Part shown: piece by piece, positions 1 to 64,000 of the stretch
How the letters are laid out: each line of letters begins with the position of its first letter
Numbering within the stretch: the first letter of the stretch is position 1
NCBI GenBank assembly: GCA_964291315.2
Contig: OZ219750.1
Span: 544,001-608,000, forward strand
Direction of reading: 5' to 3'
Source: Candidatus Poribacteria bacterium
GTDB lineage: Bacteria; Poribacteria; WGA-4E; WGA-3G
Length of the DNA stretch: 64,000 bases
Translations under genes and position numbers: made by a program
The notes under the pieces: generated by a model
Told to the model about the DNA's origin: nothing
Seen by the model: only the letters and a program-made list of their open reading frames with translations
The model's database searches: none

Positions 1-21
1 TACTCATCTTTATATGACCCA

Positions 22-156
22 TTACAAACGCGAAACGATCGCTGGCATTTTCCAAGCTAGGATGATGATGCCAACAAACAGAACAAGATACCAGATAATC
101 AACATTCGGACCCGTGTCCTTTTGAAAATACTATGTCGAGAGCGTCTCAATTTCAT
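22..156 (-). CDS. Small (44 aa) single-pass membrane protein, absent from the ORF track
   Basis: Hand translation gives MKLRRSRHSIFKRTRVRMLIIWYLVLFVGIIILAWKMPAIVSRL*. AGGA RBS upstream; basic N-terminus then a hydrophobic helix; stop overlaps the next ATG (TAATG) of an ORF running off the window. Confidence 0.6.
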   Translation of the reverse strand: MKLRRSRHSIFKRTRVRMLIIWYLVLFVGIIILAWKMPAIVSRL

Positions 157-557
157 GAGGTTTCCTTTTGCTAAAGGTTTTCATGGTACGGGAAATCATG
201 TGCATGAAAAGGTGAAAACTGTGTAGATAATAATAGAAACTAGCTTTACATAGATAAGTATACCACATTTTCACTTATAAGTAAAGTGGGGTTGATAAGT
301 AATTGATTGTTTTTTTCAAGAGAATCCTGTCTAGTATCGTCAGGTGATTACATCTTGACCCAAAGGAGTTCTCCGATGTGCATTGTATCACTCTTCTGCA
401 GAATAGGCAATTTTTTTCTGGCGGTTTGCAAAGTACGCCGCGTCAAAGAAACCCGGTTGTCTGTGAGGTTTGCATCCGAGTGAGGTCGTCTATTCTCTAT
501 CCGACATCTTAGGGATGATAGTCAAAAAGGTGTCCCCGATTTTTTTTATAAAAAAAC

Positions 558-587
558 TTGACATTGAGGTGCGTTTTAAGATATATT
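558..587 (+). promoter_or_regulatory. sigma70-type promoter for the tandem lamin-tail genes
   Basis: TTGACA(558-563)-18 nt-TATATT(582-587), preceded by an A/T tract. Confidence 0.6.
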
Positions 588-1061
588 TAATATATCGTAG
601 AAAAGATAGGGCGAAATAGTCCGAAAGTGAATTTGTAATCTATGAGACATGTGAAAGCTGTAGACACTTGCCCCAGAATCATGAAGTCAGAAGCTGACCC
701 AACAGCACGAGATCTCACACCGACTAAAGAGCCTCCCGCAGCGGAAGATAGGCAGGAGCCAACCCCATTCTATAGCAAAAGAAGCGGTAGTTCTATTCTT
801 TTCATATGTTTTATGTTGTTGTTCTGTTTTCACACAGTTTAAGGGAGTTTTGGCACTGCTATTTAACGCGCGAGAACAAGGAAAGTTGAAATCAGGATGT
901 TTCGAACAGAAACGCCCTTCCACCTTAACATCAATAGATATGGGGTTTCCCTCAGGGTAAAGTTGACGTGTAAGTAAGCGAGAATGGGGCCGCTATCTCT
1001 GCGGTCATCTCTCATCGTGTCTATATTTAACCAATATCAATAACAGAGGAGAATGCACGTA

Positions 1062-3935
1062 ATGTTATGGAATAAAATTAGAATTTTCGTGGTTTTAGGG
1101 ATCATGTTTGTCTTTGCAACCACACACGCTTTTGGTGTCATTGGCCCAGGGGATGGCCGGGCTAGCTATACGCTGTGGACTGAACTCAAGAAATCCAAGG
1201 GCTTTACGATCATTATGAAGAGTTACGGTCTCGTTTATCCCGAGCCTAACAATCACAGGGCTACAGTCGCTAACAAGCGTATAGCTGACGTTGTACATGC
1301 GCGGGCGATCCCTGATTTGCCAGACCTGAAGGATTTACTGGTGCGCGGTGGTGCCATCACAATCTCAATGCGGGTGCCGCTAGCAGCCGAAATTACCGCC
1401 GATGGTGCTGACAAGCATACCCTAAAAGCCGACGCATCAGATGCGGATCTGATGAAGATGAAGCACCGCATCGTCATCACCGAGGTGAATTGGGGGACGG
1501 ATTTCCCGCACAGAACCGGTGCCCAATGGTTTGAACTCTATAACGCTGGCGCCGCTTTGAAAGCCAACGATTATATCAGATGGCACACGTATCCCAGTTT
1601 AGACGACACCGTTGTTCCTGAACCGGGCGAGACGTTCATGTGGGACGCTGATAATAATGCGGGCACAGCTGACCGCAAGTTTGTTGTTTTGGATCGTGTC
1701 GCCACGATCAATCGTTTTGGTCAGCGGTGGGAGCTGAAAGGTGCGGATGGCGATACTGCCGATGCCGATGCCGACCACAGTGCGGCTCCCTCTACCCTTA
1801 CCGCAGCGGATGTCTCTGATACACCTACGGATGGTAGGAATACCGCGGATCCTGCCAATGCGATGACCTCCATGTATCGGAAGATCGAGCTGGATGCCAC
1901 GGGTATGGCGTATGCATACGAAGGCGGAAAACCGAAGGGCCTCGGGGAAGGCAACGAAGCCAGCTCCTGGGAGACCTCTAAATATAAGGCTAAATATATC
2001 CTCTATGGCAATTACAAGGGGAGTCCGGGGGCTGTTCACTCACTTAATCCGGGTGGCCCGGGTGCAGCCTTGTTCAATATGACTCCCGCCTCTATCTCTC
2101 ACACAGGCATTATTATCAACGAGGTGCGCAACGACTCTTCAGACGATAACTTGGATTGGATAGAGCTGTTCTATAACAGTGATGATCCCGAAGCCAAGCC
2201 CGTGAATATAGAGAACTATAAGCTGAGCCTGGTGATGGGGAAGATGAAGTCTGATGGCAGCTATCACGAGTCGGGTGATGCCAACTTCACGGAGACCAAA
2301 CTCGCGGTGCTGCCGAAATACGAGATGACACCGGGCGAGTATGTCGTGATCTATAACCGGGAGCCTGGGAAGAGTGTTACGTTTGCTGGCGGTGAAAAAC
2401 TTCAGGATCTCTCTGCGAAAACGCACATCAAAAAGGGTGCCGCGCACAAGTATGTGGTAGAGACAGACCTGAAGCTGCCTGCTGAAGGCAAGTTCCTGAT
2501 CCTGCTGCGCACGCGGAATAGTGCGGATGACGTTGGCAAGCCGACAAATGTCAAAGACTACGCCGGCAACGGTTTCTTCAAGCGCATGGAAGATGAGAAG
2601 TTCGATACAAGTGTGTGGCCGTTTGTGGCGTGGTCTGCCCCGGGAGACGTTGAGGACTTCGGTAGCATGAACACCTTCGCCTCTACGAGTATGTCGTTCG
2701 GTCGGGAGGCTCAGTTGAATGCGAAGGGGATGTATTGGGCGAAGTCTCGTGCGAACCGTGTTCACAAAGACGATTGGATGACGTTCGGTTTCATGGGTGC
2801 TGGCTACGATCGCGGGCGCGATAAAACGGTTGACACGGCGAGTTCGCCTGGTACGCCGGGGTATCCGAACATAGGGGTGAGTATGATCGCGGATGACAAA
2901 AACACCGCATCGACTGACGATGACTACGTCTTCGATGGCAAAGTGAGCATCAGCGAGATTATGTATGATGCGGGGCCGCGCTCGAACTTGGCGCAGTGGA
3001 TAGAACTCTATAACAGCTCTATGAGCGAGACCATAGACCTTGCGGGCTGGGAGTTAGAGGTCCGCAACGAGCGTACAGAGATGGGTTCGTATGTCAATGC
3101 GAAGTTCACATTTGCTGCGGACACGTATCTGCCGCCGAATCAGACGTTGCTGCTGGTGTCGAACAATGGTGCGAACGATGTTGCGGAGAACTACGTTTAT
3201 AACTTGCAGGAGAAGCACGGGACTGCTCTGGGTTTGACAATGCGGGGTCGGCAGCTGCTGAGTGCGGCGGGCTTCCATCTGGAGCTTCGTGCGAAGGTCA
3301 ACACAAGCGGTGACTCGGCGTTGATGGTAGTAGACACAGCTGGCAACCTTGAGATATCGGGGACGGTGCGCACCCACGCCTGGGATTTGCCCGAGCGCGG
3401 TGAGATGCGGATGTCTATCACCCGCACGTATAAAGGCGGTTCCAATCCGGATGATGGTTTGATGCAAGCCTCTTGGCGGCAGTCAAACCTAGCAGGTGCC
3501 TCGCTGACGTATTACGGACACCGAGACGATATCGGTTCCCCCGGCTACCGGGTCGGTGGTCCGTTGCCGGTTTCGCTCTCGAGTTTCCGTCCTGTGCGCG
3601 ATGCCTCGACGGGCCATGTTGAGATTACGTGGGTAACGCAGTCCGAGCTCAACAACGCCGGGTTCAATATCCTGCGCAGCGAAAGCAAGACGGGTGAGTT
3701 TTCGGTTATCAACACGAAGGGTCTGATTGCGGGGCACGGGACGACGTCCGAGAAGCATGTGTATCGCTACACAGATACCGCTGCGAAGCCGAACGTGGTG
3801 TATTACTACCAGATAGAAGACGTCTCTATGGACGGGGTGCGCACGACGTTACGCACGACGCATCTGCGTGGGGATGTCTCTGCGAGGGGTAAGCTCACGA
3901 CGCGTTGGGGAGAGCTGAAATCGTCTGACAAATAG
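1062..3935 (+). CDS. Secreted lamin-tail-domain (LTD) repeat protein, paralog 1
   Basis: Signal peptide; three LTD-like motifs (IVITEV..WFELYN, IIINEV..DWIELF, VSISEIMYD..QWIELYN, TPGYPN); C-terminal PLPVSLSSF..W.TQSE.NNAGFNI Ig-like module and GKLTTRWGELK tail. Start moved from 1053 to 1062 by alignment with paralog 2 and RBS spacing. Confidence 0.8.
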   Translation: MLWNKIRIFVVLGIMFVFATTHAFGVIGPGDGRASYTLWTELKKSKGFTIIMKSYGLVYPEPNNHRATVANKRIADVVHARAIPDLPDLKDLLVRGGAITISMRVPLAAEITADGADKHTLKADASDADLMKMKHRIVITEVNWGTDFPHRTGAQWFELYNAGAALKANDYIRWHTYPSLDDTVVPEPGETFMWDADNNAGTADRKFVVLDRVATINRFGQRWELKGADGDTADADADHSAAPSTLTAADVSDTPTDGRNTADPANAMTSMYRKIELDATGMAYAYEGGKPKGLGEGNEASSWETSKYKAKYILYGNYKGSPGAVHSLNPGGPGAALFNMTPASISHTGIIINEVRNDSSDDNLDWIELFYNSDDPEAKPVNIENYKLSLVMGKMKSDGSYHESGDANFTETKLAVLPKYEMTPGEYVVIYNREPGKSVTFAGGEKLQDLSAKTHIKKGAAHKYVVETDLKLPAEGKFLILLRTRNSADDVGKPTNVKDYAGNGFFKRMEDEKFDTSVWPFVAWSAPGDVEDFGSMNTFASTSMSFGREAQLNAKGMYWAKSRANRVHKDDWMTFGFMGAGYDRGRDKTVDTASSPGTPGYPNIGVSMIADDKNTASTDDDYVFDGKVSISEIMYDAGPRSNLAQWIELYNSSMSETIDLAGWELEVRNERTEMGSYVNAKFTFAADTYLPPNQTLLLVSNNGANDVAENYVYNLQEKHGTALGLTMRGRQLLSAAGFHLELRAKVNTSGDSALMVVDTAGNLEISGTVRTHAWDLPERGEMRMSITRTYKGGSNPDDGLMQASWRQSNLAGASLTYYGHRDDIGSPGYRVGGPLPVSLSSFRPVRDASTGHVEITWVTQSELNNAGFNILRSESKTGEFSVINTKGLIAGHGTTSEKHVYRYTDTAAKPNVVYYYQIEDVSMDGVRTTLRTTHLRGDVSARGKLTTRWGELKSSDK

Positions 3936-3950
3936 CAGACACAACATATA

Positions 3951-3996
3951 GCGCAAGCTTGATACATATTTATGCAAATATGTGTCAAGCTTGCGT
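3951..3996 (+). other. Long intergenic hairpin without U-tract (possible mRNA stability or processing element)
   Basis: GCGCAAGCTTGATACATATTT-ATGC-AAATATGTGTCAAGCTTGCGT, ~20-bp stem. Confidence 0.6.
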
Positions 3997-4023
3997 CACC
4001 AATAACAGAGGAGAACAAAAATA

Positions 4024-6765
4024 ATGTTATGGAATAAAATCAGAATTTTGGTAGTGTTAGGGCTTGTGTGTCTCTTTGCAACCCCCCAGGCTTCCGCGCA
4101 GCTTAACGCTGTGACGGGAGGTAGCACAGCCCACCTCCTTGAAGCCAAAAAGTTCTTTATCTGGGCGAGATCTGGCGAGAAAGATCATAACGGCATCTTG
4201 CCCGAAGCAAAAGGGCGGGTGCAGAACTCAAGGCTTTGGGTTGACCTACGGAGTAGACTCGAAAGCGGTCCTGGGCTTGTCCTTACAGTGCGAGTGCCCT
4301 TACAGAGCGAAGTTGATGTGGCGGGTGCAGAGTATAGCTTGAAACCTAATGCGACAGCGGAGGACGCGATGAAGCTCAAGCACCAAATCGTTATCACCGA
4401 AATAATGTGGGGGACAGATGTGCCTTCAAGAGCACATACCGCTGCGACAGATAATCCGCAGTGGCTAGAACTCTACGTCCAAGGCGGTCTGAAAAAGAAC
4501 GATTCCACCTGGCTACGACATACTGGACTCTTTCCTGATGCTCGAGGGTATCGCGCAGGGGAGATGTTTGAGATGACTGAATTAGATGATTCCAAGCGCA
4601 AATATGTCGTTCTGGATCGTGTAACAACGGTCGATCGTTTTGGGCGGAAGTGGCAGCTGAAAGGCAGCAACGGTGATACCGACGGCGATGCAGAGAAGGG
4701 CATAGCTCCGATGCCCATGGTTTCTATGTATCGGAAGATAGAGCTGGATGCGACAGGCAAGGCGTATGCGTATGAAAACGGAAAACTGAAGGGGCTCGGG
4801 GACGGCAGTGAACCCGGTTCCTGGGAGGCTTCCGTCGGCTCGGTTAACATCAGCGATCCGTACATCGGTTCCCCGGGCAGCGTTCATGTGCCTTTGGGCG
4901 GTCCCCATGTTGTCAAGTTTGATATGAAACCTGCGGCTATCTCCCCTACCGGTATTATCATCAACGAGGTGCGCAACGATACGTCAAGTGTGAACTTGGA
5001 CTGGATAGAGTTGTTCTATAATAGCGATAGTGCCTCGGATGCGCCCGTGAATATAGAGAACTATCAGCTGAGCCTGGTGATGGGGAAGATGATGACGGAC
5101 GGTAGCGGGTATCACGAGTCCGGGGATGCCAACTTCACGGACACGAGCTTGGCGGTGCTGCCGAAATATAGTATGAAGCCGGGCGAGTATGTCGTCGTCT
5201 ATAACCGAGACCCGGGGCGCGGTCTTGCTTTCGCTGGGGGTACAAACCTTCAGAGTCTCTTGGACGACTCGGATGTCAACACGGGTGCCACGCACAAGTA
5301 TGTGGTTGCGAAAGACCTAAAACTTCCGGCTGAAGGCAAGTTCCTGATCCTGCTGCGCAACGCAAAAGAGAAGCTAAAAACGGCGGATAATGTCATAGAC
5401 TATGCGGGCAACGGGTTCTTCACACGGGTAGAAGATAGGAAGTTCAATACAGACGTTTGGCCGTTCGTGGGATGGATGTCCCCGGGAGACGTTGAGGACT
5501 TCGGTAGCATGAATACCTTCGCCTCTCGGAACATGTCTTTTGGTCGGGGTGTGCAGATCAATTCGCAGGGCATGTATTGGGCGAAGTCTCGTGCGAACCG
5601 CGTTCACAAAGACGACTGGCAGTCGTTTGGGTTCATCGGCACTGGCTACGACCGCGGCAAAGATAGATCTGTTGACACAGTGACGTCCCCTGGCACGCCG
5701 GGGTATCCGAACATGGCGGTGAACAACGTCTCCGAGGGCGACTACACGTTTGATGGCAAAGTGAGCATCAGCGAGATTATGTATGATGCGGGGCCGCGCT
5801 CGAACTTGGTGCAGTGGATAGAGCTCTACAACAGCTCTATGATGGATACGGTGAACCTTGAGGGGTGGGAGTTAGATATCCGCAACCAGGAGACAGGCGG
5901 CTTGTATGTCGACGCAACCCTCACCTTTAAGGCAGGGGCGTATATCCCGCCGAATCAGACGCTGCTGCTGGTCTCGAGTAGTGCTGCGAACGATGTTGCG
6001 GATAACTATGTCTACAACCTGTTGGAGAAGCACCGTAGCGATCTCAGGTTGACGGCGTCTGGTCGGCAGCTGCTGAATGCGGCGGGCTTCTATTTGGAGC
6101 TGCGTGCGAAGGTCAGCGGTGGCGATCCGATGGTTATGGATGCAGCCGGCAACCTTGAGGTAGACGGTACTTCACTCACGAAGATGTGGGATTTGCCCGG
6201 AAGCGGTGAGCTGCGGACCTCTATTGTGCGGGTCTATGGGGGTGTGTTCAACGACATGACAGAGGGTTCTGGCCCGCACGATGCTGATGATGGAACGATG
6301 GCGGCCTCGTGGCGGCAGTCTAGTATGGCCTCGTTGACCTTCTACGGGCAGCGGAGCGATATCGGCTCCCCGGGTTATCGGCGCGGTGGCCCGTTGCCGG
6401 TTTCACTCTCGAGTTTCCGTCCTGTGCGCGATGTCTCGACGGGCCATGTTGAGATTAGCTGGGTAACGCAGTCCGAGCTCAACAATGCGGGGTTCAATAT
6501 CCTGCGCAGCGAGAGCAAGACGGGCGAGTTCAAGGCTATCAACGCCGAGGGTCTGATTGCGGGGCACGGCACGACGTCCGAGAAGCATGTGTATACCTAC
6601 ACAGATACCACTGCGAAGCCGAATGTGGTGTATTACTACCAGATAGAAGACGTCTCTATGGACGGGGTGCGTACGACGCTACGGACGACGCATCTGCGTG
6701 GGGATGTCTCTGCGAGGGGTAAGCTCACAACCCGTTGGGGAGAGCTCAAATCGTCTGACAAATAG
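4024..6765 (+). CDS. Secreted lamin-tail-domain repeat protein, paralog 2
   Basis: Same architecture as paralog 1; near-identical C-terminal ~125 aa; same RBS context CAATAACAGAGGAGAA. Confidence 0.8.
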   Translation: MLWNKIRILVVLGLVCLFATPQASAQLNAVTGGSTAHLLEAKKFFIWARSGEKDHNGILPEAKGRVQNSRLWVDLRSRLESGPGLVLTVRVPLQSEVDVAGAEYSLKPNATAEDAMKLKHQIVITEIMWGTDVPSRAHTAATDNPQWLELYVQGGLKKNDSTWLRHTGLFPDARGYRAGEMFEMTELDDSKRKYVVLDRVTTVDRFGRKWQLKGSNGDTDGDAEKGIAPMPMVSMYRKIELDATGKAYAYENGKLKGLGDGSEPGSWEASVGSVNISDPYIGSPGSVHVPLGGPHVVKFDMKPAAISPTGIIINEVRNDTSSVNLDWIELFYNSDSASDAPVNIENYQLSLVMGKMMTDGSGYHESGDANFTDTSLAVLPKYSMKPGEYVVVYNRDPGRGLAFAGGTNLQSLLDDSDVNTGATHKYVVAKDLKLPAEGKFLILLRNAKEKLKTADNVIDYAGNGFFTRVEDRKFNTDVWPFVGWMSPGDVEDFGSMNTFASRNMSFGRGVQINSQGMYWAKSRANRVHKDDWQSFGFIGTGYDRGKDRSVDTVTSPGTPGYPNMAVNNVSEGDYTFDGKVSISEIMYDAGPRSNLVQWIELYNSSMMDTVNLEGWELDIRNQETGGLYVDATLTFKAGAYIPPNQTLLLVSSSAANDVADNYVYNLLEKHRSDLRLTASGRQLLNAAGFYLELRAKVSGGDPMVMDAAGNLEVDGTSLTKMWDLPGSGELRTSIVRVYGGVFNDMTEGSGPHDADDGTMAASWRQSSMASLTFYGQRSDIGSPGYRRGGPLPVSLSSFRPVRDVSTGHVEISWVTQSELNNAGFNILRSESKTGEFKAINAEGLIAGHGTTSEKHVYTYTDTTAKPNVVYYYQIEDVSMDGVRTTLRTTHLRGDVSARGKLTTRWGELKSSDK

Positions 6766-6817
6766 CAGACACAGCGGTTAGAAATAGACAAGCTAACCTT
6801 ACAGATCAACTAACAAA

Positions 6818-6858
6818 ACGTTGGGGGTGGAACGGATGTTCCACCCCCAACGTCTTTT
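6818..6858 (+). terminator. Intrinsic terminator
   Basis: Perfect 16-bp stem ACGTTGGGGGTGGAAC/GTTCCACCCCCAACGT followed by CTTTT. Confidence 0.85.
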
Positions 6859-7079
6859 AACCCCAGGCGCTCTCTGTTTCTTTTTTTTTCATGTGAGAAA
6901 TTCACGGCAATCAGCGTATTATCCTACAATAACGTGATCTTGATAATTATTGGGTTCATCTTTGGGTAAAGAGATCTATTGTCTAGCCGAGCAGGAAACC
7001 ATGCTACAAAAGATCCTTACTAAATCACTTTTCAAATCCCTATTATTTTAGGAAACTGCTAGATTGTTTTAGGTGTTTT

Positions 7080-7898
7080 CTATGTTTTGGCAACAAGGGT
7101 GAGTTCCGTTTTTCCATCAAGTCCAGCAACAACAGGAAATGTTTTCTCCGCGGGTTTTCCACCTTTTGGGACGTACTGGGCCTGTGGTGAAAAGTAGGCG
7201 TACAACGCTGTATTCCGGGGATTTGGAGTTGTGTTTGGACCTGAGCCGTGTACCGTCAGGCTGTGGAAAAATAAGGCACTCCCGGCAGAAAGTGGCACAT
7301 CTGTCTGTTGTTCTGAGATCCCTTTTCGGTGGGTGAGTTTTGCATCCTGCTGCCGCGCGATATGCCCCCAGGATTGCATGCCCCACAAGTGACTTCTTGG
7401 GATCACCTTGAAACAACCATTGTCGGGTGTAGCATTGTTGAGTGCGATGCTGACTGTAACAAGATTGGGCGGCTCCATGGGCCAGTACGCCGAGTCTTGA
7501 TGTAATCCGTGTGAGGATCCGTGGAACGCTGGTTTAAACATTAATGTGCTTCTAAAAAGCAACAGATCTGGTCCAATAAGTGCTTGGACGACAGCAATAA
7601 GTTTAGGATGCTTTGCAAGATCCCGAAATATTTGGGAGTACTGCCGTGTGTTTTCTGCTTTCCGCAGGATCGGCAAATTGCTCCCCTGCATTTTGTTTTT
7701 TGCGAAGGGTTCATATTGTACGTGCCGCCGTGCTATATCTGCTCGTTCTTTTTCACCATCGGATTCCTGCCCTGCAGCGAATTGATGTAACCGATGAATT
7801 TCTGCTTGACATTCCATTACTTCTTCTGCAGACAGCAGATTGTCTACAACCAGATAACCTTCCTTCTCAAAACATGTTTTTCGATCCTGCAGATCCAT
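7080..7898 (-). CDS. Phytanoyl-CoA dioxygenase (PhyH) family Fe(II)/2OG oxygenase
   Basis: HQD...H facial triad (LHQDSAYW, HSLTVHGSGPN..R); start at ATG 7898 after GGAGG. Confidence 0.88.
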   Translation of the reverse strand: MDLQDRKTCFEKEGYLVVDNLLSAEEVMECQAEIHRLHQFAAGQESDGEKERADIARRHVQYEPFAKNKMQGSNLPILRKAENTRQYSQIFRDLAKHPKLIAVVQALIGPDLLLFRSTLMFKPAFHGSSHGLHQDSAYWPMEPPNLVTVSIALNNATPDNGCFKVIPRSHLWGMQSWGHIARQQDAKLTHRKGISEQQTDVPLSAGSALFFHSLTVHGSGPNTTPNPRNTALYAYFSPQAQYVPKGGKPAEKTFPVVAGLDGKTELTLVAKT

Positions 7899-7899
7899 T

Positions 7900-9330
7900 T
7901 TAGCCTCCAATCAATTGTTTAATTTCCCAAACGATACTTGAAATTGCAAAGCCGACATAGACACATGAAGCGATCAGCATCATGAAAGTGGAGAGTCGTT
8001 TGGGTTTTGCAAAGTCAGGCAGGAAACGGTAGTTCATATAAAGTGTGAGTGGTACGTAGAGTGCCATAGCAAAACCGCCCATGTATGCTGCATTAAAAAG
8101 AAATCCTAGTTCACTAACGTTCAGTTGCTCCATCACAAACGTTATTACACATCCGCCGACGATCCAGACACCGGCGATGAGGAGGTACCACCAGCTCAAA
8201 TCTCGCTTTTGTGCTCCTCGGAAGTTGGTATAGATAATATCGGAAATTGAGCGCGATACACCGTCAACGAGCGCGAGTTGTGTGCCGAAAAGTGTTGCAA
8301 CGCCAACGAGTAAGAAAATTTTCTGTCCTGCTACACCCCAGATTTCACCTAGTATTTGCGCTTCATCGTAGATGAGTCTGCCTGGCTCGGGAATAATCCC
8401 TTGTGGGTGTAAAACCGAGAGTGCTCCGAAAATAAAGAGCAGAATTGTGAAAGTATTCAGTGCCCAAAAGAAAAGGATTTGGTCGCTTTTGACATACTGC
8501 CACCATGCCATGAACCGTTTTCGGTTCTCCTCCGTGGCTTCGAAGAGAAACCCGGTAGCGGGGACCTTTGCACTTCTGCCTCGGAGTGGACTCTGCAGCC
8601 CTGGTAACTGTGCACCCATACCGATGTTTTTATCGCGTAGATAAAACGTGTAGAAGAGGTTTGCTGTCCCTCCTGCACCTGCGAAGACTAAAGCGCTGAA
8701 AAATTTTTTCACCGATATGTCGGGGGCTATGTATCCTACGTTTATTAGACCGCTGCCGAGGTCCTTCCATATGTCCATTGAACCGACAGTGAGGGCTACT
8801 AGAATCAGCCCAATTGTTACGATAGCGACGAGGACCTCGACCGTCCTTTCAACAGATTGGTAAACCATCTTGGGTCCAAAAAGGATGAGCGCGACCATAG
8901 AGAACGTCACTATCGTCCAGAAGGTATCAGACCCCCAGCCCCCGGGTCCAAACACAAGTGCTTTGAGCGCGAGTCCTGATGTCCTTGCCCACCCTGGGGC
9001 TATCCAGCCGACAACAGTCAACAGAATGAACAATGGGGCGAAACCTCGCCAGATGCGGCTGTAACCTGTGTATACCGTCTCACCTGTAGAGATGGTCCAA
9101 CGTGCTACTTCAAAGTTAATCCAGAGTTGGAGGAATACACCAAGGGCTGCTGCCCAAATCATGCTGCCTCCGTATTCAGCGGCAATGAGCGGCCAAATTA
9201 CACTCTCACCTGCACCGATAGACAAACCGACCAAGATAGCCCCTGGCCCGGCAATCTTCCAAAATGGTAACTGTTTTTCGGGTAACTCAACAATTTTAAA
9301 TTCGTCGAGGGGTTGGTAGATTCTTGACAT
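7900..9330 (-). CDS. NRAMP-like divalent metal / APC-superfamily transporter
   Basis: GPGAIL..LSIGAGE motif and many hydrophobic helices; start moved to ATG 9330 with AGAGGA RBS. Confidence 0.75.
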   Translation of the reverse strand: MSRIYQPLDEFKIVELPEKQLPFWKIAGPGAILVGLSIGAGESVIWPLIAAEYGGSMIWAAALGVFLQLWINFEVARWTISTGETVYTGYSRIWRGFAPLFILLTVVGWIAPGWARTSGLALKALVFGPGGWGSDTFWTIVTFSMVALILFGPKMVYQSVERTVEVLVAIVTIGLILVALTVGSMDIWKDLGSGLINVGYIAPDISVKKFFSALVFAGAGGTANLFYTFYLRDKNIGMGAQLPGLQSPLRGRSAKVPATGFLFEATEENRKRFMAWWQYVKSDQILFFWALNTFTILLFIFGALSVLHPQGIIPEPGRLIYDEAQILGEIWGVAGQKIFLLVGVATLFGTQLALVDGVSRSISDIIYTNFRGAQKRDLSWWYLLIAGVWIVGGCVITFVMEQLNVSELGFLFNAAYMGGFAMALYVPLTLYMNYRFLPDFAKPKRLSTFMMLIASCVYVGFAISSIVWEIKQLIGG

Positions 9331-9561
9331 ATTTCTTCCTCTTGTAATGTCGTGTGCGTTTCCCTTCTCTGGGATGCGTCTCGTAAAATAGTCCGGCAGC
9401 ACTTTCATCTTTGACGAACCTCGCGTTCGTGCTTGTGCTTTATATATACCTTTCAGCCCCAAAAGTTTAGTTTTTTTGCAGGATGCGGTTTTCGGGCAGT
9501 CTTGGGTGTCCGAACCCTCAAAACCGGGTCGCTCTTCTGTCGTTTCCATCGGGCGTGACGT

Positions 9562-12498
9562 TTATGTCTGCGTTAGTGTCTCGCGTAATACTTCGACCGG
9601 ATGCTTCGGTTGCACGCCCGTTCCATGTTCGAGTTGATGTCTACAAGAAAAGCCTGCTGCACTGAGTGTGAAACTTCCGGGTGGTTTTTCACGGACAGCC
9701 TCAAAAAGTCGCAATTCGCCAATTTTCATGGAGAGGTCGTAGTGTGCCTTTTCATATCCGAACGCGCCAGCCATACCACAACAACTCGAATCAATCACGG
9801 TAATATTATGTGCTTTTGGTAAACTTAACATTTCTACAGTCGGTTGGATACCTACGAGTGCTCGCTGATGGCAATGTCCGTGTAGCAGAATCTCTTGCGA
9901 ATCCGTTGAGAATTCTAGGGGCAATTCGCTATTTTGGGTCAGTTGCACAAAAAATTCCTCAAACGAGTAGGTAGCCTCAGCAACGCGTTTCGCATCAGGC
10001 GTGCCGATTAAATCAATGTAATCATCGGTTAGTGCAGAAGTACAACTTGGTTCACACCCAATGATAGGAATTCCTTTGTCGGCATAAGCGCAGAGGGTGT
10101 CAATGTTGTAGAAAGCGTTTTCAACTGCCCGATCGAGCATCCCTTCTGAGATAAGCGGTCTACCGCAACATCGTTTGTTAGGTAGAATTACCTCAAATCC
10201 ACAGGCTTCCAGCAGCTCCACCGCAGCTTTACCGATAGAAGGTTCACTGTAGTTCATGAAGGTATCTGGAAAGAGCACCACTTTCTTATCTGATATTCGT
10301 CTCGAACGCCGCTTTCGGAACCACTGTTCATAAGTAGGTCGCACGAAGGTAGGCATATCCCGGCGTCGATCGACACCGATAAGTTTCTCTGCAATCCATT
10401 TAGAGAATGTGTTATTGACTGCCCAATTAGAGAGAGGGGAGAACATCGAACCGAGCGGCGCAAGTGTACCAATTTCACCGAATAACCGTCGATGTAGCGG
10501 TAAGCCGTTTGCTTTGTGATAGTGTGCGAGTACCTCATATTTAATCTTCGCCATATCCACGTTAGACGGGCATTCTGCCTTGCAGGCTTTGCATCCTAGG
10601 CATAGGTCCAGAACTTCTTGTAGTCGTTCGCCGGTGAGTTCAGTGTGTGGCAAAGCTCCTGAAATAACTGCGCGGAGCGCATTCGCGCGCCCACGCGTTG
10701 AGTGTTCCTCTTCCCGTGTGCCGATGAAAGAAGGACACATGGTGCCAGTCAGCGTTTTTCTGCAGGCACCAACGCCGTTACACATCTCAATTGCTCTACT
10801 AAACCCGTCTTGACTGGAAAAATCGAAATAGGTGTCAATTTTAATAGCGTTGTAATCTTTACCGAAGCGGAGGTTTTCTGTCATCGGCGGGGCATCAACG
10901 ATTTTGCCCGGATTCATTATACCATTGGGGTCAAAAGCTCTTTTCACCTCGGTGAGTGCCTTATATATCTGTGGGCCGAACATACTTTTTATCCACTCAC
11001 TCCTGACGAGCCCATCGCCGTGTTCTCCGCTCATCGTACCCTCCAATTCCAGGAGCAGGTCTCGAACTTCGCGAGCGATGTCATGCATTTTCTGAATGTC
11101 AGTCTCAGATTTCAGGTTAACGATAGGACGGTTGTGTAACAGGCCAACGCTGGCGTGTGCGTAGTAGGCGGCGGTGGTATTGTGTGCTGTGACGATCTCA
11201 TCAAACCTGCGGACGTACTCCGGCAGATTTTCTATTGGCACTGCGGCATCTTCAACGAAGCCGACAGGTTTTGCATCGCCTTTCATACCCATTAGCAAGC
11301 CGAGTCCCGCTTTCCGTGTTTCCCATACTTGTGATTTTTCTTCAGCGGTGAAACAGCGTACGAACGCGTAGCCGAGCCCTGTACTTTTCAACACTTTTTC
11401 GAGTCTATCCAGATGCGATTCCAGTTCTGTCTGTGTTTCACCGTAAAATTCGACTGCAAGCAGCGCAGCAGGTTCACCTTGTATGAAGGTAGTCAATCGT
11501 GAAAATTCTAACGATCCGCGCGCCATATCGAGAATTGTTTTATCTATAAGTTCTACGGCGGTTGGGTTACATTCCAAGATAGGTTGCATAGCTTCCATAG
11601 AGCCAATGAGGGACTCAAAATGGACAACACACAGAGCTGTCAATTTAGGAATGGGAACGAGGTTTATTGCCGCCTCGACAGTTGTTGCAAGAGTGCCTTC
11701 AGAACCGATGAGGATTTTCGTCAAGTTGAACGGATGGTTTTCATCGCAACCATCGCGACGGTAGGGCGTAACCTCTTTTGAACCGGCATCTATAACAAAC
11801 TCATCTAGATTATAACCTGCAACACGGCGCAAGATACGTGGGTAGCGTTTACGGATCTCTGCTTCGTTGTCTGCACATATTCGACAAAGTTCTCGATAAA
11901 TGTTTGCTTCTAATGTAGTTCCCTGTTTTTTAGTGTTTAGTTCTGTGAATGATATGGGGGCTGCTGTAATTGGATCAGCGTTTGAAAGCACTAAGTCAAG
12001 CGACATAACATGATCGATAGTTTTGCCGTAGATAAGTGAGTGTGCCCCTGCGGAATTGTTTCCAATAGTGCCTCCAACATTTGCCCGACTACTCGTTGCG
12101 ACATCCGGGGCGTACATCAAACCGTGCGGTTTTAGTTTGTGGTTCAACTCATCTAAGACGATACCAGGCTCAACGCGCGCCCAACGTTCGCCGACATTCA
12201 CCTCAAGAAGTTGATTCATATATTTAGACATATCCAGTACGATTGCCTCACCGACACTCTGCCCGGCAAGGCTTGTGCCGCCACCACGCGGAAGAATCGG
12301 GACCTTATGTTCTGACGCGATTTGTAATGTCTGGATGACATCCTGTCTGTTTTTTGGTATTACAACACCTATTGGTTGTATTTGGTAGAGGCTTGCGTCT
12401 GTGCTATAAAGTGCCTTGGAGTACAAGTCAAAGCGGACCTCTCCAGTAATCGTTTTTAACAATAGGTGTTCAAGGGTTTCCGCTATGGAAGTGTTCAT
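9562..12498 (-). CDS. FAD-binding plus Fe-S oxidoreductase (YdiJ/GlcD-GlcF fusion, D-2-hydroxyacid dehydrogenase-like)
   Basis: PRGGGTSLAGQ FAD motif, GEHGDG, CNGVGAC, CLGCKACKAECP, and CCG domains. Confidence 0.88.
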   Translation of the reverse strand: MNTSIAETLEHLLLKTITGEVRFDLYSKALYSTDASLYQIQPIGVVIPKNRQDVIQTLQIASEHKVPILPRGGGTSLAGQSVGEAIVLDMSKYMNQLLEVNVGERWARVEPGIVLDELNHKLKPHGLMYAPDVATSSRANVGGTIGNNSAGAHSLIYGKTIDHVMSLDLVLSNADPITAAPISFTELNTKKQGTTLEANIYRELCRICADNEAEIRKRYPRILRRVAGYNLDEFVIDAGSKEVTPYRRDGCDENHPFNLTKILIGSEGTLATTVEAAINLVPIPKLTALCVVHFESLIGSMEAMQPILECNPTAVELIDKTILDMARGSLEFSRLTTFIQGEPAALLAVEFYGETQTELESHLDRLEKVLKSTGLGYAFVRCFTAEEKSQVWETRKAGLGLLMGMKGDAKPVGFVEDAAVPIENLPEYVRRFDEIVTAHNTTAAYYAHASVGLLHNRPIVNLKSETDIQKMHDIAREVRDLLLELEGTMSGEHGDGLVRSEWIKSMFGPQIYKALTEVKRAFDPNGIMNPGKIVDAPPMTENLRFGKDYNAIKIDTYFDFSSQDGFSRAIEMCNGVGACRKTLTGTMCPSFIGTREEEHSTRGRANALRAVISGALPHTELTGERLQEVLDLCLGCKACKAECPSNVDMAKIKYEVLAHYHKANGLPLHRRLFGEIGTLAPLGSMFSPLSNWAVNNTFSKWIAEKLIGVDRRRDMPTFVRPTYEQWFRKRRSRRISDKKVVLFPDTFMNYSEPSIGKAAVELLEACGFEVILPNKRCCGRPLISEGMLDRAVENAFYNIDTLCAYADKGIPIIGCEPSCTSALTDDYIDLIGTPDAKRVAEATYSFEEFFVQLTQNSELPLEFSTDSQEILLHGHCHQRALVGIQPTVEMLSLPKAHNITVIDSSCCGMAGAFGYEKAHYDLSMKIGELRLFEAVREKPPGSFTLSAAGFSCRHQLEHGTGVQPKHPVEVLRETLTQT

Positions 12499-12667
12499 AT
12501 CTTTTGTCCTGAAACTTTGAAACCGTTCAACCTGTTCAGCTTTCCACGGTGGTTTTCGGTTAATCTGGCCCCCCTCATACCTTATAAGAGGGTTTAACTG
12601 TTAAAGTTTGAGGTTGTTAAGCAGGCCCTTCTTATCATGAGTGATTCTTAAAAAACCTCAAAAAGAT

Positions 12668-12696
12668 TTGACATTATGGTCTGAATAAGGTATAAT
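12668..12696 (+). promoter_or_regulatory. Consensus sigma70 promoter of tRNA-Leu
   Basis: TTGACA-17 nt-TATAAT. Confidence 0.85.
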
Positions 12697-12708
12697 TAAT
12701 TATAAAAT

Positions 12709-12792
12709 GCCCCTGTGGTGGAATTTGGTATACACGGCAGGTTGAGGGCCTGTGCCTTAATTGGCATGCTGGTTCGAGTCCAGTCGGGGGCA
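12709..12792 (+). tRNA. tRNA-Leu(GAG)
   Basis: Acceptor GCCCCTG/CGGGGGC; anticodon arm GCAGG-TTGAGGG-CCTGT; long variable arm; GGTTCGAGTCC T-arm. Confidence 0.95.
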
Positions 12793-12808
12793 CTGTTTTT
12801 CCCTTCTT

Positions 12809-13981
12809 CTACTTCTCGGTCCCAACCTTTGGAACGCCTCCTAGTAACTCCTTGTATACCTGATATGTCCGGTCTGCGATTGTTTCCCATGTAAAGTTTT
12901 CGATACGGGCGAGTCCACGTGCAATCAGAGCATTGCGAAGGTCAGCGTCCTCTGCGATTTGACGTATCTTTTCTGCTAAGGCATCTGCATCTGCTTCAGG
13001 GAAAATAAGCCCCGCATTGCCAATCACCTGCGGAATTTCTCCAGAATCTGAACCGATGACTGGGACCTCACACGCCATTCCTTCTATAAGCACTCTCCCA
13101 AAAAATTCAACCCATCCTGCTGTTGTCCGAGACGGAAGGACTAACACGTCCATACAATTGATATAGAGGGCTACCTCTTCCGGAGGTACGGCATCTATCC
13201 ATATAACTTGTTCGGAAATACCAAGTATTTCAGCAGTCTTCTGAAAGTCGAGTTTATCCTCTCCTTGTCCGACGATGAGGAGTTTATAGGTGTGTGTACC
13301 CTCTTGATTTACAACAAGGCGGACAAATGCCTCAAGCAGCGTATCTATACCTTTCATTGCTAGTAGCCTGCCGACATAACCGATGACAAAACAGTCGTTG
13401 AACCCGAATGATTTCTGCAATTCAGTGACATCTATTTTGTAGAAGTGGCGGACATCAACACCGTTTGGAAAAGCTGTTTGTTGTCCAGTGTATCCTCGTT
13501 CAGTTAGGATTTTACCAGCGTTTGCGCTTAGTGGAAAGGCTCTATCAGTTTCCTGAAAAACACGTTGTTCGATCCACACGGGCAATATGCCAAATTTCTG
13601 TTTGATTGGTACGCTGAGTGAGGTGCGAAAGATAAAACGACTGTTCGGGCAATACTTCCGTTTTAAGCGAACTGTCTGTAGGGCGTTAAGACTCCATGCC
13701 TCCTCTTCAAGGTGAATAATGTCCGGTTGGAAGTCCTTAAAATGGGACTTCACACCACGTCGGTAGTAAAAACGGCTGCCGTAGCCGGAGAATCGGATTG
13801 GCCATGGAAATTCCTCACATGGTGTGTCGGGTTCGGGTTCAAAAACGATATTTTGGAAACTTTCGTACCAGCATGTAGGTGTAATAACACGTAGGGTGAC
13901 ATCCGGACGTGCGGCAATGATCGCGAACTTTCGCCGGTACGGCTTCATGATATAAGAATGAGAGAGAACTAAGACACGCAC
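12809..13981 (-). CDS. Glycosyltransferase family 4
   Basis: PNGVD, GYVGRL..KG, EFFGRVLIEGMAC..PVIGS..G motifs. Confidence 0.9.
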   Translation of the reverse strand: MRVLVLSHSYIMKPYRRKFAIIAARPDVTLRVITPTCWYESFQNIVFEPEPDTPCEEFPWPIRFSGYGSRFYYRRGVKSHFKDFQPDIIHLEEEAWSLNALQTVRLKRKYCPNSRFIFRTSLSVPIKQKFGILPVWIEQRVFQETDRAFPLSANAGKILTERGYTGQQTAFPNGVDVRHFYKIDVTELQKSFGFNDCFVIGYVGRLLAMKGIDTLLEAFVRLVVNQEGTHTYKLLIVGQGEDKLDFQKTAEILGISEQVIWIDAVPPEEVALYINCMDVLVLPSRTTAGWVEFFGRVLIEGMACEVPVIGSDSGEIPQVIGNAGLIFPEADADALAEKIRQIAEDADLRNALIARGLARIENFTWETIADRTYQVYKELLGGVPKVGTEK

Positions 13982-14024
13982 AACTATTTGTTATTTCGGC
14001 TTTGTTGAGAACATGCTGAGCCTA

Positions 14025-14447
14025 CTACTCTTCTTCTTCAAGGCTTCTTGTAGGTCGGACAACGATTGTTCTCTCCGCCTCGTTCCGTACGGTGGTGAAG
14101 GCAATTTCCCGGCTTGTATCTGGCTCCGCGGCTGCCTCTGTTTCAGTATCCGTGTCTGTTTCATTTGATGCAGCGAGAACATCCATCAAACCCTCAAGGC
14201 GTTCTCGGATATCCGTACGCTCTTGCGAAATAGCTAACCGTTCTAAATTAAGTTCCTCTTCAAGGTCACGGTTCCGCTGTTCGAGTTCTTGGATCTTAGC
14301 ATCGCGTTCTACCACGTTGCTGTTAAGCCTTGCAATATCAGCTTCTAGTTCGAATTTTTCTGCTCTTAATTCTTGAACGGTGGAAATTGCAAGTTCAACA
14401 TGCTCTTCCAAAAGTGATACAATACTTTTTTTCGACAATTCAGCCAT
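14025..14447 (-). CDS. Coiled-coil protein, ZapB-like
   Basis: LEEHVELAISTVQELRAE...IRERLEGLM pattern resembles ZapB; acidic tail. Confidence 0.55.
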   Translation of the reverse strand: MAELSKKSIVSLLEEHVELAISTVQELRAEKFELEADIARLNSNVVERDAKIQELEQRNRDLEEELNLERLAISQERTDIRERLEGLMDVLAASNETDTDTETEAAAEPDTSREIAFTTVRNEAERTIVVRPTRSLEEEE

Positions 14448-14475
14448 ATTTGGCCTCCTTTCAAGGTCCTATTGC

Positions 14476-15396
14476 TCATTTTACTATAGTTTCACAACTT
14501 TCGGTTGCGGGTTCGGTTCCTGTTTCAATAAGCGATTGGTGCTCAGTGTCTGCCCAGTCTGGGAATTTATGAACGTAGTGAAAGAGGTATTGCTGTGCAT
14601 ATCCGATGCCATCCCCGAAATAGTTATGCGCGAATTCACGTATTTCGCGATGTGTGGCGTGCCGACGCAGATAAAGGGTCTCGAAAATGCGTTTTATCCA
14701 GACATCAATGGGCAATGCTGTAAGATGCCCAAGCGAAAATAGACAGATACAATCTGCCACTTTTTCGCCAATACCTTTTTGCCGCATCAATTCCTGTTTT
14801 GCTTCAAGGTATGGCAATTGCTTCAGTGAAGTAAGGACAAGTTCCCCACTAATGACTGCACGCGCAATAGCCTGAAGATAGCTCGCTCGGTAACCGGTAC
14901 CGCATCCCAGGATCTCTTCTTCAGTGGTTGTCGCAAGGGCGTATGGACTCGGAAAACTATAATCGATATAAGTTTCCATTCTCAATTTTTCACCGTAACG
15001 CTCGGAGAGTCTACGGATAATCTTTCGGATTCGCGATATGTTGTTGTTTTGTGATAAAATAAAGGACGCTATCGTCTCCCAGAGTTCTTGGTTTAGAATA
15101 CGCATCCCCCAAAAGGTTTGAATCGTCCGGTGAATATAGGCATCCTTATCAACCTCGGCGAGGATTTTAGGCACATCTCGCGCCAGATCGAGATAGTGCC
15201 GGAGGTATGGCACGAAAGTCGTATCATCTTCGTTAGCGGAGCTTTCAATGTGCACAGTGGCCTCTTGTTGATAGATTTTGAGTATACGGCCCTCCACAAC
15301 ACCGTAATAGGCATCATTTATTCTGTTCCATCTAAATGATTGACCTGACTCTAATGTATATTTCAGACTAAAATTTGTTACATTCTGGATTTGCAT
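14476..15396 (-). CDS. 8-oxoguanine DNA glycosylase (OGG1-like, HhH-GPD)
   Basis: TLESGQSFRW N-domain; SFILSQNNNI; KGIGEKVADC..LF..PIDVW; GYAQQYLF. Confidence 0.88.
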   Translation of the reverse strand: MQIQNVTNFSLKYTLESGQSFRWNRINDAYYGVVEGRILKIYQQEATVHIESSANEDDTTFVPYLRHYLDLARDVPKILAEVDKDAYIHRTIQTFWGMRILNQELWETIASFILSQNNNISRIRKIIRRLSERYGEKLRMETYIDYSFPSPYALATTTEEEILGCGTGYRASYLQAIARAVISGELVLTSLKQLPYLEAKQELMRQKGIGEKVADCICLFSLGHLTALPIDVWIKRIFETLYLRRHATHREIREFAHNYFGDGIGYAQQYLFHYVHKFPDWADTEHQSLIETGTEPATESCETIVK

Positions 15397-15901
15397 CGTG
15401 ATGAGTTTGTATTGTCTATTTTATCAGGTTTTTACAAGAGTTCGCAATTGAAATCCTTCCTATTTCTTAATTTGCTATATTAACGTAAACGTCAAAAATC
15501 CTATCATTAAAAACAAAAAAAGTGTGTTTCTCATAAAACATCTCTCCTTATTACGATCAGATGCCTTTATGAGTGGTGCTCATCTATTTTCCAGCGAACT
15601 TGCCTGTTTTCAATTATACTTATCTTTATATTTGTTGTCAAGTGTTTTCGCACCCGTCTCCGCCGCCGAAAAACCGACAGTTATGCTCTTGAGTCCGGCG
15701 CGGCCGGGGAGACCGTTCAAATGGACGAGATGCTGAACGAGTCAGTTAATACATATCAACGCGAAATTGACGAAGGCTTAGGGATTTAACCTACCCTCAA
15801 TAGGACGTGCACAGCTGTATAACCGCTGCTGCTAGGTTCTGCCTTATATCCCAGTCTCCCTTGTATAATGGTTTCCTGTGAGTTTGTGGCGTTGTGCTCT
15901 T

Positions 15902-16311
15902 GTATCATAGACTGTCAGTCTGTGCTACGAGTTCTGTAAATTGCCAGTGTGATATTCGCTATTCTGTAGATAGAATATCAACGGTTCAGCTTTTTTTGAA
16001 AAAAAGTTGACAAAAACTTGGAAATAGGTATAATATCGTGTAGGCAGTTTATTAACGTTCCGTAGTAGATATATGTATCTGCCTGTTCATGGATATCAGC
16101 AATATGTCGTTTCATTTTCACTCAAGCCGATGTCAACTGACATCACTTTTTTAGTATCGTTAGTTTTCGTAGCCTGGTTTCCTATGAGTCTGTGCCTTGT
16201 AGCATAACCTGTCAGGTTGTGCATCCTTAGCTTGTGTTACGAAAGATGTGGCACAGGAAACCAACAGCCTATGCTACGGAAGATGTAGCACAGACCCACA
16301 GTCTCTGCCAC
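15902..16311. repeat. Cluster of GTAG-type REP-like palindromes
   Basis: Imperfect 27-30 nt palindromes at 15902-15928, 16199-16225, 16248-16277 and 16285-16311 (consensus GTAGCAYAGACTGNCAGTCTRTGCTAC). Confidence 0.6.
16007..16034 (+). promoter_or_regulatory. sigma70 promoter of the FGE-domain gene
   Basis: TTGACA-16 nt-TATAAT. Confidence 0.7.
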
Positions 16312-16397
16312 AGATAGATTTATCAAAAATCCGATCTCGCTCACGCTTGTGGTGGGAGATCATAATCTTAAAATATACAGCAAAGGAGTATTTTCTG

Positions 16398-18293
16398 GTG
16401 AAAACGTATTTGACAAGCCTGAAACTTATGGTTGCCGCACTCGCTAGAAGAACAGTATTCGTTCTCTCTACGCTTGCTGCGCTGATCCTTGCAATCGCCC
16501 CGTTCGCGGCGGCCGAATGGCAAGAGAACATGGTAACCAATAACACGCTCGAAGAGATCTATGTGATCAAGAGCACCTGGCAGGCAGCAGATGATAACAG
16601 AAACATCCCCGTAGGGTTCCGGACCCGCGGCTCATACCAGCTTCCTCCCGGGAAGTCCAAAGTGTTCTATTCCTGGGACACTAACAGTATCTATTTCCGT
16701 ATTTCAAACGCAGATGGTGCGATAAAAGCGAACAGCGGCACGACGGCTTTTGCGTTCTGGGCTCATCCGGATCGCTCCTTCCGTGTTGTCTCACAGACGC
16801 TCGATGCCTCTGTGACAACGGATCAGCTGCTTTACTCTGATCGTTCGCCGGATCAGTTGGCTCAATTGGAGGGATTTGTCAGCTATACGGGCGGCTCCGA
16901 AGTGGTTGTGACTCCGGCGTGGGTATTGCTAGATGGACAGCCGACTGCTCCGCCAAATAACGAGCTCGGAAACGATGGTGGAGACGATGGTGGTCCGCCC
17001 GGTGGCGATGTTGCGCCGCCTGCGTGGGTAGCGAGCGTGATAACAAATGCCACGGAAGCCGACCTATATGTAGTCTACGCGACGTGGAAGCTGGAGAACC
17101 TGAAAAAAGGGTATCCTGAAGGGTTTCGGACGCGCGGCACCTATCGCATTCGTCCTGGGAAGGGGCGCGTGTTTCATGCCTGGGCGGATAACGAGATTTA
17201 TTTCCGGATTGCCAATGCTGCGGGAGCGTTAAAACCGGAGGCGAGTTCGGAGACGTTTGGGTTCTGGCTGCATCCGAGTCGTTCGTTTCGCTTGGTCTCG
17301 GATCAGGTTTCTGCGACAGTAGAGCAGTCGGGTCTGAGTTACTCGGATCGTTCGGTGTCGAAATTGGAGCGTTCGGATGGTTTTATGGTATATGAGAGTG
17401 GTTCTGACGTGACGGTGACTGCTGATTGGGTGCCGGTAGCTCCTGTAGATGCTGGGAATGACGGTAACGGGAATGCCGGTGACGATGTCGCTCCAGTACC
17501 GCCTGAAACGCCAGTGCCTCCGGTAAACCCGTCAGCTCCTGCGGGCATGGTGTTGATCCCCGCTGGCACCTTCCAGATGGGCAGCAACAGTGAAATCGAT
17601 GAACGCCCTGTTCATTCTGTGTCTTTAGATGCATTTTATATAGATACACACGAGGTGACGAACGCAGAATACGCAGCGTTCCTCAATGCGAAGGGCAGAC
17701 ACGCCGATGCGGGTCAGATATGGTTCGATATCGGGGATGTTCATGCGCACATTGAGTTAGTAGACGGTATGTATAGTGTGACGTCGGGGTATGCGAATTA
17801 TCCTGTTGTTGAGGTGAGTTGGTATGGCGCGATGGCATATGCTGCGTGGGCAGGCAAGCGGTTACCCACCGAGGCCGAGTGGGAATATGCCGCGAGCGGT
17901 GGTTTGGCCGGCAAGAAATATCCGTGGGGCAACACAATAAACCCCAACCGTGCCAACTACGCTGGGCATTTTGGCGGTATAACGGTAGTAGGTAAATATC
18001 GAGCGAATGGTTATGGTCTGTATGATGTCGCGGGGAATGTCTGGGAGTGGTGTCTGGATGAGTATAGAGGTGATTTTTATACCAGCTCGGCTGCCCATAA
18101 TCCGTTGTCAGGTGCTCCGAACATTAAGTGGCTGTTAGATAACTATACAGGAGTTAATTCATACCGCGTCGTGCGTGGCGGCTCCTGGCTCAATATAGCA
18201 CCGTTCGTGCGGGTCGCCAACCGCAACCTCAATACGCCTACGATCACGATCTTCAACATCGGTTTTCGTTGTGTGAAGTCTGTATCCCCTTGA
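16398..18293 (+). CDS. Secreted protein: two ~135-aa repeats, Pro/Gly linkers and a C-terminal FGE-sulfatase (SUMF1/CLec-fold) domain
   Basis: GTG start after AAGGAG; signal peptide ending AAA; GMVLIPAGTFQMG, EVTN..Y, RLPTEAEWEYAA, NGYGLYD..GNVWEW, RGGSW, GFRC. Confidence 0.88.
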   Translation: MKTYLTSLKLMVAALARRTVFVLSTLAALILAIAPFAAAEWQENMVTNNTLEEIYVIKSTWQAADDNRNIPVGFRTRGSYQLPPGKSKVFYSWDTNSIYFRISNADGAIKANSGTTAFAFWAHPDRSFRVVSQTLDASVTTDQLLYSDRSPDQLAQLEGFVSYTGGSEVVVTPAWVLLDGQPTAPPNNELGNDGGDDGGPPGGDVAPPAWVASVITNATEADLYVVYATWKLENLKKGYPEGFRTRGTYRIRPGKGRVFHAWADNEIYFRIANAAGALKPEASSETFGFWLHPSRSFRLVSDQVSATVEQSGLSYSDRSVSKLERSDGFMVYESGSDVTVTADWVPVAPVDAGNDGNGNAGDDVAPVPPETPVPPVNPSAPAGMVLIPAGTFQMGSNSEIDERPVHSVSLDAFYIDTHEVTNAEYAAFLNAKGRHADAGQIWFDIGDVHAHIELVDGMYSVTSGYANYPVVEVSWYGAMAYAAWAGKRLPTEAEWEYAASGGLAGKKYPWGNTINPNRANYAGHFGGITVVGKYRANGYGLYDVAGNVWEWCLDEYRGDFYTSSAAHNPLSGAPNIKWLLDNYTGVNSYRVVRGGSWLNIAPFVRVANRNLNTPTITIFNIGFRCVKSVSP

Positions 18294-18420
18294 GGCTTTA
18301 CGCATTCACGAATTATGTTTCCGAATCTGTTACGCACACAGGTAGCGTTCAACGCTGTTATTCATTTCTCCTGGGGATTCGCAGTTTCCTGTCAGTTGAG
18401 ATGAGCTAAAGATACAATCC

Positions 18421-18476
18421 GGGGCGTGATGGCTAGTAGGGTTCTGCCGACAGCTCTCACGCCCCTTTTATTTTTT
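18421..18476 (+). terminator. Terminator-like hairpin after the FGE gene
   Basis: GGGGCGTGA/TCACGCCCC stem followed by TTTTATTTTTT; unusually large loop. Confidence 0.55.
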
Positions 18477-18752
18477 ATCGGCTCGCTGCCTGTGGGGAAC
18501 TCCAATTTCCGACGACACGATAGATGCAAAGCGTGCTATACTATGTGTCTATCGGCAGCAGTTATACACACAATTGAGCCGGTAGGTGGAGCGTTTCATA
18601 CGGAGTCGAGGTATGAGAATCACTCCGTCGCTAGGGGCCCGGGGCTTTATCAGGTAAGCTGTCGGTTTCATCAGGCCGCTAAACCTTGCATCGACGAGCC
18701 CACGCGGCTCTTCGTTTACGGGCAGCAAACACACACGCAATCCGCAGTCCGC
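18421..18752. ncRNA. Candidate structured non-coding element, family not recognised
   Basis: Dense nested stems and one long-range 10-nt pairing in an intergenic region without a credible ORF (see findings). Confidence 0.4.
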
Positions 18753-18822
18753 ATTATATAGTAGTATATTTGAAAAATTAGCAAGTTTTTATCATAATTA
18801 GGTATCCCGCCCCGATCCAAAT

Positions 18823-18851
18823 TTGACATTTATCCCGTTTATATGTATAAT
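18823..18851 (+). promoter_or_regulatory. Consensus sigma70 promoter
   Basis: TTGACA-17 nt-TATAAT. Confidence 0.8.
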
Positions 18852-18916
18852 ATTAACACGCTTCATGTGTGAGAGTCCATTAGACAGAAACCAAAGAGGA
18901 GATACTTTAGTAACAT

Positions 18917-20875
18917 ATGATTATCTTTCTACGTGAGAAATTTATTGCACAAATCTTTATGTGGGTAATTGCCATTGTGTTTTTAGTAGGAACCGTGTTC
19001 CTCTATAGCAACACGCAAGGCGGAGGCGAGGGCCCGGAAGGGGAAGTTGTTCTCAGGCTTGATGGGGCTGAAGTCAAACGGGGCGAGTTCGAAAACGCAG
19101 TCGCTAATGTTATGGAATCTCAGAGGCAGAATCAGAGATTCGGTGGTAATTCTGATAGAGAGCAGATGCAAAAATCGGTAATTGATCGTTGGGTACAACA
19201 GACGATTCTTGGAAGTGTAGATATCGCCGACGCGGACGTAAGACGTTACATTCGCGCCGATGCTGATCGGGTCCAGCAGTACAATCTTTCCGAACAATTC
19301 GGAGCTGCGGCCCTCTATACCGAGAATATCCGTCTACAACTCAGTTCTACTACACTCCTGGACAGTGTTCACTCTCTGGAATTGGTAACCGACACTGAAG
19401 CCGAGCAAGCATATCGACTTGAATCTGATAAAGCGAAAGTCAAGTTTATCGAATTTAAACATAGCGATTATACCTCAGCAGCCGTTGTTGATGATGCTGA
19501 AGCAGAAGTCTACTATGAGAAAAACGGGGAAAAGTATAAATCTGAGGAACAGGTAAACGTCAAGTTTATCAGGGTAAATCCTGCTGATTTTGTTTTAGAT
19601 TCAGATGTCGAGGCATATTATGAGGAAAATAAATCAGCATTTCTCACTCTTGAGGCTGTCAAGGCTCGCCATATTCTAAAGAAGTTTCCTAAAGAGGCAA
19701 CTGACGAACAGAAGGCGGAGGTTAAGGCGGCTGCGGAAGAATTGTTTAAAACCGTCAACGCGGAACTTGCAGCAGGGGCGGATTTCGCTGAACTCGCGAA
19801 AACACACTCGGAGGGCACTTCCGCAGCAATCGGCGGTGCATTAAAAGGGGCAAATCCAAAACTTCCTGCTGGGGACTATTTCGCACGCGGTGAAATGGTG
19901 AAACCCTTCGAAGATGCTGCATTTGATACATTGGCACCCGGAGAGGTGAGCGACTTGGTCGAAACGGAATTCGGATATCATATAATTAAATTGGAAGAGA
20001 AGAAGGCACCTGAAGTTCAACCTTTCGCTCAAGTTCAATATGAAATCCGACAGAAGTTGATTCAAGTTAGTGGTGTCGACGAGGCCAAAAGGATCGCTGA
20101 CGATCTGTTGTACGAAGTCGAGATTCAGGATTATGACGCTGCACTTACAAGCGAAGACTATAAGGTTCACGCACTTACTGTTTTAGAAACAGGGTTTTTC
20201 AGTCGTAACGTTACAACTATACCCCAAATTGGCGCAAGGTGGGGGTATGAGGGGTTAATCCAAGAAGTCTTTGATATGGAAGTCAATGTGATAAAGGTCA
20301 TTGAGGTGAAGGGGAGAACCGGTGAGGTAGAAGCCTACTTTGTTGCAACTGTCTTGGAAAAGAAACCAGCTGCTATTCCACCATTCGCTGAGGTAAAAAC
20401 GGAAGTCATTGAGGCGTTGAAGGCAGAGAAGGCGGAATCACTTGCCTTGGCAGATGCTCAAAGTCTACTCGATCAACGCGCCGATGCCAATTCTTTAGGG
20501 GAATTACTAAAAAAGTATGTCCCTCCTGAAGGCTTAACAGCGGATAGGCTCTCGGTACAGGAGAGTAACCTCTTCTCGCTCACCGCGAATGACAGCTATA
20601 TTTCTGGTATGGGGAATTCCACTCAAACGATGTTTGCGGCATTTCAGATGGAGCTAGATGAAATCGGGGGACCTTTCAAAGGCGATACTTCCGCGTACAT
20701 CGTTCAACTTGTTGAGCGGCAGGAACCGGATATAGAGGCGTTTGAGGTAGATCCTGCTGAAAAAACGCAACATCTTCAGACACTCATTCAGGCTAAGAAG
20801 CGAGAAACATTTTTGAATTGGTTTGCCTCACGGAAGAAAAGCAGCGAACTCTGGATTCACCCGGATTACCGTTAG
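18917..20875 (+). CDS. PpiD/SurA-like membrane-anchored peptidyl-prolyl isomerase chaperone
   Basis: N-terminal TM; SurA_N-like region; parvulin motifs VKARHIL, FAELAKTHS, MVKPFEDAAF, VETEFGYHIIK. Confidence 0.85.
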   Translation: MIIFLREKFIAQIFMWVIAIVFLVGTVFLYSNTQGGGEGPEGEVVLRLDGAEVKRGEFENAVANVMESQRQNQRFGGNSDREQMQKSVIDRWVQQTILGSVDIADADVRRYIRADADRVQQYNLSEQFGAAALYTENIRLQLSSTTLLDSVHSLELVTDTEAEQAYRLESDKAKVKFIEFKHSDYTSAAVVDDAEAEVYYEKNGEKYKSEEQVNVKFIRVNPADFVLDSDVEAYYEENKSAFLTLEAVKARHILKKFPKEATDEQKAEVKAAAEELFKTVNAELAAGADFAELAKTHSEGTSAAIGGALKGANPKLPAGDYFARGEMVKPFEDAAFDTLAPGEVSDLVETEFGYHIIKLEEKKAPEVQPFAQVQYEIRQKLIQVSGVDEAKRIADDLLYEVEIQDYDAALTSEDYKVHALTVLETGFFSRNVTTIPQIGARWGYEGLIQEVFDMEVNVIKVIEVKGRTGEVEAYFVATVLEKKPAAIPPFAEVKTEVIEALKAEKAESLALADAQSLLDQRADANSLGELLKKYVPPEGLTADRLSVQESNLFSLTANDSYISGMGNSTQTMFAAFQMELDEIGGPFKGDTSAYIVQLVERQEPDIEAFEVDPAEKTQHLQTLIQAKKRETFLNWFASRKKSSELWIHPDYR

Positions 20876-20965
20876 ATAAAAATTCAATATCGTGATAGGT
20901 ACGATTACGTAGAGCATCTAACTTGTTGAGACGGCACTTTTTCAGGTCAAAGATAGCAAGAGTTG

Positions 20966-22033
20966 TTAACTGAGGAGTTCGTAGAAGAAGTTGCGCCGTT
21001 TGGGCGTATACCCTAACTCGGTAATAGTTCTCTCAATTTCTTCAATCGGCATGCAATAGACAGTTCCGGCCTGGCTGACAACGTTTTCCTCTATCATTGT
21101 GCCGCCCATGTCGTTTGCTCCGAACTTGAGGGAAAGCTGCCCGATCTTGGGCCCTTGGGTGACCCACGAAGACTGGAAATTGTCGAAGTTATCCAAGAAT
21201 AGTCGAGATATAGCTAGATTTTTAAGGTATTCAAAACTGCCCGCTGGCGATATATGCTCCATACGAGTATTAGCCGGCTGTAGTGACCAGCAGATGAAGG
21301 CGGTGAATCCTCCGGTGTCGTCTTGCAAGTCCCGCAAACGCATGAGGTGCTCAACGCGTTCGGCATAGCTTTCTACATGTCCGTACATCATTGTTGCACT
21401 TGACTTGAGGCCGATCGAATGTCCTTGACGCATTACTTCCAGCCATTCGTCAGCTGTACATTTTTTAGGACTAATTTCGTTACGGGCATGTTCAGTGAGA
21501 ATCTCTGCCCCGCCGCCGGGGATAGAGTCTAGCCCCGCGGCTTGTAAGCGAATGAGCGTATCTCGCAGCGGCATACGGTTTATCTTGGCGAACCAGTCCA
21601 ATTCTGGCGGTGAAAATCCGTGAATATGGATATGGTAGTTCTCTTTGATCCACCGGAGGAGGTCTTCATACCAGTCGAGCTTTAGTTTCGGGTGCAAGCC
21701 GCCCTGCATGAGAATCATCTCGCCGCCAAGATCGATGGTTTCTTGAATTTTTTTTCCAAGTTCGTCGCGTTCCATGACATAAGCATCAGGGTCTCGACGA
21801 TGCCGGTAGAACGCACAAAAATCACAATCAACGTAACACCAATTCGTATAGTTGATATTCCTATCAATAATGTAGGTGATGTAACCTTCAGGGTGTTTCC
21901 GTTGGCGGACGATTTCTGCTGCGTGCCCCAAGGCGAGGAGGTCATGGCTTTTAAAGAGGATCAGGCAGTCGTCAAAATTTAAACGTTCGCCTGCGATCGA
22001 TTTTTCGAGAATAGGTTGGATGTTCGTACCCAT
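20966..22033 (-). CDS. mqnC: Cyclic dehypoxanthine futalosine synthase (radical SAM, CofH/MqnC family)
   Basis: RNINYTNWCYVDCDFCAF CxxxCxxC motif; LDSIPGGGAEIL; GANDMGGTMIEENVV. Confidence 0.85.
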   Translation of the reverse strand: MGTNIQPILEKSIAGERLNFDDCLILFKSHDLLALGHAAEIVRQRKHPEGYITYIIDRNINYTNWCYVDCDFCAFYRHRRDPDAYVMERDELGKKIQETIDLGGEMILMQGGLHPKLKLDWYEDLLRWIKENYHIHIHGFSPPELDWFAKINRMPLRDTLIRLQAAGLDSIPGGGAEILTEHARNEISPKKCTADEWLEVMRQGHSIGLKSSATMMYGHVESYAERVEHLMRLRDLQDDTGGFTAFICWSLQPANTRMEHISPAGSFEYLKNLAISRLFLDNFDNFQSSWVTQGPKIGQLSLKFGANDMGGTMIEENVVSQAGTVYCMPIEEIERTITELGYTPKRRNFFYELLS

Positions 22034-22085
22034 TTAGAAGTTTCCTTTAGTTCATAAACATACGGATGTACAATCTAATATTTCA

Positions 22086-22161
22086 ATTTTACCATTTTGA
22101 AAGCGGATGTGTCAACTATTCTATTATTTTAATTTGACTTTTTCAAAAAATTAGGTACAAT
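22086..22161. promoter_or_regulatory. Divergent sigma70 promoters for mqnC and rpoZ
   Basis: Minus strand TTGACA(22115-22110)-18-TAAAAT; plus strand TTGACT(22134)-16-TACAAT. Confidence 0.55.
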
Positions 22162-22209
22162 ATAATAGGGCCCTTGATCTAAACTTTGCCCTTAATGAGG
22201 AGAATATCA

Positions 22210-22563
22210 ATGAGTGCAGTGGTTTATAACGAGGATTTGGTGAAAACGGTGGAAAATAAATATCTTGCAGTGAATGTGATTTCGAAACGTGCGTTAGAAA
22301 TAAATGCCGAAGGTTTACCGCTTGTTCTTTCAAACGCAGCGGACAAAAAACAGAAGTCTGTCGCTATTGCTACACAAGAATTGATTGATGGGAAGCTTAA
22401 TTATAAGCAAGATGAAACGAAAGGGTCTGTTTCCGGTCCCCAAGTGCTTTTCAATACGGATCCCCGAGGCTCGGATGATGAAGACGAGATTTTCAGTGAG
22501 GAAACCGTTCATGAAGGAGAGCAGGATCCTTTTGAGGAAGAGGAACTTGAAGAAGGCCTCTAA
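22210..22563 (+). CDS. rpoZ: RNA polymerase omega subunit with acidic C-terminal extension
   Basis: ENKYLAVNVISKRALEIN...K.VAIATQELIDGKL; GAGGAG RBS before ATG 22210. Confidence 0.8.
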   Translation: MSAVVYNEDLVKTVENKYLAVNVISKRALEINAEGLPLVLSNAADKKQKSVAIATQELIDGKLNYKQDETKGSVSGPQVLFNTDPRGSDDEDEIFSEETVHEGEQDPFEEEELEEGL

Positions 22564-22617
22564 CCTCGAATCATCGGAAAGCATTTTCAATCCGAGGGCC
22601 ACTAAATACAAAATTGC

Positions 22618-22646
22618 TTGACAACCTACGATAAAATGGATATAAT
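22618..22646 (+). promoter_or_regulatory. Consensus sigma70 promoter of the tRNA cluster
   Basis: TTGACA-17 nt-TATAAT. Confidence 0.85.
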
Positions 22647-22661
22647 TGTAGTAAAATCTCT

Positions 22662-22733
22662 GCTGACGTGGCTCAATGGTAGAGCAAGTGATTTGTAATC
22701 ACTAGGTTGGAGGTTCGATTCCTCTCGTCAGCT
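22662..22733 (+). tRNA. tRNA-Thr(TGT)
   Basis: Acceptor GCTGACG/CGTCAGC; anticodon arm AGTGA-TTTGTAA-TCACT. Confidence 0.95.
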
Positions 22734-22744
22734 TTTTATAATAT

Positions 22745-22826
22745 GGGGGTATGCTTGAGCGGTCAAAAAGGGCAGACTGTAAATCTGTTGGCTACGCCTA
22801 CGGTGGTTCGAATCCATCTGCCCCCA
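22745..22826 (+). tRNA. tRNA-Tyr(GTA)
   Basis: Acceptor GGGGGTA/TGCCCCC; GCAGA-CTGTAAA-TCTGT; long variable arm. Confidence 0.95.
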
Positions 22827-22870
22827 TTTGCTACCCTACTATATGAAAGTAGCAGGATTGTTGAGCTTAT

Positions 22871-22943
22871 GCGGGAGTAGCTCAGCTGGTAGAGCATTGG
22901 CCTTCCAAGCCATGTGTCGCGGGTTCAAGTCCCGTCTCCCGCT
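22871..22943 (+). tRNA. tRNA-Gly(TCC)
   Basis: Acceptor GCGGGAG/CTCCCGC; loop CTTCCAA. Confidence 0.95.
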
Positions 22944-22963
22944 TGTTGGTATTTTTTAGTTGT

Positions 22964-23039
<76 letters not shown>

Positions 23040-23065
23040 CTCACTGAAAGTAGAGCGTTTATATT

Positions 23066-23218
23066 ATGCCAAGAGACATTGTAACATTAGCATGTGATGC
23101 GTGCAATCGACGAAATTATGTGACAACTCGCAACCGTCGAACAAATCAGAGTCGGTATGAACGGAAGAAGTTTTGTCGGTTCTGTCGTAAGCATACGGCC
23201 CATAAAGAGACACGCTAA
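23066..23218 (+). CDS. rpmG: 50S ribosomal protein L33 (zinc-ribbon form), absent from the ORF track
   Basis: MPRDIVTLACDACNRRNYVTTRNRRTNQSRYERKKFCRFCRKHTAHKETR*. Confidence 0.95.
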   Translation: MPRDIVTLACDACNRRNYVTTRNRRTNQSRYERKKFCRFCRKHTAHKETR

Positions 23219-23286
23219 CTTCTTAATAGGCCTTGCTCGTGAAATTTTATCGTTGAAACTTGTGTATTGTCCTACGGAATTCTTGC

Positions 23287-23360
23287 AGGCCAGTAGCTCC
23301 AACGGCTAGAGCGTCGGTCTCCAAAACCGAATGTTGGGGGTTCGAATCCCTCCTGGCCTG
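23287..23360 (+). tRNA. tRNA-Trp(CCA)
   Basis: Acceptor AGGCCAG/CTGGCCT; TCGGT-CTCCAAA-ACCGA. Confidence 0.95.
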
Positions 23361-23370
23361 CCTTTTAATT

Positions 23371-23808
23371 ATGATAACTCGTTTAAAAAAATACATTCAG
23401 GGAATTAGTCTTGAGTGGCAGAAGGTATCTAAACCTGATATGAAAGAGGTTCAGGGCAGCACCTTGACTGTCATTGTCGCCTCTGCTCTCTTAGGGCTTT
23501 TCATCGGTATAGTGGATGGTAACTCCTCTTTTCCTGAATGGCGTAGACCGTTAGGTTTAATTGTGTTGATAGCGCTTCCAATAGCCACCTTTATCTTTGT
23601 AAAGAGCTGGGAAAACCAACCTCAAAGTGCTAGAGCAGCAAAAACTGCCTCTGATGTCTCGTTTTTCGGAAATGAACGAAACCGAAAGTTGATAGCAACG
23701 GCAATAGCGGCTATTCCTTTAGTTGCCGTCCTTGTGAGTCAGTATCTCTTGGACACTTCTCTTGAAGGTTTCGGTATGGCTTTTCTCAGAACTCTCTTTA
23801 TTCGCTAA
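23371..23808 (+). CDS. secE: Preprotein translocase SecE with C-terminal extension
   Basis: YIQGISLEWQKVSKPDMKEV..STLTVIV..LFIGIVD; located between trnW and nusG; start at ATG 23371, after the tRNA. Confidence 0.85.
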   Translation: MITRLKKYIQGISLEWQKVSKPDMKEVQGSTLTVIVASALLGLFIGIVDGNSSFPEWRRPLGLIVLIALPIATFIFVKSWENQPQSARAAKTASDVSFFGNERNRKLIATAIAAIPLVAVLVSQYLLDTSLEGFGMAFLRTLFIR

Positions 23809-23844
23809 CAACTTTGAGTTTTTACCGCTACAATTGACGTAATC

Positions 23845-24426
23845 GTGAATCAGAATATGGATGGATACTGGTACGTTGTTCAGATATATACAGGGCATGA
23901 GAAAAAGGTTAAACTCAGTCTTGACAACCTGATTGTACGAGAAGAGTTGCAGGACGAAATCTTACAGGTTAATGTTCCCGAAACCGAAGTGGTGGAGGTA
24001 AAAGATAGTCAACGTAAGGTTAGCGTCCGACCTTCCTACCCAGGGTATGTTCTTATTAATACCACCCACGAGCTGGGGCCACATGTTGATAGCCAGATAG
24101 GTCAGAAAAGTTGGTCACTCATACAAGAGACCCCAGGAATTATGAACTTCTTAGGCCCCCCTGGGCACCCATCGCCGTTGAGCCCTGAGGATGTTGAGGC
24201 GATGTTGCAAATGTCTACCGAAGAAGAAGTACTGCCAACCCCGCTGATTGAATATGAAGTTGGGGATAAGGTGAAAGTTATTAACGGTCCTTTCAGTGGG
24301 TTTCCGGGTGAAATTGAAGAAGTTGATATCGTGCATCACCGGTTACGTCTCAGTATTTCGCTTTTCGGGCGCTCCACCTCTGTTGATTTAGGGATGCTTG
24401 AAGTTGAACAATTGAACTCAAACTAA
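23845..24426 (+). CDS. nusG: Transcription termination/antitermination factor NusG
   Basis: WYVVQIYTGHEKKV, YPGYVL, KOW motif GDKVKVINGPFSGF, SLFGRST. Confidence 0.95.
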   Translation: MNQNMDGYWYVVQIYTGHEKKVKLSLDNLIVREELQDEILQVNVPETEVVEVKDSQRKVSVRPSYPGYVLINTTHELGPHVDSQIGQKSWSLIQETPGIMNFLGPPGHPSPLSPEDVEAMLQMSTEEEVLPTPLIEYEVGDKVKVINGPFSGFPGEIEEVDIVHHRLRLSISLFGRSTSVDLGMLEVEQLNSN

Positions 24427-24483
24427 ATAGTGTTTTCTCACAGGCGCACCATAGAATTCACAACATCTAAGACAGGAAAAATA

Positions 24484-24906
24484 ATGGCAAAAAAAGTTGC
24501 AGGTGAAGTTAAACTCCAATTGGTATCCGGACAGGCAACACCACAGCCCCCTGTTGGGCCGAGTCTCGCTCCCTATATGATTAATCTACAGGAGTTTATT
24601 AAATCTTTTAACGCCCAGACGCAGGATCAAACCGGGATGGTGGTCACAACTGTCGTCACTTGTTATAGTGATAGATCGTTTATGTTCACTGTAAAATCGC
24701 CGCCCGCTGCAATCTTATTAAAATCTGCGGCAAAGATTGCTAAAGGTTCAGGTGAACCGAATCGAAACAAGGTTGCCTCGGTCACAATGGAACAGATTCG
24801 CGAGATTGCACAAACGAAATTGCCTGATTTGAATACCACAGACTTAGACGCTGCACTGCGAATGGTAGAAGGTACTGCCCGCAGTATGGGGTTAACTATT
24901 GAATAG
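24484..24906 (+). CDS. rplK: 50S ribosomal protein L11
   Basis: MAKKV..VKLQL..GQATPQPPVGPSL; GTARSMG. Confidence 0.96.
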   Translation: MAKKVAGEVKLQLVSGQATPQPPVGPSLAPYMINLQEFIKSFNAQTQDQTGMVVTTVVTCYSDRSFMFTVKSPPAAILLKSAAKIAKGSGEPNRNKVASVTMEQIREIAQTKLPDLNTTDLDAALRMVEGTARSMGLTIE

Positions 24907-24992
24907 CGTGTTTTAGGACGCACGAATTATGTAAAGAACTCGCTTTAAAACCGGACATATGGTAGAGAACGTCGTAATTATCGGAGAATGAT

Positions 24993-25691
24993 ATGGCGAA
25001 AAAAGGTAAGCGGTACAGAGAATTTAAAGAGCAGGTAGACAGACTCAAACTATACACGATTAATGAAGCTGTTTCACTTGTGAAAAAAACTAGTACAGCA
25101 AAATTTGATGAGACAGTGGATTTAGCATCGCGCCTCGGTGTGGACGCACGACAAGCAGACCAGAATATCCGCGGCACCGTAACACTACCTTACGGGACAG
25201 GTAAGTCTGTCCGGGTTGTCGTCTTTGCCCAAGGTGATCTAGCACGGCAGGCTGAGGAGGCTGGCGCGGATTTTATCGGAACAGACGAATTAGTGGATAA
25301 AATCGTTGATGGATGGCTTGGCTTTGACGCTGCAATCGCAACACCTGATTTAATGCGGAGCATTATGCCAAAACTTGGGCGTATTCTTGGCCCGAGAGGT
25401 TTGATGCCTAACGCCAAGGCGGGCACCGTCACAATGGATGTCGGCGATGCCATCGAGAATATCAAAGCCGGACAGATCGAATATAGGATAGAACGTTCCT
25501 CCGGCATTGTTCATGTTCCAATCGGCAAGGTTTCTTTCGAAGAAGAAAACATTAAAGGAAATCTCAACGCTGTGATGAGTGCCCTGGTTGCGGCTCGCCC
25601 TTCTGTGGTAAAAGGTAGATATATTCGGAGCGTGGCAATCTCATCCACAATGGGGGCCGGTATCCGGATAGATCCGCAGCAGTTTGTGTAA
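24993..25691 (+). CDS. rplA: 50S ribosomal protein L1
   Basis: KFDETVD; LGRILGPRGLMPN; SSTMGAG. Confidence 0.97.
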   Translation: MAKKGKRYREFKEQVDRLKLYTINEAVSLVKKTSTAKFDETVDLASRLGVDARQADQNIRGTVTLPYGTGKSVRVVVFAQGDLARQAEEAGADFIGTDELVDKIVDGWLGFDAAIATPDLMRSIMPKLGRILGPRGLMPNAKAGTVTMDVGDAIENIKAGQIEYRIERSSGIVHVPIGKVSFEEENIKGNLNAVMSALVAARPSVVKGRYIRSVAISSTMGAGIRIDPQQFV

Positions 25692-25740
25692 GATCTACAA
25701 AAAGTTGAGACTATATCGAATATATTTCTATAACTGAAGA

Positions 25741-25895
25741 GTCGTAGACTGTAGGGGCCGCTGGCTTAATTACCTGCTGAGGCTTGAGTCGGATAGAGAC
25801 AATATAACGTTTCCTTTCTATATTGTTTGTGAAACTTCTGTGTTCGTCTTTTTCCCTCTTTGATGTAAGCCTCCAGCATTCTGGGGGCTTTTTAC
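25741..25895 (+). promoter_or_regulatory. Ribosomal protein L10 leader (autoregulatory attenuator)
   Basis: CGTAGACTGTAGG..GCTTAATTACCTGCTGAGG matches the L10-leader core; GAGGCTT can pair with AAGCCTC of the downstream terminator AAGCCTCCAG-CATT-CTGGGGGCTTTTT. Confidence 0.8.
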
Positions 25896-25985
25896 ATGTA
25901 ATTATATGTTCATTTGAATAGTTTGTGCGGAATTAAGAAACCATGCCACAACCGTTATACAACGAAAATGGAAAGGAGCTGACAC

Positions 25986-26552
25986 ATGCCCAACCAGGCA
26001 AACGTTCAGCAAGTAGAACAAATTCGAGCACTTTTTGATAGTGCAGATGTTGTTCTTTTAGCAGATTTTCAAGGACTTACTGTTGCAGAGGTGAATGAAC
26101 TTCGGAATCAGCTTCGTGCAGAAGGAATTGGGTATAAAGTCTGTAAGAATACATTAATAAACGTCGTTGCACAAGAGAGGGGTATTCAGGGGCTAGAGCC
26201 TTATCTGAAGGGAAACACAGCCCTCGCCACGAGTACAGATCCGGCGGCATCGTCAAAAATTTTACTCAACTTTGTTAAAGATCATGAGAATTTTCAGGTT
26301 AAAGGGGGGATTCTTGGGAAGCGAGTGATTGACGCGGCTGGCGTTGAAACCCTTCAACATATGCCTTCACGGGAAGTTATGATAGCTCACACCGTTGGGG
26401 CTATTAGCGCCCCCCTCACCGGACTTGTGAACACCTTACATCAAGGTTCACCGATTATGGGTATGATAAATGTACTCAGTGGAACGATACGTCAGGTAAC
26501 CTCTGTGCTAACACAGGTTGCCGATCAAAAGAAAGAGGCGGGCGCTGCCTAA
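25986..26552 (+). CDS. rplJ: 50S ribosomal protein L10
   Basis: ADFQGLTVAEVNELR; KVCKNTL; located before rplL. Confidence 0.95.
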   Translation: MPNQANVQQVEQIRALFDSADVVLLADFQGLTVAEVNELRNQLRAEGIGYKVCKNTLINVVAQERGIQGLEPYLKGNTALATSTDPAASSKILLNFVKDHENFQVKGGILGKRVIDAAGVETLQHMPSREVMIAHTVGAISAPLTGLVNTLHQGSPIMGMINVLSGTIRQVTSVLTQVADQKKEAGAA

Positions 26553-26681
26553 TCCGAGAGCGCACCGCACCTATGGTAAATATCGCGCGGAAACTGGATC
26601 ATGAAAACGTGATCCCGCGTTGTTTGATTTGATAACCTTTCACCAAGTTAATTTGGTGCTATTTACAGAGAGGATACAAAA

Positions 26682-27083
26682 ATGTCCGCAGATTTGGAAA
26701 AAATGATTGATGAGATTAGTAATATGACTGTTTTGGAGCTTTCCGAATTGGTCAAAGCGTTGGAAGATAAATTTGGTGTCAGTGCGTCAGCCGCTCCAGC
26801 ATTTGCTATGCCGGGGATGATGCCTGCTGCAGCTGCTCCGGGCGCGGAAGAAGCTGCTGAGCCGGAAGAGAAAACGGAATTTGACGTTCAACTCAAAGAT
26901 TTTGGTGGAAAGAAAATTCCGGTTATCAAAGAGGTTCGTGCTATTACTGGGCTCGGCTTGAAAGAGGCTAAAGAGAGGGTCGAATCCGTGCCCGTTGTCA
27001 TTCAGGAAGGTGTCTCCAAAGAAGATGCCGAAAAAACAAAGGAACAGCTCGAAGCACTCGGCGCTACAGTCGAGATTCTCTAA
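26682..27083 (+). CDS. rplL: 50S ribosomal protein L7/L12
   Basis: [18 protein letters not shown]; EEKTEFDV; [15 protein letters not shown]. Confidence 0.97.
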
Positions 27084-27128
27084 GTCTATACGTACAGACC
27101 TTGTGTGCTAAAACTGCACATAACAGGC

Positions 27129-27204
27129 AAACCCATTATGGTTCTTCAGCATGGCGATGCACAAATCCATCGTGCTACGGCGAGCTATAATGGGTTTCGT
27201 TTTT
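27129..27204 (+). terminator. Long hairpin with U-rich tail after rplL
   Basis: AAACCCATTATGGTTC/GAGCTATAATGGGTTT stem, then CGTTTTT. Confidence 0.55.
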
Positions 27205-27275
27205 CGTAATAAGTAAACTCTTCAAGTGTAGGCATAATTTAGACGGTGCTTACCTGAAATTATCAATCTGCTCAA

Positions 27276-28118
27276 ATGTTCAGTATAATCGACGTTTTTT
27301 ACCTTGTTTTCAGCCAGCTGGCTGTTGGGGGGTTTGTCCTCCTTTTCTTAATACCAAACAGGTTAGTAGGTGCAAACTTCTATCGCTTGATGGGGGGGAT
27401 CTACCTACTTGTTATCAGTTTGGCGCGCTGTGCAAACCTTGCCCTTTATGAGCAGCCTGTCACATTTCTTAACTTTTTTCGATATTGGCAGAACCCTGAA
27501 TCCATTTCTCTCGTTATTTTTTTTCTCATTGTATTTATTTATACATTGGTTTGGTTTTTCAAGATACCTGTTCTCACGCGGATTCTTTTTTCTGGAGGCG
27601 TAATTTCCGGGGTAGCATTGATTGTTTTGAGTGCCCAACGCTACCTTCAGCTTATTCAAATCCCTGGGACAATGTTTCTGGTACCGCTTCAGTTCTCAGT
27701 GGCGGCGGCTCTGCTTGGTGTTGTTCACACTGGCATGTGGTTCGGACACTGGTATCTAGTGGTGCCGGATTTACCCGTGATCTACCTGAAGAGATATAAT
27801 ACCGTCTTGCTTTATACCGTTTTAAGTATGGCACTTCTACTCTGTCTGAATCTCTTCTTCAGACAACGAGCTACAAATATTGTTTCTTTTAATCTCTTTT
27901 ATCAGATTATTTTCAGTATGCGGCTTCTCATAGGTATCGGTGGGACGCTATTTCTCTATTTTATTATATGGGATTGCTTACGCCCTAAATCCGTCGCTCG
28001 CGATGAACTTGGCGCGACCCGTGCTGCGACTGGCTTCCTTTTCATTGCTATTATCACGGTTTTCCTTGGTGAGTTCTGCAGTCGGTTGTTGTTTTTAGAG
28101 ATGCGGTTTATCCTCTAA
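27276..28118 (+). CDS. Polytopic membrane protein of unknown function
   Basis: About 8 hydrophobic segments; GMWFGHWYLV and RAATGFLFIA motifs. Confidence 0.7.
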   Translation: MFSIIDVFYLVFSQLAVGGFVLLFLIPNRLVGANFYRLMGGIYLLVISLARCANLALYEQPVTFLNFFRYWQNPESISLVIFFLIVFIYTLVWFFKIPVLTRILFSGGVISGVALIVLSAQRYLQLIQIPGTMFLVPLQFSVAAALLGVVHTGMWFGHWYLVVPDLPVIYLKRYNTVLLYTVLSMALLLCLNLFFRQRATNIVSFNLFYQIIFSMRLLIGIGGTLFLYFIIWDCLRPKSVARDELGATRAATGFLFIAIITVFLGEFCSRLLFLEMRFIL

Positions 28119-28214
28119 TTAATTCTTGTACTCTATATAGAATTTCATTGTAATTTAAATTGAAATATGTTAAAATAATAATATGTGTTATAAGTTTTAA
28201 GGAGGCATACCGTA

Positions 28215-29285
28215 GTGAAATCTCAAATCTTTTATGAACCCGAATCAATGAGTCTTGAAGACAGACCGGTACCGGCACCGGGCGACAATGATCTGTTAGT
28301 TCAAGTGCGTTCAGTAGGCATCTGTGGTTCAGATGTCGCATACTATTTCGGTAATAGCTCACTTGAGACTGATGATGGTAAAGGTCCACTTATCCTCGGG
28401 CACGAATTCACTGGCGAAGTCGTTGAAGTTGGCAATGAGGCAGGAACAACTGGTGGATTTAAAATCGGCGACAGGGTTGTTGTTAACCCTGTCCAATCGA
28501 ATCCTGATTCTTTCTGGAGCAAGAAAGGTTTGTCCAACCTGTGCCCGGAGAAACGCGTCCTCGGTGTAGGCGTTGATGGCGGTTTCGCCGAATATGCGGT
28601 TTCTGACTACCGTTGGACGGTCAAATTGCCGGATAACGTTACTTACGACCAAGGAGCGCTAACAGAGCCTCTAGCCTGTGGGCTCTATGCTGTCAACAAC
28701 CTTAATGCTGAAGAAGAGCAAACTGTTGTTGTCTTTGGGCCTGGACCTATCGGTCTGATGATGGTACAAGTCTTGAAGAGCCGCGGATTGAAAACCGTGC
28801 TGCTTGTTGGAACCCGCGATTATCGATTGGATTGTGGTAAGTCGCTCGGGGCAGACGTAGTTATCAACGTTGGTGATACGAACTCTCCACATTACGTTGA
28901 AGATTTGGGAGCTGCAATTCAGGAACTCAATAACGGAGAATTGGCAGACCGCGCGATTACAGCGACCAGCTCCCTAGATGCTATTCACTCCGCTTTAGAG
29001 ATCACTGGTAGGCACGCGACCGTCGTTATCTTCGGACTCCCTGGCGATACAGATGTCATGCAGGTTCCAATCCTTGATACCATTCTTATGGATAAAACCA
29101 TTAGATTCTCTTGGCTTGCACCGGATACGTGGGAAGAAGCGGTACAACTCATTTCGAGTAGTGATGTAGATATGGACAAAATTATCAGCCATGAGTTCTC
29201 ACTTGAATCGCTTGTTGAAGGGATAACGAAGGTACGCAACCGAGAAGAGGGTTGTACAAAAGGGATAATAAAAGTCTCTGCCTAG
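28215..29285 (+). CDS. Zn-dependent MDR alcohol/polyol dehydrogenase (sorbitol/threonine DH-like)
   Basis: GICGSD, GHEF.G, EPLAC, GPGPIG. Confidence 0.88.
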   Translation: MKSQIFYEPESMSLEDRPVPAPGDNDLLVQVRSVGICGSDVAYYFGNSSLETDDGKGPLILGHEFTGEVVEVGNEAGTTGGFKIGDRVVVNPVQSNPDSFWSKKGLSNLCPEKRVLGVGVDGGFAEYAVSDYRWTVKLPDNVTYDQGALTEPLACGLYAVNNLNAEEEQTVVVFGPGPIGLMMVQVLKSRGLKTVLLVGTRDYRLDCGKSLGADVVINVGDTNSPHYVEDLGAAIQELNNGELADRAITATSSLDAIHSALEITGRHATVVIFGLPGDTDVMQVPILDTILMDKTIRFSWLAPDTWEEAVQLISSSDVDMDKIISHEFSLESLVEGITKVRNREEGCTKGIIKVSA

Positions 29286-29298
29286 GCTGATAAGTAAC

Positions 29299-29643
29299 AT
29301 GGGTATCCCATTTTTTATCGTTTTTCTCCTTTCGATCGCTTTTTTGTCACTTGGGATAACTGGGTGGGGCGACTTCGTTTCGGTGGAGTGGGATAAGCAG
29401 GATTTATCTGAGGCAACCGGCGATCCCCGGGCTGTCTCCCCGTATCTTAGTTTTCAATCTAATTATTGGGCAATAGCACGGTGTTTCATGGGATTCTCGT
29501 TGTTTTTGGTGAGTCTTTATTTTATGGGTTTTTTTCTCTATCTCGAAGAGCGAGAAAGCGGACGAATTATGAAAAACGTTAAGAGCTTTGCCAGACTCCG
29601 CCAGTTTCTTGAACGACATGAAAAAAGAGACAGACGGCAATGA
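29299..29643 (+). CDS. Small two-TM membrane protein
   Basis: Two hydrophobic segments; directly follows the dehydrogenase. Confidence 0.6.
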   Translation: MGIPFFIVFLLSIAFLSLGITGWGDFVSVEWDKQDLSEATGDPRAVSPYLSFQSNYWAIARCFMGFSLFLVSLYFMGFFLYLEERESGRIMKNVKSFARLRQFLERHEKRDRRQ

Positions 29644-30088
29644 ATTCTCTCATACAATCTCTTGCTAAAGACCTCAAAGGGTGTCAGGTGTTGGTAGTTT
29701 ATGAGGTCGCGCTCTTCATAATATGCTGTGCTACACCGAACAATACTGATATTGATCCAAAGGCGATAGTTGGAATCTAGATTTTCGATGAAAGTTCTGG
29801 GAAGGTTGCTAAAGATTTGTCTGCGGATGGCAAAAGGGGTAACTCAGGAGAGCTGTTAGCTTTGCCGGTTCTGCTGATGTGAACACGCCAGTGAATAAGC
29901 TGAAGAAGTGGTATTTTGTCGTCGATACCTACAATTACACTGAGTCTGAGCTTTACATTGATACTACATTTAAAGCAAACCTCAAACCAAGTCGTTGTCC
30001 AGAGAAAGGGTTACTGATAGTCAATAGTCTGTCTCCGGCAGGGCACGGGCGTGACAGAGCCTATTTCAGATGCCGCATCGACGATTAG
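29640..30088 (+). pseudogene. Decayed LamG-like jellyroll protein gene
   Basis: IDPKAIVGI*IFDESSGKVAKDLS (TAG at 29778-29780 where W is expected); later frame WYFVVDTY..LYID...YF..RIDD. Confidence 0.65.
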
Positions 30089-30148
30089 GCGAATTGGTAA
30101 CGACATAGGACGTTTTGAAAGCACTTTGAAGAGGTAGATCCCGTCAGC

Positions 30149-31234
30149 ATGAAAGAACAATTAAAAAACGACTTGCTTCTTCGCGCATCGCGGTGCCAAC
30201 CGGTGGAGCGCGTACCTGTATGGATGATGAGGCAGGCCGGAAGATCAGATCCGCTTTATCGGCAGATTCGGCAAGAAATTAACCTCCCTTTAGAACGACT
30301 TTTCCGAACCTGCCCTACACCTACACCTATATTGGACACTGATATAGCTAGGGTGGTCGAAATCTCACTTCTGCCGAGGCGCATTGGTGTGGATGCTATT
30401 ATCGTCTACAAAGATATTCTTACACCGCTTGCCCCGATGGGTGCGCACTTCCGATTTAAACCAGGGCCTATCCTGAGTTCACCGATTCGGACTCAGGCAC
30501 AAATAGATGCGCTTCAGCCACTCCATGAAACATCGATCCAATTGGCATTTACTGGACGGGTCATTCGTGAGCTCAGCGAAACCTTGAATGGAGAGTTACC
30601 GCTCATCGGTTTTGCCGGTGCACCTTTGACGCTGGCCTTTTTTCTTGTTGCAGGAGAAAGTCCTATTAAGCGTGGTACCGGGGTATCCGAGAAAGCAACT
30701 CTTGTTTTCCAAATGATGGAAGAGGCACCTGAACTCTTACATTGTCTTCTAAATAAATTGACAGATATGACAATTCGTTATTTAAACTACCAAATCAGCC
30801 AGGGCGTTCAGGTGGTGCAACTGTTTGAGTCGATCGCGAGTGTTTTATCGCGCCAGAGGTACAAAACTTTTGCATATCCGTATCACCAGCGAATTTTCGC
30901 TGAAGTCAACTCAGAAACGCCGCGGATACTCTTTGCAAAAGAGTGTTCTTACCTTGATTTAATGCATCAGAGCGGGGCAGATGTACTGAGTGTTGGAAAA
31001 TGTGTTGATCTCGTCAAAGCTAAAGCCTTGACAAATGGTGCTGTCGCTTTTCAGGGGAATGTTGACAATGATCTTCTCCGAGATGGGACACTTGATGATA
31101 TCACATCAGCCGTTGAGACTTGTTTGAAACGCGGGGGTGGGATTGGACATATTTTGAATCTGAGCCATGGTCTTCATAAAGACACACCTTTTGAAAATGT
31201 TAAACATTTTGTCAATATTGCGAAAACGCTGTAG
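30149..31234 (+). CDS. hemE: Uroporphyrinogen decarboxylase
   Basis: PVWMMRQAGR, LIGFAGAP, QGNVD, HILNLSHG. Confidence 0.9.
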   Translation: MKEQLKNDLLLRASRCQPVERVPVWMMRQAGRSDPLYRQIRQEINLPLERLFRTCPTPTPILDTDIARVVEISLLPRRIGVDAIIVYKDILTPLAPMGAHFRFKPGPILSSPIRTQAQIDALQPLHETSIQLAFTGRVIRELSETLNGELPLIGFAGAPLTLAFFLVAGESPIKRGTGVSEKATLVFQMMEEAPELLHCLLNKLTDMTIRYLNYQISQGVQVVQLFESIASVLSRQRYKTFAYPYHQRIFAEVNSETPRILFAKECSYLDLMHQSGADVLSVGKCVDLVKAKALTNGAVAFQGNVDNDLLRDGTLDDITSAVETCLKRGGGIGHILNLSHGLHKDTPFENVKHFVNIAKTL

Positions 31235-31242
31235 GAAAATTA

Positions 31243-32700
31243 ATGAGAAACGTTTTGGCAAACCCCTTTGCCCCGCAACAATATGGGCAGCTCGTTAAAG
31301 TAACGAAGCGTGTGTATCTATTTCGGAATATCGTCAACTCCTCTATCATTATTGGTGATAAAGGGGTTGCGGTAATCGATACACAAGTAAATAAAAGGAT
31401 GGCACAGCGGCTCCTTAACGCTATTCGCACTATCACAGATAAACCTATTCTATACGCTATTAACACCCATTATCACTGGGATCATACGAATGGAAATACT
31501 GTTTTTCACGGAATAGGAGCAACTGTTGTTGCTCGTGAAATGACAAAAGACTTTATGGTAAATAGGTCCCCTCGGCAAGAGGCTTTCCTCCGTTCTCGCG
31601 GTTTTACCCTTGGGGATGCCCCCTTTCTTCCACAGGAAACCTTTGAACATGAAAGAGAACTCGATTTAGGCGATCAACTCCTTCATCTTATCCACTTAGG
31701 AAAAGCGGAAACAGACGATGCAACTGCTATCAGAATTCCAGCCGAGGGATGCATTGTCTCTGGTGATACTGTCATGACTGGAAGTTTTCCTATCTTTGGG
31801 CAACCTGTCATGAACGAGGGGCTCATGGCGAACCACGATTGGATTAACACAATTCAAGAGCTCCGCACATACGATCCGAAACATGTACTGCCCGGACATG
31901 GCCCTTTAGCACATACAGCAGAAATTGATTTGTTGCTCCAGATTGAAACCTATTTTTTGACAGAGGTCCGGAAACGTTTTGAACAAGGCATGTCCTTGGC
32001 AACATTGTTGGCTGACATAGAAGCTAACTTACCCGATTGGATTCGGGATATCAATGAGGTTTGGGGAACCCCGCGTTATGCCATTTTAAGAGTATACCGT
32101 GGATTAATAGATGATCCGGAGTTAGGTTGGCAACACCTCAAACCCTCCGCTATTCCAGCTGCTGACCCTGAAACGCTGCACCAAAAGACACACGAACTTC
32201 AACACTTTGAATCGTATTGTGAAACTGCTGAAGAAGTAGCAGAGGGTGATGACTTCGGTTTAGCTATCGCTGTTTTAAAAAGCGGCACCGAAAAATATCC
32301 GAATCTACCTGATGCATGGACAGCTTATGCAGATATGCTCACACGAGCATCACGCACAGTCTCGAGTGTACTCGAAAAAGGTGATTTCTTTGCTGAGGTA
32401 GAAAGGGCTTTGAATATCGCACTTGAATTGAACCCTGATTATGCCCCGGCCCATCTTCTGCGTGGTTACAACCTTATCCTATCCGCTTACCGCAACGGCG
32501 ATGAAACAGAACCAGGGCTTGAGTCTATCTATAAAGCCTTGGTTGCTGGGATCCAGGGCACACAACTGGCACAGGCCTACTTTTCTATCGGTCTCGCGCA
32601 TCGGACAAATGGAGACGAAGAGCTGGCACATGAAGCGTTCGCGAAGGCAATTGCTGCTGACCCAAGGTTTATGCCAGCACAACTCGCTAATATGGCATAG
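31243..32700 (+). CDS. MBL-fold metallo-hydrolase with C-terminal TPR region
   Basis: THYHWDH, SGD, PGHG; TPR-like helices (ALELNPDYAPAH, AIAADPRF). Confidence 0.8.
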   Translation: MRNVLANPFAPQQYGQLVKVTKRVYLFRNIVNSSIIIGDKGVAVIDTQVNKRMAQRLLNAIRTITDKPILYAINTHYHWDHTNGNTVFHGIGATVVAREMTKDFMVNRSPRQEAFLRSRGFTLGDAPFLPQETFEHERELDLGDQLLHLIHLGKAETDDATAIRIPAEGCIVSGDTVMTGSFPIFGQPVMNEGLMANHDWINTIQELRTYDPKHVLPGHGPLAHTAEIDLLLQIETYFLTEVRKRFEQGMSLATLLADIEANLPDWIRDINEVWGTPRYAILRVYRGLIDDPELGWQHLKPSAIPAADPETLHQKTHELQHFESYCETAEEVAEGDDFGLAIAVLKSGTEKYPNLPDAWTAYADMLTRASRTVSSVLEKGDFFAEVERALNIALELNPDYAPAHLLRGYNLILSAYRNGDETEPGLESIYKALVAGIQGTQLAQAYFSIGLAHRTNGDEELAHEAFAKAIAADPRFMPAQLANMA

Positions 32701-32714
32701 GAGAAATACTGAAA

Positions 32715-33662
32715 ATGAGATACGACAGTGTTTTGCTCATTGCATTTGGGGGACCAGCCCCTGGATGCTGTCAAAGATACAGTAGTGATACATGTCCTGG
32801 GGAAGCCTATTGTTTTGTGCAAGGAATTGTTGGGACGGCCGAGTCTCAAATAGAACGTATAAAAGATATTACTGCACATTATGTCCAATTAGGTGGTTTT
32901 TCACCATTCAACAAATTAACTTTCGAGCAAGCGACCTCATTAGAAAACGCGTTACATAAACGAGCTATACCGCTTCCTGTTTATGCCGGATTTAGGCACT
33001 GGAGCCCCTATTTAAAAGATGTCATCGCGGAAATGGCACAGAAAGGTCATCGTAAAATACTCGGAATCATCATGGCACCGCACCAGTCCAAAGTTAGTTG
33101 GGAGTGGTATCAACAAACAGTAAAGAAAGGTATAGATGCTGTCGATGGTGAGAAACCGACTGTTGACTATCTCGCCCCGTGGTACACACACGAAGGCTAT
33201 GTAGGTGCAATTGCTGAAATTATTAAAATGGCATGTGGTGACAAATTGGAACGCGCTGAGCTTGTCTTCACAGCACATGCAATTCCGAAAGCGGCGGCGG
33301 ATACCTCACCTTACACGCAACAGTTTAGAAAAACCGGCGAAGCGGTTGCCCAAGAGATAGGGAAAACCCGATTCAGTCTGGTGTATCAGAGTGCTGTAGA
33401 AAACAGCCCAATACCTTGGACGCAACCTGATATTAACGATTGGATTAGAGCACGTGAAGCGAAGGGTGTTGATACCGTTGTCGCATCTCCAATCGGTTTT
33501 CTTTGTGACCATGTGGAAGTTCTCTATGATCTGGATATAGAGGCAGTGGAAACTGCAGCAGCGTGTGGCGTGGATTTTATTCGCGCGGGAACTGTGGGTG
33601 CCCATCCTAAATTTATCAACATGTTAGCGGACTTCGTTTGTGAGAAATCTGTGAGTAGATAG
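32715..33662 (+). CDS. hemH: Ferrochelatase (HemH/CpfC)
   Basis: LLIAFGGP, GGFSP, FTAHAIP, YQS..W..P, PIGFLCDHVEVLYDLD. Confidence 0.92.
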   Translation: MRYDSVLLIAFGGPAPGCCQRYSSDTCPGEAYCFVQGIVGTAESQIERIKDITAHYVQLGGFSPFNKLTFEQATSLENALHKRAIPLPVYAGFRHWSPYLKDVIAEMAQKGHRKILGIIMAPHQSKVSWEWYQQTVKKGIDAVDGEKPTVDYLAPWYTHEGYVGAIAEIIKMACGDKLERAELVFTAHAIPKAAADTSPYTQQFRKTGEAVAQEIGKTRFSLVYQSAVENSPIPWTQPDINDWIRAREAKGVDTVVASPIGFLCDHVEVLYDLDIEAVETAAACGVDFIRAGTVGAHPKFINMLADFVCEKSVSR

Positions 33663-33734
33663 GACTAACTTTGCACTTCTGCAAATGTAGCGATCAGAAA
33701 GTGTCGGTAAAGTGGTTTTGGATTGAGAGGTTTT

Positions 33735-35150
33735 ATGTCAAAAAATTCGGTTAGGAAGCATGCCGTTGTTGTCGGTGGTGGTATTACAGGACTAGCAGCA
33801 TGCTATCGCTTGCAACGCGTGGCGGCAGAGCGCAATATTCCGCTTGATGTTACACTTCTTGAAGCGACTGACCGCGTCGGTGGGGTTATTCGTACTGAAT
33901 ATCGCTATGGCTTCGTCCTTGAGCACGGTCCGGATGCTTTCATTTCGACAAAACCTGGAGCGAAGGTGCTCTGTGAAGAGCTGGGTATTGCAGATCAACT
34001 CATCGGAACTAACCCAGAAGTTCGTCGAAGCTTCGTTGTCCGAAACGGAGAGCTTCATCCGGTCCCTGAAGGCTTTTACATGATCGCACCGGGGTCTTTC
34101 AAGCCGTTTTTGAAAAGCTCGCTTTTCAGTTGGCGAGGTAAGCTGCGAATGGCAATGGAGCTTTTTGTTCCACCTCGTGGTAGAGATACGGATGAAGCCG
34201 TAGCGCACTTCGTCAGACGGCGCCTTGGGACAGAAGCTTTCGCACGAATAGCACAGCCTATGATAGGGGGCATCTATACCTCAGATGCCGAAAACCTCAG
34301 TCTGAGGGCTACCTTTCCAAGATTCTTGGAGATGGAAGACACGCACGGAAGTATTATAAAGGCGCTTCGCGCACAAAAAAAGCAGGCATCCCAAACCAGT
34401 CAGGGGACAAGTGGTCCTCGCTATAGTCTTTTTCTTTCATTCAAATCTGGCATGCAAACCTTAGTTGACGCACTCACTGAGGCTGTTTCGGATTCTATTC
34501 GAATAAATGCCAAAGTAGAACATATCCGGCATAGTCAAGACGAGGGGTGGTGTGTTTCACTATCTAACAAGAAGGTGCTCAAGGCGCAATTCCTCTGCTT
34601 TGCTCTACCGGCACCACAGACTGCGGCACTCCTCCGAAACGTTTCCTCTCCACTTGCCACGCAAATTAGTGGGATTCCCTATGCCTCTTCGGCAACTGTC
34701 AATTTAGCGTTCCACCGGGCAGATATCACACACCCGCTGGATGGTATGGGATTTGTTGTTCCTGCGACTGAAAACCTGTCTCTCATCGGTTGTTCATTCA
34801 GTAGCATCAAATTTGAGGGGCGCGCACCAGCTGAACATGTTCTGTTACGAGCTTTTGTCGGGGAACCGAGGGCTAAAGAGTCTGAAAATGAACTTATTGA
34901 ACTCTGTCAAGCAGATCTAACGCGGGTTCTCGGCATTAAAAGAGATCCACGATTTGCTATCGTTAGTAAGTATCCAAAGGCAATGGCACAGTATCAAGTC
35001 GGACACGAAGAGGTCATTAGTGGCGTAGAACGGCTCGTTGGAGAATTGCCTGGATTTGCGATCTCAGGCAATGGTTATTATGGGGTCGGTATCCCAGACT
35101 GTATTCGCAGTGGGGAACAAGCTGCGGTTTCGCTCTTAGGTGCCTTGTGA
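33735..35150 (+). CDS. hemY: Proto/coproporphyrinogen oxidase (HemY/CgoX)
   Basis: GGGITGL, EATDRVGG, EHGPDAF, QYQVGH, GVGIPDCI. Confidence 0.9.
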   Translation: MSKNSVRKHAVVVGGGITGLAACYRLQRVAAERNIPLDVTLLEATDRVGGVIRTEYRYGFVLEHGPDAFISTKPGAKVLCEELGIADQLIGTNPEVRRSFVVRNGELHPVPEGFYMIAPGSFKPFLKSSLFSWRGKLRMAMELFVPPRGRDTDEAVAHFVRRRLGTEAFARIAQPMIGGIYTSDAENLSLRATFPRFLEMEDTHGSIIKALRAQKKQASQTSQGTSGPRYSLFLSFKSGMQTLVDALTEAVSDSIRINAKVEHIRHSQDEGWCVSLSNKKVLKAQFLCFALPAPQTAALLRNVSSPLATQISGIPYASSATVNLAFHRADITHPLDGMGFVVPATENLSLIGCSFSSIKFEGRAPAEHVLLRAFVGEPRAKESENELIELCQADLTRVLGIKRDPRFAIVSKYPKAMAQYQVGHEEVISGVERLVGELPGFAISGNGYYGVGIPDCIRSGEQAAVSLLGAL

Positions 35151-35159
35151 GGAGGCGTA

Positions 35160-36182
35160 ATGCCCTTGATACGAACGCCCCGATGCTTCACAATCGGTGT
35201 TAGTTTTGCGGTTCTCGGATGTGCTCTAGCTCTATTAATTGGTAACCTGGTACTTCATGCTGAAAACCGTGCCGACCCGGTAGTAGAGGCGTATCAAAGC
35301 TTTAAGGATGGGAAGTGTAAAAGCTGCCATCCTGCAATCTGGAGAGAATGGGAAAATTCGATGCACGCGAAGGCATGGGTTGATGAGATCTATCAGGCGG
35401 CGGCAAGCCAAGTCTCAGATAGAGAGACGAAGTGTGATCAGTGCCATGCCCCTCAACCAATTCTTATTACAGGTATTGGGAAAATGCCGAAACTCAGAAA
35501 TAGGCAGCGAGAAACTGGGGTTTCTTGTCTAGTGTGTCATCTTGATGCAAGCGGTGCGATGCACGGGCCTCCTGCAAGCGCGGAAACCTACTTTCATGCC
35601 AACTTAACCAATCCGATCTATACGGAGCCAACTACTCTCTGCGCTACTTGTCACGGTCAGCCAAGCGTTCCTGAACACGACCAAATTTCCAGTTTTCTCA
35701 GTAGTAGGTTCGCTGAAGATGGGCAAGGTTGCGCGACGTGTCACATGCCGGTTATTACCCGATTACAAAGCATAACAAGTTATGAAAGTATCAAAGGGCG
35801 GAAACATACTTGGCGTGGTAGTCGAAGCGTTGCCCAACTCAGGCGTGCTGCAGGTCTTCAACTTGAATACAAAGCAGGAAAGGTGAGTGTAAGACTCGGG
35901 AGTAAGACGGGACACATCCTCCCAGGCGGGACTTTGCGAACTATCATACTTGAAGTTGCACTTCTTGCATCAGATGGGACTGAACGTCAAAAACAAAAGA
36001 TCTCAATTTCTGCTGACGAAGAGAACCGTCTGCTTCCAGATGAAAGTAGGTATTACATTTTTGATGTTCCATCTGCTACAACTGGGGACACAATCAGAGC
36101 ACGATTGAGGTACCGATTGACACCAAAAGCGCCGGAATCTGCTTGGATGTTAATGGCAGAAGCAATTCATGTTCTACCTTGA
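35160..36182 (+). CDS. Exported multiheme c-type cytochrome (5 CxxCH)
   Basis: CKSCH, CDQCH, CLVCH, CATCH, CATCH; W..SMHA motif; N-terminal hydrophobic segment. Confidence 0.88.
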   Translation: MPLIRTPRCFTIGVSFAVLGCALALLIGNLVLHAENRADPVVEAYQSFKDGKCKSCHPAIWREWENSMHAKAWVDEIYQAAASQVSDRETKCDQCHAPQPILITGIGKMPKLRNRQRETGVSCLVCHLDASGAMHGPPASAETYFHANLTNPIYTEPTTLCATCHGQPSVPEHDQISSFLSSRFAEDGQGCATCHMPVITRLQSITSYESIKGRKHTWRGSRSVAQLRRAAGLQLEYKAGKVSVRLGSKTGHILPGGTLRTIILEVALLASDGTERQKQKISISADEENRLLPDESRYYIFDVPSATTGDTIRARLRYRLTPKAPESAWMLMAEAIHVLP

Positions 36183-36642
36183 TACATTTGGGATCCACTA
36201 AGTTTTCATATTAGGTAAGGGATCGAAACCCGGCAGCAGCTTTAGTCTCGGTGTGCCCGCTAGATAACATCCGCTGATACCGATTTCAGGTGTGCTTGTT
36301 AGGGTTTGAAAGTGGAACTTCAGAAGAAACCTAGTAACCCAACACGCCGGACATTCGTTCTATTTCTGGAGAACCGTGCTATTGACAATCAAGATGGAGC
36401 TTCTCAGTCTATAATCGATGCAAGCGTCTTAGGTTCTTGGATAGCCTATTGTCAATGCGGTAGACGCGTTGTGCTCTGCGGACTATTACCGGCTTTCCGA
36501 TCAGTTGGGTCCAAATAAGGCACAGTTCCGAGCTCCACAGTTGTCTCGGGAAGTATTAGGATTTTGAGGAGCAGGAAACCGCCTATGTTAATCTGATTTT
36601 TCAGATTTAGTCAAAATGAGATTATCTTTGATGCATTTTCCC

Positions 36643-36766
36643 TTGACAGTTTAAGTGTTTTATAGTAAAATGTCAGGTAGCTTATAGGTTTCTACGTGAA
36701 CGTTCGAAAATCTCCAGAATAGGATTGAAATTTTGATTTGACATATTTTAATGGTTGTGGTATCAT
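36643..36766 (+). promoter_or_regulatory. Two tandem sigma70 promoters
   Basis: TTGACA(36643)-17-TAAAAT and TTGACA(36738)-17-TATCAT. Confidence 0.7.
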
Positions 36767-37218
36767 ATATAAGCAGACTGCAGTTTAATCGATAGAGATA
36801 CTAAGATGATATACCGATGCGGCGGGAGCAAATATTCACCGATTGCATAAAAACATCACGTAATTGCAAGTCAGTTTGGTTCAGAACATTTGTCCTAATG
36901 ACTAGATATGTCTGCTACGTAGCGATTAATTAAATGGTTGCTTAATTTTGTTACCTTTGTTAGAATAAATAAAAAATTCCCGCAATGTCGAGCATAAAAG
37001 TTAAGTCTTGTTTTCCACTTACGTTTGACTTATGTTTTATGTGCTACTGACTCTATCCGAGGGATACATCGGTACCGGGGAATTTCAAGTTCGTTGGTAG
37101 AATGTTATTTGGATGGGCAGACATCTACCCCGATCGCTTTTGTCGTATTCGCGCTTACCCATCTAAAACTCAGTACTTAGTCTCGCTTGCGCGTAGACTT
37201 AATGAGGAGGATAAGTTA

Positions 37219-40200
37219 ATGAAAAAACGAACACTCGTTTGTTTTTTGATTTTTACTTTGTGTGTTTTTTATAGTTCAATTCCGAACGCTGTTTTCGGGC
37301 AGGAAGTCTCTCTCGCCCAGCAAGTGTTTGACAAGCACAGCGAGACGCTCCAGCGTGAAGATATTCAGGCGGTTTTGCCCGATGTTCTTGAGGGGCTGAA
37401 AGCACCAAACATTCAGGCCCTTTTGACCCCCCAAACCATTGCGATCGTTGTCGCAACTCCGGATCTCCTAACACAGTTTGTTCCAGATATAGATCAGCAA
37501 TTTGTGGCGCTTTTGAAAGAGGATGTTGATCTCCAAGGGCTGCTCAGCGATCCGCAAGTTCAAGAATTGCTCCAAGATCCAGCAGCAATTGACGAACTTG
37601 CAGGATTATTGGGTGTTGGTGCTGAACCTCCAGTGGTGGAGCCCCCAGTAGTGGAGCCTCCAGTGGTAGAGCCCCCAGTGGTGGAGCCCCCGGTAGTGGA
37701 GCCTCCAGTGGTAGAGCCCCCAGTAACAGTCCCAACTATAGATCCTTTTGAGCCAATAATGCCCACGAATGATTTCATTTTGGGTAAATCAAGGCTTGGC
37801 GGTCTCTCTCTGAATGCTGCTTCTGGAAAAGGTCTTATTGAAGAGATTATTCGAGCATCTGGGCTGCCTTTTGAAGCGAGCACTCTGGTAGATGCAATTC
37901 TTGACCTTGTTCCGCAAGGGATTTTCCCGAAGAAGCAGATGCGCCAGATTTTGATGTCCAACCGTCTCTCCATTTTTGAACAAGAAGCGAAGCAATTGGA
38001 TTTCGAGAATTTCGGAAATGCCATAATGCCGAACTTTGCTGATTTTGCCTATTTAGAAGCCAGCAGCAAACATGTAACAAGAGATGGTTTACAGGTTTAT
38101 ATGCGTGTACCCGCGAAGGTTGGAGGTGTTACGTTTACGCTCTCAGGTGGGAAAACAGTTCCGGGTACCGAAGTTACCATGGCTGAATTTCAAAGCGATA
38201 CCATTTCTTATACTTTCCAGTTAGATGAAACGCTTGCTGCTACCAACTTACCTGCATGGCCCAGTTTAGGTGCTCAACTGTTTTCGAGCGTTACGCTCCG
38301 GTATTCAAATACTGGCCCACAGGGAGACTACATAGCTGTTGATATGCAGCCGACAACTGGGAAAAATGGCGTTGTTTGGGAATCAGAAATAGGCATTCCA
38401 CCTAAAGGGAGTACCTATTACTATTTTGAAGTGATGCTCACTGAGCCGGTATCCTTCACGACGTTGGACCGTGAAGCAATTGCAGCTATGGATCCAACTA
38501 CTGTAAGCTTAGCGGATATTCTCAGTGCCACGAAAGAATACACAATTGAAGGTTGGGCGATGCCAGATCCAAAGAACCTTCAGATGGTCAATCGTGGTAT
38601 TGTCGAGGCGCTGTTTACCCCTGATTTAACACGTGTGCTTGATGATGTGCTGACATCACCCAACGCCGCAAACATAATCCTAAAGGTAAACGCGGGGCAG
38701 CAACTCAAGATAAACGAATTTTTGAGTGTTGCTACGCAAAAGCAACGGAATAGGATTACGAGTATAATCTCCCGTAATGCAAACAGAATCACAACTAAAT
38801 TTGAAACTGAATTTGATCCGATGTTGGCTTCTGTTTTTACTGTGCCACGTGTTAATATGCAAACAGAATCCCTTTGGATCGCACAAATTGAAGATATCGC
38901 TGATGGCAGCTACTATCTAGCGGCTGTTGTTCATGATGCCGATGGTAACCCGCTTGATCAGGTCCAAGAGATGGTCACTTTTGATACGACTGCTCCGGAG
39001 GCTCAGATTCAGATTATGGATGGCGGGAACACTGCAGGATATACAAATGCAGAAGGTGTCTATGTTGCTACTGCTCCTAATGCTGGTCCTGCAGCTCTCA
39101 ACATCATGGGTATGTCGAAGGGGAATGACGTAGGTGCAGGCAGGGGATACCTTTTTTATCAAGAGATTGCCTTGGATGCAGATGGAATTCCTCAAAGCAC
39201 ATGGATGCCATTAACGGTTGAGTCCACAATCTTGACATCTAGGATTTGGTCGTCTGTTCTGGAAAGATTCCCGCAAGAACTTGCTTCATTTGTGAAGATG
39301 AATTTCCCTGAACTCGTCGGTGGTTTGGACGATACAGCGATAGCAGGACTCTTAGGTAGTCTGACTCCTGAATCGCTCTTGGCCCTACTCTCGCCGGACT
39401 TAATCCAACAGTTTGCAAATCCATTTCTCAAGAGTTTAGAGCCTTTCATAGGACGCTTTCAACTCTCTGACTCTCAGAGCCAAGCGATAGTTGATGCTTT
39501 GGGTGCTACGGTGGATATCGTTGACCATCTGTTGCCAGTAACCTTTGAACCCTCTGAGCATGTGACCATGCCCATCCAGGGTGAGCATATGTCTCTTATG
39601 ATAGGAGACTACGGGATTCGAGCAATGGGGATTGATATGCTCTTCAATCTCGGGGTCTATGCTGAACCTGCCCGGCTCAGGATTGTCGTGCCGGAAACTG
39701 ATGCAGCCAGCGTTACAGCTGTCAATATCGGCGACCAGAATGGCGATGGTGATGCTAATGACCCTTATGAAAACGGTATGATCTTCGCGGATACTACGGA
39801 CGATGTAATGTTGACCGTCACTGTGGACAATCGTACTGTGCATCCTGCTTCCATCAGTGTGCAATATATGGATGCAAACGGGGCATGGCAGATGATCGGT
39901 GAAGCTCGTGAGCTAGCTGAAAATGAAGAAGTATCTATGTATCAGATCAGCTGGAATGTTACCGATTTTGATGCCCTCGTAGCTGCAAGTGATACGGTTA
40001 TGGTTCGGGCCGTGGCAACCAATGCCCTTCAACTTACGAGCACGTCAGAGCCGTTCGCAATAAAACTGGATGCTGACGTTTACCCTGCTCCTTTTGACGT
40101 AATAGCGCTTGCACTTGATGCTGAGTCCATTACGAAGACAAATCCAGATAGCGGGGGCCCCCAAGGCACGGTCACAATCAGTGGATATACGCCGCAACGG

Positions 40201-43185
40201 ACAGATCCAAGAATCACTTCTTTCCGAGTGAAGATTGGGGACGAAGTATTTACAACCAGCGAAGGCACCGTCATTACCTCGGAAGAATTTGAGAGGCTTG
40301 AAGACACGCCTGACGTTAGTGACGATCTCCTTTATCTGGCAGCTAGAGCTGTCGCAGAGGGGGGAGCCACAGAATCTCCGATCTATCGGGAAGACTATCC
40401 ACCGTATCTAATGAAATGGACGGTTACGGTAGATACGACGCGTCTTGACGACACTATCACCGCGGATAGCTCCGCAGCTCGCGATGCCTCCAAGGACGAA
40501 AATAAGCATGTTGTGACTGCATCCACAATGACAGATAGTGGCGAAATGCCGGCACCTGAGAATGTCAAGAGTCACTTGTCGGTTGATAATGTTGACGATG
40601 TTGGGCCAGTGGGTCCCACAAACATTACCGCTGTCACCAATGTTGCTGATGGGGTTGATTCTCAACTTGTTGAAGCAGATGAGGACGGAAGTTATATGGT
40701 CGGTGGGATTGTTGATGAGGCGGTTCCATCTCCGATGGATATGCTTACTATTGAACCGACGGCCGATGCTAAAACCTACGCATCTGTGAAATTAATCCAA
40801 ACCGATGCTGATGGGAACGAAACTGTGACAGATAGTGAAGCCGGCGATTTGAACGTTACAGTTGACGTTGGGATGCTTGAAAATGGAACATATATGTTCC
40901 ATGCTCTCGCTGTTGACGAATTTGGTAATGTGCAAACCGATGAGTCACCGAAAACTGTTGTACATGTGATGAACTTCCGCCTCTCGGATATCAGTGATTT
41001 AATGATCACAGCGGTTGATGGGCTGGAGGTAGCGGAAACGCCTGTTGAACCTATAGCGCTTCGGGATTCGCTCACAGCTGGTTTCGTTGTTGCTAACGGC
41101 TCATTAGCTACAGAACATCTGAGTGCTAGCATTAACGGGAATGCGGTCGCTAGTGAAAGTACAGAAGATCCAGAGATGACCTTCTCACTTTCGATGATGG
41201 ACCTTTCAGCAATGTCGGACGGTATGTATACGCTAGAAGGTATGGTCAACCGATGGAATGGTTCAGTGTCATTCCCGTTAGCTATGATTAACCTTGACAG
41301 TACGGGTCCGATGGTTAAGATTGAAACGCCTTTGGAAGATCATACGATTGACAGTTTACCGACTGTTTATGCGACCTATGAAGATGGTACGGGCGTTGGT
41401 GTTGACAGCACAGGCAAAGAGGGCTTGGCTTGGGCAACAACGGAACTTGCCGATGGACCAACCGTTATGTTGGTGCGTATACTGCCTGAGCAAGGTGACC
41501 AAGATATTATGATTGACCAGATGGCTATTGAAGCTGATAAATCCACCTTGGTTTACACCCGTGATGAACAACTTCCCGGTGGTGCCTACCGCGCAACTGT
41601 CAAAGTTGCTGATGTTCTCGGTAACATCGGGGAAGCCTCTGTTGAATTCGCTATCAGCGGCACTTTTCCAGCCGTTGCGATTCACTCACCAACTTCGGGG
41701 CAGACCGTCAAGGACACCACCCCACTGATTAGCGGTGAGATCTCGGGGGCAGGCGATCTTGAAATAACCATCTTTACTGTTGACGGTGTGGATGTTACAC
41801 CTGAGGTAGACGGGAACCGATTCTCTTATACGCCTGTTGCAGCGTTAAGCGGTGGGGCACACACTGTTGTCGTTGAAGTCACCGATGGTGACGGTCGAAC
41901 AGCACAGACATCCACCTCTTTCACAGTGGCGACAGACACAACTCCACCTGTTATCTCTGAAGTCGCTCCATCTGGAGTCATCAAAGGTGATAGCTGGATA
42001 ACAATTTCAGCGGTTGTTTCTGATGAACAATCCAGTATTGTAAGTGTGAAGTTTGCTATTGACGATAAACCGTCCCGCTCCGTTCCGCTTGCTCAAATTG
42101 CGGAAGGACGCGCTCAAATTGCGGAAAGCTTCACAGCAGGTGCACATACCGTAACTGTCATTGCAATTAGTGCGGGTGGCACGACACAACATTCGTGGAC
42201 TTTCACGTTAGAAGTCGATAATGTCGCACCTACGATTACCTCAATCACTCCGACAGGAACTATTCGTGCTGGACTCCCGGTAATCTCCGCGAGTGCCAAC
42301 GATGAATCTGGGGTGGATAAGATGGGTATTGTTGTGTTTGACAGCGACGGTGAAGAGGTAAAAGGCGATACCGAAGATGATGGTGAGGATGATGTTGAAG
42401 GTATCACACGCTTGGACTTCATTCCTGAGGAACCCCTTGATGAGGGAACTTACACGATTGAGGTTCGCGCGACTGATACAATCGGTAACTCTGCTACGGC
42501 AAAAAGTACTTTTTCAATTGACTTCGATACTGCTGCTCCGGTTATCACAATGTCATCGCCGCAAAATGAGGCACGTCTGACCGAACGGCGCCCTCAGATT
42601 TCGATAACCTACGCTGATGCTGAATCAGGGATAGATGTCGATTCTATCCGCTTTGTTCTAGATGACAAGCTGATTAATGTCAAACCGAATCAGAAGACGG
42701 CATCACAGTTGATATACACTCCAGATATCGATCTCGCTTTCGGGAAACATAGCGTCAAACTTGAGGTTTCTGACATGGCACATAAAGAGGGCAATGTCTC
42801 TGAAAAGAGCAGCGGCGCTCGTGAAGCAAACATGGCAGTCCATGAGTTTACATTCTATGTTGAGAGTGAGGAAGGTCCGGCGTTGGCCTCGCGTCCGATA
42901 AATGCACCTAACCCGTTCAGAGAGAACACGCGTATTTCCTTCACGTTGACTCGACAATCTACGGTGAGTATTGTCATTTACGATATGACGCTGCGACCTG
43001 TCCGAGTCTTGGTTGATAACGAAGTATGGGATGCAGGTGAGTACATTGGTACGAACGCAATCGGTTGGGACGGAACTAGTTCTTCTGGCGAGGATTTGGC
43101 TCGAGGTGTCTACTTCTGTCAAATTATGGTAGCGGACGGTTTTGAACCGGAGTATGTACTTCTCAAACTTGCACTGACACGCTAA
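37219..43185 (+). CDS. Giant secreted acidic protein with Ig-like repeats and a FlgD-Ig/T9SS-A-like C-terminal domain
   Basis: GAGGAGG RBS and signal peptide at 37219; D.T.P.I..I.P / G.HT..V.. Ig repeats; NAPNPF..TRISFTL..IYD..VRVL..WDG...LARGVYF. Confidence 0.85.
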   Translation: MKKRTLVCFLIFTLCVFYSSIPNAVFGQEVSLAQQVFDKHSETLQREDIQAVLPDVLEGLKAPNIQALLTPQTIAIVVATPDLLTQFVPDIDQQFVALLKEDVDLQGLLSDPQVQELLQDPAAIDELAGLLGVGAEPPVVEPPVVEPPVVEPPVVEPPVVEPPVVEPPVTVPTIDPFEPIMPTNDFILGKSRLGGLSLNAASGKGLIEEIIRASGLPFEASTLVDAILDLVPQGIFPKKQMRQILMSNRLSIFEQEAKQLDFENFGNAIMPNFADFAYLEASSKHVTRDGLQVYMRVPAKVGGVTFTLSGGKTVPGTEVTMAEFQSDTISYTFQLDETLAATNLPAWPSLGAQLFSSVTLRYSNTGPQGDYIAVDMQPTTGKNGVVWESEIGIPPKGSTYYYFEVMLTEPVSFTTLDREAIAAMDPTTVSLADILSATKEYTIEGWAMPDPKNLQMVNRGIVEALFTPDLTRVLDDVLTSPNAANIILKVNAGQQLKINEFLSVATQKQRNRITSIISRNANRITTKFETEFDPMLASVFTVPRVNMQTESLWIAQIEDIADGSYYLAAVVHDADGNPLDQVQEMVTFDTTAPEAQIQIMDGGNTAGYTNAEGVYVATAPNAGPAALNIMGMSKGNDVGAGRGYLFYQEIALDADGIPQSTWMPLTVESTILTSRIWSSVLERFPQELASFVKMNFPELVGGLDDTAIAGLLGSLTPESLLALLSPDLIQQFANPFLKSLEPFIGRFQLSDSQSQAIVDALGATVDIVDHLLPVTFEPSEHVTMPIQGEHMSLMIGDYGIRAMGIDMLFNLGVYAEPARLRIVVPETDAASVTAVNIGDQNGDGDANDPYENGMIFADTTDDVMLTVTVDNRTVHPASISVQYMDANGAWQMIGEARELAENEEVSMYQISWNVTDFDALVAASDTVMVRAVATNALQLTSTSEPFAIKLDADVYPAPFDVIALALDAESITKTNPDSGGPQGTVTISGYTPQRTDPRITSFRVKIGDEVFTTSEGTVITSEEFERLEDTPDVSDDLLYLAARAVAEGGATESPIYREDYPPYLMKWTVTVDTTRLDDTITADSSAARDASKDENKHVVTASTMTDSGEMPAPENVKSHLSVDNVDDVGPVGPTNITAVTNVADGVDSQLVEADEDGSYMVGGIVDEAVPSPMDMLTIEPTADAKTYASVKLIQTDADGNETVTDSEAGDLNVTVDVGMLENGTYMFHALAVDEFGNVQTDESPKTVVHVMNFRLSDISDLMITAVDGLEVAETPVEPIALRDSLTAGFVVANGSLATEHLSASINGNAVASESTEDPEMTFSLSMMDLSAMSDGMYTLEGMVNRWNGSVSFPLAMINLDSTGPMVKIETPLEDHTIDSLPTVYATYEDGTGVGVDSTGKEGLAWATTELADGPTVMLVRILPEQGDQDIMIDQMAIEADKSTLVYTRDEQLPGGAYRATVKVADVLGNIGEASVEFAISGTFPAVAIHSPTSGQTVKDTTPLISGEISGAGDLEITIFTVDGVDVTPEVDGNRFSYTPVAALSGGAHTVVVEVTDGDGRTAQTSTSFTVATDTTPPVISEVAPSGVIKGDSWITISAVVSDEQSSIVSVKFAIDDKPSRSVPLAQIAEGRAQIAESFTAGAHTVTVIAISAGGTTQHSWTFTLEVDNVAPTITSITPTGTIRAGLPVISASANDESGVDKMGIVVFDSDGEEVKGDTEDDGEDDVEGITRLDFIPEEPLDEGTYTIEVRATDTIGNSATAKSTFSIDFDTAAPVITMSSPQNEARLTERRPQISITYADAESGIDVDSIRFVLDDKLINVKPNQKTASQLIYTPDIDLAFGKHSVKLEVSDMAHKEGNVSEKSSGAREANMAVHEFTFYVESEEGPALASRPINAPNPFRENTRISFTLTRQSTVSIVIYDMTLRPVRVLVDNEVWDAGEYIGTNAIGWDGTSSSGEDLARGVYFCQIMVADGFEPEYVLLKLALTR
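37624..37728 (+). repeat. 15-bp coding tandem repeat x7 (EPPVV linker)
   Basis: GARCCYCCRGTRGTR units; the last unit reads EPPVT. Confidence 0.95.
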
Positions 43186-43257
43186 GTAAATGGCAGTCTG
43201 CATGTCGGGAATTGGACGCTTGTCTAGTTCCCGATGTGGACACTGAAGGAGGATATA

Positions 43258-44256
43258 ATGTTAATGACAGAACAAATCGCTAAATGGGTTTCCAAAAAGG
43301 GCCCGAAATTGTTATGCGGTTTACTACCCCTTTTCTTTTTTATCCTAGCGGTGTCACCGGCCAGTTTTGCGGGAGTGGATGCCATGCCACATCTGCGGCT
43401 TGGTGCCGGTGCACGCTCGATCGGCTTAGCTGGTGCATTCACAGCAATTGCTGATGATGCTACTGCAACCGTTTGGAACCCAGCAGGACTCGGCTCCGCA
43501 GCGGATTTAAGCCTCAACCTTTCAACACAGCAGCTTGATTTTGATAGGAACCATAACTTCATTGCATTGACGAAAGCTCTTGGTTCATCGGGGGCCATCG
43601 GCCTCGCTGTCACAAACGCGGGTGTCAGTGGCATCCAGCAGTATGACGAAAATGAACGCTACGGTGGAGAATTCGACTACAGTGCGAATGCTTACTCTCT
43701 CTCTTATGGCATCGGGTTCGGAAATTTCGGTATCGGTCTTACAGCCCGCCTGTTAACAGACAGCTTCGGGGGATCCGATGTTGAAAATCAAAGTGGTTTT
43801 GGGGGGCTAGATGTCGGAATCATGGGACATGCCCTGCATATCGATGTCGGTGAAGAAAATGTGCCAACCTTCCACTATGGGCTTGTTGCGAAGTACCTCG
43901 GGGCCTCCCTTGGTGATGACACTGTCCCCATGGTTATTAATCTCGGCTTAGCCTACAACCTCTATATGGGTAATGTTGTCACATTTGCCGCAGATATTGA
44001 GCAAGAACTCGTAAATCTTGACCAAAGTGCCACGAGTTTGAAGCTCGGTGCTGAATATACTATTCTCACTTACAAATCTACTGCTTTATCCATCCGTGGC
44101 GGGGTCAGAGCATCGCGCGATACCCAAAACCTCTTCGGTGGTTTTGGTGTCAACATCGGTGGGCTGCAGATTGATTATGCTATCCAAGATGGTATGGCGA
44201 GTGAAATCAACGGGGTCGGATCAACTCACTTTGCTTCTCTCTCTTATAGGTATTAA
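43258..44256 (+). CDS. PorV/PorQ (FadL-like) outer-membrane beta-barrel
   Basis: GAGARSIGLAGAFTAIADDATATVWNPAGL signature; amphipathic strands; aromatic C-terminus LSYRY. Confidence 0.8.
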   Translation: MLMTEQIAKWVSKKGPKLLCGLLPLFFFILAVSPASFAGVDAMPHLRLGAGARSIGLAGAFTAIADDATATVWNPAGLGSAADLSLNLSTQQLDFDRNHNFIALTKALGSSGAIGLAVTNAGVSGIQQYDENERYGGEFDYSANAYSLSYGIGFGNFGIGLTARLLTDSFGGSDVENQSGFGGLDVGIMGHALHIDVGEENVPTFHYGLVAKYLGASLGDDTVPMVINLGLAYNLYMGNVVTFAADIEQELVNLDQSATSLKLGAEYTILTYKSTALSIRGGVRASRDTQNLFGGFGVNIGGLQIDYAIQDGMASEINGVGSTHFASLSYRY

Positions 44257-44268
44257 AGGAGGAAATTA

Positions 44269-45129
44269 ATGAAAATGATAAGAGGCACGCTGAAGTTAGC
44301 ACTGATTCTGTACATCTGCGCAGCACTCAGTGGTGTTTATGTGTTATCCGCGTCGGCGAAAATCACGCCGCATGATGGCGATGACAATACTATGCTCATC
44401 ACAATTGTAAAGGGAGACACACTTTGGGATCTCTGCCAACAACATCTCAAGGATCCACTTCGCTGGCGTGAGCTGAGTAAGTATAACGACTTCACCAACC
44501 CGCACCTCATCTATCCGGGCGAACATCTGCGAATTCCTGTCGCTATGGTGAAAGAACTCGTTGAAGTGGCTGAGGAAGATCTCGCTAGTTCCCAGGAAGA
44601 GCTTGAGAGATTAAAAGTGGAATTAGCTGAATCGGAAGCAACGCGGGATAAACTAGAATCAGAAATTAGTGGGCTCAACGAGAGTATGGGACAACTCAAG
44701 GCGCAGCTTAAGGCTCTTGAGGACAGCCTGAAATCACAAGAGCAGCTCATCGATGCAGTTGGTCAATCGGGCGAGGTAATCGCCTTGAGCTTCAAAGAAG
44801 TCCTTACAGCAAATAAAGATGCTATCCTTGATGCGATTTCTGGTCTTGACGAACGTCTTAAAGCATTGGGGAAAATGCATGAAAAACGGAAAATGGAAGC
44901 AGAAAAGACACTCGCACGTGTCGAGACTATCCAGACGCATGTGAAAACGCTTCTAACCTCCGTTGAAAACAACCAAAAAGCGATCAGGGAAGTCAAGATG
45001 ATCCTTGAAAATGCCAAGGGTGTGCACGAGGAACTTTCCTCATCCAAACGTGGGTGGGTGTTCCTGACAACTGTCGCAGCTGGCATTGGGTTGTTTGCTA
45101 TCAATGCTATCGGTGGGCGAGGCGAGTAA
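44269..45129 (+). CDS. LysM-domain coiled-coil protein with C-terminal membrane anchor
   Basis: IVKGDTLWDL...W.EL..N..NPHLIYPGE.L.IP; long heptad region; terminal hydrophobic helix. Confidence 0.85.
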   Translation: MKMIRGTLKLALILYICAALSGVYVLSASAKITPHDGDDNTMLITIVKGDTLWDLCQQHLKDPLRWRELSKYNDFTNPHLIYPGEHLRIPVAMVKELVEVAEEDLASSQEELERLKVELAESEATRDKLESEISGLNESMGQLKAQLKALEDSLKSQEQLIDAVGQSGEVIALSFKEVLTANKDAILDAISGLDERLKALGKMHEKRKMEAEKTLARVETIQTHVKTLLTSVENNQKAIREVKMILENAKGVHEELSSSKRGWVFLTTVAAGIGLFAINAIGGRGE

Positions 45130-45149
45130 TCGAAACGCATCACCTTTTA

Positions 45150-45186
45150 GGCAGGGAAGGTGTTAAATCGCCTCCCTGCTTTTTTT
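45150..45186 (+). terminator. Intrinsic terminator
   Basis: GCAGGGAAGGTG..CGCCTCCCTGC followed by a T run. Confidence 0.7.
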
Positions 45187-45216
45187 ATAGCGTTTGCTAT
45201 TTTAAAGGCTCTGAAT

Positions 45217-45837
45217 ATGTCAGCAAATGTCTCTAAACATCCTCAACCTCCCTTTACTCAAGTAATGTCCCTCTCCGGTGATAGAGTTGGCAGTAAAGGA
45301 AGGTTCCGATTCGCTGGATTCGCGTGGATATCTGATGCAAAAGTCATCTTTGTCCAAGGCGATATGCAAAATTTGGAAACACCTCCGGAGTGGCGGCAGC
45401 TGTTACGTCTGATTAACCTCGCGCATCGTCTCAGAAGATCTATCGTTTTGTGGAATCTTCCTATTATCCATATCGCTACAAAACAGCGTAGAATGTCGTT
45501 AGCCAAGGCACAGGTGATTCAGAGGGTCGAATTGGCGCTACTAAAACTACCACACCCTATTATCGCAGTTTTTGACGAAACTTGCGATGGTGTTTATCCG
45601 CTTTCCGAAGCCTGCTGGAACGATGGTATTGTACTTGTGTCGTCCTTAGGTGCTCAACTTTCTGAATCTGGTAAGGTCAAAATGGCTCGACATCCAGCAG
45701 AAATTGCACCCGCGATTGTCTATCTTCTCTGTCAAGCAGCAGCTATTCCAGCTGCGGAATTAATTGAAGATCGAAGCGCGTCTCTGCATATGTTTGTTAA
45801 AAGCAGAACAGCGTTTTCGTCAGAATTGCTATCCTAG
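45217..45837 (+). CDS. Degenerate AccA-like (carboxyltransferase alpha) protein
   Basis: F...LSGDR, P..WRQLLRLINLAHR, AQVIQR..L.LPHPIIAV align with AccA landmarks; the GEGGSGGA motif is absent. Confidence 0.5.
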   Translation: MSANVSKHPQPPFTQVMSLSGDRVGSKGRFRFAGFAWISDAKVIFVQGDMQNLETPPEWRQLLRLINLAHRLRRSIVLWNLPIIHIATKQRRMSLAKAQVIQRVELALLKLPHPIIAVFDETCDGVYPLSEACWNDGIVLVSSLGAQLSESGKVKMARHPAEIAPAIVYLLCQAAAIPAAELIEDRSASLHMFVKSRTAFSSELLS

Positions 45838-45850
45838 TGAGGCACTTTTG

Positions 45851-46474
45851 ATGTTCGAAGCAAAATTAAAACCACACTTTGACGTTATTCTGTCTGTTGT
45901 CGCAAATAAGATGGTCGCACTCGGAATTACAGCAAATATGGTGACGCTTTTTGGATTCGTCGTCAATCTCATTGCCACTTTTTACGTAGCAACCGGACAT
46001 CTCGCTATAGGTGGGATTTTAATTTTATTTGGAGGCAGTTTTGATATGATAGATGGCGCGGTTGCTCGTGCCCAAATAAATCTCCGAGCCTCAGGTGCAC
46101 TCTTGGATTCCGTCATTGATCGTTATTCCGAAGGTTTTCTCTTTCTTAGTGTCCTTCTCTATTTTTATAGTTTGGGAAGTTTGATTGGAATAATTCTTGC
46201 CTTTGGTGCCTGGTTTGGTTCAATCCTGGTAAGTTATGTGAGGGCGAGATCTGAGGGACTTCAGATTACTTGTAAGGTTGGGCTTATGCAACGTCCAGAG
46301 CGTATCGTCTTACTTGGTGCTGGCACACTGCTCCAAGGACTGTTGTGGCACAAATTTCCAATCATTCAAACCAACGCTCTGATTCTACTCTGTGTGCTTG
46401 CGGTACTTACACTCACAACCCATATTACTGCACTTCATCGACTCGTTTTCTCGTATCAAGAATTGAACCGCTAA
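45851..46474 (+). CDS. CDP-alcohol phosphatidyltransferase
   Basis: DMIDGAVAR...GALLDSVIDR; SYVRARSE; GLMQRPER (phosphatidylinositol-phosphate synthase-like). Confidence 0.88.
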   Translation: MFEAKLKPHFDVILSVVANKMVALGITANMVTLFGFVVNLIATFYVATGHLAIGGILILFGGSFDMIDGAVARAQINLRASGALLDSVIDRYSEGFLFLSVLLYFYSLGSLIGIILAFGAWFGSILVSYVRARSEGLQITCKVGLMQRPERIVLLGAGTLLQGLLWHKFPIIQTNALILLCVLAVLTLTTHITALHRLVFSYQELNR

Positions 46475-47241
46475 TCTCCTCCTCCGCTCTGCCAAAGGAG
46501 GCGAGTCGCAAAAGCGATTACAGCGGCAATGAGCATCACTTTTATCCATTTTTCCCCTTTTGAGACCGCCCAATGACTTCCGAGCCATGCCCCGCTTGCA
46601 TTACCAACTGCCAGTGTCGGCCCTAAATACCAATTGATTTTGCCTTGTGAAATAAAAATACCAAGGGCAATTACGGTATAAAAGAAGATAACGAAAACTT
46701 TAATGGCATTCGTCCGGACTAAATCCATACCGGTGAAAAGGCGCAAAGCAGTTATAATAAGCAAACCAACACCAGCTTGGATGAATCCACCATAAATTCC
46801 GATAAAGAAAAAAACGATCATTACGATAATTTTAGAATTCTTGCTTCTGTTTTCAATCCTGTCTTTCAAGCGCTCCGTTGGATTAAGTAGTGTTAGGATC
46901 AGCATAACAAGCATCACGACAGCGAGGATTAGGTTGAATACCGAGTCCTTGATATCGATGGCTATTATAGCACCTATTATAGCACCGATAACCGCTGGTA
47001 TGGCGAGGAAAATGCTGTAGTTAAAATCAGATATCCCCTTACGGCGGAATCCCATGATGGCACTGAAGTTTTGAAAAAAAATAGCGATCCTATTCGTTCC
47101 GTTTGCGACCGCAGCCTCGAGCCCTAGGAAGATTAGCATAGGTAGGGCTAACAATGAACCGCCGAAGGCAACCGTGTTTAAGAAACCTGCAGCAATGCCC
47201 GTGCCAAAGAGTAAGAGGGCGTGAAGAAAGTTGAATTCCAC
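46471..47241 (-). CDS. Sulfite exporter TauE/SafE family membrane protein
   Basis: AGFLNTVAFGGSLL..P, ANGTNR, GIYGGFIQAGVG. Confidence 0.88.
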   Translation of the reverse strand: MEFNFLHALLLFGTGIAAGFLNTVAFGGSLLALPMLIFLGLEAAVANGTNRIAIFFQNFSAIMGFRRKGISDFNYSIFLAIPAVIGAIIGAIIAIDIKDSVFNLILAVVMLVMLILTLLNPTERLKDRIENRSKNSKIIVMIVFFFIGIYGGFIQAGVGLLIITALRLFTGMDLVRTNAIKVFVIFFYTVIALGIFISQGKINWYLGPTLAVGNASGAWLGSHWAVSKGEKWIKVMLIAAVIAFATRLLWQSGGGD

Positions 47242-47384
47242 TTTAAACTTTTATTATCTCCGTTTTTTACTAGCTTCCCACTTCCGGCCTGTAATGACTG
47301 TCGGCTTTCAGTTTTTGAATATCAGGGGCGCTGCAATCGCAAACGTTTTGTCTGCCACAAACTGATCTTGTTGACTACTGATAG

Positions 47385-47639
47385 CTATTTTGTTGACCTC
47401 CATTTCGCAATTCCAATCAAGATAAGGGCGACAAGGTTTCCTACAATGATCGCGCTTCCGAGCCCTACCATACCTAAGAAACCACAAATCTGAATTAGTC
47501 CGTTTCCAAATGGGCATTGCCAGTTATTTACGAAGATCGCACGGGCAGAAATTAGCACGCCGATTATAAAGCCGATACCGGCAGCTACAGCGGAAATCAT
47601 CTGTATTTTTTTTAAACCAGGAAGCTGTATTTCAAACAT
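47385..47639 (-). CDS. Small two-TM membrane protein
   Basis: Start at ATG 47639 after AAGGA; two hydrophobic helices with a C-x9-C loop. Confidence 0.6.
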   Translation of the reverse strand: MFEIQLPGLKKIQMISAVAAGIGFIIGVLISARAIFVNNWQCPFGNGLIQICGFLGMVGLGSAIIVGNLVALILIGIAKWRSTK

Positions 47640-47656
47640 AGAGGTTCCTTGCTTGT

Positions 47657-48676
47657 CTATGCTGTGCCGAGGTACCGATCTCGGCCTTGCACTAGAGCTT
47701 CTATTTTCCTGTCCACTACAGAGCGTTGGAGCATCCAAAAGCCGCAGTCCGGATGCACCCAACCAATCCGTCCTCCTCCCAACTTCTGTTCTGCTTTTTC
47801 TATGCTGACTGCTACATCATCAGGTGTCTCAATTGGATTAACTTTTACGTCAATCACCCCAATACCAAGAACGATGTCTGACGAGACTGCTTTGAGTGCT
47901 TCTAAGTCTGCCTCGGGACGGTGTTTGATCTCTAAAACAAGGTGGTTACATCGAAGCATGTTTAAGAAGTCTATGAGAGCAGCCCAGTTCCCTTTCTGGA
48001 TGACCTGTCCTCCGTAGTTGCCGAAGCAAAAATGAACTGCCTTTTCCCCGTTAAACGCGTCTAAGACAATATTAATCGCCTCAGCGGCGCGAGGTCCGTC
48101 TTCTGGGTTCCCCGGTATATTTGCTTCGTCTATTTGAAGGCACACACAGTCCAGCTCGCGCACTTGTGCAGCTAATGCTTGTGCCAAGTCCGTTAGCAGT
48201 GCATCAAAGTTGCCGTAATGCTTATCTAGTAGTGTCCGAGCAAGCATGTAGGGACTTGTTACTGTAAATTTGATATCTTTACCGGCAACACTTACAGCTC
48301 GCTCACAGTCAGAAACAAGGTTTAATGTACCTTCGCCTAACGCACCTTCAACGATGCCTGCGGGCTTTGCACGAAACGACATCGTTTGCATCTGTCTGAA
48401 TTCATACCATTCTTGTCGTCCGACTTCTGTTCTAACACCAGAAAGTGGTCGAATGAAATAGTCGATCATTCCGTTGGTGTTTGGATGGTTGGCATCAAAC
48501 CGATAGAGTTCGCCGTCGGTCGGTAGTTCAATGCCGTGTTGTCGTTGCGTATCTACAACAACTCGGGTGGCATCAAGAAGGGTTTGCTCCGTTGGTATTG
48601 ATGAGAGCCACATTGGCACCGGATAGGAGCCGACAGTTGTTGTCAAAATTTCTGGTTTTTTGGATATATTTTTCAC
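47657..48676 (-). CDS. Cobalamin-independent methionine synthase II family (catalytic domain only)
   Basis: TTVGSYP, TDGE..R, QIDE, HFCFGN, E, PDCG zinc ligands. Confidence 0.85.
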   Translation of the reverse strand: MKNISKKPEILTTTVGSYPVPMWLSSIPTEQTLLDATRVVVDTQRQHGIELPTDGELYRFDANHPNTNGMIDYFIRPLSGVRTEVGRQEWYEFRQMQTMSFRAKPAGIVEGALGEGTLNLVSDCERAVSVAGKDIKFTVTSPYMLARTLLDKHYGNFDALLTDLAQALAAQVRELDCVCLQIDEANIPGNPEDGPRAAEAINIVLDAFNGEKAVHFCFGNYGGQVIQKGNWAALIDFLNMLRCNHLVLEIKHRPEADLEALKAVSSDIVLGIGVIDVKVNPIETPDDVAVSIEKAEQKLGGGRIGWVHPDCGFWMLQRSVVDRKIEALVQGRDRYLGTA

Positions 48677-48684
48677 GGATTAAC

Positions 48685-49695
48685 TTAGTTGTCCACCAGC
48701 TCAAAAGATTCGAGTTCAAAAACAGTTTCTACTGTGACATCGTCTCGCGTCTGTGCCTGTGTAAATCTAATGATACCGACATCTGGCGCGACCCATTTTT
48801 TCACGACGGTAATATCAAGCGGGAAATTTTGGTTTTCTATATCAAATCCCCATCTAAAAGACTCTTGAATTTGAAAGACATGATCAAAAGTTCCGGCGGG
48901 GACAGTCGCTGTCTCTTCTGAAAGCACTTCAAATTCGTCAATACCTTCACCAATCGGAAAGAGTTCCGGGACTAATTGTGCCTGAAATTTGACTTGCCAT
49001 TTATCACCTGGAATGAGTGGAAATTGATAAAGTGGAAGGAACGGGACGAATAGGATTGTATCACTCGTTCCTGATGTGGTATTCTGTGCGTGTTGTAAGA
49101 TCTGTGAGATCTCACCGTTTTCATCAACCTTCGTACCGAGGTAAGAGTAGTTTACAACGTTTTCTAATCCTTCAGCCTTACTAGATTTCTGAAGGACGAA
49201 ACTGTCAATAGTGTTTCCGCTCGCGCGTTGAATCTGGATGGTGTCCACGATTTCAAACGTAATTTCATTACCACTTGCGTCTTTATAGTGCCAAACATTT
49301 CCGACTGCCAAGGGATAATAGTCTCCAGGGCGTGTTCTCCACACTTGGATATCAAGTGTACTCTTTGTAGTGTTTTCACCATCTGTGACTGTAACTGCAA
49401 TCTGGTATTTTCGTTCGGTTTGTGGTGCCTGCCAGAGGGCACCAGAGGCGTTTTCCGTTAATTCTCCGTCTGTGGTAGACCAAGTATATGATAAAGTATC
49501 ATTCTCAAGATCAGCGGCTTTCAGATGGATTTGCACTTCTGTTCCAGGTGCAACGACATCTGCTTCAGATTCAAATGTTAAAATGCTCGGTGCGCGGTTG
49601 CTGTCACTCGGGGTCCCTTCACCGCAGCCCGCGACGACACTAATGAGCAAAACCCAAAGGATTTTCCAAGCGTTGGTTGCTTTTTTGCTCAGCAT
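48685..49695 (-). CDS. Lipoprotein with Ig/PKD-like domain and beta-rich C-terminal domain
   Basis: Lipobox VAGC; D.END.LSY.W..G; YYPLAVGN.W.Y; TVPAGTF; W.APDVG. Confidence 0.75.
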   Translation of the reverse strand: MLSKKATNAWKILWVLLISVVAGCGEGTPSDSNRAPSILTFESEADVVAPGTEVQIHLKAADLENDTLSYTWSTTDGELTENASGALWQAPQTERKYQIAVTVTDGENTTKSTLDIQVWRTRPGDYYPLAVGNVWHYKDASGNEITFEIVDTIQIQRASGNTIDSFVLQKSSKAEGLENVVNYSYLGTKVDENGEISQILQHAQNTTSGTSDTILFVPFLPLYQFPLIPGDKWQVKFQAQLVPELFPIGEGIDEFEVLSEETATVPAGTFDHVFQIQESFRWGFDIENQNFPLDITVVKKWVAPDVGIIRFTQAQTRDDVTVETVFELESFELVDN

Positions 49696-49796
49696 TGTAT
49701 TTCACCCCATATATGCGCCTTTGCCACACAATACCCATAAGCTCCGGTGCTAGGTTCGCTGGGAAGTATCTTGGTCAGGCAAGATACTCGCTTTTC

Positions 49797-50540
49797 TCAT
49801 GAGCGCAAAGGTTTTCCACGTAAGACTTCTCTGCATTGGGTTTCACCGTTTCCTGTTATATTGTAAGCAAAAGTGTTCATCAATCGATCGTTTTCTGAGT
49901 TGTTTGGGGCAGAACCGTGGATAATGAGGGCATTAAAAAACACACCATCCCCTGGTTCCATTTCCACAGCAACGGCATCTTCACGTTCTTGGTAGTGCCC
50001 GGGTAAAAATACCCCAAATGTTTGCTGTTTCTGTTCATGCTCTTGTAGCCCCCAATTATGGCTTCCAGGCACGAACTGTATACACCCGTTCTCAAGATTC
50101 GCTTTGCTTATGGCTAATTGACAGTTGATCATCACCGGTTTGTTATTATCATTTTTCCAGTACGCGTAATCCTGATGCCATGGAATAGCGGTACCATCGC
50201 CGCCTGCTTTTGGCAGCAATTTGCTGTGATAGAGTGAAATGTTTCCGCCCATTAATGCTTCTAATATATTCAAAACTTCATTAGATCGGAGCAGACGATT
50301 GAGTGTTCGACTCACTAGTTCACTATGCATTAACTGCTTGATACGCGGTGGGTGATTCTCTGAGTCGTTGTAGACTTCCCAAGAAATTCCAACCCCCTCT
50401 GCAGGGTGTTCAGCCATACGATTGTGTATATCTTCAATCTCGACCCGGATTCGCGAGAGGTCTTCTGAAGAAACAAGTCTTTTTTTTAAGAAATAACCGT
50501 TTGTTTCATAGAATTTCAATTCTTGATGCGTAAGTCCCAT
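49797..50540 (-). CDS. Phytanoyl-CoA dioxygenase (PhyH) family
   Basis: PWHQDYAYW, NGC..FVPGSH, IHGSAPN.S..R. Confidence 0.88.
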   Translation of the reverse strand: MGLTHQELKFYETNGYFLKKRLVSSEDLSRIRVEIEDIHNRMAEHPAEGVGISWEVYNDSENHPPRIKQLMHSELVSRTLNRLLRSNEVLNILEALMGGNISLYHSKLLPKAGGDGTAIPWHQDYAYWKNDNNKPVMINCQLAISKANLENGCIQFVPGSHNWGLQEHEQKQQTFGVFLPGHYQEREDAVAVEMEPGDGVFFNALIIHGSAPNNSENDRLMNTFAYNITGNGETQCREVLRGKPLRS

Positions 50541-50886
50541 ACAATTTCTCCTTATCCTATTGAGTGGAACATCGGTCGCATTTCTAGTTGTACACTTGAT
50601 TCGTAAAGTGCTACCGACTCCTCCTCAAAGATTATACAATTTTAAAGTATACATCAAACCTTCAGAAAAATCAAAGTATTTTCGAGTAAACTGTGTCTTT
50701 AACCACATCATCTCGAAAAATGGTTTACTTTCTTTCTAACTCCTGCTAAAATAGGAATAGGTTGGATTTGTGTTCTTTTAGTTGATTTCTAGGTGTAAGC
50801 ATCTGCTTGCCCCTGTTTCGAGTGCCGTTTTGCGCCACGTTCCAAGTTCTTCTGAGTGAATGCTGGGAAAGGGAGTTAAAATTGCT

Positions 50887-51231
50887 ATGAACTATACACT
50901 TGAAAATTGCCAAAAACTTGTAGATGACTGGATACATACTTTTGGAGTCCGCTATTTTTCAGAGTTAACCAATACCGCTATCCTCATGGAAGAAGTAGGA
51001 GAATTGGCACGGATTATGGCGCGTCAATACGGTGAACAGAGTTTCAAAAAGAACGAGAAAGACTTGGATCTCGGTGAAGAGATGGCGGATATTCTTTTTG
51101 TACTGATTTGTCTTGCAAATCAAGCAGGCGTTGAACTTGAGGTGGCATTCAAAAAGTCTATGGAAAAGAAGACACGCCGCGATAAAGAACGACACAACGA
51201 AAACTCCAAACTATTGGAAAAAACAGTGTAG
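50887..51231 (+). CDS. MazG-like nucleotide pyrophosphohydrolase (YpjD-like)
   Basis: YFSELTN..LMEEVGELAR..YGEQSFK; EEMADILFVLICLAN. Confidence 0.88.
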   Translation: MNYTLENCQKLVDDWIHTFGVRYFSELTNTAILMEEVGELARIMARQYGEQSFKKNEKDLDLGEEMADILFVLICLANQAGVELEVAFKKSMEKKTRRDKERHNENSKLLEKTV

Positions 51232-51259
51232 TCTCATGGCCTGCTCAAGGAGATCGACA

Positions 51260-54055
51260 ATGACGCTCCCTAAAAACCATATGTTTTTCTTGTTCAGTTT
51301 GTTTTTTCTCGTTAGTGGGTGCACACTTTTCCCCAAAAAAACGTCTACTTCGGTGGTAGTTGACCCGCTTGTTGAGCGAAACCGCCAGTGGCGCGAATAC
51401 GTTGAAGCTGGCAATGATAAATTGAAACAAGGAAATCTCCAAGACGCTCTTACTGCTTATGCGCATGCTGTCGCAATTCGTCCGGACTCTAGTGACGTAC
51501 ATTACAAGATTGCAGAGATATATTTTCAACTTGAAGAGTACGAAAACGCAAGGGACGCTTTTCTTGCTTTTCTGACGCTGAAACCGAATAATGTCACAGC
51601 TCTGAATTACGTCGGGTACATTTCTGAGAAACTGAGTAACTATGCTGCTGCTGCCGAATACTACGAACGGGTTTTGGAAATTTCGGCTGATAACCTATAT
51701 GCCTTGAATCATCTCGGTTTATCTTATAAACAGCTAAAGCGTTTCGATGAAGGTGTAGCGGTGCTTCACAGAGCGTTGTCGATAGATCCGAGATGTGAAC
51801 GGCCCGAATGCAGAAATTTGCATAACTACTTGGGGCTAATTTATCTCGGACAGGATAAAATTGGTGAGGCTATCGCAGAATTCCGGGAGTCAATTCGGTT
51901 ATTTCCGACAGATACGTGGGCAAGACAACAATTGGCAGCGATTTATGAGAATCACCAGCGTTACTTTGAAGCTCAGCTGCAATACCAGCAGCTTTTGAAG
52001 ATTGAACCAGACAACCTACTTGCCCTCACACGACTTCAAGCACTTTCCGAACTGAATATCAACCCAGTGCAGCTCCTAGATGTGCTTCCTGTTACACTTC
52101 TGCATCCGGATGTTGAGTCCATTGTTGCAAATGCTCCGGACGCGAGTGATTATCCGAACTCCGATACTCTCGTTTTGTTCAACCATTTCAGCCATGATGT
52201 TTTACCGACAGGACAATCGCGTTATACAACGCATCAGGTCGTTAAAATTCTTACTGAAAGGGGCATCCAAAGATATGGAGATATTGCTATTCCTTACCAA
52301 CCTGCATCGCAAAATATTGGGGTTAATATAGCAAGAACAATCATAGCAGATGGCACAGTTCTTCAACCGCCTAGCGAAGCTTATAATGATGTAACCCCTC
52401 CCGGGTTATTGGCCTATAATCTCTATTCAGACACGATGTGGAAGGTAATCTCTATGGTTGGTCTCGCCCCGGGGGTTTGTATTGAGTATAAAGTAACGCT
52501 TGAGGATAAAGTCGCTGGTGGTAAAACGTGGATTACAGGAGGTTATAATTTTCAGTCGACAGAGGCGACCCTTGAAACGAGTTACGCCCTTCAGATACCG
52601 AGAAAATGGCCTCTTCAGTGGCAGATTGCTAACATCCCGTTGCAAAACTCTTTAAAGCCGCAGGTTTCCTATACGGAGAATGATACCGTCATCTATGTTT
52701 GGAAATATGGCGAAACTCCTGCGCTGGAACTAGAGGAAGGGATGCCGCATGTTAACAACGTTGTGCCACGCTTGCGTTATACTTCTATTACCGATTGGAG
52801 TGATATCTATAGGTGGTATAAGGAACTCGCGAAAGATAGGTATACACCAAATGCTGATATTGAGGAAAAAGTCCGGCAATTAATAAGAGATCTAGAAACG
52901 AATGAAGCAAAGATACGCGCTATCTACCATTTCGTTGCCTCAAACATCCGTTATGTTGGCATTGAGCTTGGACAAGGTGCTTATCAACCGTCGCGTGCCG
53001 CCGAAGTTTTTCAGATGCAGTATGGGGACTGCAAAGACAAAACAACGCTCCTAATTTCCATGCTTGATTTAGCGGGTATCAAAGCTTATCCTTGTTTGAT
53101 CAGCATTGCACCACACGAACAAGTTGATGCGACCCTGCCACTTCTCAACCAGTTTAACCATATGATTGCTGCGGTACCTACCGGGATAGATACCTATATC
53201 TGGCTGGATGCAACGGCGACTTGTGATTATGGAGAGCTGCCGTATAGTATCCAGGGACGCACCGGTTTCCTCATCTCTGATACACACGGCGTGTTCGTGG
53301 AGACACCTATTTTCCCGCCAGAATCCAATCGGCTTGTGAGTACAACGCAATTGGCTGTAAACAGTAAAGGGGATGTGCAAGGCACCATTCATATTCGGAC
53401 AAGTGGACAATACAGTCTAAATACTCGGTGGACCTATCAACAGATTCATCCGAGAACATTGAGAAAGACCTTAGCGAGTGAGCTCAGCCAGCAATTTCCG
53501 GGGATCCGGATAGAGTGGTGCAATATGTCCGACCTCAGTGATCTCACTGTGCCGGTGGAGATAGGTCTCGGTTTTCGAGCTGAGAATCATGCAAAAGTTC
53601 TTGGGAGCAGCATACTATTCCCTTTACCCATTGATGAATTCGCTGCATATGCTGAAACTTTTGCTAATGAACAACGCACCTATTCACTGGATTTCGGGTA
53701 TCCAATGCAAATTGAAAAAATAATTCATATCCAAATTCCTGATGGATGGACGGCTGTTTTGCGAGAGGACATCCATCACGCAATAGAGATAGCAGAACTG
53801 AGTCGGCAGTACAGACAAGTTGAAAATGTCATCACATATAGACTTGTGTTTGCCCTTAAAAGTCGAACGCTTCCAGCGGACGCGTATACGGCGGCAAAAT
53901 CGCTTTTTGTGTCGCTTGTGAGTGAAGATGGAAGTTGGTTATTACTAAATAGGGATCAGCAGAGGGAAATATTAGAAGATCGAAAGGTTGGAAGGGCGTG
54001 TACCCAAAATTCCGATGTTCCATCTTTCCATCTAAATTCCGAAAGTTTCCGATAG
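51260..54055 (+). CDS. Lipoprotein with TPR repeats and DUF3857/transglutaminase-like domains
   Basis: AAGGAG RBS; lipobox VSGC; TPR array; IRYVGIE, YGDCKDK, FNH, WLD triad. Confidence 0.85.
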   Translation: MTLPKNHMFFLFSLFFLVSGCTLFPKKTSTSVVVDPLVERNRQWREYVEAGNDKLKQGNLQDALTAYAHAVAIRPDSSDVHYKIAEIYFQLEEYENARDAFLAFLTLKPNNVTALNYVGYISEKLSNYAAAAEYYERVLEISADNLYALNHLGLSYKQLKRFDEGVAVLHRALSIDPRCERPECRNLHNYLGLIYLGQDKIGEAIAEFRESIRLFPTDTWARQQLAAIYENHQRYFEAQLQYQQLLKIEPDNLLALTRLQALSELNINPVQLLDVLPVTLLHPDVESIVANAPDASDYPNSDTLVLFNHFSHDVLPTGQSRYTTHQVVKILTERGIQRYGDIAIPYQPASQNIGVNIARTIIADGTVLQPPSEAYNDVTPPGLLAYNLYSDTMWKVISMVGLAPGVCIEYKVTLEDKVAGGKTWITGGYNFQSTEATLETSYALQIPRKWPLQWQIANIPLQNSLKPQVSYTENDTVIYVWKYGETPALELEEGMPHVNNVVPRLRYTSITDWSDIYRWYKELAKDRYTPNADIEEKVRQLIRDLETNEAKIRAIYHFVASNIRYVGIELGQGAYQPSRAAEVFQMQYGDCKDKTTLLISMLDLAGIKAYPCLISIAPHEQVDATLPLLNQFNHMIAAVPTGIDTYIWLDATATCDYGELPYSIQGRTGFLISDTHGVFVETPIFPPESNRLVSTTQLAVNSKGDVQGTIHIRTSGQYSLNTRWTYQQIHPRTLRKTLASELSQQFPGIRIEWCNMSDLSDLTVPVEIGLGFRAENHAKVLGSSILFPLPIDEFAAYAETFANEQRTYSLDFGYPMQIEKIIHIQIPDGWTAVLREDIHHAIEIAELSRQYRQVENVITYRLVFALKSRTLPADAYTAAKSLFVSLVSEDGSWLLLNRDQQREILEDRKVGRACTQNSDVPSFHLNSESFR

Positions 54056-54063
54056 TCCTAGGG

Positions 54064-54666
54064 TTAGTTTTTCACGTATTTCCATCCGTCGATCAAGACA
54101 GGCAATCCGCGAATGAGACACATTGTGACAGTTACAACAGATAAAATTACACCTGCCAATTTTAGACTGACAATCAATTCAGGATAGACACCGGAATTTT
54201 TGAGGGCTGTGACACCGCCGAGATAGAGAAAAGTAATTGTTTTCGCAATACCATAAATGCTACGGCTCGCTCGCGAACTCGTGAGGGCTTGTGTCCACCT
54301 TGAGGACATCATTGTGTTTTCACCAAATGCGGTTTTCCCTTGTGCAAATGCAGCACTCCGCAAACCGTCTGTAAAGAAACCACGGGCGATTACGATAATT
54401 GGAATCCAGATTGGAATCAAACCCACAACGGCGAAGTAAACCCAGAAGATACATTCAACAATACGGTCACCCACTATATCGAACAGTGCTCCAAAATCCG
54501 AGGTCTGATTCAATTTTCGGGCAACATGACCGTCAACTGCATCGAGAAATAAAATCAATCCAATCACGGCAACAAGCAGCATGTCTAAATAGACATGTTG
54601 TCCGAAGAGTGAAATCACGACGAATACCAAGATTAATCGGAAAAGCGTAATCAGATTTGCAATCAT
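54064..54666 (-). CDS. CDP-alcohol phosphatidyltransferase (PgsA-like)
   Basis: ANLITLFR; DAVDGHVARK...FGALFD..GDR. Confidence 0.88.
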   Translation of the reverse strand: MIANLITLFRLILVFVVISLFGQHVYLDMLLVAVIGLILFLDAVDGHVARKLNQTSDFGALFDIVGDRIVECIFWVYFAVVGLIPIWIPIIVIARGFFTDGLRSAAFAQGKTAFGENTMMSSRWTQALTSSRASRSIYGIAKTITFLYLGGVTALKNSGVYPELIVSLKLAGVILSVVTVTMCLIRGLPVLIDGWKYVKN

Positions 54667-54814
54667 TTTTCTTCTCCTTTGTTGAGTGAGGGCTCCTGGG
54701 CCTCAGTTCTATTTGGGTTTAGTGTTTTCCTTGATTTGCCTTTGTTTTTTAAGTGTAACGTAACTATATTATTAAACGCAATGCTAATTCCACGAATGAA
54801 AGGAGACCTATTCT

Positions 54815-56410
54815 ATGAACAAAAATAGAAACCCTAACATTGTTCTTATTCTAAACGATGATATGGGTTTTTCTGACTTAAGCTGCTATGGTGGCGAAGT
54901 CTATACGCCGAACCTTGACCGGCTTGCCGCTGGTGGATTACGGTTTACGCAGTTTTACAATACCGCTCGGTGCTGTCCATCCCGTGCGTCTATGCTGACG
55001 GGGCTGCACCCGCACCAGACCGGAGTCGGACACATGATGAGCGACGACGGACTTGAGGGCTATCGGGGCGATCTCAATGATAGATGTATCACTATTGCCG
55101 ATGCGGTCCGTTCGGAAGGTTACTGCACATATATGAGCGGGAAATGGCATATCTCTCGGCATATTGGCGGAGACGGTCCCAAGCATAGTTGGCCCTGTCA
55201 ATGCGGCTTTGACGAGTATTACGGGATTATCACGGGTGCAGCCAATTTCTGGAAGCCGAACACCCTTACCCGTAATAATACTTGTATCCAGCATAATGAA
55301 CTTCCTGATGACTATTTTCTCACAGATGCTATTAGCAATGAAGCAGCAGCGTTTATCCAGAATCATACAGAAAAAACACCAGAGCGCCCATTCTTCACCT
55401 ATGTTGCTTACACAGCACCACACTGGCCCCTTCATGCCCACGAAGAAGATATCGTACGCTATAATGGACGTTTCGCTGCCGGGTGGGACAAGCTGCGGGA
55501 AGAACGGCTCTCACGAATGCGGGCGATGAAGATTTTAGATGAGGCGTGGCAGCTCACCGCACGAGATCCTTCGCAGCCCCCTTGGAGGGAAGTGCAATAT
55601 AAAAAGTGGAATCAGCGGCGTATGGAAGTCTACGCTGCGCAAATCACCCGGATGGATGTAGGGATAGGGCGAATTATCGACACGTTAGAGAAGACTGGAC
55701 AGCTCGACAACACTCTCATCCTCTTCTTAGCTGATAACGGTGGTTGTGCCGAGGAACTCGGTGGCCCCCCGGCGCGACGCGACAGCGGTTCACTCATTAG
55801 TACTGAAACGACTTCTGATGGAAGACCTGTCTATCGTGGTAATGATCCAGATATCATGCCCGGCCCTGAAACTACCTATCAGAGCTACGGCGTTCCCTGG
55901 GCCAACCTATCCAATACGCCGTTCCGTGAATACAAGCATTGGGTTCATGAGGGTGGTATTGCTACCCCGTTGATTGTCCATTGGCCGGATGCGATAAAAA
56001 CAGTGGGGGAATTGTGCCGTCAGCCCGGACAACTTCCAGACATCATGGCGACGTGCCTTGAGGTTTCAGGGGCAACCTATCCTGAAGAACACGATGGGAA
56101 ACCGATTTTACCCTTAGAAGGAACGAGTTTAGTACCGATTTTCGCGGGGAAGAGCAACAATAAAGAGGTACTTTATTGGGAACATGAGGGCAATTGTGCA
56201 GTGCGTCAAGAGAATTGGAAACTGGTTTGCAAATTTCCGGGTGATTGGGAACTCTACGATCTAGCCGCCGAACGCACAGAGATTAATGATCTTGCCGCCA
56301 AGCATCCGCGAAAACTCAGAGAACTCGTTGGACTTTACCGAGACTGGGGTAACCGTTGTCTTATCTATCCATGGGGCAAACTTCAAGAACTCCGCAGACA
56401 GCGGCGTTAA
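54815..56410 (+). CDS. Arylsulfatase (formylglycine-dependent)
   Basis: PNIV.IL.DD.G, CCPSRASMLTG, GKWH, APH.P, DNG. Confidence 0.92.
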   Translation: MNKNRNPNIVLILNDDMGFSDLSCYGGEVYTPNLDRLAAGGLRFTQFYNTARCCPSRASMLTGLHPHQTGVGHMMSDDGLEGYRGDLNDRCITIADAVRSEGYCTYMSGKWHISRHIGGDGPKHSWPCQCGFDEYYGIITGAANFWKPNTLTRNNTCIQHNELPDDYFLTDAISNEAAAFIQNHTEKTPERPFFTYVAYTAPHWPLHAHEEDIVRYNGRFAAGWDKLREERLSRMRAMKILDEAWQLTARDPSQPPWREVQYKKWNQRRMEVYAAQITRMDVGIGRIIDTLEKTGQLDNTLILFLADNGGCAEELGGPPARRDSGSLISTETTSDGRPVYRGNDPDIMPGPETTYQSYGVPWANLSNTPFREYKHWVHEGGIATPLIVHWPDAIKTVGELCRQPGQLPDIMATCLEVSGATYPEEHDGKPILPLEGTSLVPIFAGKSNNKEVLYWEHEGNCAVRQENWKLVCKFPGDWELYDLAAERTEINDLAAKHPRKLRELVGLYRDWGNRCLIYPWGKLQELRRQRR

Positions 56411-56546
56411 TACTTGCTGGGCCGCTTCGCTTTCAGATCGTTCCGCTTCGGTTATCAGTGCCAGGTTAGTGGCAGTAGGAAGATTCGCCTTATAGACTGA
56501 TTGCTCAAAGGTGGCGTAGTAACTTGCTCGGACTATCGGCAACTAT

Positions 56547-57641
56547 TTAAATACACGGAAGCATTTTCAAACAGACAGGGGTTGGTACTTCTGTTACGTG
56601 GCCTGTTGCAGTTAATTCCCCGGTTTCTTGGTTGACGGCAAACGTCACAACAGTATCTGTCTGTTGATTCGCTGCAAAGAGGAATGTGCCTTCCGGATTC
56701 ACAGCGAAGTTTCGCGGAGTTCTTCCTTGAGTGGATTCATAACCGATAGGACTCAGCTCCCCCGTTTCTGCATCAATCGCGCAGATAGCGATACTATCGT
56801 GTCCACGGTTGGATCCATACAAGAATTTCCCGGAAGGGTGGACGTGAATATCGGCGCAGTGGCTTCTGCCGTCGAAATCATCGGGAAGCGTGGAAACTGT
56901 CTGAAATTCTGTAAGTGTTCCCGCGTTCGCGTCATACCGGAAAGCAGTGAAAGTTGAATCCAATTCGTTAATCACGTATGCATATTCCTGATTGGGATGA
57001 AAGTCAAAGTGGCGGGGGCCAGCACCTGGATGCACGCGAGCCCACGGCTGTGTATTGGGCGTAAGTTTGCCATTTTCTGCGTCTAACTGATAAATAAGAA
57101 TTTTATCAATCCCAAGGTCGGGCGAGAATGCGTAACAGCTGCTGGCATCGATCATGATTGAGTGAGCGTGTGGTTCCATCTGCCGGTCTAGATTGACACT
57201 CGATCCTTCATGCTGGACAAAATCAGAGGCTTCGCCGAGCCGCCCGTCTGATTCTATTGGGAAAGCTGCAACACTCCCACCTCCGTAATTCGCCACGAGC
57301 AGACATTTACCGGTAGCGTCCGCGCTCAGATGACAGGGGGCCCCCCCACTGGTCGAGCGTTGGTTGAGGTAACTAATCTCCCCTGTTTCTCGATGAATGT
57401 AGAATGCTGTGACGGCACCACTATTTTTGCCCTCAAACTCGTTGAGTTCGTTGACTGCAAAAAGATACTGCCCGCTCGGATGTATCTCCAAAAATGATGG
57501 ATTCTCAACGCCTGTTATTTTGCTGCTGTATTCTAAGGCGCCGGTCGCGCCATCTAAGCGGTAGACGTAAATTCCCTCGCTGTCTCCGTGCGTATAGGTA
57601 CCGACATAAACAAAATAGTCTTGGTGGTTCTGATTTGCCAT
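56547..57641 (-). CDS. pgl: 6-phosphogluconolactonase (beta-propeller lactonase)
   Basis: YVGTYT, NPSFL, ANY.GG, PHAH, GAGPRH, SNRGHDSI, PRNF. Confidence 0.85.
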   Translation of the reverse strand: MANQNHQDYFVYVGTYTHGDSEGIYVYRLDGATGALEYSSKITGVENPSFLEIHPSGQYLFAVNELNEFEGKNSGAVTAFYIHRETGEISYLNQRSTSGGAPCHLSADATGKCLLVANYGGGSVAAFPIESDGRLGEASDFVQHEGSSVNLDRQMEPHAHSIMIDASSCYAFSPDLGIDKILIYQLDAENGKLTPNTQPWARVHPGAGPRHFDFHPNQEYAYVINELDSTFTAFRYDANAGTLTEFQTVSTLPDDFDGRSHCADIHVHPSGKFLYGSNRGHDSIAICAIDAETGELSPIGYESTQGRTPRNFAVNPEGTFLFAANQQTDTVVTFAVNQETGELTATGHVTEVPTPVCLKMLPCI

Positions 57642-57652
57642 TGATAATCTCC

Positions 57653-59263
57653 TTATGAAACTTTAAGATGAATTGTTTTTTCTTCGCTCTCGCTATAACC
57701 GATGCGGATCGCTTTTGCTCGTACGGTAGTTTCGCCTTCTGGTATACGTAGCGGACCGGTATATAACTGCCAGCGTGTATCATCCCCTTGCTCGGTTGTG
57801 TAGGCAATTGATGCACCTTGTGTGGAGCAGTGGAGTTGTAAAGTGAAAGGTGTTGACCATTCGTAACCCTCGTGTACTACTGTTGTACCGGGTTGTTCGG
57901 TGTTAATCGGAATAAAGATAGGCCCCGCTGTTTGCGGCTGCGTACGGTCAGGATACCATTGCTTGACCATCTGCTCTTCGGATATGTCTCCCATGTCCCC
58001 GAAATCTGTCTGCCACTGTGACAGTGCATCGCGCATTCGTTTCAGCACATCCTGATGTTCAGGGTCTGTCGCCAAATTGTTGAGTTCATATCTGTCTTTT
58101 TTGACATTGTAAAGTTCTTCAGCGGGACGTGGAGAGCGGAACATAACCGCCTCATCGCCCTCCAGTTTTCCCTCTGCATACAACCGCCACATTTCCTGCA
58201 TAATCGGATGCCGATTACGATATGGAATCCAGAGCAGATATGGTTTTTCAGGGTAGTAATTTCTAATGTATTTATACTTTTTGTCACGTATAGCACGTAC
58301 CATATCGTAAGATTCATCGTATCGGTCGCGCGTCGCGAAGATATATTCGCGTTCAACCTTTTCTGGCCCAAGGAAGGGGTGCCCTTGTAGATGTTCAGGT
58401 GACTTTACACCGCAGAGCGATAGAACTGTTGGACCGAGATCAATCAGACTGACTAATTGTTCGCTGACACTACCAGCGGTGAGCGCATCAGGCCACCTTA
58501 CAATCAGTGGTATACGGATACCGGCATCATACGGCCACCGTTTTCCGCGAGGCAGTCCTTCACCGTGATCGCTCCAAAGAAAAACGATAGTATTCTCTAC
58601 GAGGCCATCTTTTTCTAGTTGATCGAGGAGTTCTCCGACACGGGTATCAGCAGTTGCAATGTTATCATATTGGCGCGCCAATGCTTGCCGCGCTTTCGGT
58701 GTGTTGGGCAGATAGGGTGGTAATTGCACGGCATCAGGGTTTGTGGTTGTAGTCAAAGGACGGTCCCCGCGTTCCCACATACCGCTTTCGTGTGTAACCG
58801 TTGGGTTGAAAATTGAGAAAAATGGTTGACTTTCTTCGCGATTTCGCCAGTGTGCAGTGTCGCTACACTCATCCCATGCTGTGATAGGGGACGTAAACTG
58901 ATAGTCGGTTTTGCTATTGTTCGTACAGTAATAACCTGCTCCTCTGAGGTATTCGGTGAAGACCTTGACGTATGGAGGCGGGAGTGCTGAATATGGGGTT
59001 GGCAGTTTCGGCGTTTCCGCGTTCGTGTGTGTCGTTCGCATGTGGTGTGTACCAATTGAGGTCTGATACATACCGGTAATGATTGCAGAACGGCTCGGTG
59101 CACAGACACCAGCAGTCGAAAATGCATTCGGAAACCGGCACCCACCAGTGGCAAGCCGATCAATATTGGGCGTACGGGCAAGCGTGTCCCCGTAACAACC
59201 AAAACGAGGCGTTGTATCCTCTAAAGAAATCCAGAGAATATTTGGGCGGTCTGGCGTGTTCAT
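57653..59263 (-). CDS. Sulfatase with C-terminal FN3-associated/chitobiase-like domain
   Basis: CAPSRSAIITG, SDHG, RGKRW; C-terminal T.GASIAYT..W.LY..P. Confidence 0.9.
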   Translation of the reverse strand: MNTPDRPNILWISLEDTTPRFGCYGDTLARTPNIDRLATGGCRFPNAFSTAGVCAPSRSAIITGMYQTSIGTHHMRTTHTNAETPKLPTPYSALPPPYVKVFTEYLRGAGYYCTNNSKTDYQFTSPITAWDECSDTAHWRNREESQPFFSIFNPTVTHESGMWERGDRPLTTTTNPDAVQLPPYLPNTPKARQALARQYDNIATADTRVGELLDQLEKDGLVENTIVFLWSDHGEGLPRGKRWPYDAGIRIPLIVRWPDALTAGSVSEQLVSLIDLGPTVLSLCGVKSPEHLQGHPFLGPEKVEREYIFATRDRYDESYDMVRAIRDKKYKYIRNYYPEKPYLLWIPYRNRHPIMQEMWRLYAEGKLEGDEAVMFRSPRPAEELYNVKKDRYELNNLATDPEHQDVLKRMRDALSQWQTDFGDMGDISEEQMVKQWYPDRTQPQTAGPIFIPINTEQPGTTVVHEGYEWSTPFTLQLHCSTQGASIAYTTEQGDDTRWQLYTGPLRIPEGETTVRAKAIRIGYSESEEKTIHLKVS

Positions 59264-59451
59264 TGTAACTCCAATTTTTTATTAATGATCGTACTCCAAG
59301 CAGCGATTTAAGTCAAGATATATCTCGGAATTATCCAGGGCCATTCAATTCCGATGCGGACACATTCCACAAGTTTAGGAGATAAAATTTAAAAATTTGA
59401 TAAGTATTTATAGATAAACTGTAATTTCAACAGCAGTAAAAATTTAAAAAC

Positions 59452-59480
59452 TTGACGAATGTTTACGGATGAAGTACAAT
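59452..59480 (+). promoter_or_regulatory. sigma70 promoter for the peptide-ABC operon
   Basis: TTGACG-17 nt-TACAAT. Confidence 0.65.
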
Positions 59481-59657
59481 TTCCACAGGAATCTGAAAAA
59501 GAGATAAAAAATTTGACATTTTATATTTCGTTGATGAGCTAAATATTTATCAAGCTCGCGTTATATAGAATAGAGATGGATTGCCAAGGCTTCAAAACAC
59601 CTTTCAGATTTTGCCTTCCATACAGCACAGCAATCCGCGAAAACAGAGAAGTTTAAA

Positions 59658-59822
59658 ATGTTGAAAGCGTACTCCAAGAAAGTTCAAGCCAAGAAGGCAT
59701 ACGCCCCACCTGAATTTTTCCCATTGGGTTGTGCCACGTTTCTCGCCCACGGTTCTTGTGATGTTGGGTGTAACTATGAAAAAAGTGGGAATCAGAAAAC
59801 AATCTTTAGTTCCAATCGGTAA
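59658..59822 (+). CDS. Candidate RiPP precursor peptide (54 aa) with lasso-type leader, absent from the ORF track
   Basis: MLKAYSKKVQAKKAYAPPEFFPLGCATFLAHGSCDVGCNYEKSGNQKTIFSSNR*; ends 19 nt before the ABC exporter. Confidence 0.6.
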   Translation: MLKAYSKKVQAKKAYAPPEFFPLGCATFLAHGSCDVGCNYEKSGNQKTIFSSNR

Positions 59823-59841
59823 TGTGTAGGGGGACAAAAAT

Positions 59842-61617
59842 TTGAACGCGTCCAAAAAGAAACTGATTTTGGGGAGTGGCAGCATAGCGATCCGCTTGTT
59901 GGGTTATCTCAAACCCTATTGGGGTATCGCCCTTTTATGTGTGCTCCTCCAGATCGTTTACCGGGCTACCTACTTGGTCAACCCATGGATAGAAGGGCAG
60001 TTGCTGGACCGGGTCTTTGGAGCGAAAGATGCCGATTTTCTACCTGTCCTTGTGAGTTTGTGGATGGGTATCGCCCTTGCGACCTATCTCACGAATCTGG
60101 TTTTGGCGTATCTTCTGAGAAACGTCACTTGTCAAACCCGCCGAGATATGCAACTGCAGGTTTACCAACATTTGCGGTTCCTCCCGTGCCGTTTCTACGA
60201 TAATCACACAACGGGGCAGATCATGGCTAACATCAGTTCCGATACAGAGTCGGCTGCGGGAGGGATTTTGTCAAGTGGCTGGATGCTCCTCTCGGGGATT
60301 GAATTTGTCATTACTCTGACGTTTGTGTTCGCGGTGAATCCATGGTTGGGGCTTTTTAGTATTCCGTTTGCCTTTGCCGTTGTTGGGCTCCCCTTTCTAT
60401 TTCGAAGGCCTGTGCAAAACGCTTCGAAGCAGGTCTTGCAGGAGAAAGAGAGCATTTCGTCAAGGCTTCAAGAAGGGATTGCGGGCTCGAGAGAGATAAA
60501 AGCCCTCGGTCATGAGCTGCGAGACATGGGTCGCATTCGGCGTTCAATAGACACCCTCATTCGTGCTGAACTCTATCAAACCTTAATCGGGGGCCTGACG
60601 ACCCTTGGCCCCCTTGCTTCTTGGTTGGGCCATCCGCTTTTCTTTCTCATCGGTGGGAAAATGGTGCTGGCCGGACACATCAGCGTCGGTTTTTTGTGGA
60701 TGGCAAACCGTTATTTACATCTGGTCACCCTGCCGCTACATCGGGTCGCCCAGGATGAATATCCAAAGCTTCTCCGAACCGGGGAGGGGGCAAAACGGGT
60801 GTTCGCTTTCCTCGAAAATCGAGCCGAACCCAACGATAGTATTGAGGCTGCTGACTTGCAAGGAAGTGTCCGGTTTGAAGGTGTCCATTTCAACTACAAT
60901 GGAACTACAGAAGTCCTTCAGAACGTCGGTTTTGAGGTGCAGCCCGGTCAAACCGCGGCACTCGTGGGCCCCAGCGGTGCAGGGAAAAGCACGATTCTCA
61001 ACCTGCTGCCGCGTTTCTACGAACCCACGCAAGGACACATCTTGGTTGATGAACACGATATCACGACACTTAAATTGAGAACCTTGAGATCGCAGATCGG
61101 CACGGTGTTTCAAGATCCTTATCTCTTTTCAGGTTCGATTGAAGAAAATATCCGAATGGGTGCTCGACACCCGGAAAACGTGAAAAGGGAGGACATCATA
61201 GCCGCTGCCACCGCTGCCACCGCCCACGGCTTTATCACGCAGCTCAAAGAGGGCTACGCCACAGAGATAGGCGAGCGGGGCATCAAACTCTCCGGGGGTG
61301 AGCGGCAACGGATTGCCATCGCTCGTTCCCTGATTCGGAATCCAAAGATTCTCCTTCTCGATGAAGCCACTTCCGCACTCGACTCGGAGACAGAGCGGGG
61401 TGTCACGGAAGCGTTAGAACGACTGATGAAGGGCAGGACCTCGTTTGTAATTGCACACCGATTGTCTACTGTGCTGAGCGCGGATGTGATTCTTGCCGTG
61501 GAAAATGGGAAAATTGTGGAACAAGGCACACATCAGGAGTTGATAGCCCGCGGCGGGCTCTATGCCCGGTTGTATCGCTTACAATTTGCGACCCCCGGCG
61601 ATCCAAACGATCAATAA
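59842..61617 (+). CDS. ABC exporter, fused permease and ATPase (type IV, MsbA-like)
   Basis: TM domain; GPSGAGKS, LSGGERQR, LLLDEATSALD, IAHRLST; no C39 peptidase domain. Confidence 0.92.
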   Translation: MNASKKKLILGSGSIAIRLLGYLKPYWGIALLCVLLQIVYRATYLVNPWIEGQLLDRVFGAKDADFLPVLVSLWMGIALATYLTNLVLAYLLRNVTCQTRRDMQLQVYQHLRFLPCRFYDNHTTGQIMANISSDTESAAGGILSSGWMLLSGIEFVITLTFVFAVNPWLGLFSIPFAFAVVGLPFLFRRPVQNASKQVLQEKESISSRLQEGIAGSREIKALGHELRDMGRIRRSIDTLIRAELYQTLIGGLTTLGPLASWLGHPLFFLIGGKMVLAGHISVGFLWMANRYLHLVTLPLHRVAQDEYPKLLRTGEGAKRVFAFLENRAEPNDSIEAADLQGSVRFEGVHFNYNGTTEVLQNVGFEVQPGQTAALVGPSGAGKSTILNLLPRFYEPTQGHILVDEHDITTLKLRTLRSQIGTVFQDPYLFSGSIEENIRMGARHPENVKREDIIAAATAATAHGFITQLKEGYATEIGERGIKLSGGERQRIAIARSLIRNPKILLLDEATSALDSETERGVTEALERLMKGRTSFVIAHRLSTVLSADVILAVENGKIVEQGTHQELIARGGLYARLYRLQFATPGDPNDQ

Positions 61618-61693
61618 CTGGTTCATCCACTAGTTCTTCGTTCTAGGATTCTCAAGAAAACGAAAAACTCTCTTCACCTTTTGGAGACATCCG

Positions 61694-62995
61694 ATGCATT
61701 TCACCGAAGCTTTCTTCATGAGCTGCACCGCAATCCTGGCAAATAAGATGCGTTCATTGCTGACGACGCTTGGCATTCTCATCGGGGTTGCCTCGGTGCT
61801 GGCAATGATAGCGATCGGTGATGGTGCGAAGGAAATTGTGCGACAAGACGCACAGAAATTGGGCGGTGCTAATCAGTTTATAATGTTCCGTTCGGGATAT
61901 GAATGGAAAGGGAATAAATGGGTGAAAGTCCGTCATAACGAATACCTCGAATATGGCGATGTCTTGGCGATTGCAGCGGAATGTCCATCGGTGAGTGCTG
62001 TCACCCCGAGAATTTGGGACTCGGGCGGTGTGCTAATTCAAGCCGCAGGTGGCACTGAAACCCGCGCAGGATATAATGGCGTAGATGCTACCTATCAAAC
62101 TGTCATGGATTGGGATCTCCAAGAAGGACGTTTTATCACCGCTGAAGATGTGGAGAACGCAACGAAAGTCTGTGTCCTCGGGGATGAAGTCTCGACGGCT
62201 CTCTTTGGAGAGAACTCCGCTTTGGGACAGGAAATCAAAATCGTAAGAGATGTCGGCCACTACGATCGATATGGTCGAAAAGCGGGGCGGCGTGCCGCAG
62301 AACGTTTCACGGTTGTCGGGACCTTTGTGCCGAGAGGCAGGACTCTTCGGTTCGGATCGAGTTTCGACACGCTTGTCTTCCTCCCGATATCTACCGTGCA
62401 AAAACGCTTCACAGGTAATGATCGGATTCAGCGCGTCTTAGTCTTCGTGCATAGGGTTGAGGATATGCCAAAGGCGATTGAGGAAGTAAAAGCGGTTATC
62501 CGCAAACGACACAGAAACCAAGATAGCTTCGTCCATATCTTTGAGATGCGAAAAGGTATAGCACAGCTAGAAAAAATAAGCAAAGTGATCAAGATTGCCC
62601 TCGGCAGCATCGCCGGTTTTTCGCTGCTTGTGGGTGGTATTGGTATTATGAATATGATGTTAGTTGCTGTAAACGAACGCACGCGCGAAATCGGGCTTCG
62701 GAAGGCAGTTGGTGCCAAACGCCGGGACATTCTGCTGCAGTTTCTCATAGAAGCAATGATGATGTGTGGTGTAGGAGGCGTGCTGGGTATTGGGTTCGGG
62801 ATTTTCGCAGGTGAAGGCATGGCACACCTTGCTGTCAACATCGTCAAAATCGTCCTCGAATGGCCGGCGGTTCTCTCGACAGAATGGATATTGATTTCGG
62901 TCACCTTTTCTGCGGTCATCGGTATCTCGTTTGGGCTGTATCCTGCGATAAAAGCCGCATCGCTCTCCCCAATGGAGGCACTACGTGCGGATTAA
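61694..62995 (+). CDS. MacB/FtsX-family ABC permease
   Basis: RSLLTTLGILIGVASV; VGGIGIMN.M..V.ERTREIGLRKAVGA; GLYPA.KAA.L.P.EALR. Confidence 0.92.
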   Translation: MHFTEAFFMSCTAILANKMRSLLTTLGILIGVASVLAMIAIGDGAKEIVRQDAQKLGGANQFIMFRSGYEWKGNKWVKVRHNEYLEYGDVLAIAAECPSVSAVTPRIWDSGGVLIQAAGGTETRAGYNGVDATYQTVMDWDLQEGRFITAEDVENATKVCVLGDEVSTALFGENSALGQEIKIVRDVGHYDRYGRKAGRRAAERFTVVGTFVPRGRTLRFGSSFDTLVFLPISTVQKRFTGNDRIQRVLVFVHRVEDMPKAIEEVKAVIRKRHRNQDSFVHIFEMRKGIAQLEKISKVIKIALGSIAGFSLLVGGIGIMNMMLVAVNERTREIGLRKAVGAKRRDILLQFLIEAMMMCGVGGVLGIGFGIFAGEGMAHLAVNIVKIVLEWPAVLSTEWILISVTFSAVIGISFGLYPAIKAASLSPMEALRAD

Positions 62996-63391
62996 AACAA
63001 GGCACTTGATCCTCACGACACCTTCAAAACACACCGCCAGAAAGATCAGCGGATTCTGCCAAACCTCGCTGATTAGACATCAATGAATCAACACCAATAT
63101 TCGTTCTGTCTGCTCTGTGTTTATTTTGGGCAAAATGGGAATATGAGCGAGGCACCCTAAAAAAATCCGAAAATGCGCTTCGAGGCCAGATATTGCCAAG
63201 TTACCCTTTTTATATAAAAATAAACAGAAAAACGGATACGGATTGCTTTAAAATTCAGAACCGTTCAATTGTCGAGGTGTCCTTTACGTGTGGGTATGTC
63301 GCTCCACGGTTTCATCAGAGATAGCGTGCCTTTTCACGCCACCTCTGATAGGATATACCTCATTATACAAACGCATATTCTGAGGTGCTCC

Positions 63392-63559
63392 ATGAAAAAG
63401 AAAACGGGCCACTTCCTTGGCATATTAGCAGAGTCCCCAGATTTTCGAGATGTCCGCGGCAAACGCTATCCGTTCCCCGCTATTTTCGCCTTCGTCATTA
63501 TTGTACCAAAAAAGCTCCGTGTGAGCTCTGTGAGTTCGGCCGTTAAAATTCAATTCTGA
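63392..63559 (+). pseudogene. N-terminal remnant of an ISAs1-family transposase
   Basis: FLGILAESPDFRDVRGKRYPFPAIFAFVII resembles the DDE_Tnp_1-associated 'DPR..RGxRY.L..+L' start; truncated after ~55 aa. Confidence 0.6.
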
Positions 63560-63725
63560 TACTAAATGATTTTCGGAAAAGTATTGCCGTCGTGTCAGGA
63601 TTGTGATAGAATAATGATATTCTGCAACATGGGCTTTCAAGTTGTTTCCTTAAGTTTAAAATCAAATTCTTTCTGCCTGACCTCGTACTGATATTCTACA
63701 GTTACACAATTGAGGTTATAGCATT

Positions 63726-64000
63726 ATGAGCAATTCTCATTTACGTTATCTACACGTTGCGCAAGAGGTTCTGAGACAGATTGAGGCTACACAAGCTGAA
63801 GCAATTACACAAGTGTCGGAGATGTGTGCCGAGACAATAGCAGCAGCAGGTCTCGTCTATTTGTTCGGTTCCGGACATTCCCGTATGGCTGTTGAAGAAA
63901 TTTTCCCACGCTATGGAAGTTTCCCTGGTTTTTTCCCTATCGTCGAGTTAGCTGTCACATTTCACAATCAAGTTGTCGGCTGCAACGGCCAACGTCAGGC
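63726..64000 (+). CDS. SIS-domain (sugar isomerase) protein, partial at the window edge
   Basis: MSNSHLRYL...GLVYLFGSGHSRMAVEEIFPRYG. Confidence 0.8.
   Translation, partial: MSNSHLRYLHVAQEVLRQIEATQAEAITQVSEMCAETIAAAGLVYLFGSGHSRMAVEEIFPRYGSFPGFFPIVELAVTFHNQVVGCNGQRQ

Follow-up and report, generated by a model that had tools for sequence, protein, structure and literature searches.

In this study we show that a 54-aa open reading frame (ORF) of a Candidatus Poribacteria genome belongs to a family of lasso peptide precursors, that this genome has lost the enzymes of lasso maturation, that the constraint on the leader of the ORF is relaxed and that the ABC exporter beside it is under purifying selection. 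The window, i.e. the whole stretch of 64,000 nucleotides that was analysed, very probably holds a decaying lasso cluster: a genuine but orphaned A gene, which is a relic, and an exporter as its retained part. In this reading a decaying precursor remains beside a kept exporter because this genome of a sponge symbiont lost the enzymes for knotting.

The precursor ORF and its surroundings

The first-pass annotation had described a 54-aa ORF upstream of an ABC exporter and a MacB permease, and we find this ORF with the same sequence and coordinates (59658-59822, + strand; ATG start, 55 codons). The features of the region are as follows.

59377..59486, + strand: 55-nt tandem duplication, copies 73% identical, containing the promoter-like site 59452-59480
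59520..59570, + strand: one copy of a genome-wide short repeat (core 59549-59565), between promoter-like site and precursor ORF
59658..59750, + strand: leader (M1-H31) of the precursor ORF, with Y-17, P-14, G-8 and G+1, F at -12 and A at -2; 5/18 positions off the family consensus
59751..59822, + strand: predicted core peptide (G32-R54, 23 aa) and stop codon, with the family's conserved Glu-Lys at core positions 10-11, two Cys and aromatic F19
59842..61617, + strand: ABC exporter, 591 aa, fused ABC_membrane and ABC_tran, TTG start; 75% aa identity to the cluster D orthologue of genome G022
61618..61693, + strand: 76-bp spacer, standing where relatives have B1 (followed by GT-GT-C-B2 in G022)
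61694..62995, + strand: MacB-type permease, 433 aa, MacB_PCD and FtsX; one of 9 paralogues in its own genome

The promoter proposed earlier, TTGACG-17-TACAAT, is present at 59452-59480 and agrees with 10 of 12 consensus positions; it is a candidate by consensus match only, and the 4.6-kb region scanned holds 12 promoter-like sites, compared with 4.7 +/- 2.3 for shuffled sequence. The 17-nt core of the short repeat occurs 9 times exactly in the genome, 29 times with at most one mismatch and 66 times with at most two, and its other copies often lie upstream of genes. No known riboswitch or leader RNA is recognised at 59200-63800, since an Rfam scan of this interval (E <= 1) gave no match. The Shine-Dalgarno sequence of the precursor is weakened.

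Lasso leader spacing and the deviations from it had also been described correctly: Y15 is at -17, P18 at -14, F20 at -12, G24 at -8, A30 at -2 and G32 at +1, and the only acidic residues of the core are D4 and E10, counted from G1. Core positions 7, 8 and 9 of the window precursor thus hold no acidic residue that could close a ring, and its residue at -2 is Ala, where the other 21 family members have Thr. Pfam and NCBIfam gave no meaningful family match to the peptide; two sub-threshold matches at 18 bits, which would have made it a cytidine deaminase, were disregarded.

A family of lasso precursors with one intact cluster

Searching 5.8 billion proteins revealed 15 protein relatives of the 54-aa ORF with E values from 2e-28 to 3e-12. 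These relatives show that the ORF did not arise by chance alone, and so do its homologues, whose leader DNA varies chiefly in the third position of codons. Among genomes G022, G174 and G106 the leader differences are mainly synonymous, with 9.7 synonymous to 2.3 nonsynonymous changes between G022 and G174. The family, which was previously unannotated, has 22 known members, found in 5 of 176 Poribacteria genomes and among metagenome proteins; querying 1.84 billion representatives added P0016 and P0017. The count of 22 includes P0002 and the frameshifted copy P0004, both of which are absent from the family alignment. P0018 (226 aa, four short PELFPLG-like repeats) is not comparable and was left out of the alignment. 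Scanning metagenome contigs with this alignment gave 16 pattern matches, of which none was confirmed, and scanning genome contigs gave two loci only, both also reached by the genome search. Precursors and cyclases may share contigs in the large protein database, to judge only by equal 'longest contig' values (8749, 10618 and 21854). Text searches of the literature returned no Poribacteria lasso precursor; related sequences might be among the precursors listed in the supplements to PMC10368454 and PMC11912497.

The consensus of the 22 precursor sequences, MLKAYFKK...YAKPELYPLGRATFLTH/G (the slash preceding core position 1), is an exact lasso leader with Y-17, P-14, L-12, G-8, T-2 and G1. The 18-residue leader block is identical to the consensus in 10 of the 22 and has one or two residues changed in a further 9. 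L-12 and T-2 are invariant in all 21 members besides the window copy, P-14 is found in 20 of these 21 (G106 has S), and core position 1 is Gly in 22/22, the window precursor included. The conserved Glu that is the candidate ring residue stands at core position 9 in 8/22 sequences, that of G022 among them, and at position 10 in 14/22, for example in P0010, and 7 of the 14 Glu10 members have no other acidic residue at core positions 7-10. The claim of a lasso-type precursor heading an exporter operon is supported, and the lasso leader is matched more closely by the family consensus than by the window copy.

In genome G022, a congener, the orthologue of the window ORF (55% identity, E 2.4e-9) lies in a complete lasso cluster with the gene order A, ABC exporter (D), PqqD/B1, glycosyltransferase, glycosyltransferase, C, B2. 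A look at relatives for B and C genes near the exporter, which the first-pass annotation had proposed, hence finds B1, both glycosyltransferases, C and B2 after the exporter. Their domains match PqqD (56.5 bits), Glycos_transf_1 (twice), Asn_synthase (102 bits, 558 aa) and Transglut_core3. The glycosyltransferases are of GT4 type and have 541 and 594 aa. B2 passes the NCBIfam model lasso_biosyn_B2 (42 bits, cut-off 33); C, a hypothetical protein in NCBI, matches NF033561, the model for lasso macrolactam cyclases, from end to end at 94 bits, under the cut-off of 300. A close cyclase is found in 1 of the 176 phylum genomes, compared with 5 that carry the precursor.

Decay in relatives and a retained exporter

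The relatives form a graded series of decay, from the full cluster through a B1 pseudogene and precursor with exporter to the exporter alone. G106 has an A gene with P-14S, an intact ABC gene, a B1 disrupted by a frameshift and by stops, and a MacB with an internal deletion; in G174 and G011 the A gene is followed by an ABC gene cut to residues 10-41 and then by MacB. MacB comes after B1 in G106, and in G022 the ~14 kb that follow B2 contain no MacB. The surroundings of the module are unrelated from genome to genome.

The window leader itself seems to be drifting. Between the window's genome (G000) and G106 the leader block differs by 3 synonymous and 8 nonsynonymous changes, a pattern that looks near neutral and that differs from the G022-G174 pair (Fisher p = 0.012, for pairs that are not independent and have 11-12 substitutions). 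On the other hand, F for L at -12 is a conservative change, and PMC10368454 describes rare natural or predicted lasso precursors that have Ile, Val or Ala in place of Thr at -2. The ORF also still has its ATG, its stop and most motif residues, which speaks against a mere relic; because it is open, a residual or new function is possible.

Such a function need not involve maturation enzymes. The ORF could be an upstream ORF whose translation controls or is coupled to the expression of the exporter, or ABC/MacB could secrete its product as an unmodified linear peptide. The ABC gene starts only 19 nt after the stop of the ORF, with no terminator-like site in this interval, and the ORF is open in four genomes without the enzymes (G000, G174, G011 and G106). 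However, 55 codons are a small target that could stay open by chance, the substitutions in the window leader look near neutral, and one family member, P0004, is a frameshifted copy. Furthermore, 9 of 9 further exporter loci examined are without an intact precursor while their exporter is still under purifying selection, so that the exporter does not need the ORF. We regard an enzyme-independent role as unlikely.

The exporter has an ABC_membrane domain (PF00664, 95 bits) followed by ABC_tran (PF00005, 124 bits), and its best relatives of solved structure are ABCB1, Sav1866 and MsbA, which makes it by sequence a generic half-transporter, ABCB-like and of type IV fold. Permeases of MacB type (type VII) work with a MacB-type ATPase, and no such ATPase, separate or fused, adjoins the MacB permease. 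Exporter orthologues (at least 69% identity) occur in 23 of 176 phylum genomes, mostly without the precursor. Their dN/dS of 0.11-0.18 indicates purifying selection, also in pairs where both genomes are without the enzymes; the values are pairwise and cannot date the enzyme loss. Strain-variant contigs have 1-nt deletions at 60786 in the ABC gene (run X3) and at 62124 in the MacB gene (runs X3 and X4). If real, these mean that some strains are losing the exporter genes too; contig errors would explain them equally well.

At 6 of the 9 further exporter loci the frame just before the ribosome-binding site of the exporter reads an aromatic-His-Asn/Ser-x-Asn/Asp-x tail, and in 5 of these 6, G166 being the exception, this frame ends in a stop. 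The tails resemble the C-termini of the family with the leader part unrecognisable, which is suggestive only of precursor remnants.

No maturation enzymes found in the genome

No B, C or radical-SAM gene adjoins the precursor ORF in the window, as reported at first pass, and none was found in the whole genome (95.2% complete in 4 contigs, so that ~5% may be unassembled), where we looked for, and did not find, a B1 of cluster type, B2 and C. PF00733 gave three partial PP-loop matches only (22-29 bits, frames of 252-426 aa) and PF13471 one match at 20.5 bits, under the cut-off. The C, B2 and B1 proteins of G022 each had 0 matches in this genome, and tblastn with the HTH, B1, C and B2 of G022 gave nothing at 1e-3. 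The 76-bp spacer has a short and weak alignment to G106 that begins at the ABC stop and takes in roughly eight codons at the start of B1; because of this alignment it may, tentatively, be the scar of a B1 deletion. Contigs from all four sequencing runs examined, which belong to one study, span the junction between the ABC and MacB genes.

Could the precursor still be used, matured in trans by B1, B2 and C encoded elsewhere in the genome, in an unassembled part or on an unbinned element? The intact ORF, which keeps Y-17, P-14, G-8 and G1, would allow this, as would a genome that is not closed, and one PqqD-domain protein is indeed encoded (G000:C1:192329-192514). However, this sole PqqD protein belongs to an unrelated FtsX/ABC-ATPase locus without a cyclase, Pfam models, G022 proteins and tblastn all failed to detect the partners, the otherwise invariant L-12 and T-2 are lost from the leader, and the same cluster is openly decaying in relatives. 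Maturation in trans is therefore highly improbable. More improbable still is the reading that the ORF encodes the precursor of a graspetide, a radical-SAM product or some other RRE-dependent RiPP. A core rich in Ser, Asp, Glu and Lys and a conserved Glu at core position 10 here, beyond the usual 7-9, would suit it, but it is unsupported because the enzymes beside the orthologue (B1, Asn-synthase-like C and transglutaminase-like B2) are the defining lasso set, with no ATP-grasp, YcaO or radical-SAM gene in the G022 cluster. Of the three explanations offered by the first-pass annotation, the decaying cluster is thus upheld, while maturation in trans and a different RRE-dependent class are not.

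Discussion

In the decaying-cluster reading the intact form of the module is like that of G022, with A, D, B1 (RRE/PqqD), two glycosyltransferases, the macrolactam cyclase C and the leader peptidase B2. By analogy with established lasso systems, B1 would bind the leader through Y-17, P-14 and L-12, B2 would cut it after T-2/H-1, and C would join Gly1 to the conserved Glu. B1, both glycosyltransferases, C and B2 have been lost from the window's genome, by deletions whose order is a matter of inference. The 54-aa peptide, if made at all, could be neither cleaved nor cyclised, and its leader would be free to drift, as the changes at L-12 and T-2, the near-neutral ratio of nonsynonymous to synonymous changes and the weaker Shine-Dalgarno sequence suggest. 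The exporter is the part under selection, intact here and conserved in many Poribacteria without precursor and enzymes.

Split B1/B2 lasso clusters with a D gene, as far as described in PMC10368454 and PMC6784204, have leaders with Thr at -2 and with YxxPxL from -17 to -12. In the consensus of the family Y-17, P-14, L-12, T-2 and G1 stand in the same register, and G022 has B1, B2, C and the ABC exporter; the window copy differs in F-12, A-2 and a genome without B1, B2 and C. Natural lasso rings have 7-9 residues according to PMC8498205, compared with the family's Glu at 9 (8/22) or 10 (14/22). Glycosylated lasso peptides are represented in PMC11912497 by the davasins, with the glycosyltransferase IgtG, and by pseudomycoidin, and PMC9426513 describes lasso gene-cluster families of sponge microbiomes with glycosyl, sulfo and nucleotidyl transferases. 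G022 resembles the davasin and pseudomycoidin systems in having glycosyltransferases inside a lasso cluster; it differs from the IgtG system, as described there, in having two GT4-like enzymes (541 and 594 aa) instead of a single IgtG, a distinction by description, and in the window no glycosyltransferases are left.

What, then, might the exporter be kept for? It would have another job, most plausibly protection against, or export of, the lasso peptides of neighbouring producers. Orphan bacteriocin immunity genes are a known kind of system, and McjD of microcin J25 is a self-immunity ABC exporter of a lasso cluster. The exporter studied here likewise lies beside a precursor, and most of the 23 genomes with an orthologue lack precursor or enzymes; its role in immunity is putative. 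By sequence it is of a generic ABCB/MsbA/Sav1866 type, and McjD is absent among the best 60 solved-structure matches listed. It is conceivable, though we consider it doubtful, that all these observations belong together: G022-like strains would make glycosylated lasso peptides with the ring closed on the conserved Glu, the exporter would confer community-level immunity inside the sponge, and the window would capture a one-time producer in transition to a strain that is resistant and no longer produces.

In conclusion, the window ORF is by descent a real lasso precursor, yet it does not belong in a tally of natural products that can be made, and there is no need to seek a trans-acting maturase for it. 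The family to which it belongs is an undescribed one of sponge-specific Poribacteria, and the only intact cluster seen, that of G022, carries two glycosyltransferases. A ring closed on Glu10 would, if true, be the first natural lasso ring of 10 residues. An exporter that stays under purifying selection after the loss of biosynthesis would offer a case, open to experiment, in which a community of uncultured symbionts keeps an orphan gene for resistance or immunity.

The small ORF and its family

The first-pass annotation had described a hidden 54-aa ORF ahead of an ABC exporter and a MacB permease, and our analysis recovered all three, the ORF with the sequence given there:

59452-59480: promoter-like site TTGACG-17-TACAAT, 10/12 consensus positions matched
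59658-59822 (+): precursor ORF, 54 codons, ATG start
19 nt past the precursor stop, up to 61617 (+): ABC exporter gene, TTG start, 591 aa, ABC_membrane and ABC_tran domains
61694-62995 (+): MacB-type permease gene, 433 aa, MacB_PCD and FtsX, 76 nt after the exporter

Upstream neighbours in the window are two sulfatases and a lactonase, and a SIS-domain gene lies downstream. Of the promoter proposed earlier only the site itself stands: because the 4.6 kb scanned hold 12 such sites (4.7 +/- 2.3 in shuffles) and this one falls within the second of two tandemly duplicated 55-nt units, we regard it as a consensus match, nothing more. The duplication (59377-59486) has copies that are 73% identical, each with a TTGA-type -35-like hexamer; near 59505 lies another AAAAATTTGACA stretch of this kind, the third. 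No Rfam family matched in 59200-63800. A repeat of about 45 nt at 59520-59570 recurs in at least 27 further places in the window's own genome (G000). It combines a hairpin-like 5' part with a conserved 17-nt core, present in 9 exact copies, 29 with at most one mismatch and 66 with at most two. The repeat is often located 20-60 nt ahead of a start codon with its ribosome-binding site, and may therefore act as a terminator/promoter cassette or represent a small mobile repeat.

A peptide search of relatives returned clear same-genus homologues of the ORF in two other Poribacteria genomes, G022 (E 2.4e-9) and G011 (E 1.4e-7). Both are small ORFs immediately 5' of the exporter gene or an exporter remnant. 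In DNA alignment the ORF is conserved and the non-coding sequence 5' of it is not, and leader differences fall mostly at third codon positions. A profile search of 5.8 billion proteins gave 15 further members (55-61 aa, E 2e-28 to 3e-12) without name or Pfam domain, and two more, both divergent, came from 1.84 billion cluster representatives. Within the phylum the family occurs in 5 of 176 genomes (G000, G022, G011, G174 and G106); literature text searches found no description of it.

The family consensus reads MLKAYFKK...KKAYAKPELYPLGRATFLTH up to an invariant Gly (core position 1), then a variable stretch, a conserved EKDSNGQE-like motif, an aromatic residue and an Asn/Ser/Gly-rich end. Counted back from Gly1, it carries Y-17, P-14, L-12, G-8 and T-2, the lasso-type spacing noticed at first in the window copy. 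In lasso precursors YxxPxL occupies -17 to -12, and the penultimate residue of the leader is a conserved Thr (PMC10368454, PMC6784204). The predicted core of the window copy covers 59751-59819. The conserved Glu stands at core position 9 in 8 of the 22 precursors and at position 10 in the other 14, and seven members have no other acidic residue at core 7-10. This implies either a ring of ten residues or a cut displaced by one residue towards the C-terminus from the site expected under the T-2/G1 rule. According to the relevant part of PMC8498205, natural lasso rings have 7-9 residues, and ten are reached only in an engineered variant of fusilassin. The longest contig of the family protein P0010, which has Glu10 only, matches that of a cyclase homologue in size, a hint that such members may be functional.

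An intact cluster in G022

In G022 the exporter beside the precursor is 75% identical to the window's ABC protein and is followed by genes for a PqqD protein, two Glycos_transf_1 proteins, an Asn_synthase and a Transglut_core3 protein:

L026 (G022:C42:92000-111900) 11238-19902 and L029 2567-3004: predicted lasso cluster; HTH regulator, precursor (A), ABC exporter, B1, glycosyltransferase (GT), GT, C, B2
L026 about 12047-12229: precursor
B1 (RRE/PqqD): PqqD-domain protein, 102 aa
GT: two Glycos_transf_1 proteins, 541 and 594 aa, GT4-like
C (macrolactam cyclase): Asn_synthase-family protein, 558 aa
B2 (leader peptidase): Transglut_core3 protein, 145 aa

The Transglut_core3 protein passes the NCBIfam lasso B2 model (42 bits, cut-off 33). 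The Asn-synthase homologue, a hypothetical protein in its NCBI entry, aligns along its full length to the lasso macrolactam-cyclase model at 94 bits, below the cut-off of 300, and the best matches of the PqqD protein are lasso PqqD chaperone models, under cut-off. Judged by gene content, the G022 locus is the defining lasso gene set plus two tailoring glycosyltransferases, and this neighbourhood settles the lasso class of the family. The earlier reading of the window ORF as a lasso-type precursor thus holds by descent, as its orthologue heads this gene set; the window copy itself is an orphan.

Lasso clusters with split B1/B2 and a D-type ABC exporter are well known. Glycosylated lasso peptides are rare, with only pseudomycoidin and davasins listed in the relevant part of PMC11912497, and the G022 cluster, with its two transferases, is a candidate for a new one. 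Lasso gene-cluster families with added group transferases are noted in sponge microbiomes, in the part concerned without detail (PMC9426513).

Loss of the enzymes and probable drift of the precursor

The lack of maturation enzymes, first noted around the window ORF, extends to all of G000 (95.2% complete, 4 contigs, the window on a 650-kb contig): neither models nor G022 proteins nor tblastn recovered B1, B2 or C. The Asn_synthase model gave just three partial matches (22-29 bits, in 252-426-aa frames) and Transglut_core3 one match under cut-off (20.5 bits). The G022 cyclase, B2 and B1 proteins had no match, tblastn of the G022 regulator, B1, C and B2 returned none at E 1e-3, and the two G022 glycosyltransferases found generic relatives only, at most 28% identical. 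The sole PqqD-domain protein of G000 (154 aa) belongs to a gene row at G000:C1:190000-200000 (L028 7383-15981, minus strand), together with a 1223-aa FtsX/MacB_PCD protein, an ABC ATPase and two proteins of 661 and 345 aa that match no Pfam family. No cyclase is near it, and the locus may be a different peptide-handling system. Contigs of 4/4 runs (one study) bridge the exporter-MacB junction at 61617-61694, with no loose end listed, so the direct junction is not an assembly artefact.

Across the 18-residue leader block (-17 to +1) the window copy differs from the consensus at five positions (K-15P, L-12F, Y-11F, R-7C, T-2A), compared with 0-2 differences in 19 of the 21 other sequences. The two divergent members have six, yet keep Y-17, P-14, L-12, G-8, T-2 and G1. 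The deviations at -12 and -2 that had been pointed out are present, and among the 22 sequences unique to the window copy. Without constraint, roughly three nonsynonymous changes are expected per synonymous one. In the 18 leader codons the synonymous to nonsynonymous ratio is 3:8 for the window against G106, which of the precursor-keeping genomes is nearest to it by exporter. It is 9.7:2.3 for G022-G174 and 7:3 for G022-G106; the contrast with G022-G174 (Fisher p = 0.012) is drawn from small counts and from pairs that share branches. Where G022 and G174 have AGGAG before the ATG, the window has a weaker purine-rich stretch. Because of the leader changes, this ratio and the weaker stretch, we read the precursor as under relaxed selection since the enzymes were lost. 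However, F for L at -12 is conservative, the ORF is still open, and Ala at -2 occurs among predicted natural precursors (PMC10368454).

Decay across relatives

That the cluster is decaying, one of the possibilities raised at first, fits both the lost enzymes and drifting leader of G000 and the broken B1, exporter and MacB genes of its relatives. In G106, from another genus, the precursor carries Ser instead of Pro at -14 and its N-terminus is altered; the exporter is intact, B1 is interrupted by a frameshift and stops, and the MacB gene lacks its middle. G174 and G011 have an intact-looking precursor and an exporter cut down to residues 10-41, followed by MacB, which is frameshifted in G011; the G011-type precursor recurs, likewise frameshifted, as the family protein P0004. 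Among the five precursor-bearing genomes only G022 has B2. The G022 cyclase was matched in 8/176 genomes at E <= 1e-10, closely in G022 only; in the other seven the identity was 22-32% and the alignments covered parts of the query. Other Poribacteria have Asn-synthase-like ORFs (532-644 aa, 25-32% identity to the G022 cyclase; G162:C460:15726-17285, G062:C395:3347-4219), which may be AsnB-type enzymes unrelated to it or may serve as cyclases in further lasso families. That biosynthetic genes are lost is in itself ordinary.

Homology between loci ends at module edges (window 59691-61627 and 61730-62995), hence the module sits in different surroundings in each genome. MacB directly follows B1 in G106, and in G022 the roughly 14 kb downstream of B2 contain none. 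Such permeases are multi-copy (MacB_PCD/FtsX at E <= 1e-20: 9 in G000, 12-15 in four relatives, often in tandem arrays). Between the 76-bp spacer and G106 there is a weak alignment that runs from the stop codon of the exporter through about the first eight codons of B1; the spacer may be a deletion scar. A 404-aa ORF adjoins the G174 precursor locus (L031 7511-8725, minus strand) and also lies on the G011 contig, cut at the contig end; our guess from its sequence is that it might be transposase-like.

The exporter is kept without the pathway

Exporter orthologues (69-86% identity) occur in 23/176 genomes of the phylum, compared with five for the precursor and one for a close cyclase. None of nine further exporter loci examined has an intact precursor (L048-L056: G169, G104, G166, G031, G150, G165, G160, G172, G014; 78-86% identity). 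Six of them have a conserved upstream segment in common; directly 5' of the ribosome-binding site, one of its frames translates to a tail resembling the family C-terminus, closed by a stop in five and lacking one in G166. A MacB gene lies upstream of the exporter in at least three of the nine and an ECF-sigma-like ORF of 450-472 aa downstream in six; G104 carries a tandem pair of exporters, and behind each of the two lies an N-terminal B1 remnant of ~40 codons. Pairwise exporter dN/dS is 0.14-0.18 among window, G022 and G106 and 0.11-0.17 among genomes without the enzymes (window versus G169: 0.157). These low values, enzyme-less genomes included, indicate that selection maintains the exporter even where the pathway is missing. 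In a rough three-taxon split the window branch has 0.22 and the other two 0.13 and 0.15. Three exporter orthologues have an internal stop. Strain-variant contigs carry 1-nt deletions at 60786 (run X3, ABC gene) and 62124 (runs X3 and X4, MacB gene), which could be real breaks (frameshifts in related strains) or contig errors, and a 3-nt insertion behind 61595 (X3, X4). By sequence the exporter is a generic ABCB/MsbA/Sav1866-type half-transporter.

By analogy with established lasso systems, leader binding in a complete pathway would fall to B1, cleavage behind T-2/H-1 to B2 and the bonding of Gly1 with the conserved Glu to C. Sugars would be attached by the transferases, and the ABC protein would serve both to export the product and to protect the producing cell. 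In G000 only the first and last parts of this pathway, precursor and exporter, are left. If the ORF were co-transcribed with the exporter and translated, its product would be linear and probably degraded. The exporter, possibly together with the MacB permease, is probably retained for a separate role. The simplest guess is that it might serve as a defence against lasso peptides from G022-like neighbours in the same sponge. In conclusion, the window element is, as far as sequence comparison goes, an orphaned, drifting precursor next to a retained exporter, a lasso precursor by descent. The intact relative G022 and the genomes that keep only the exporter would be more promising leads than the window element itself.
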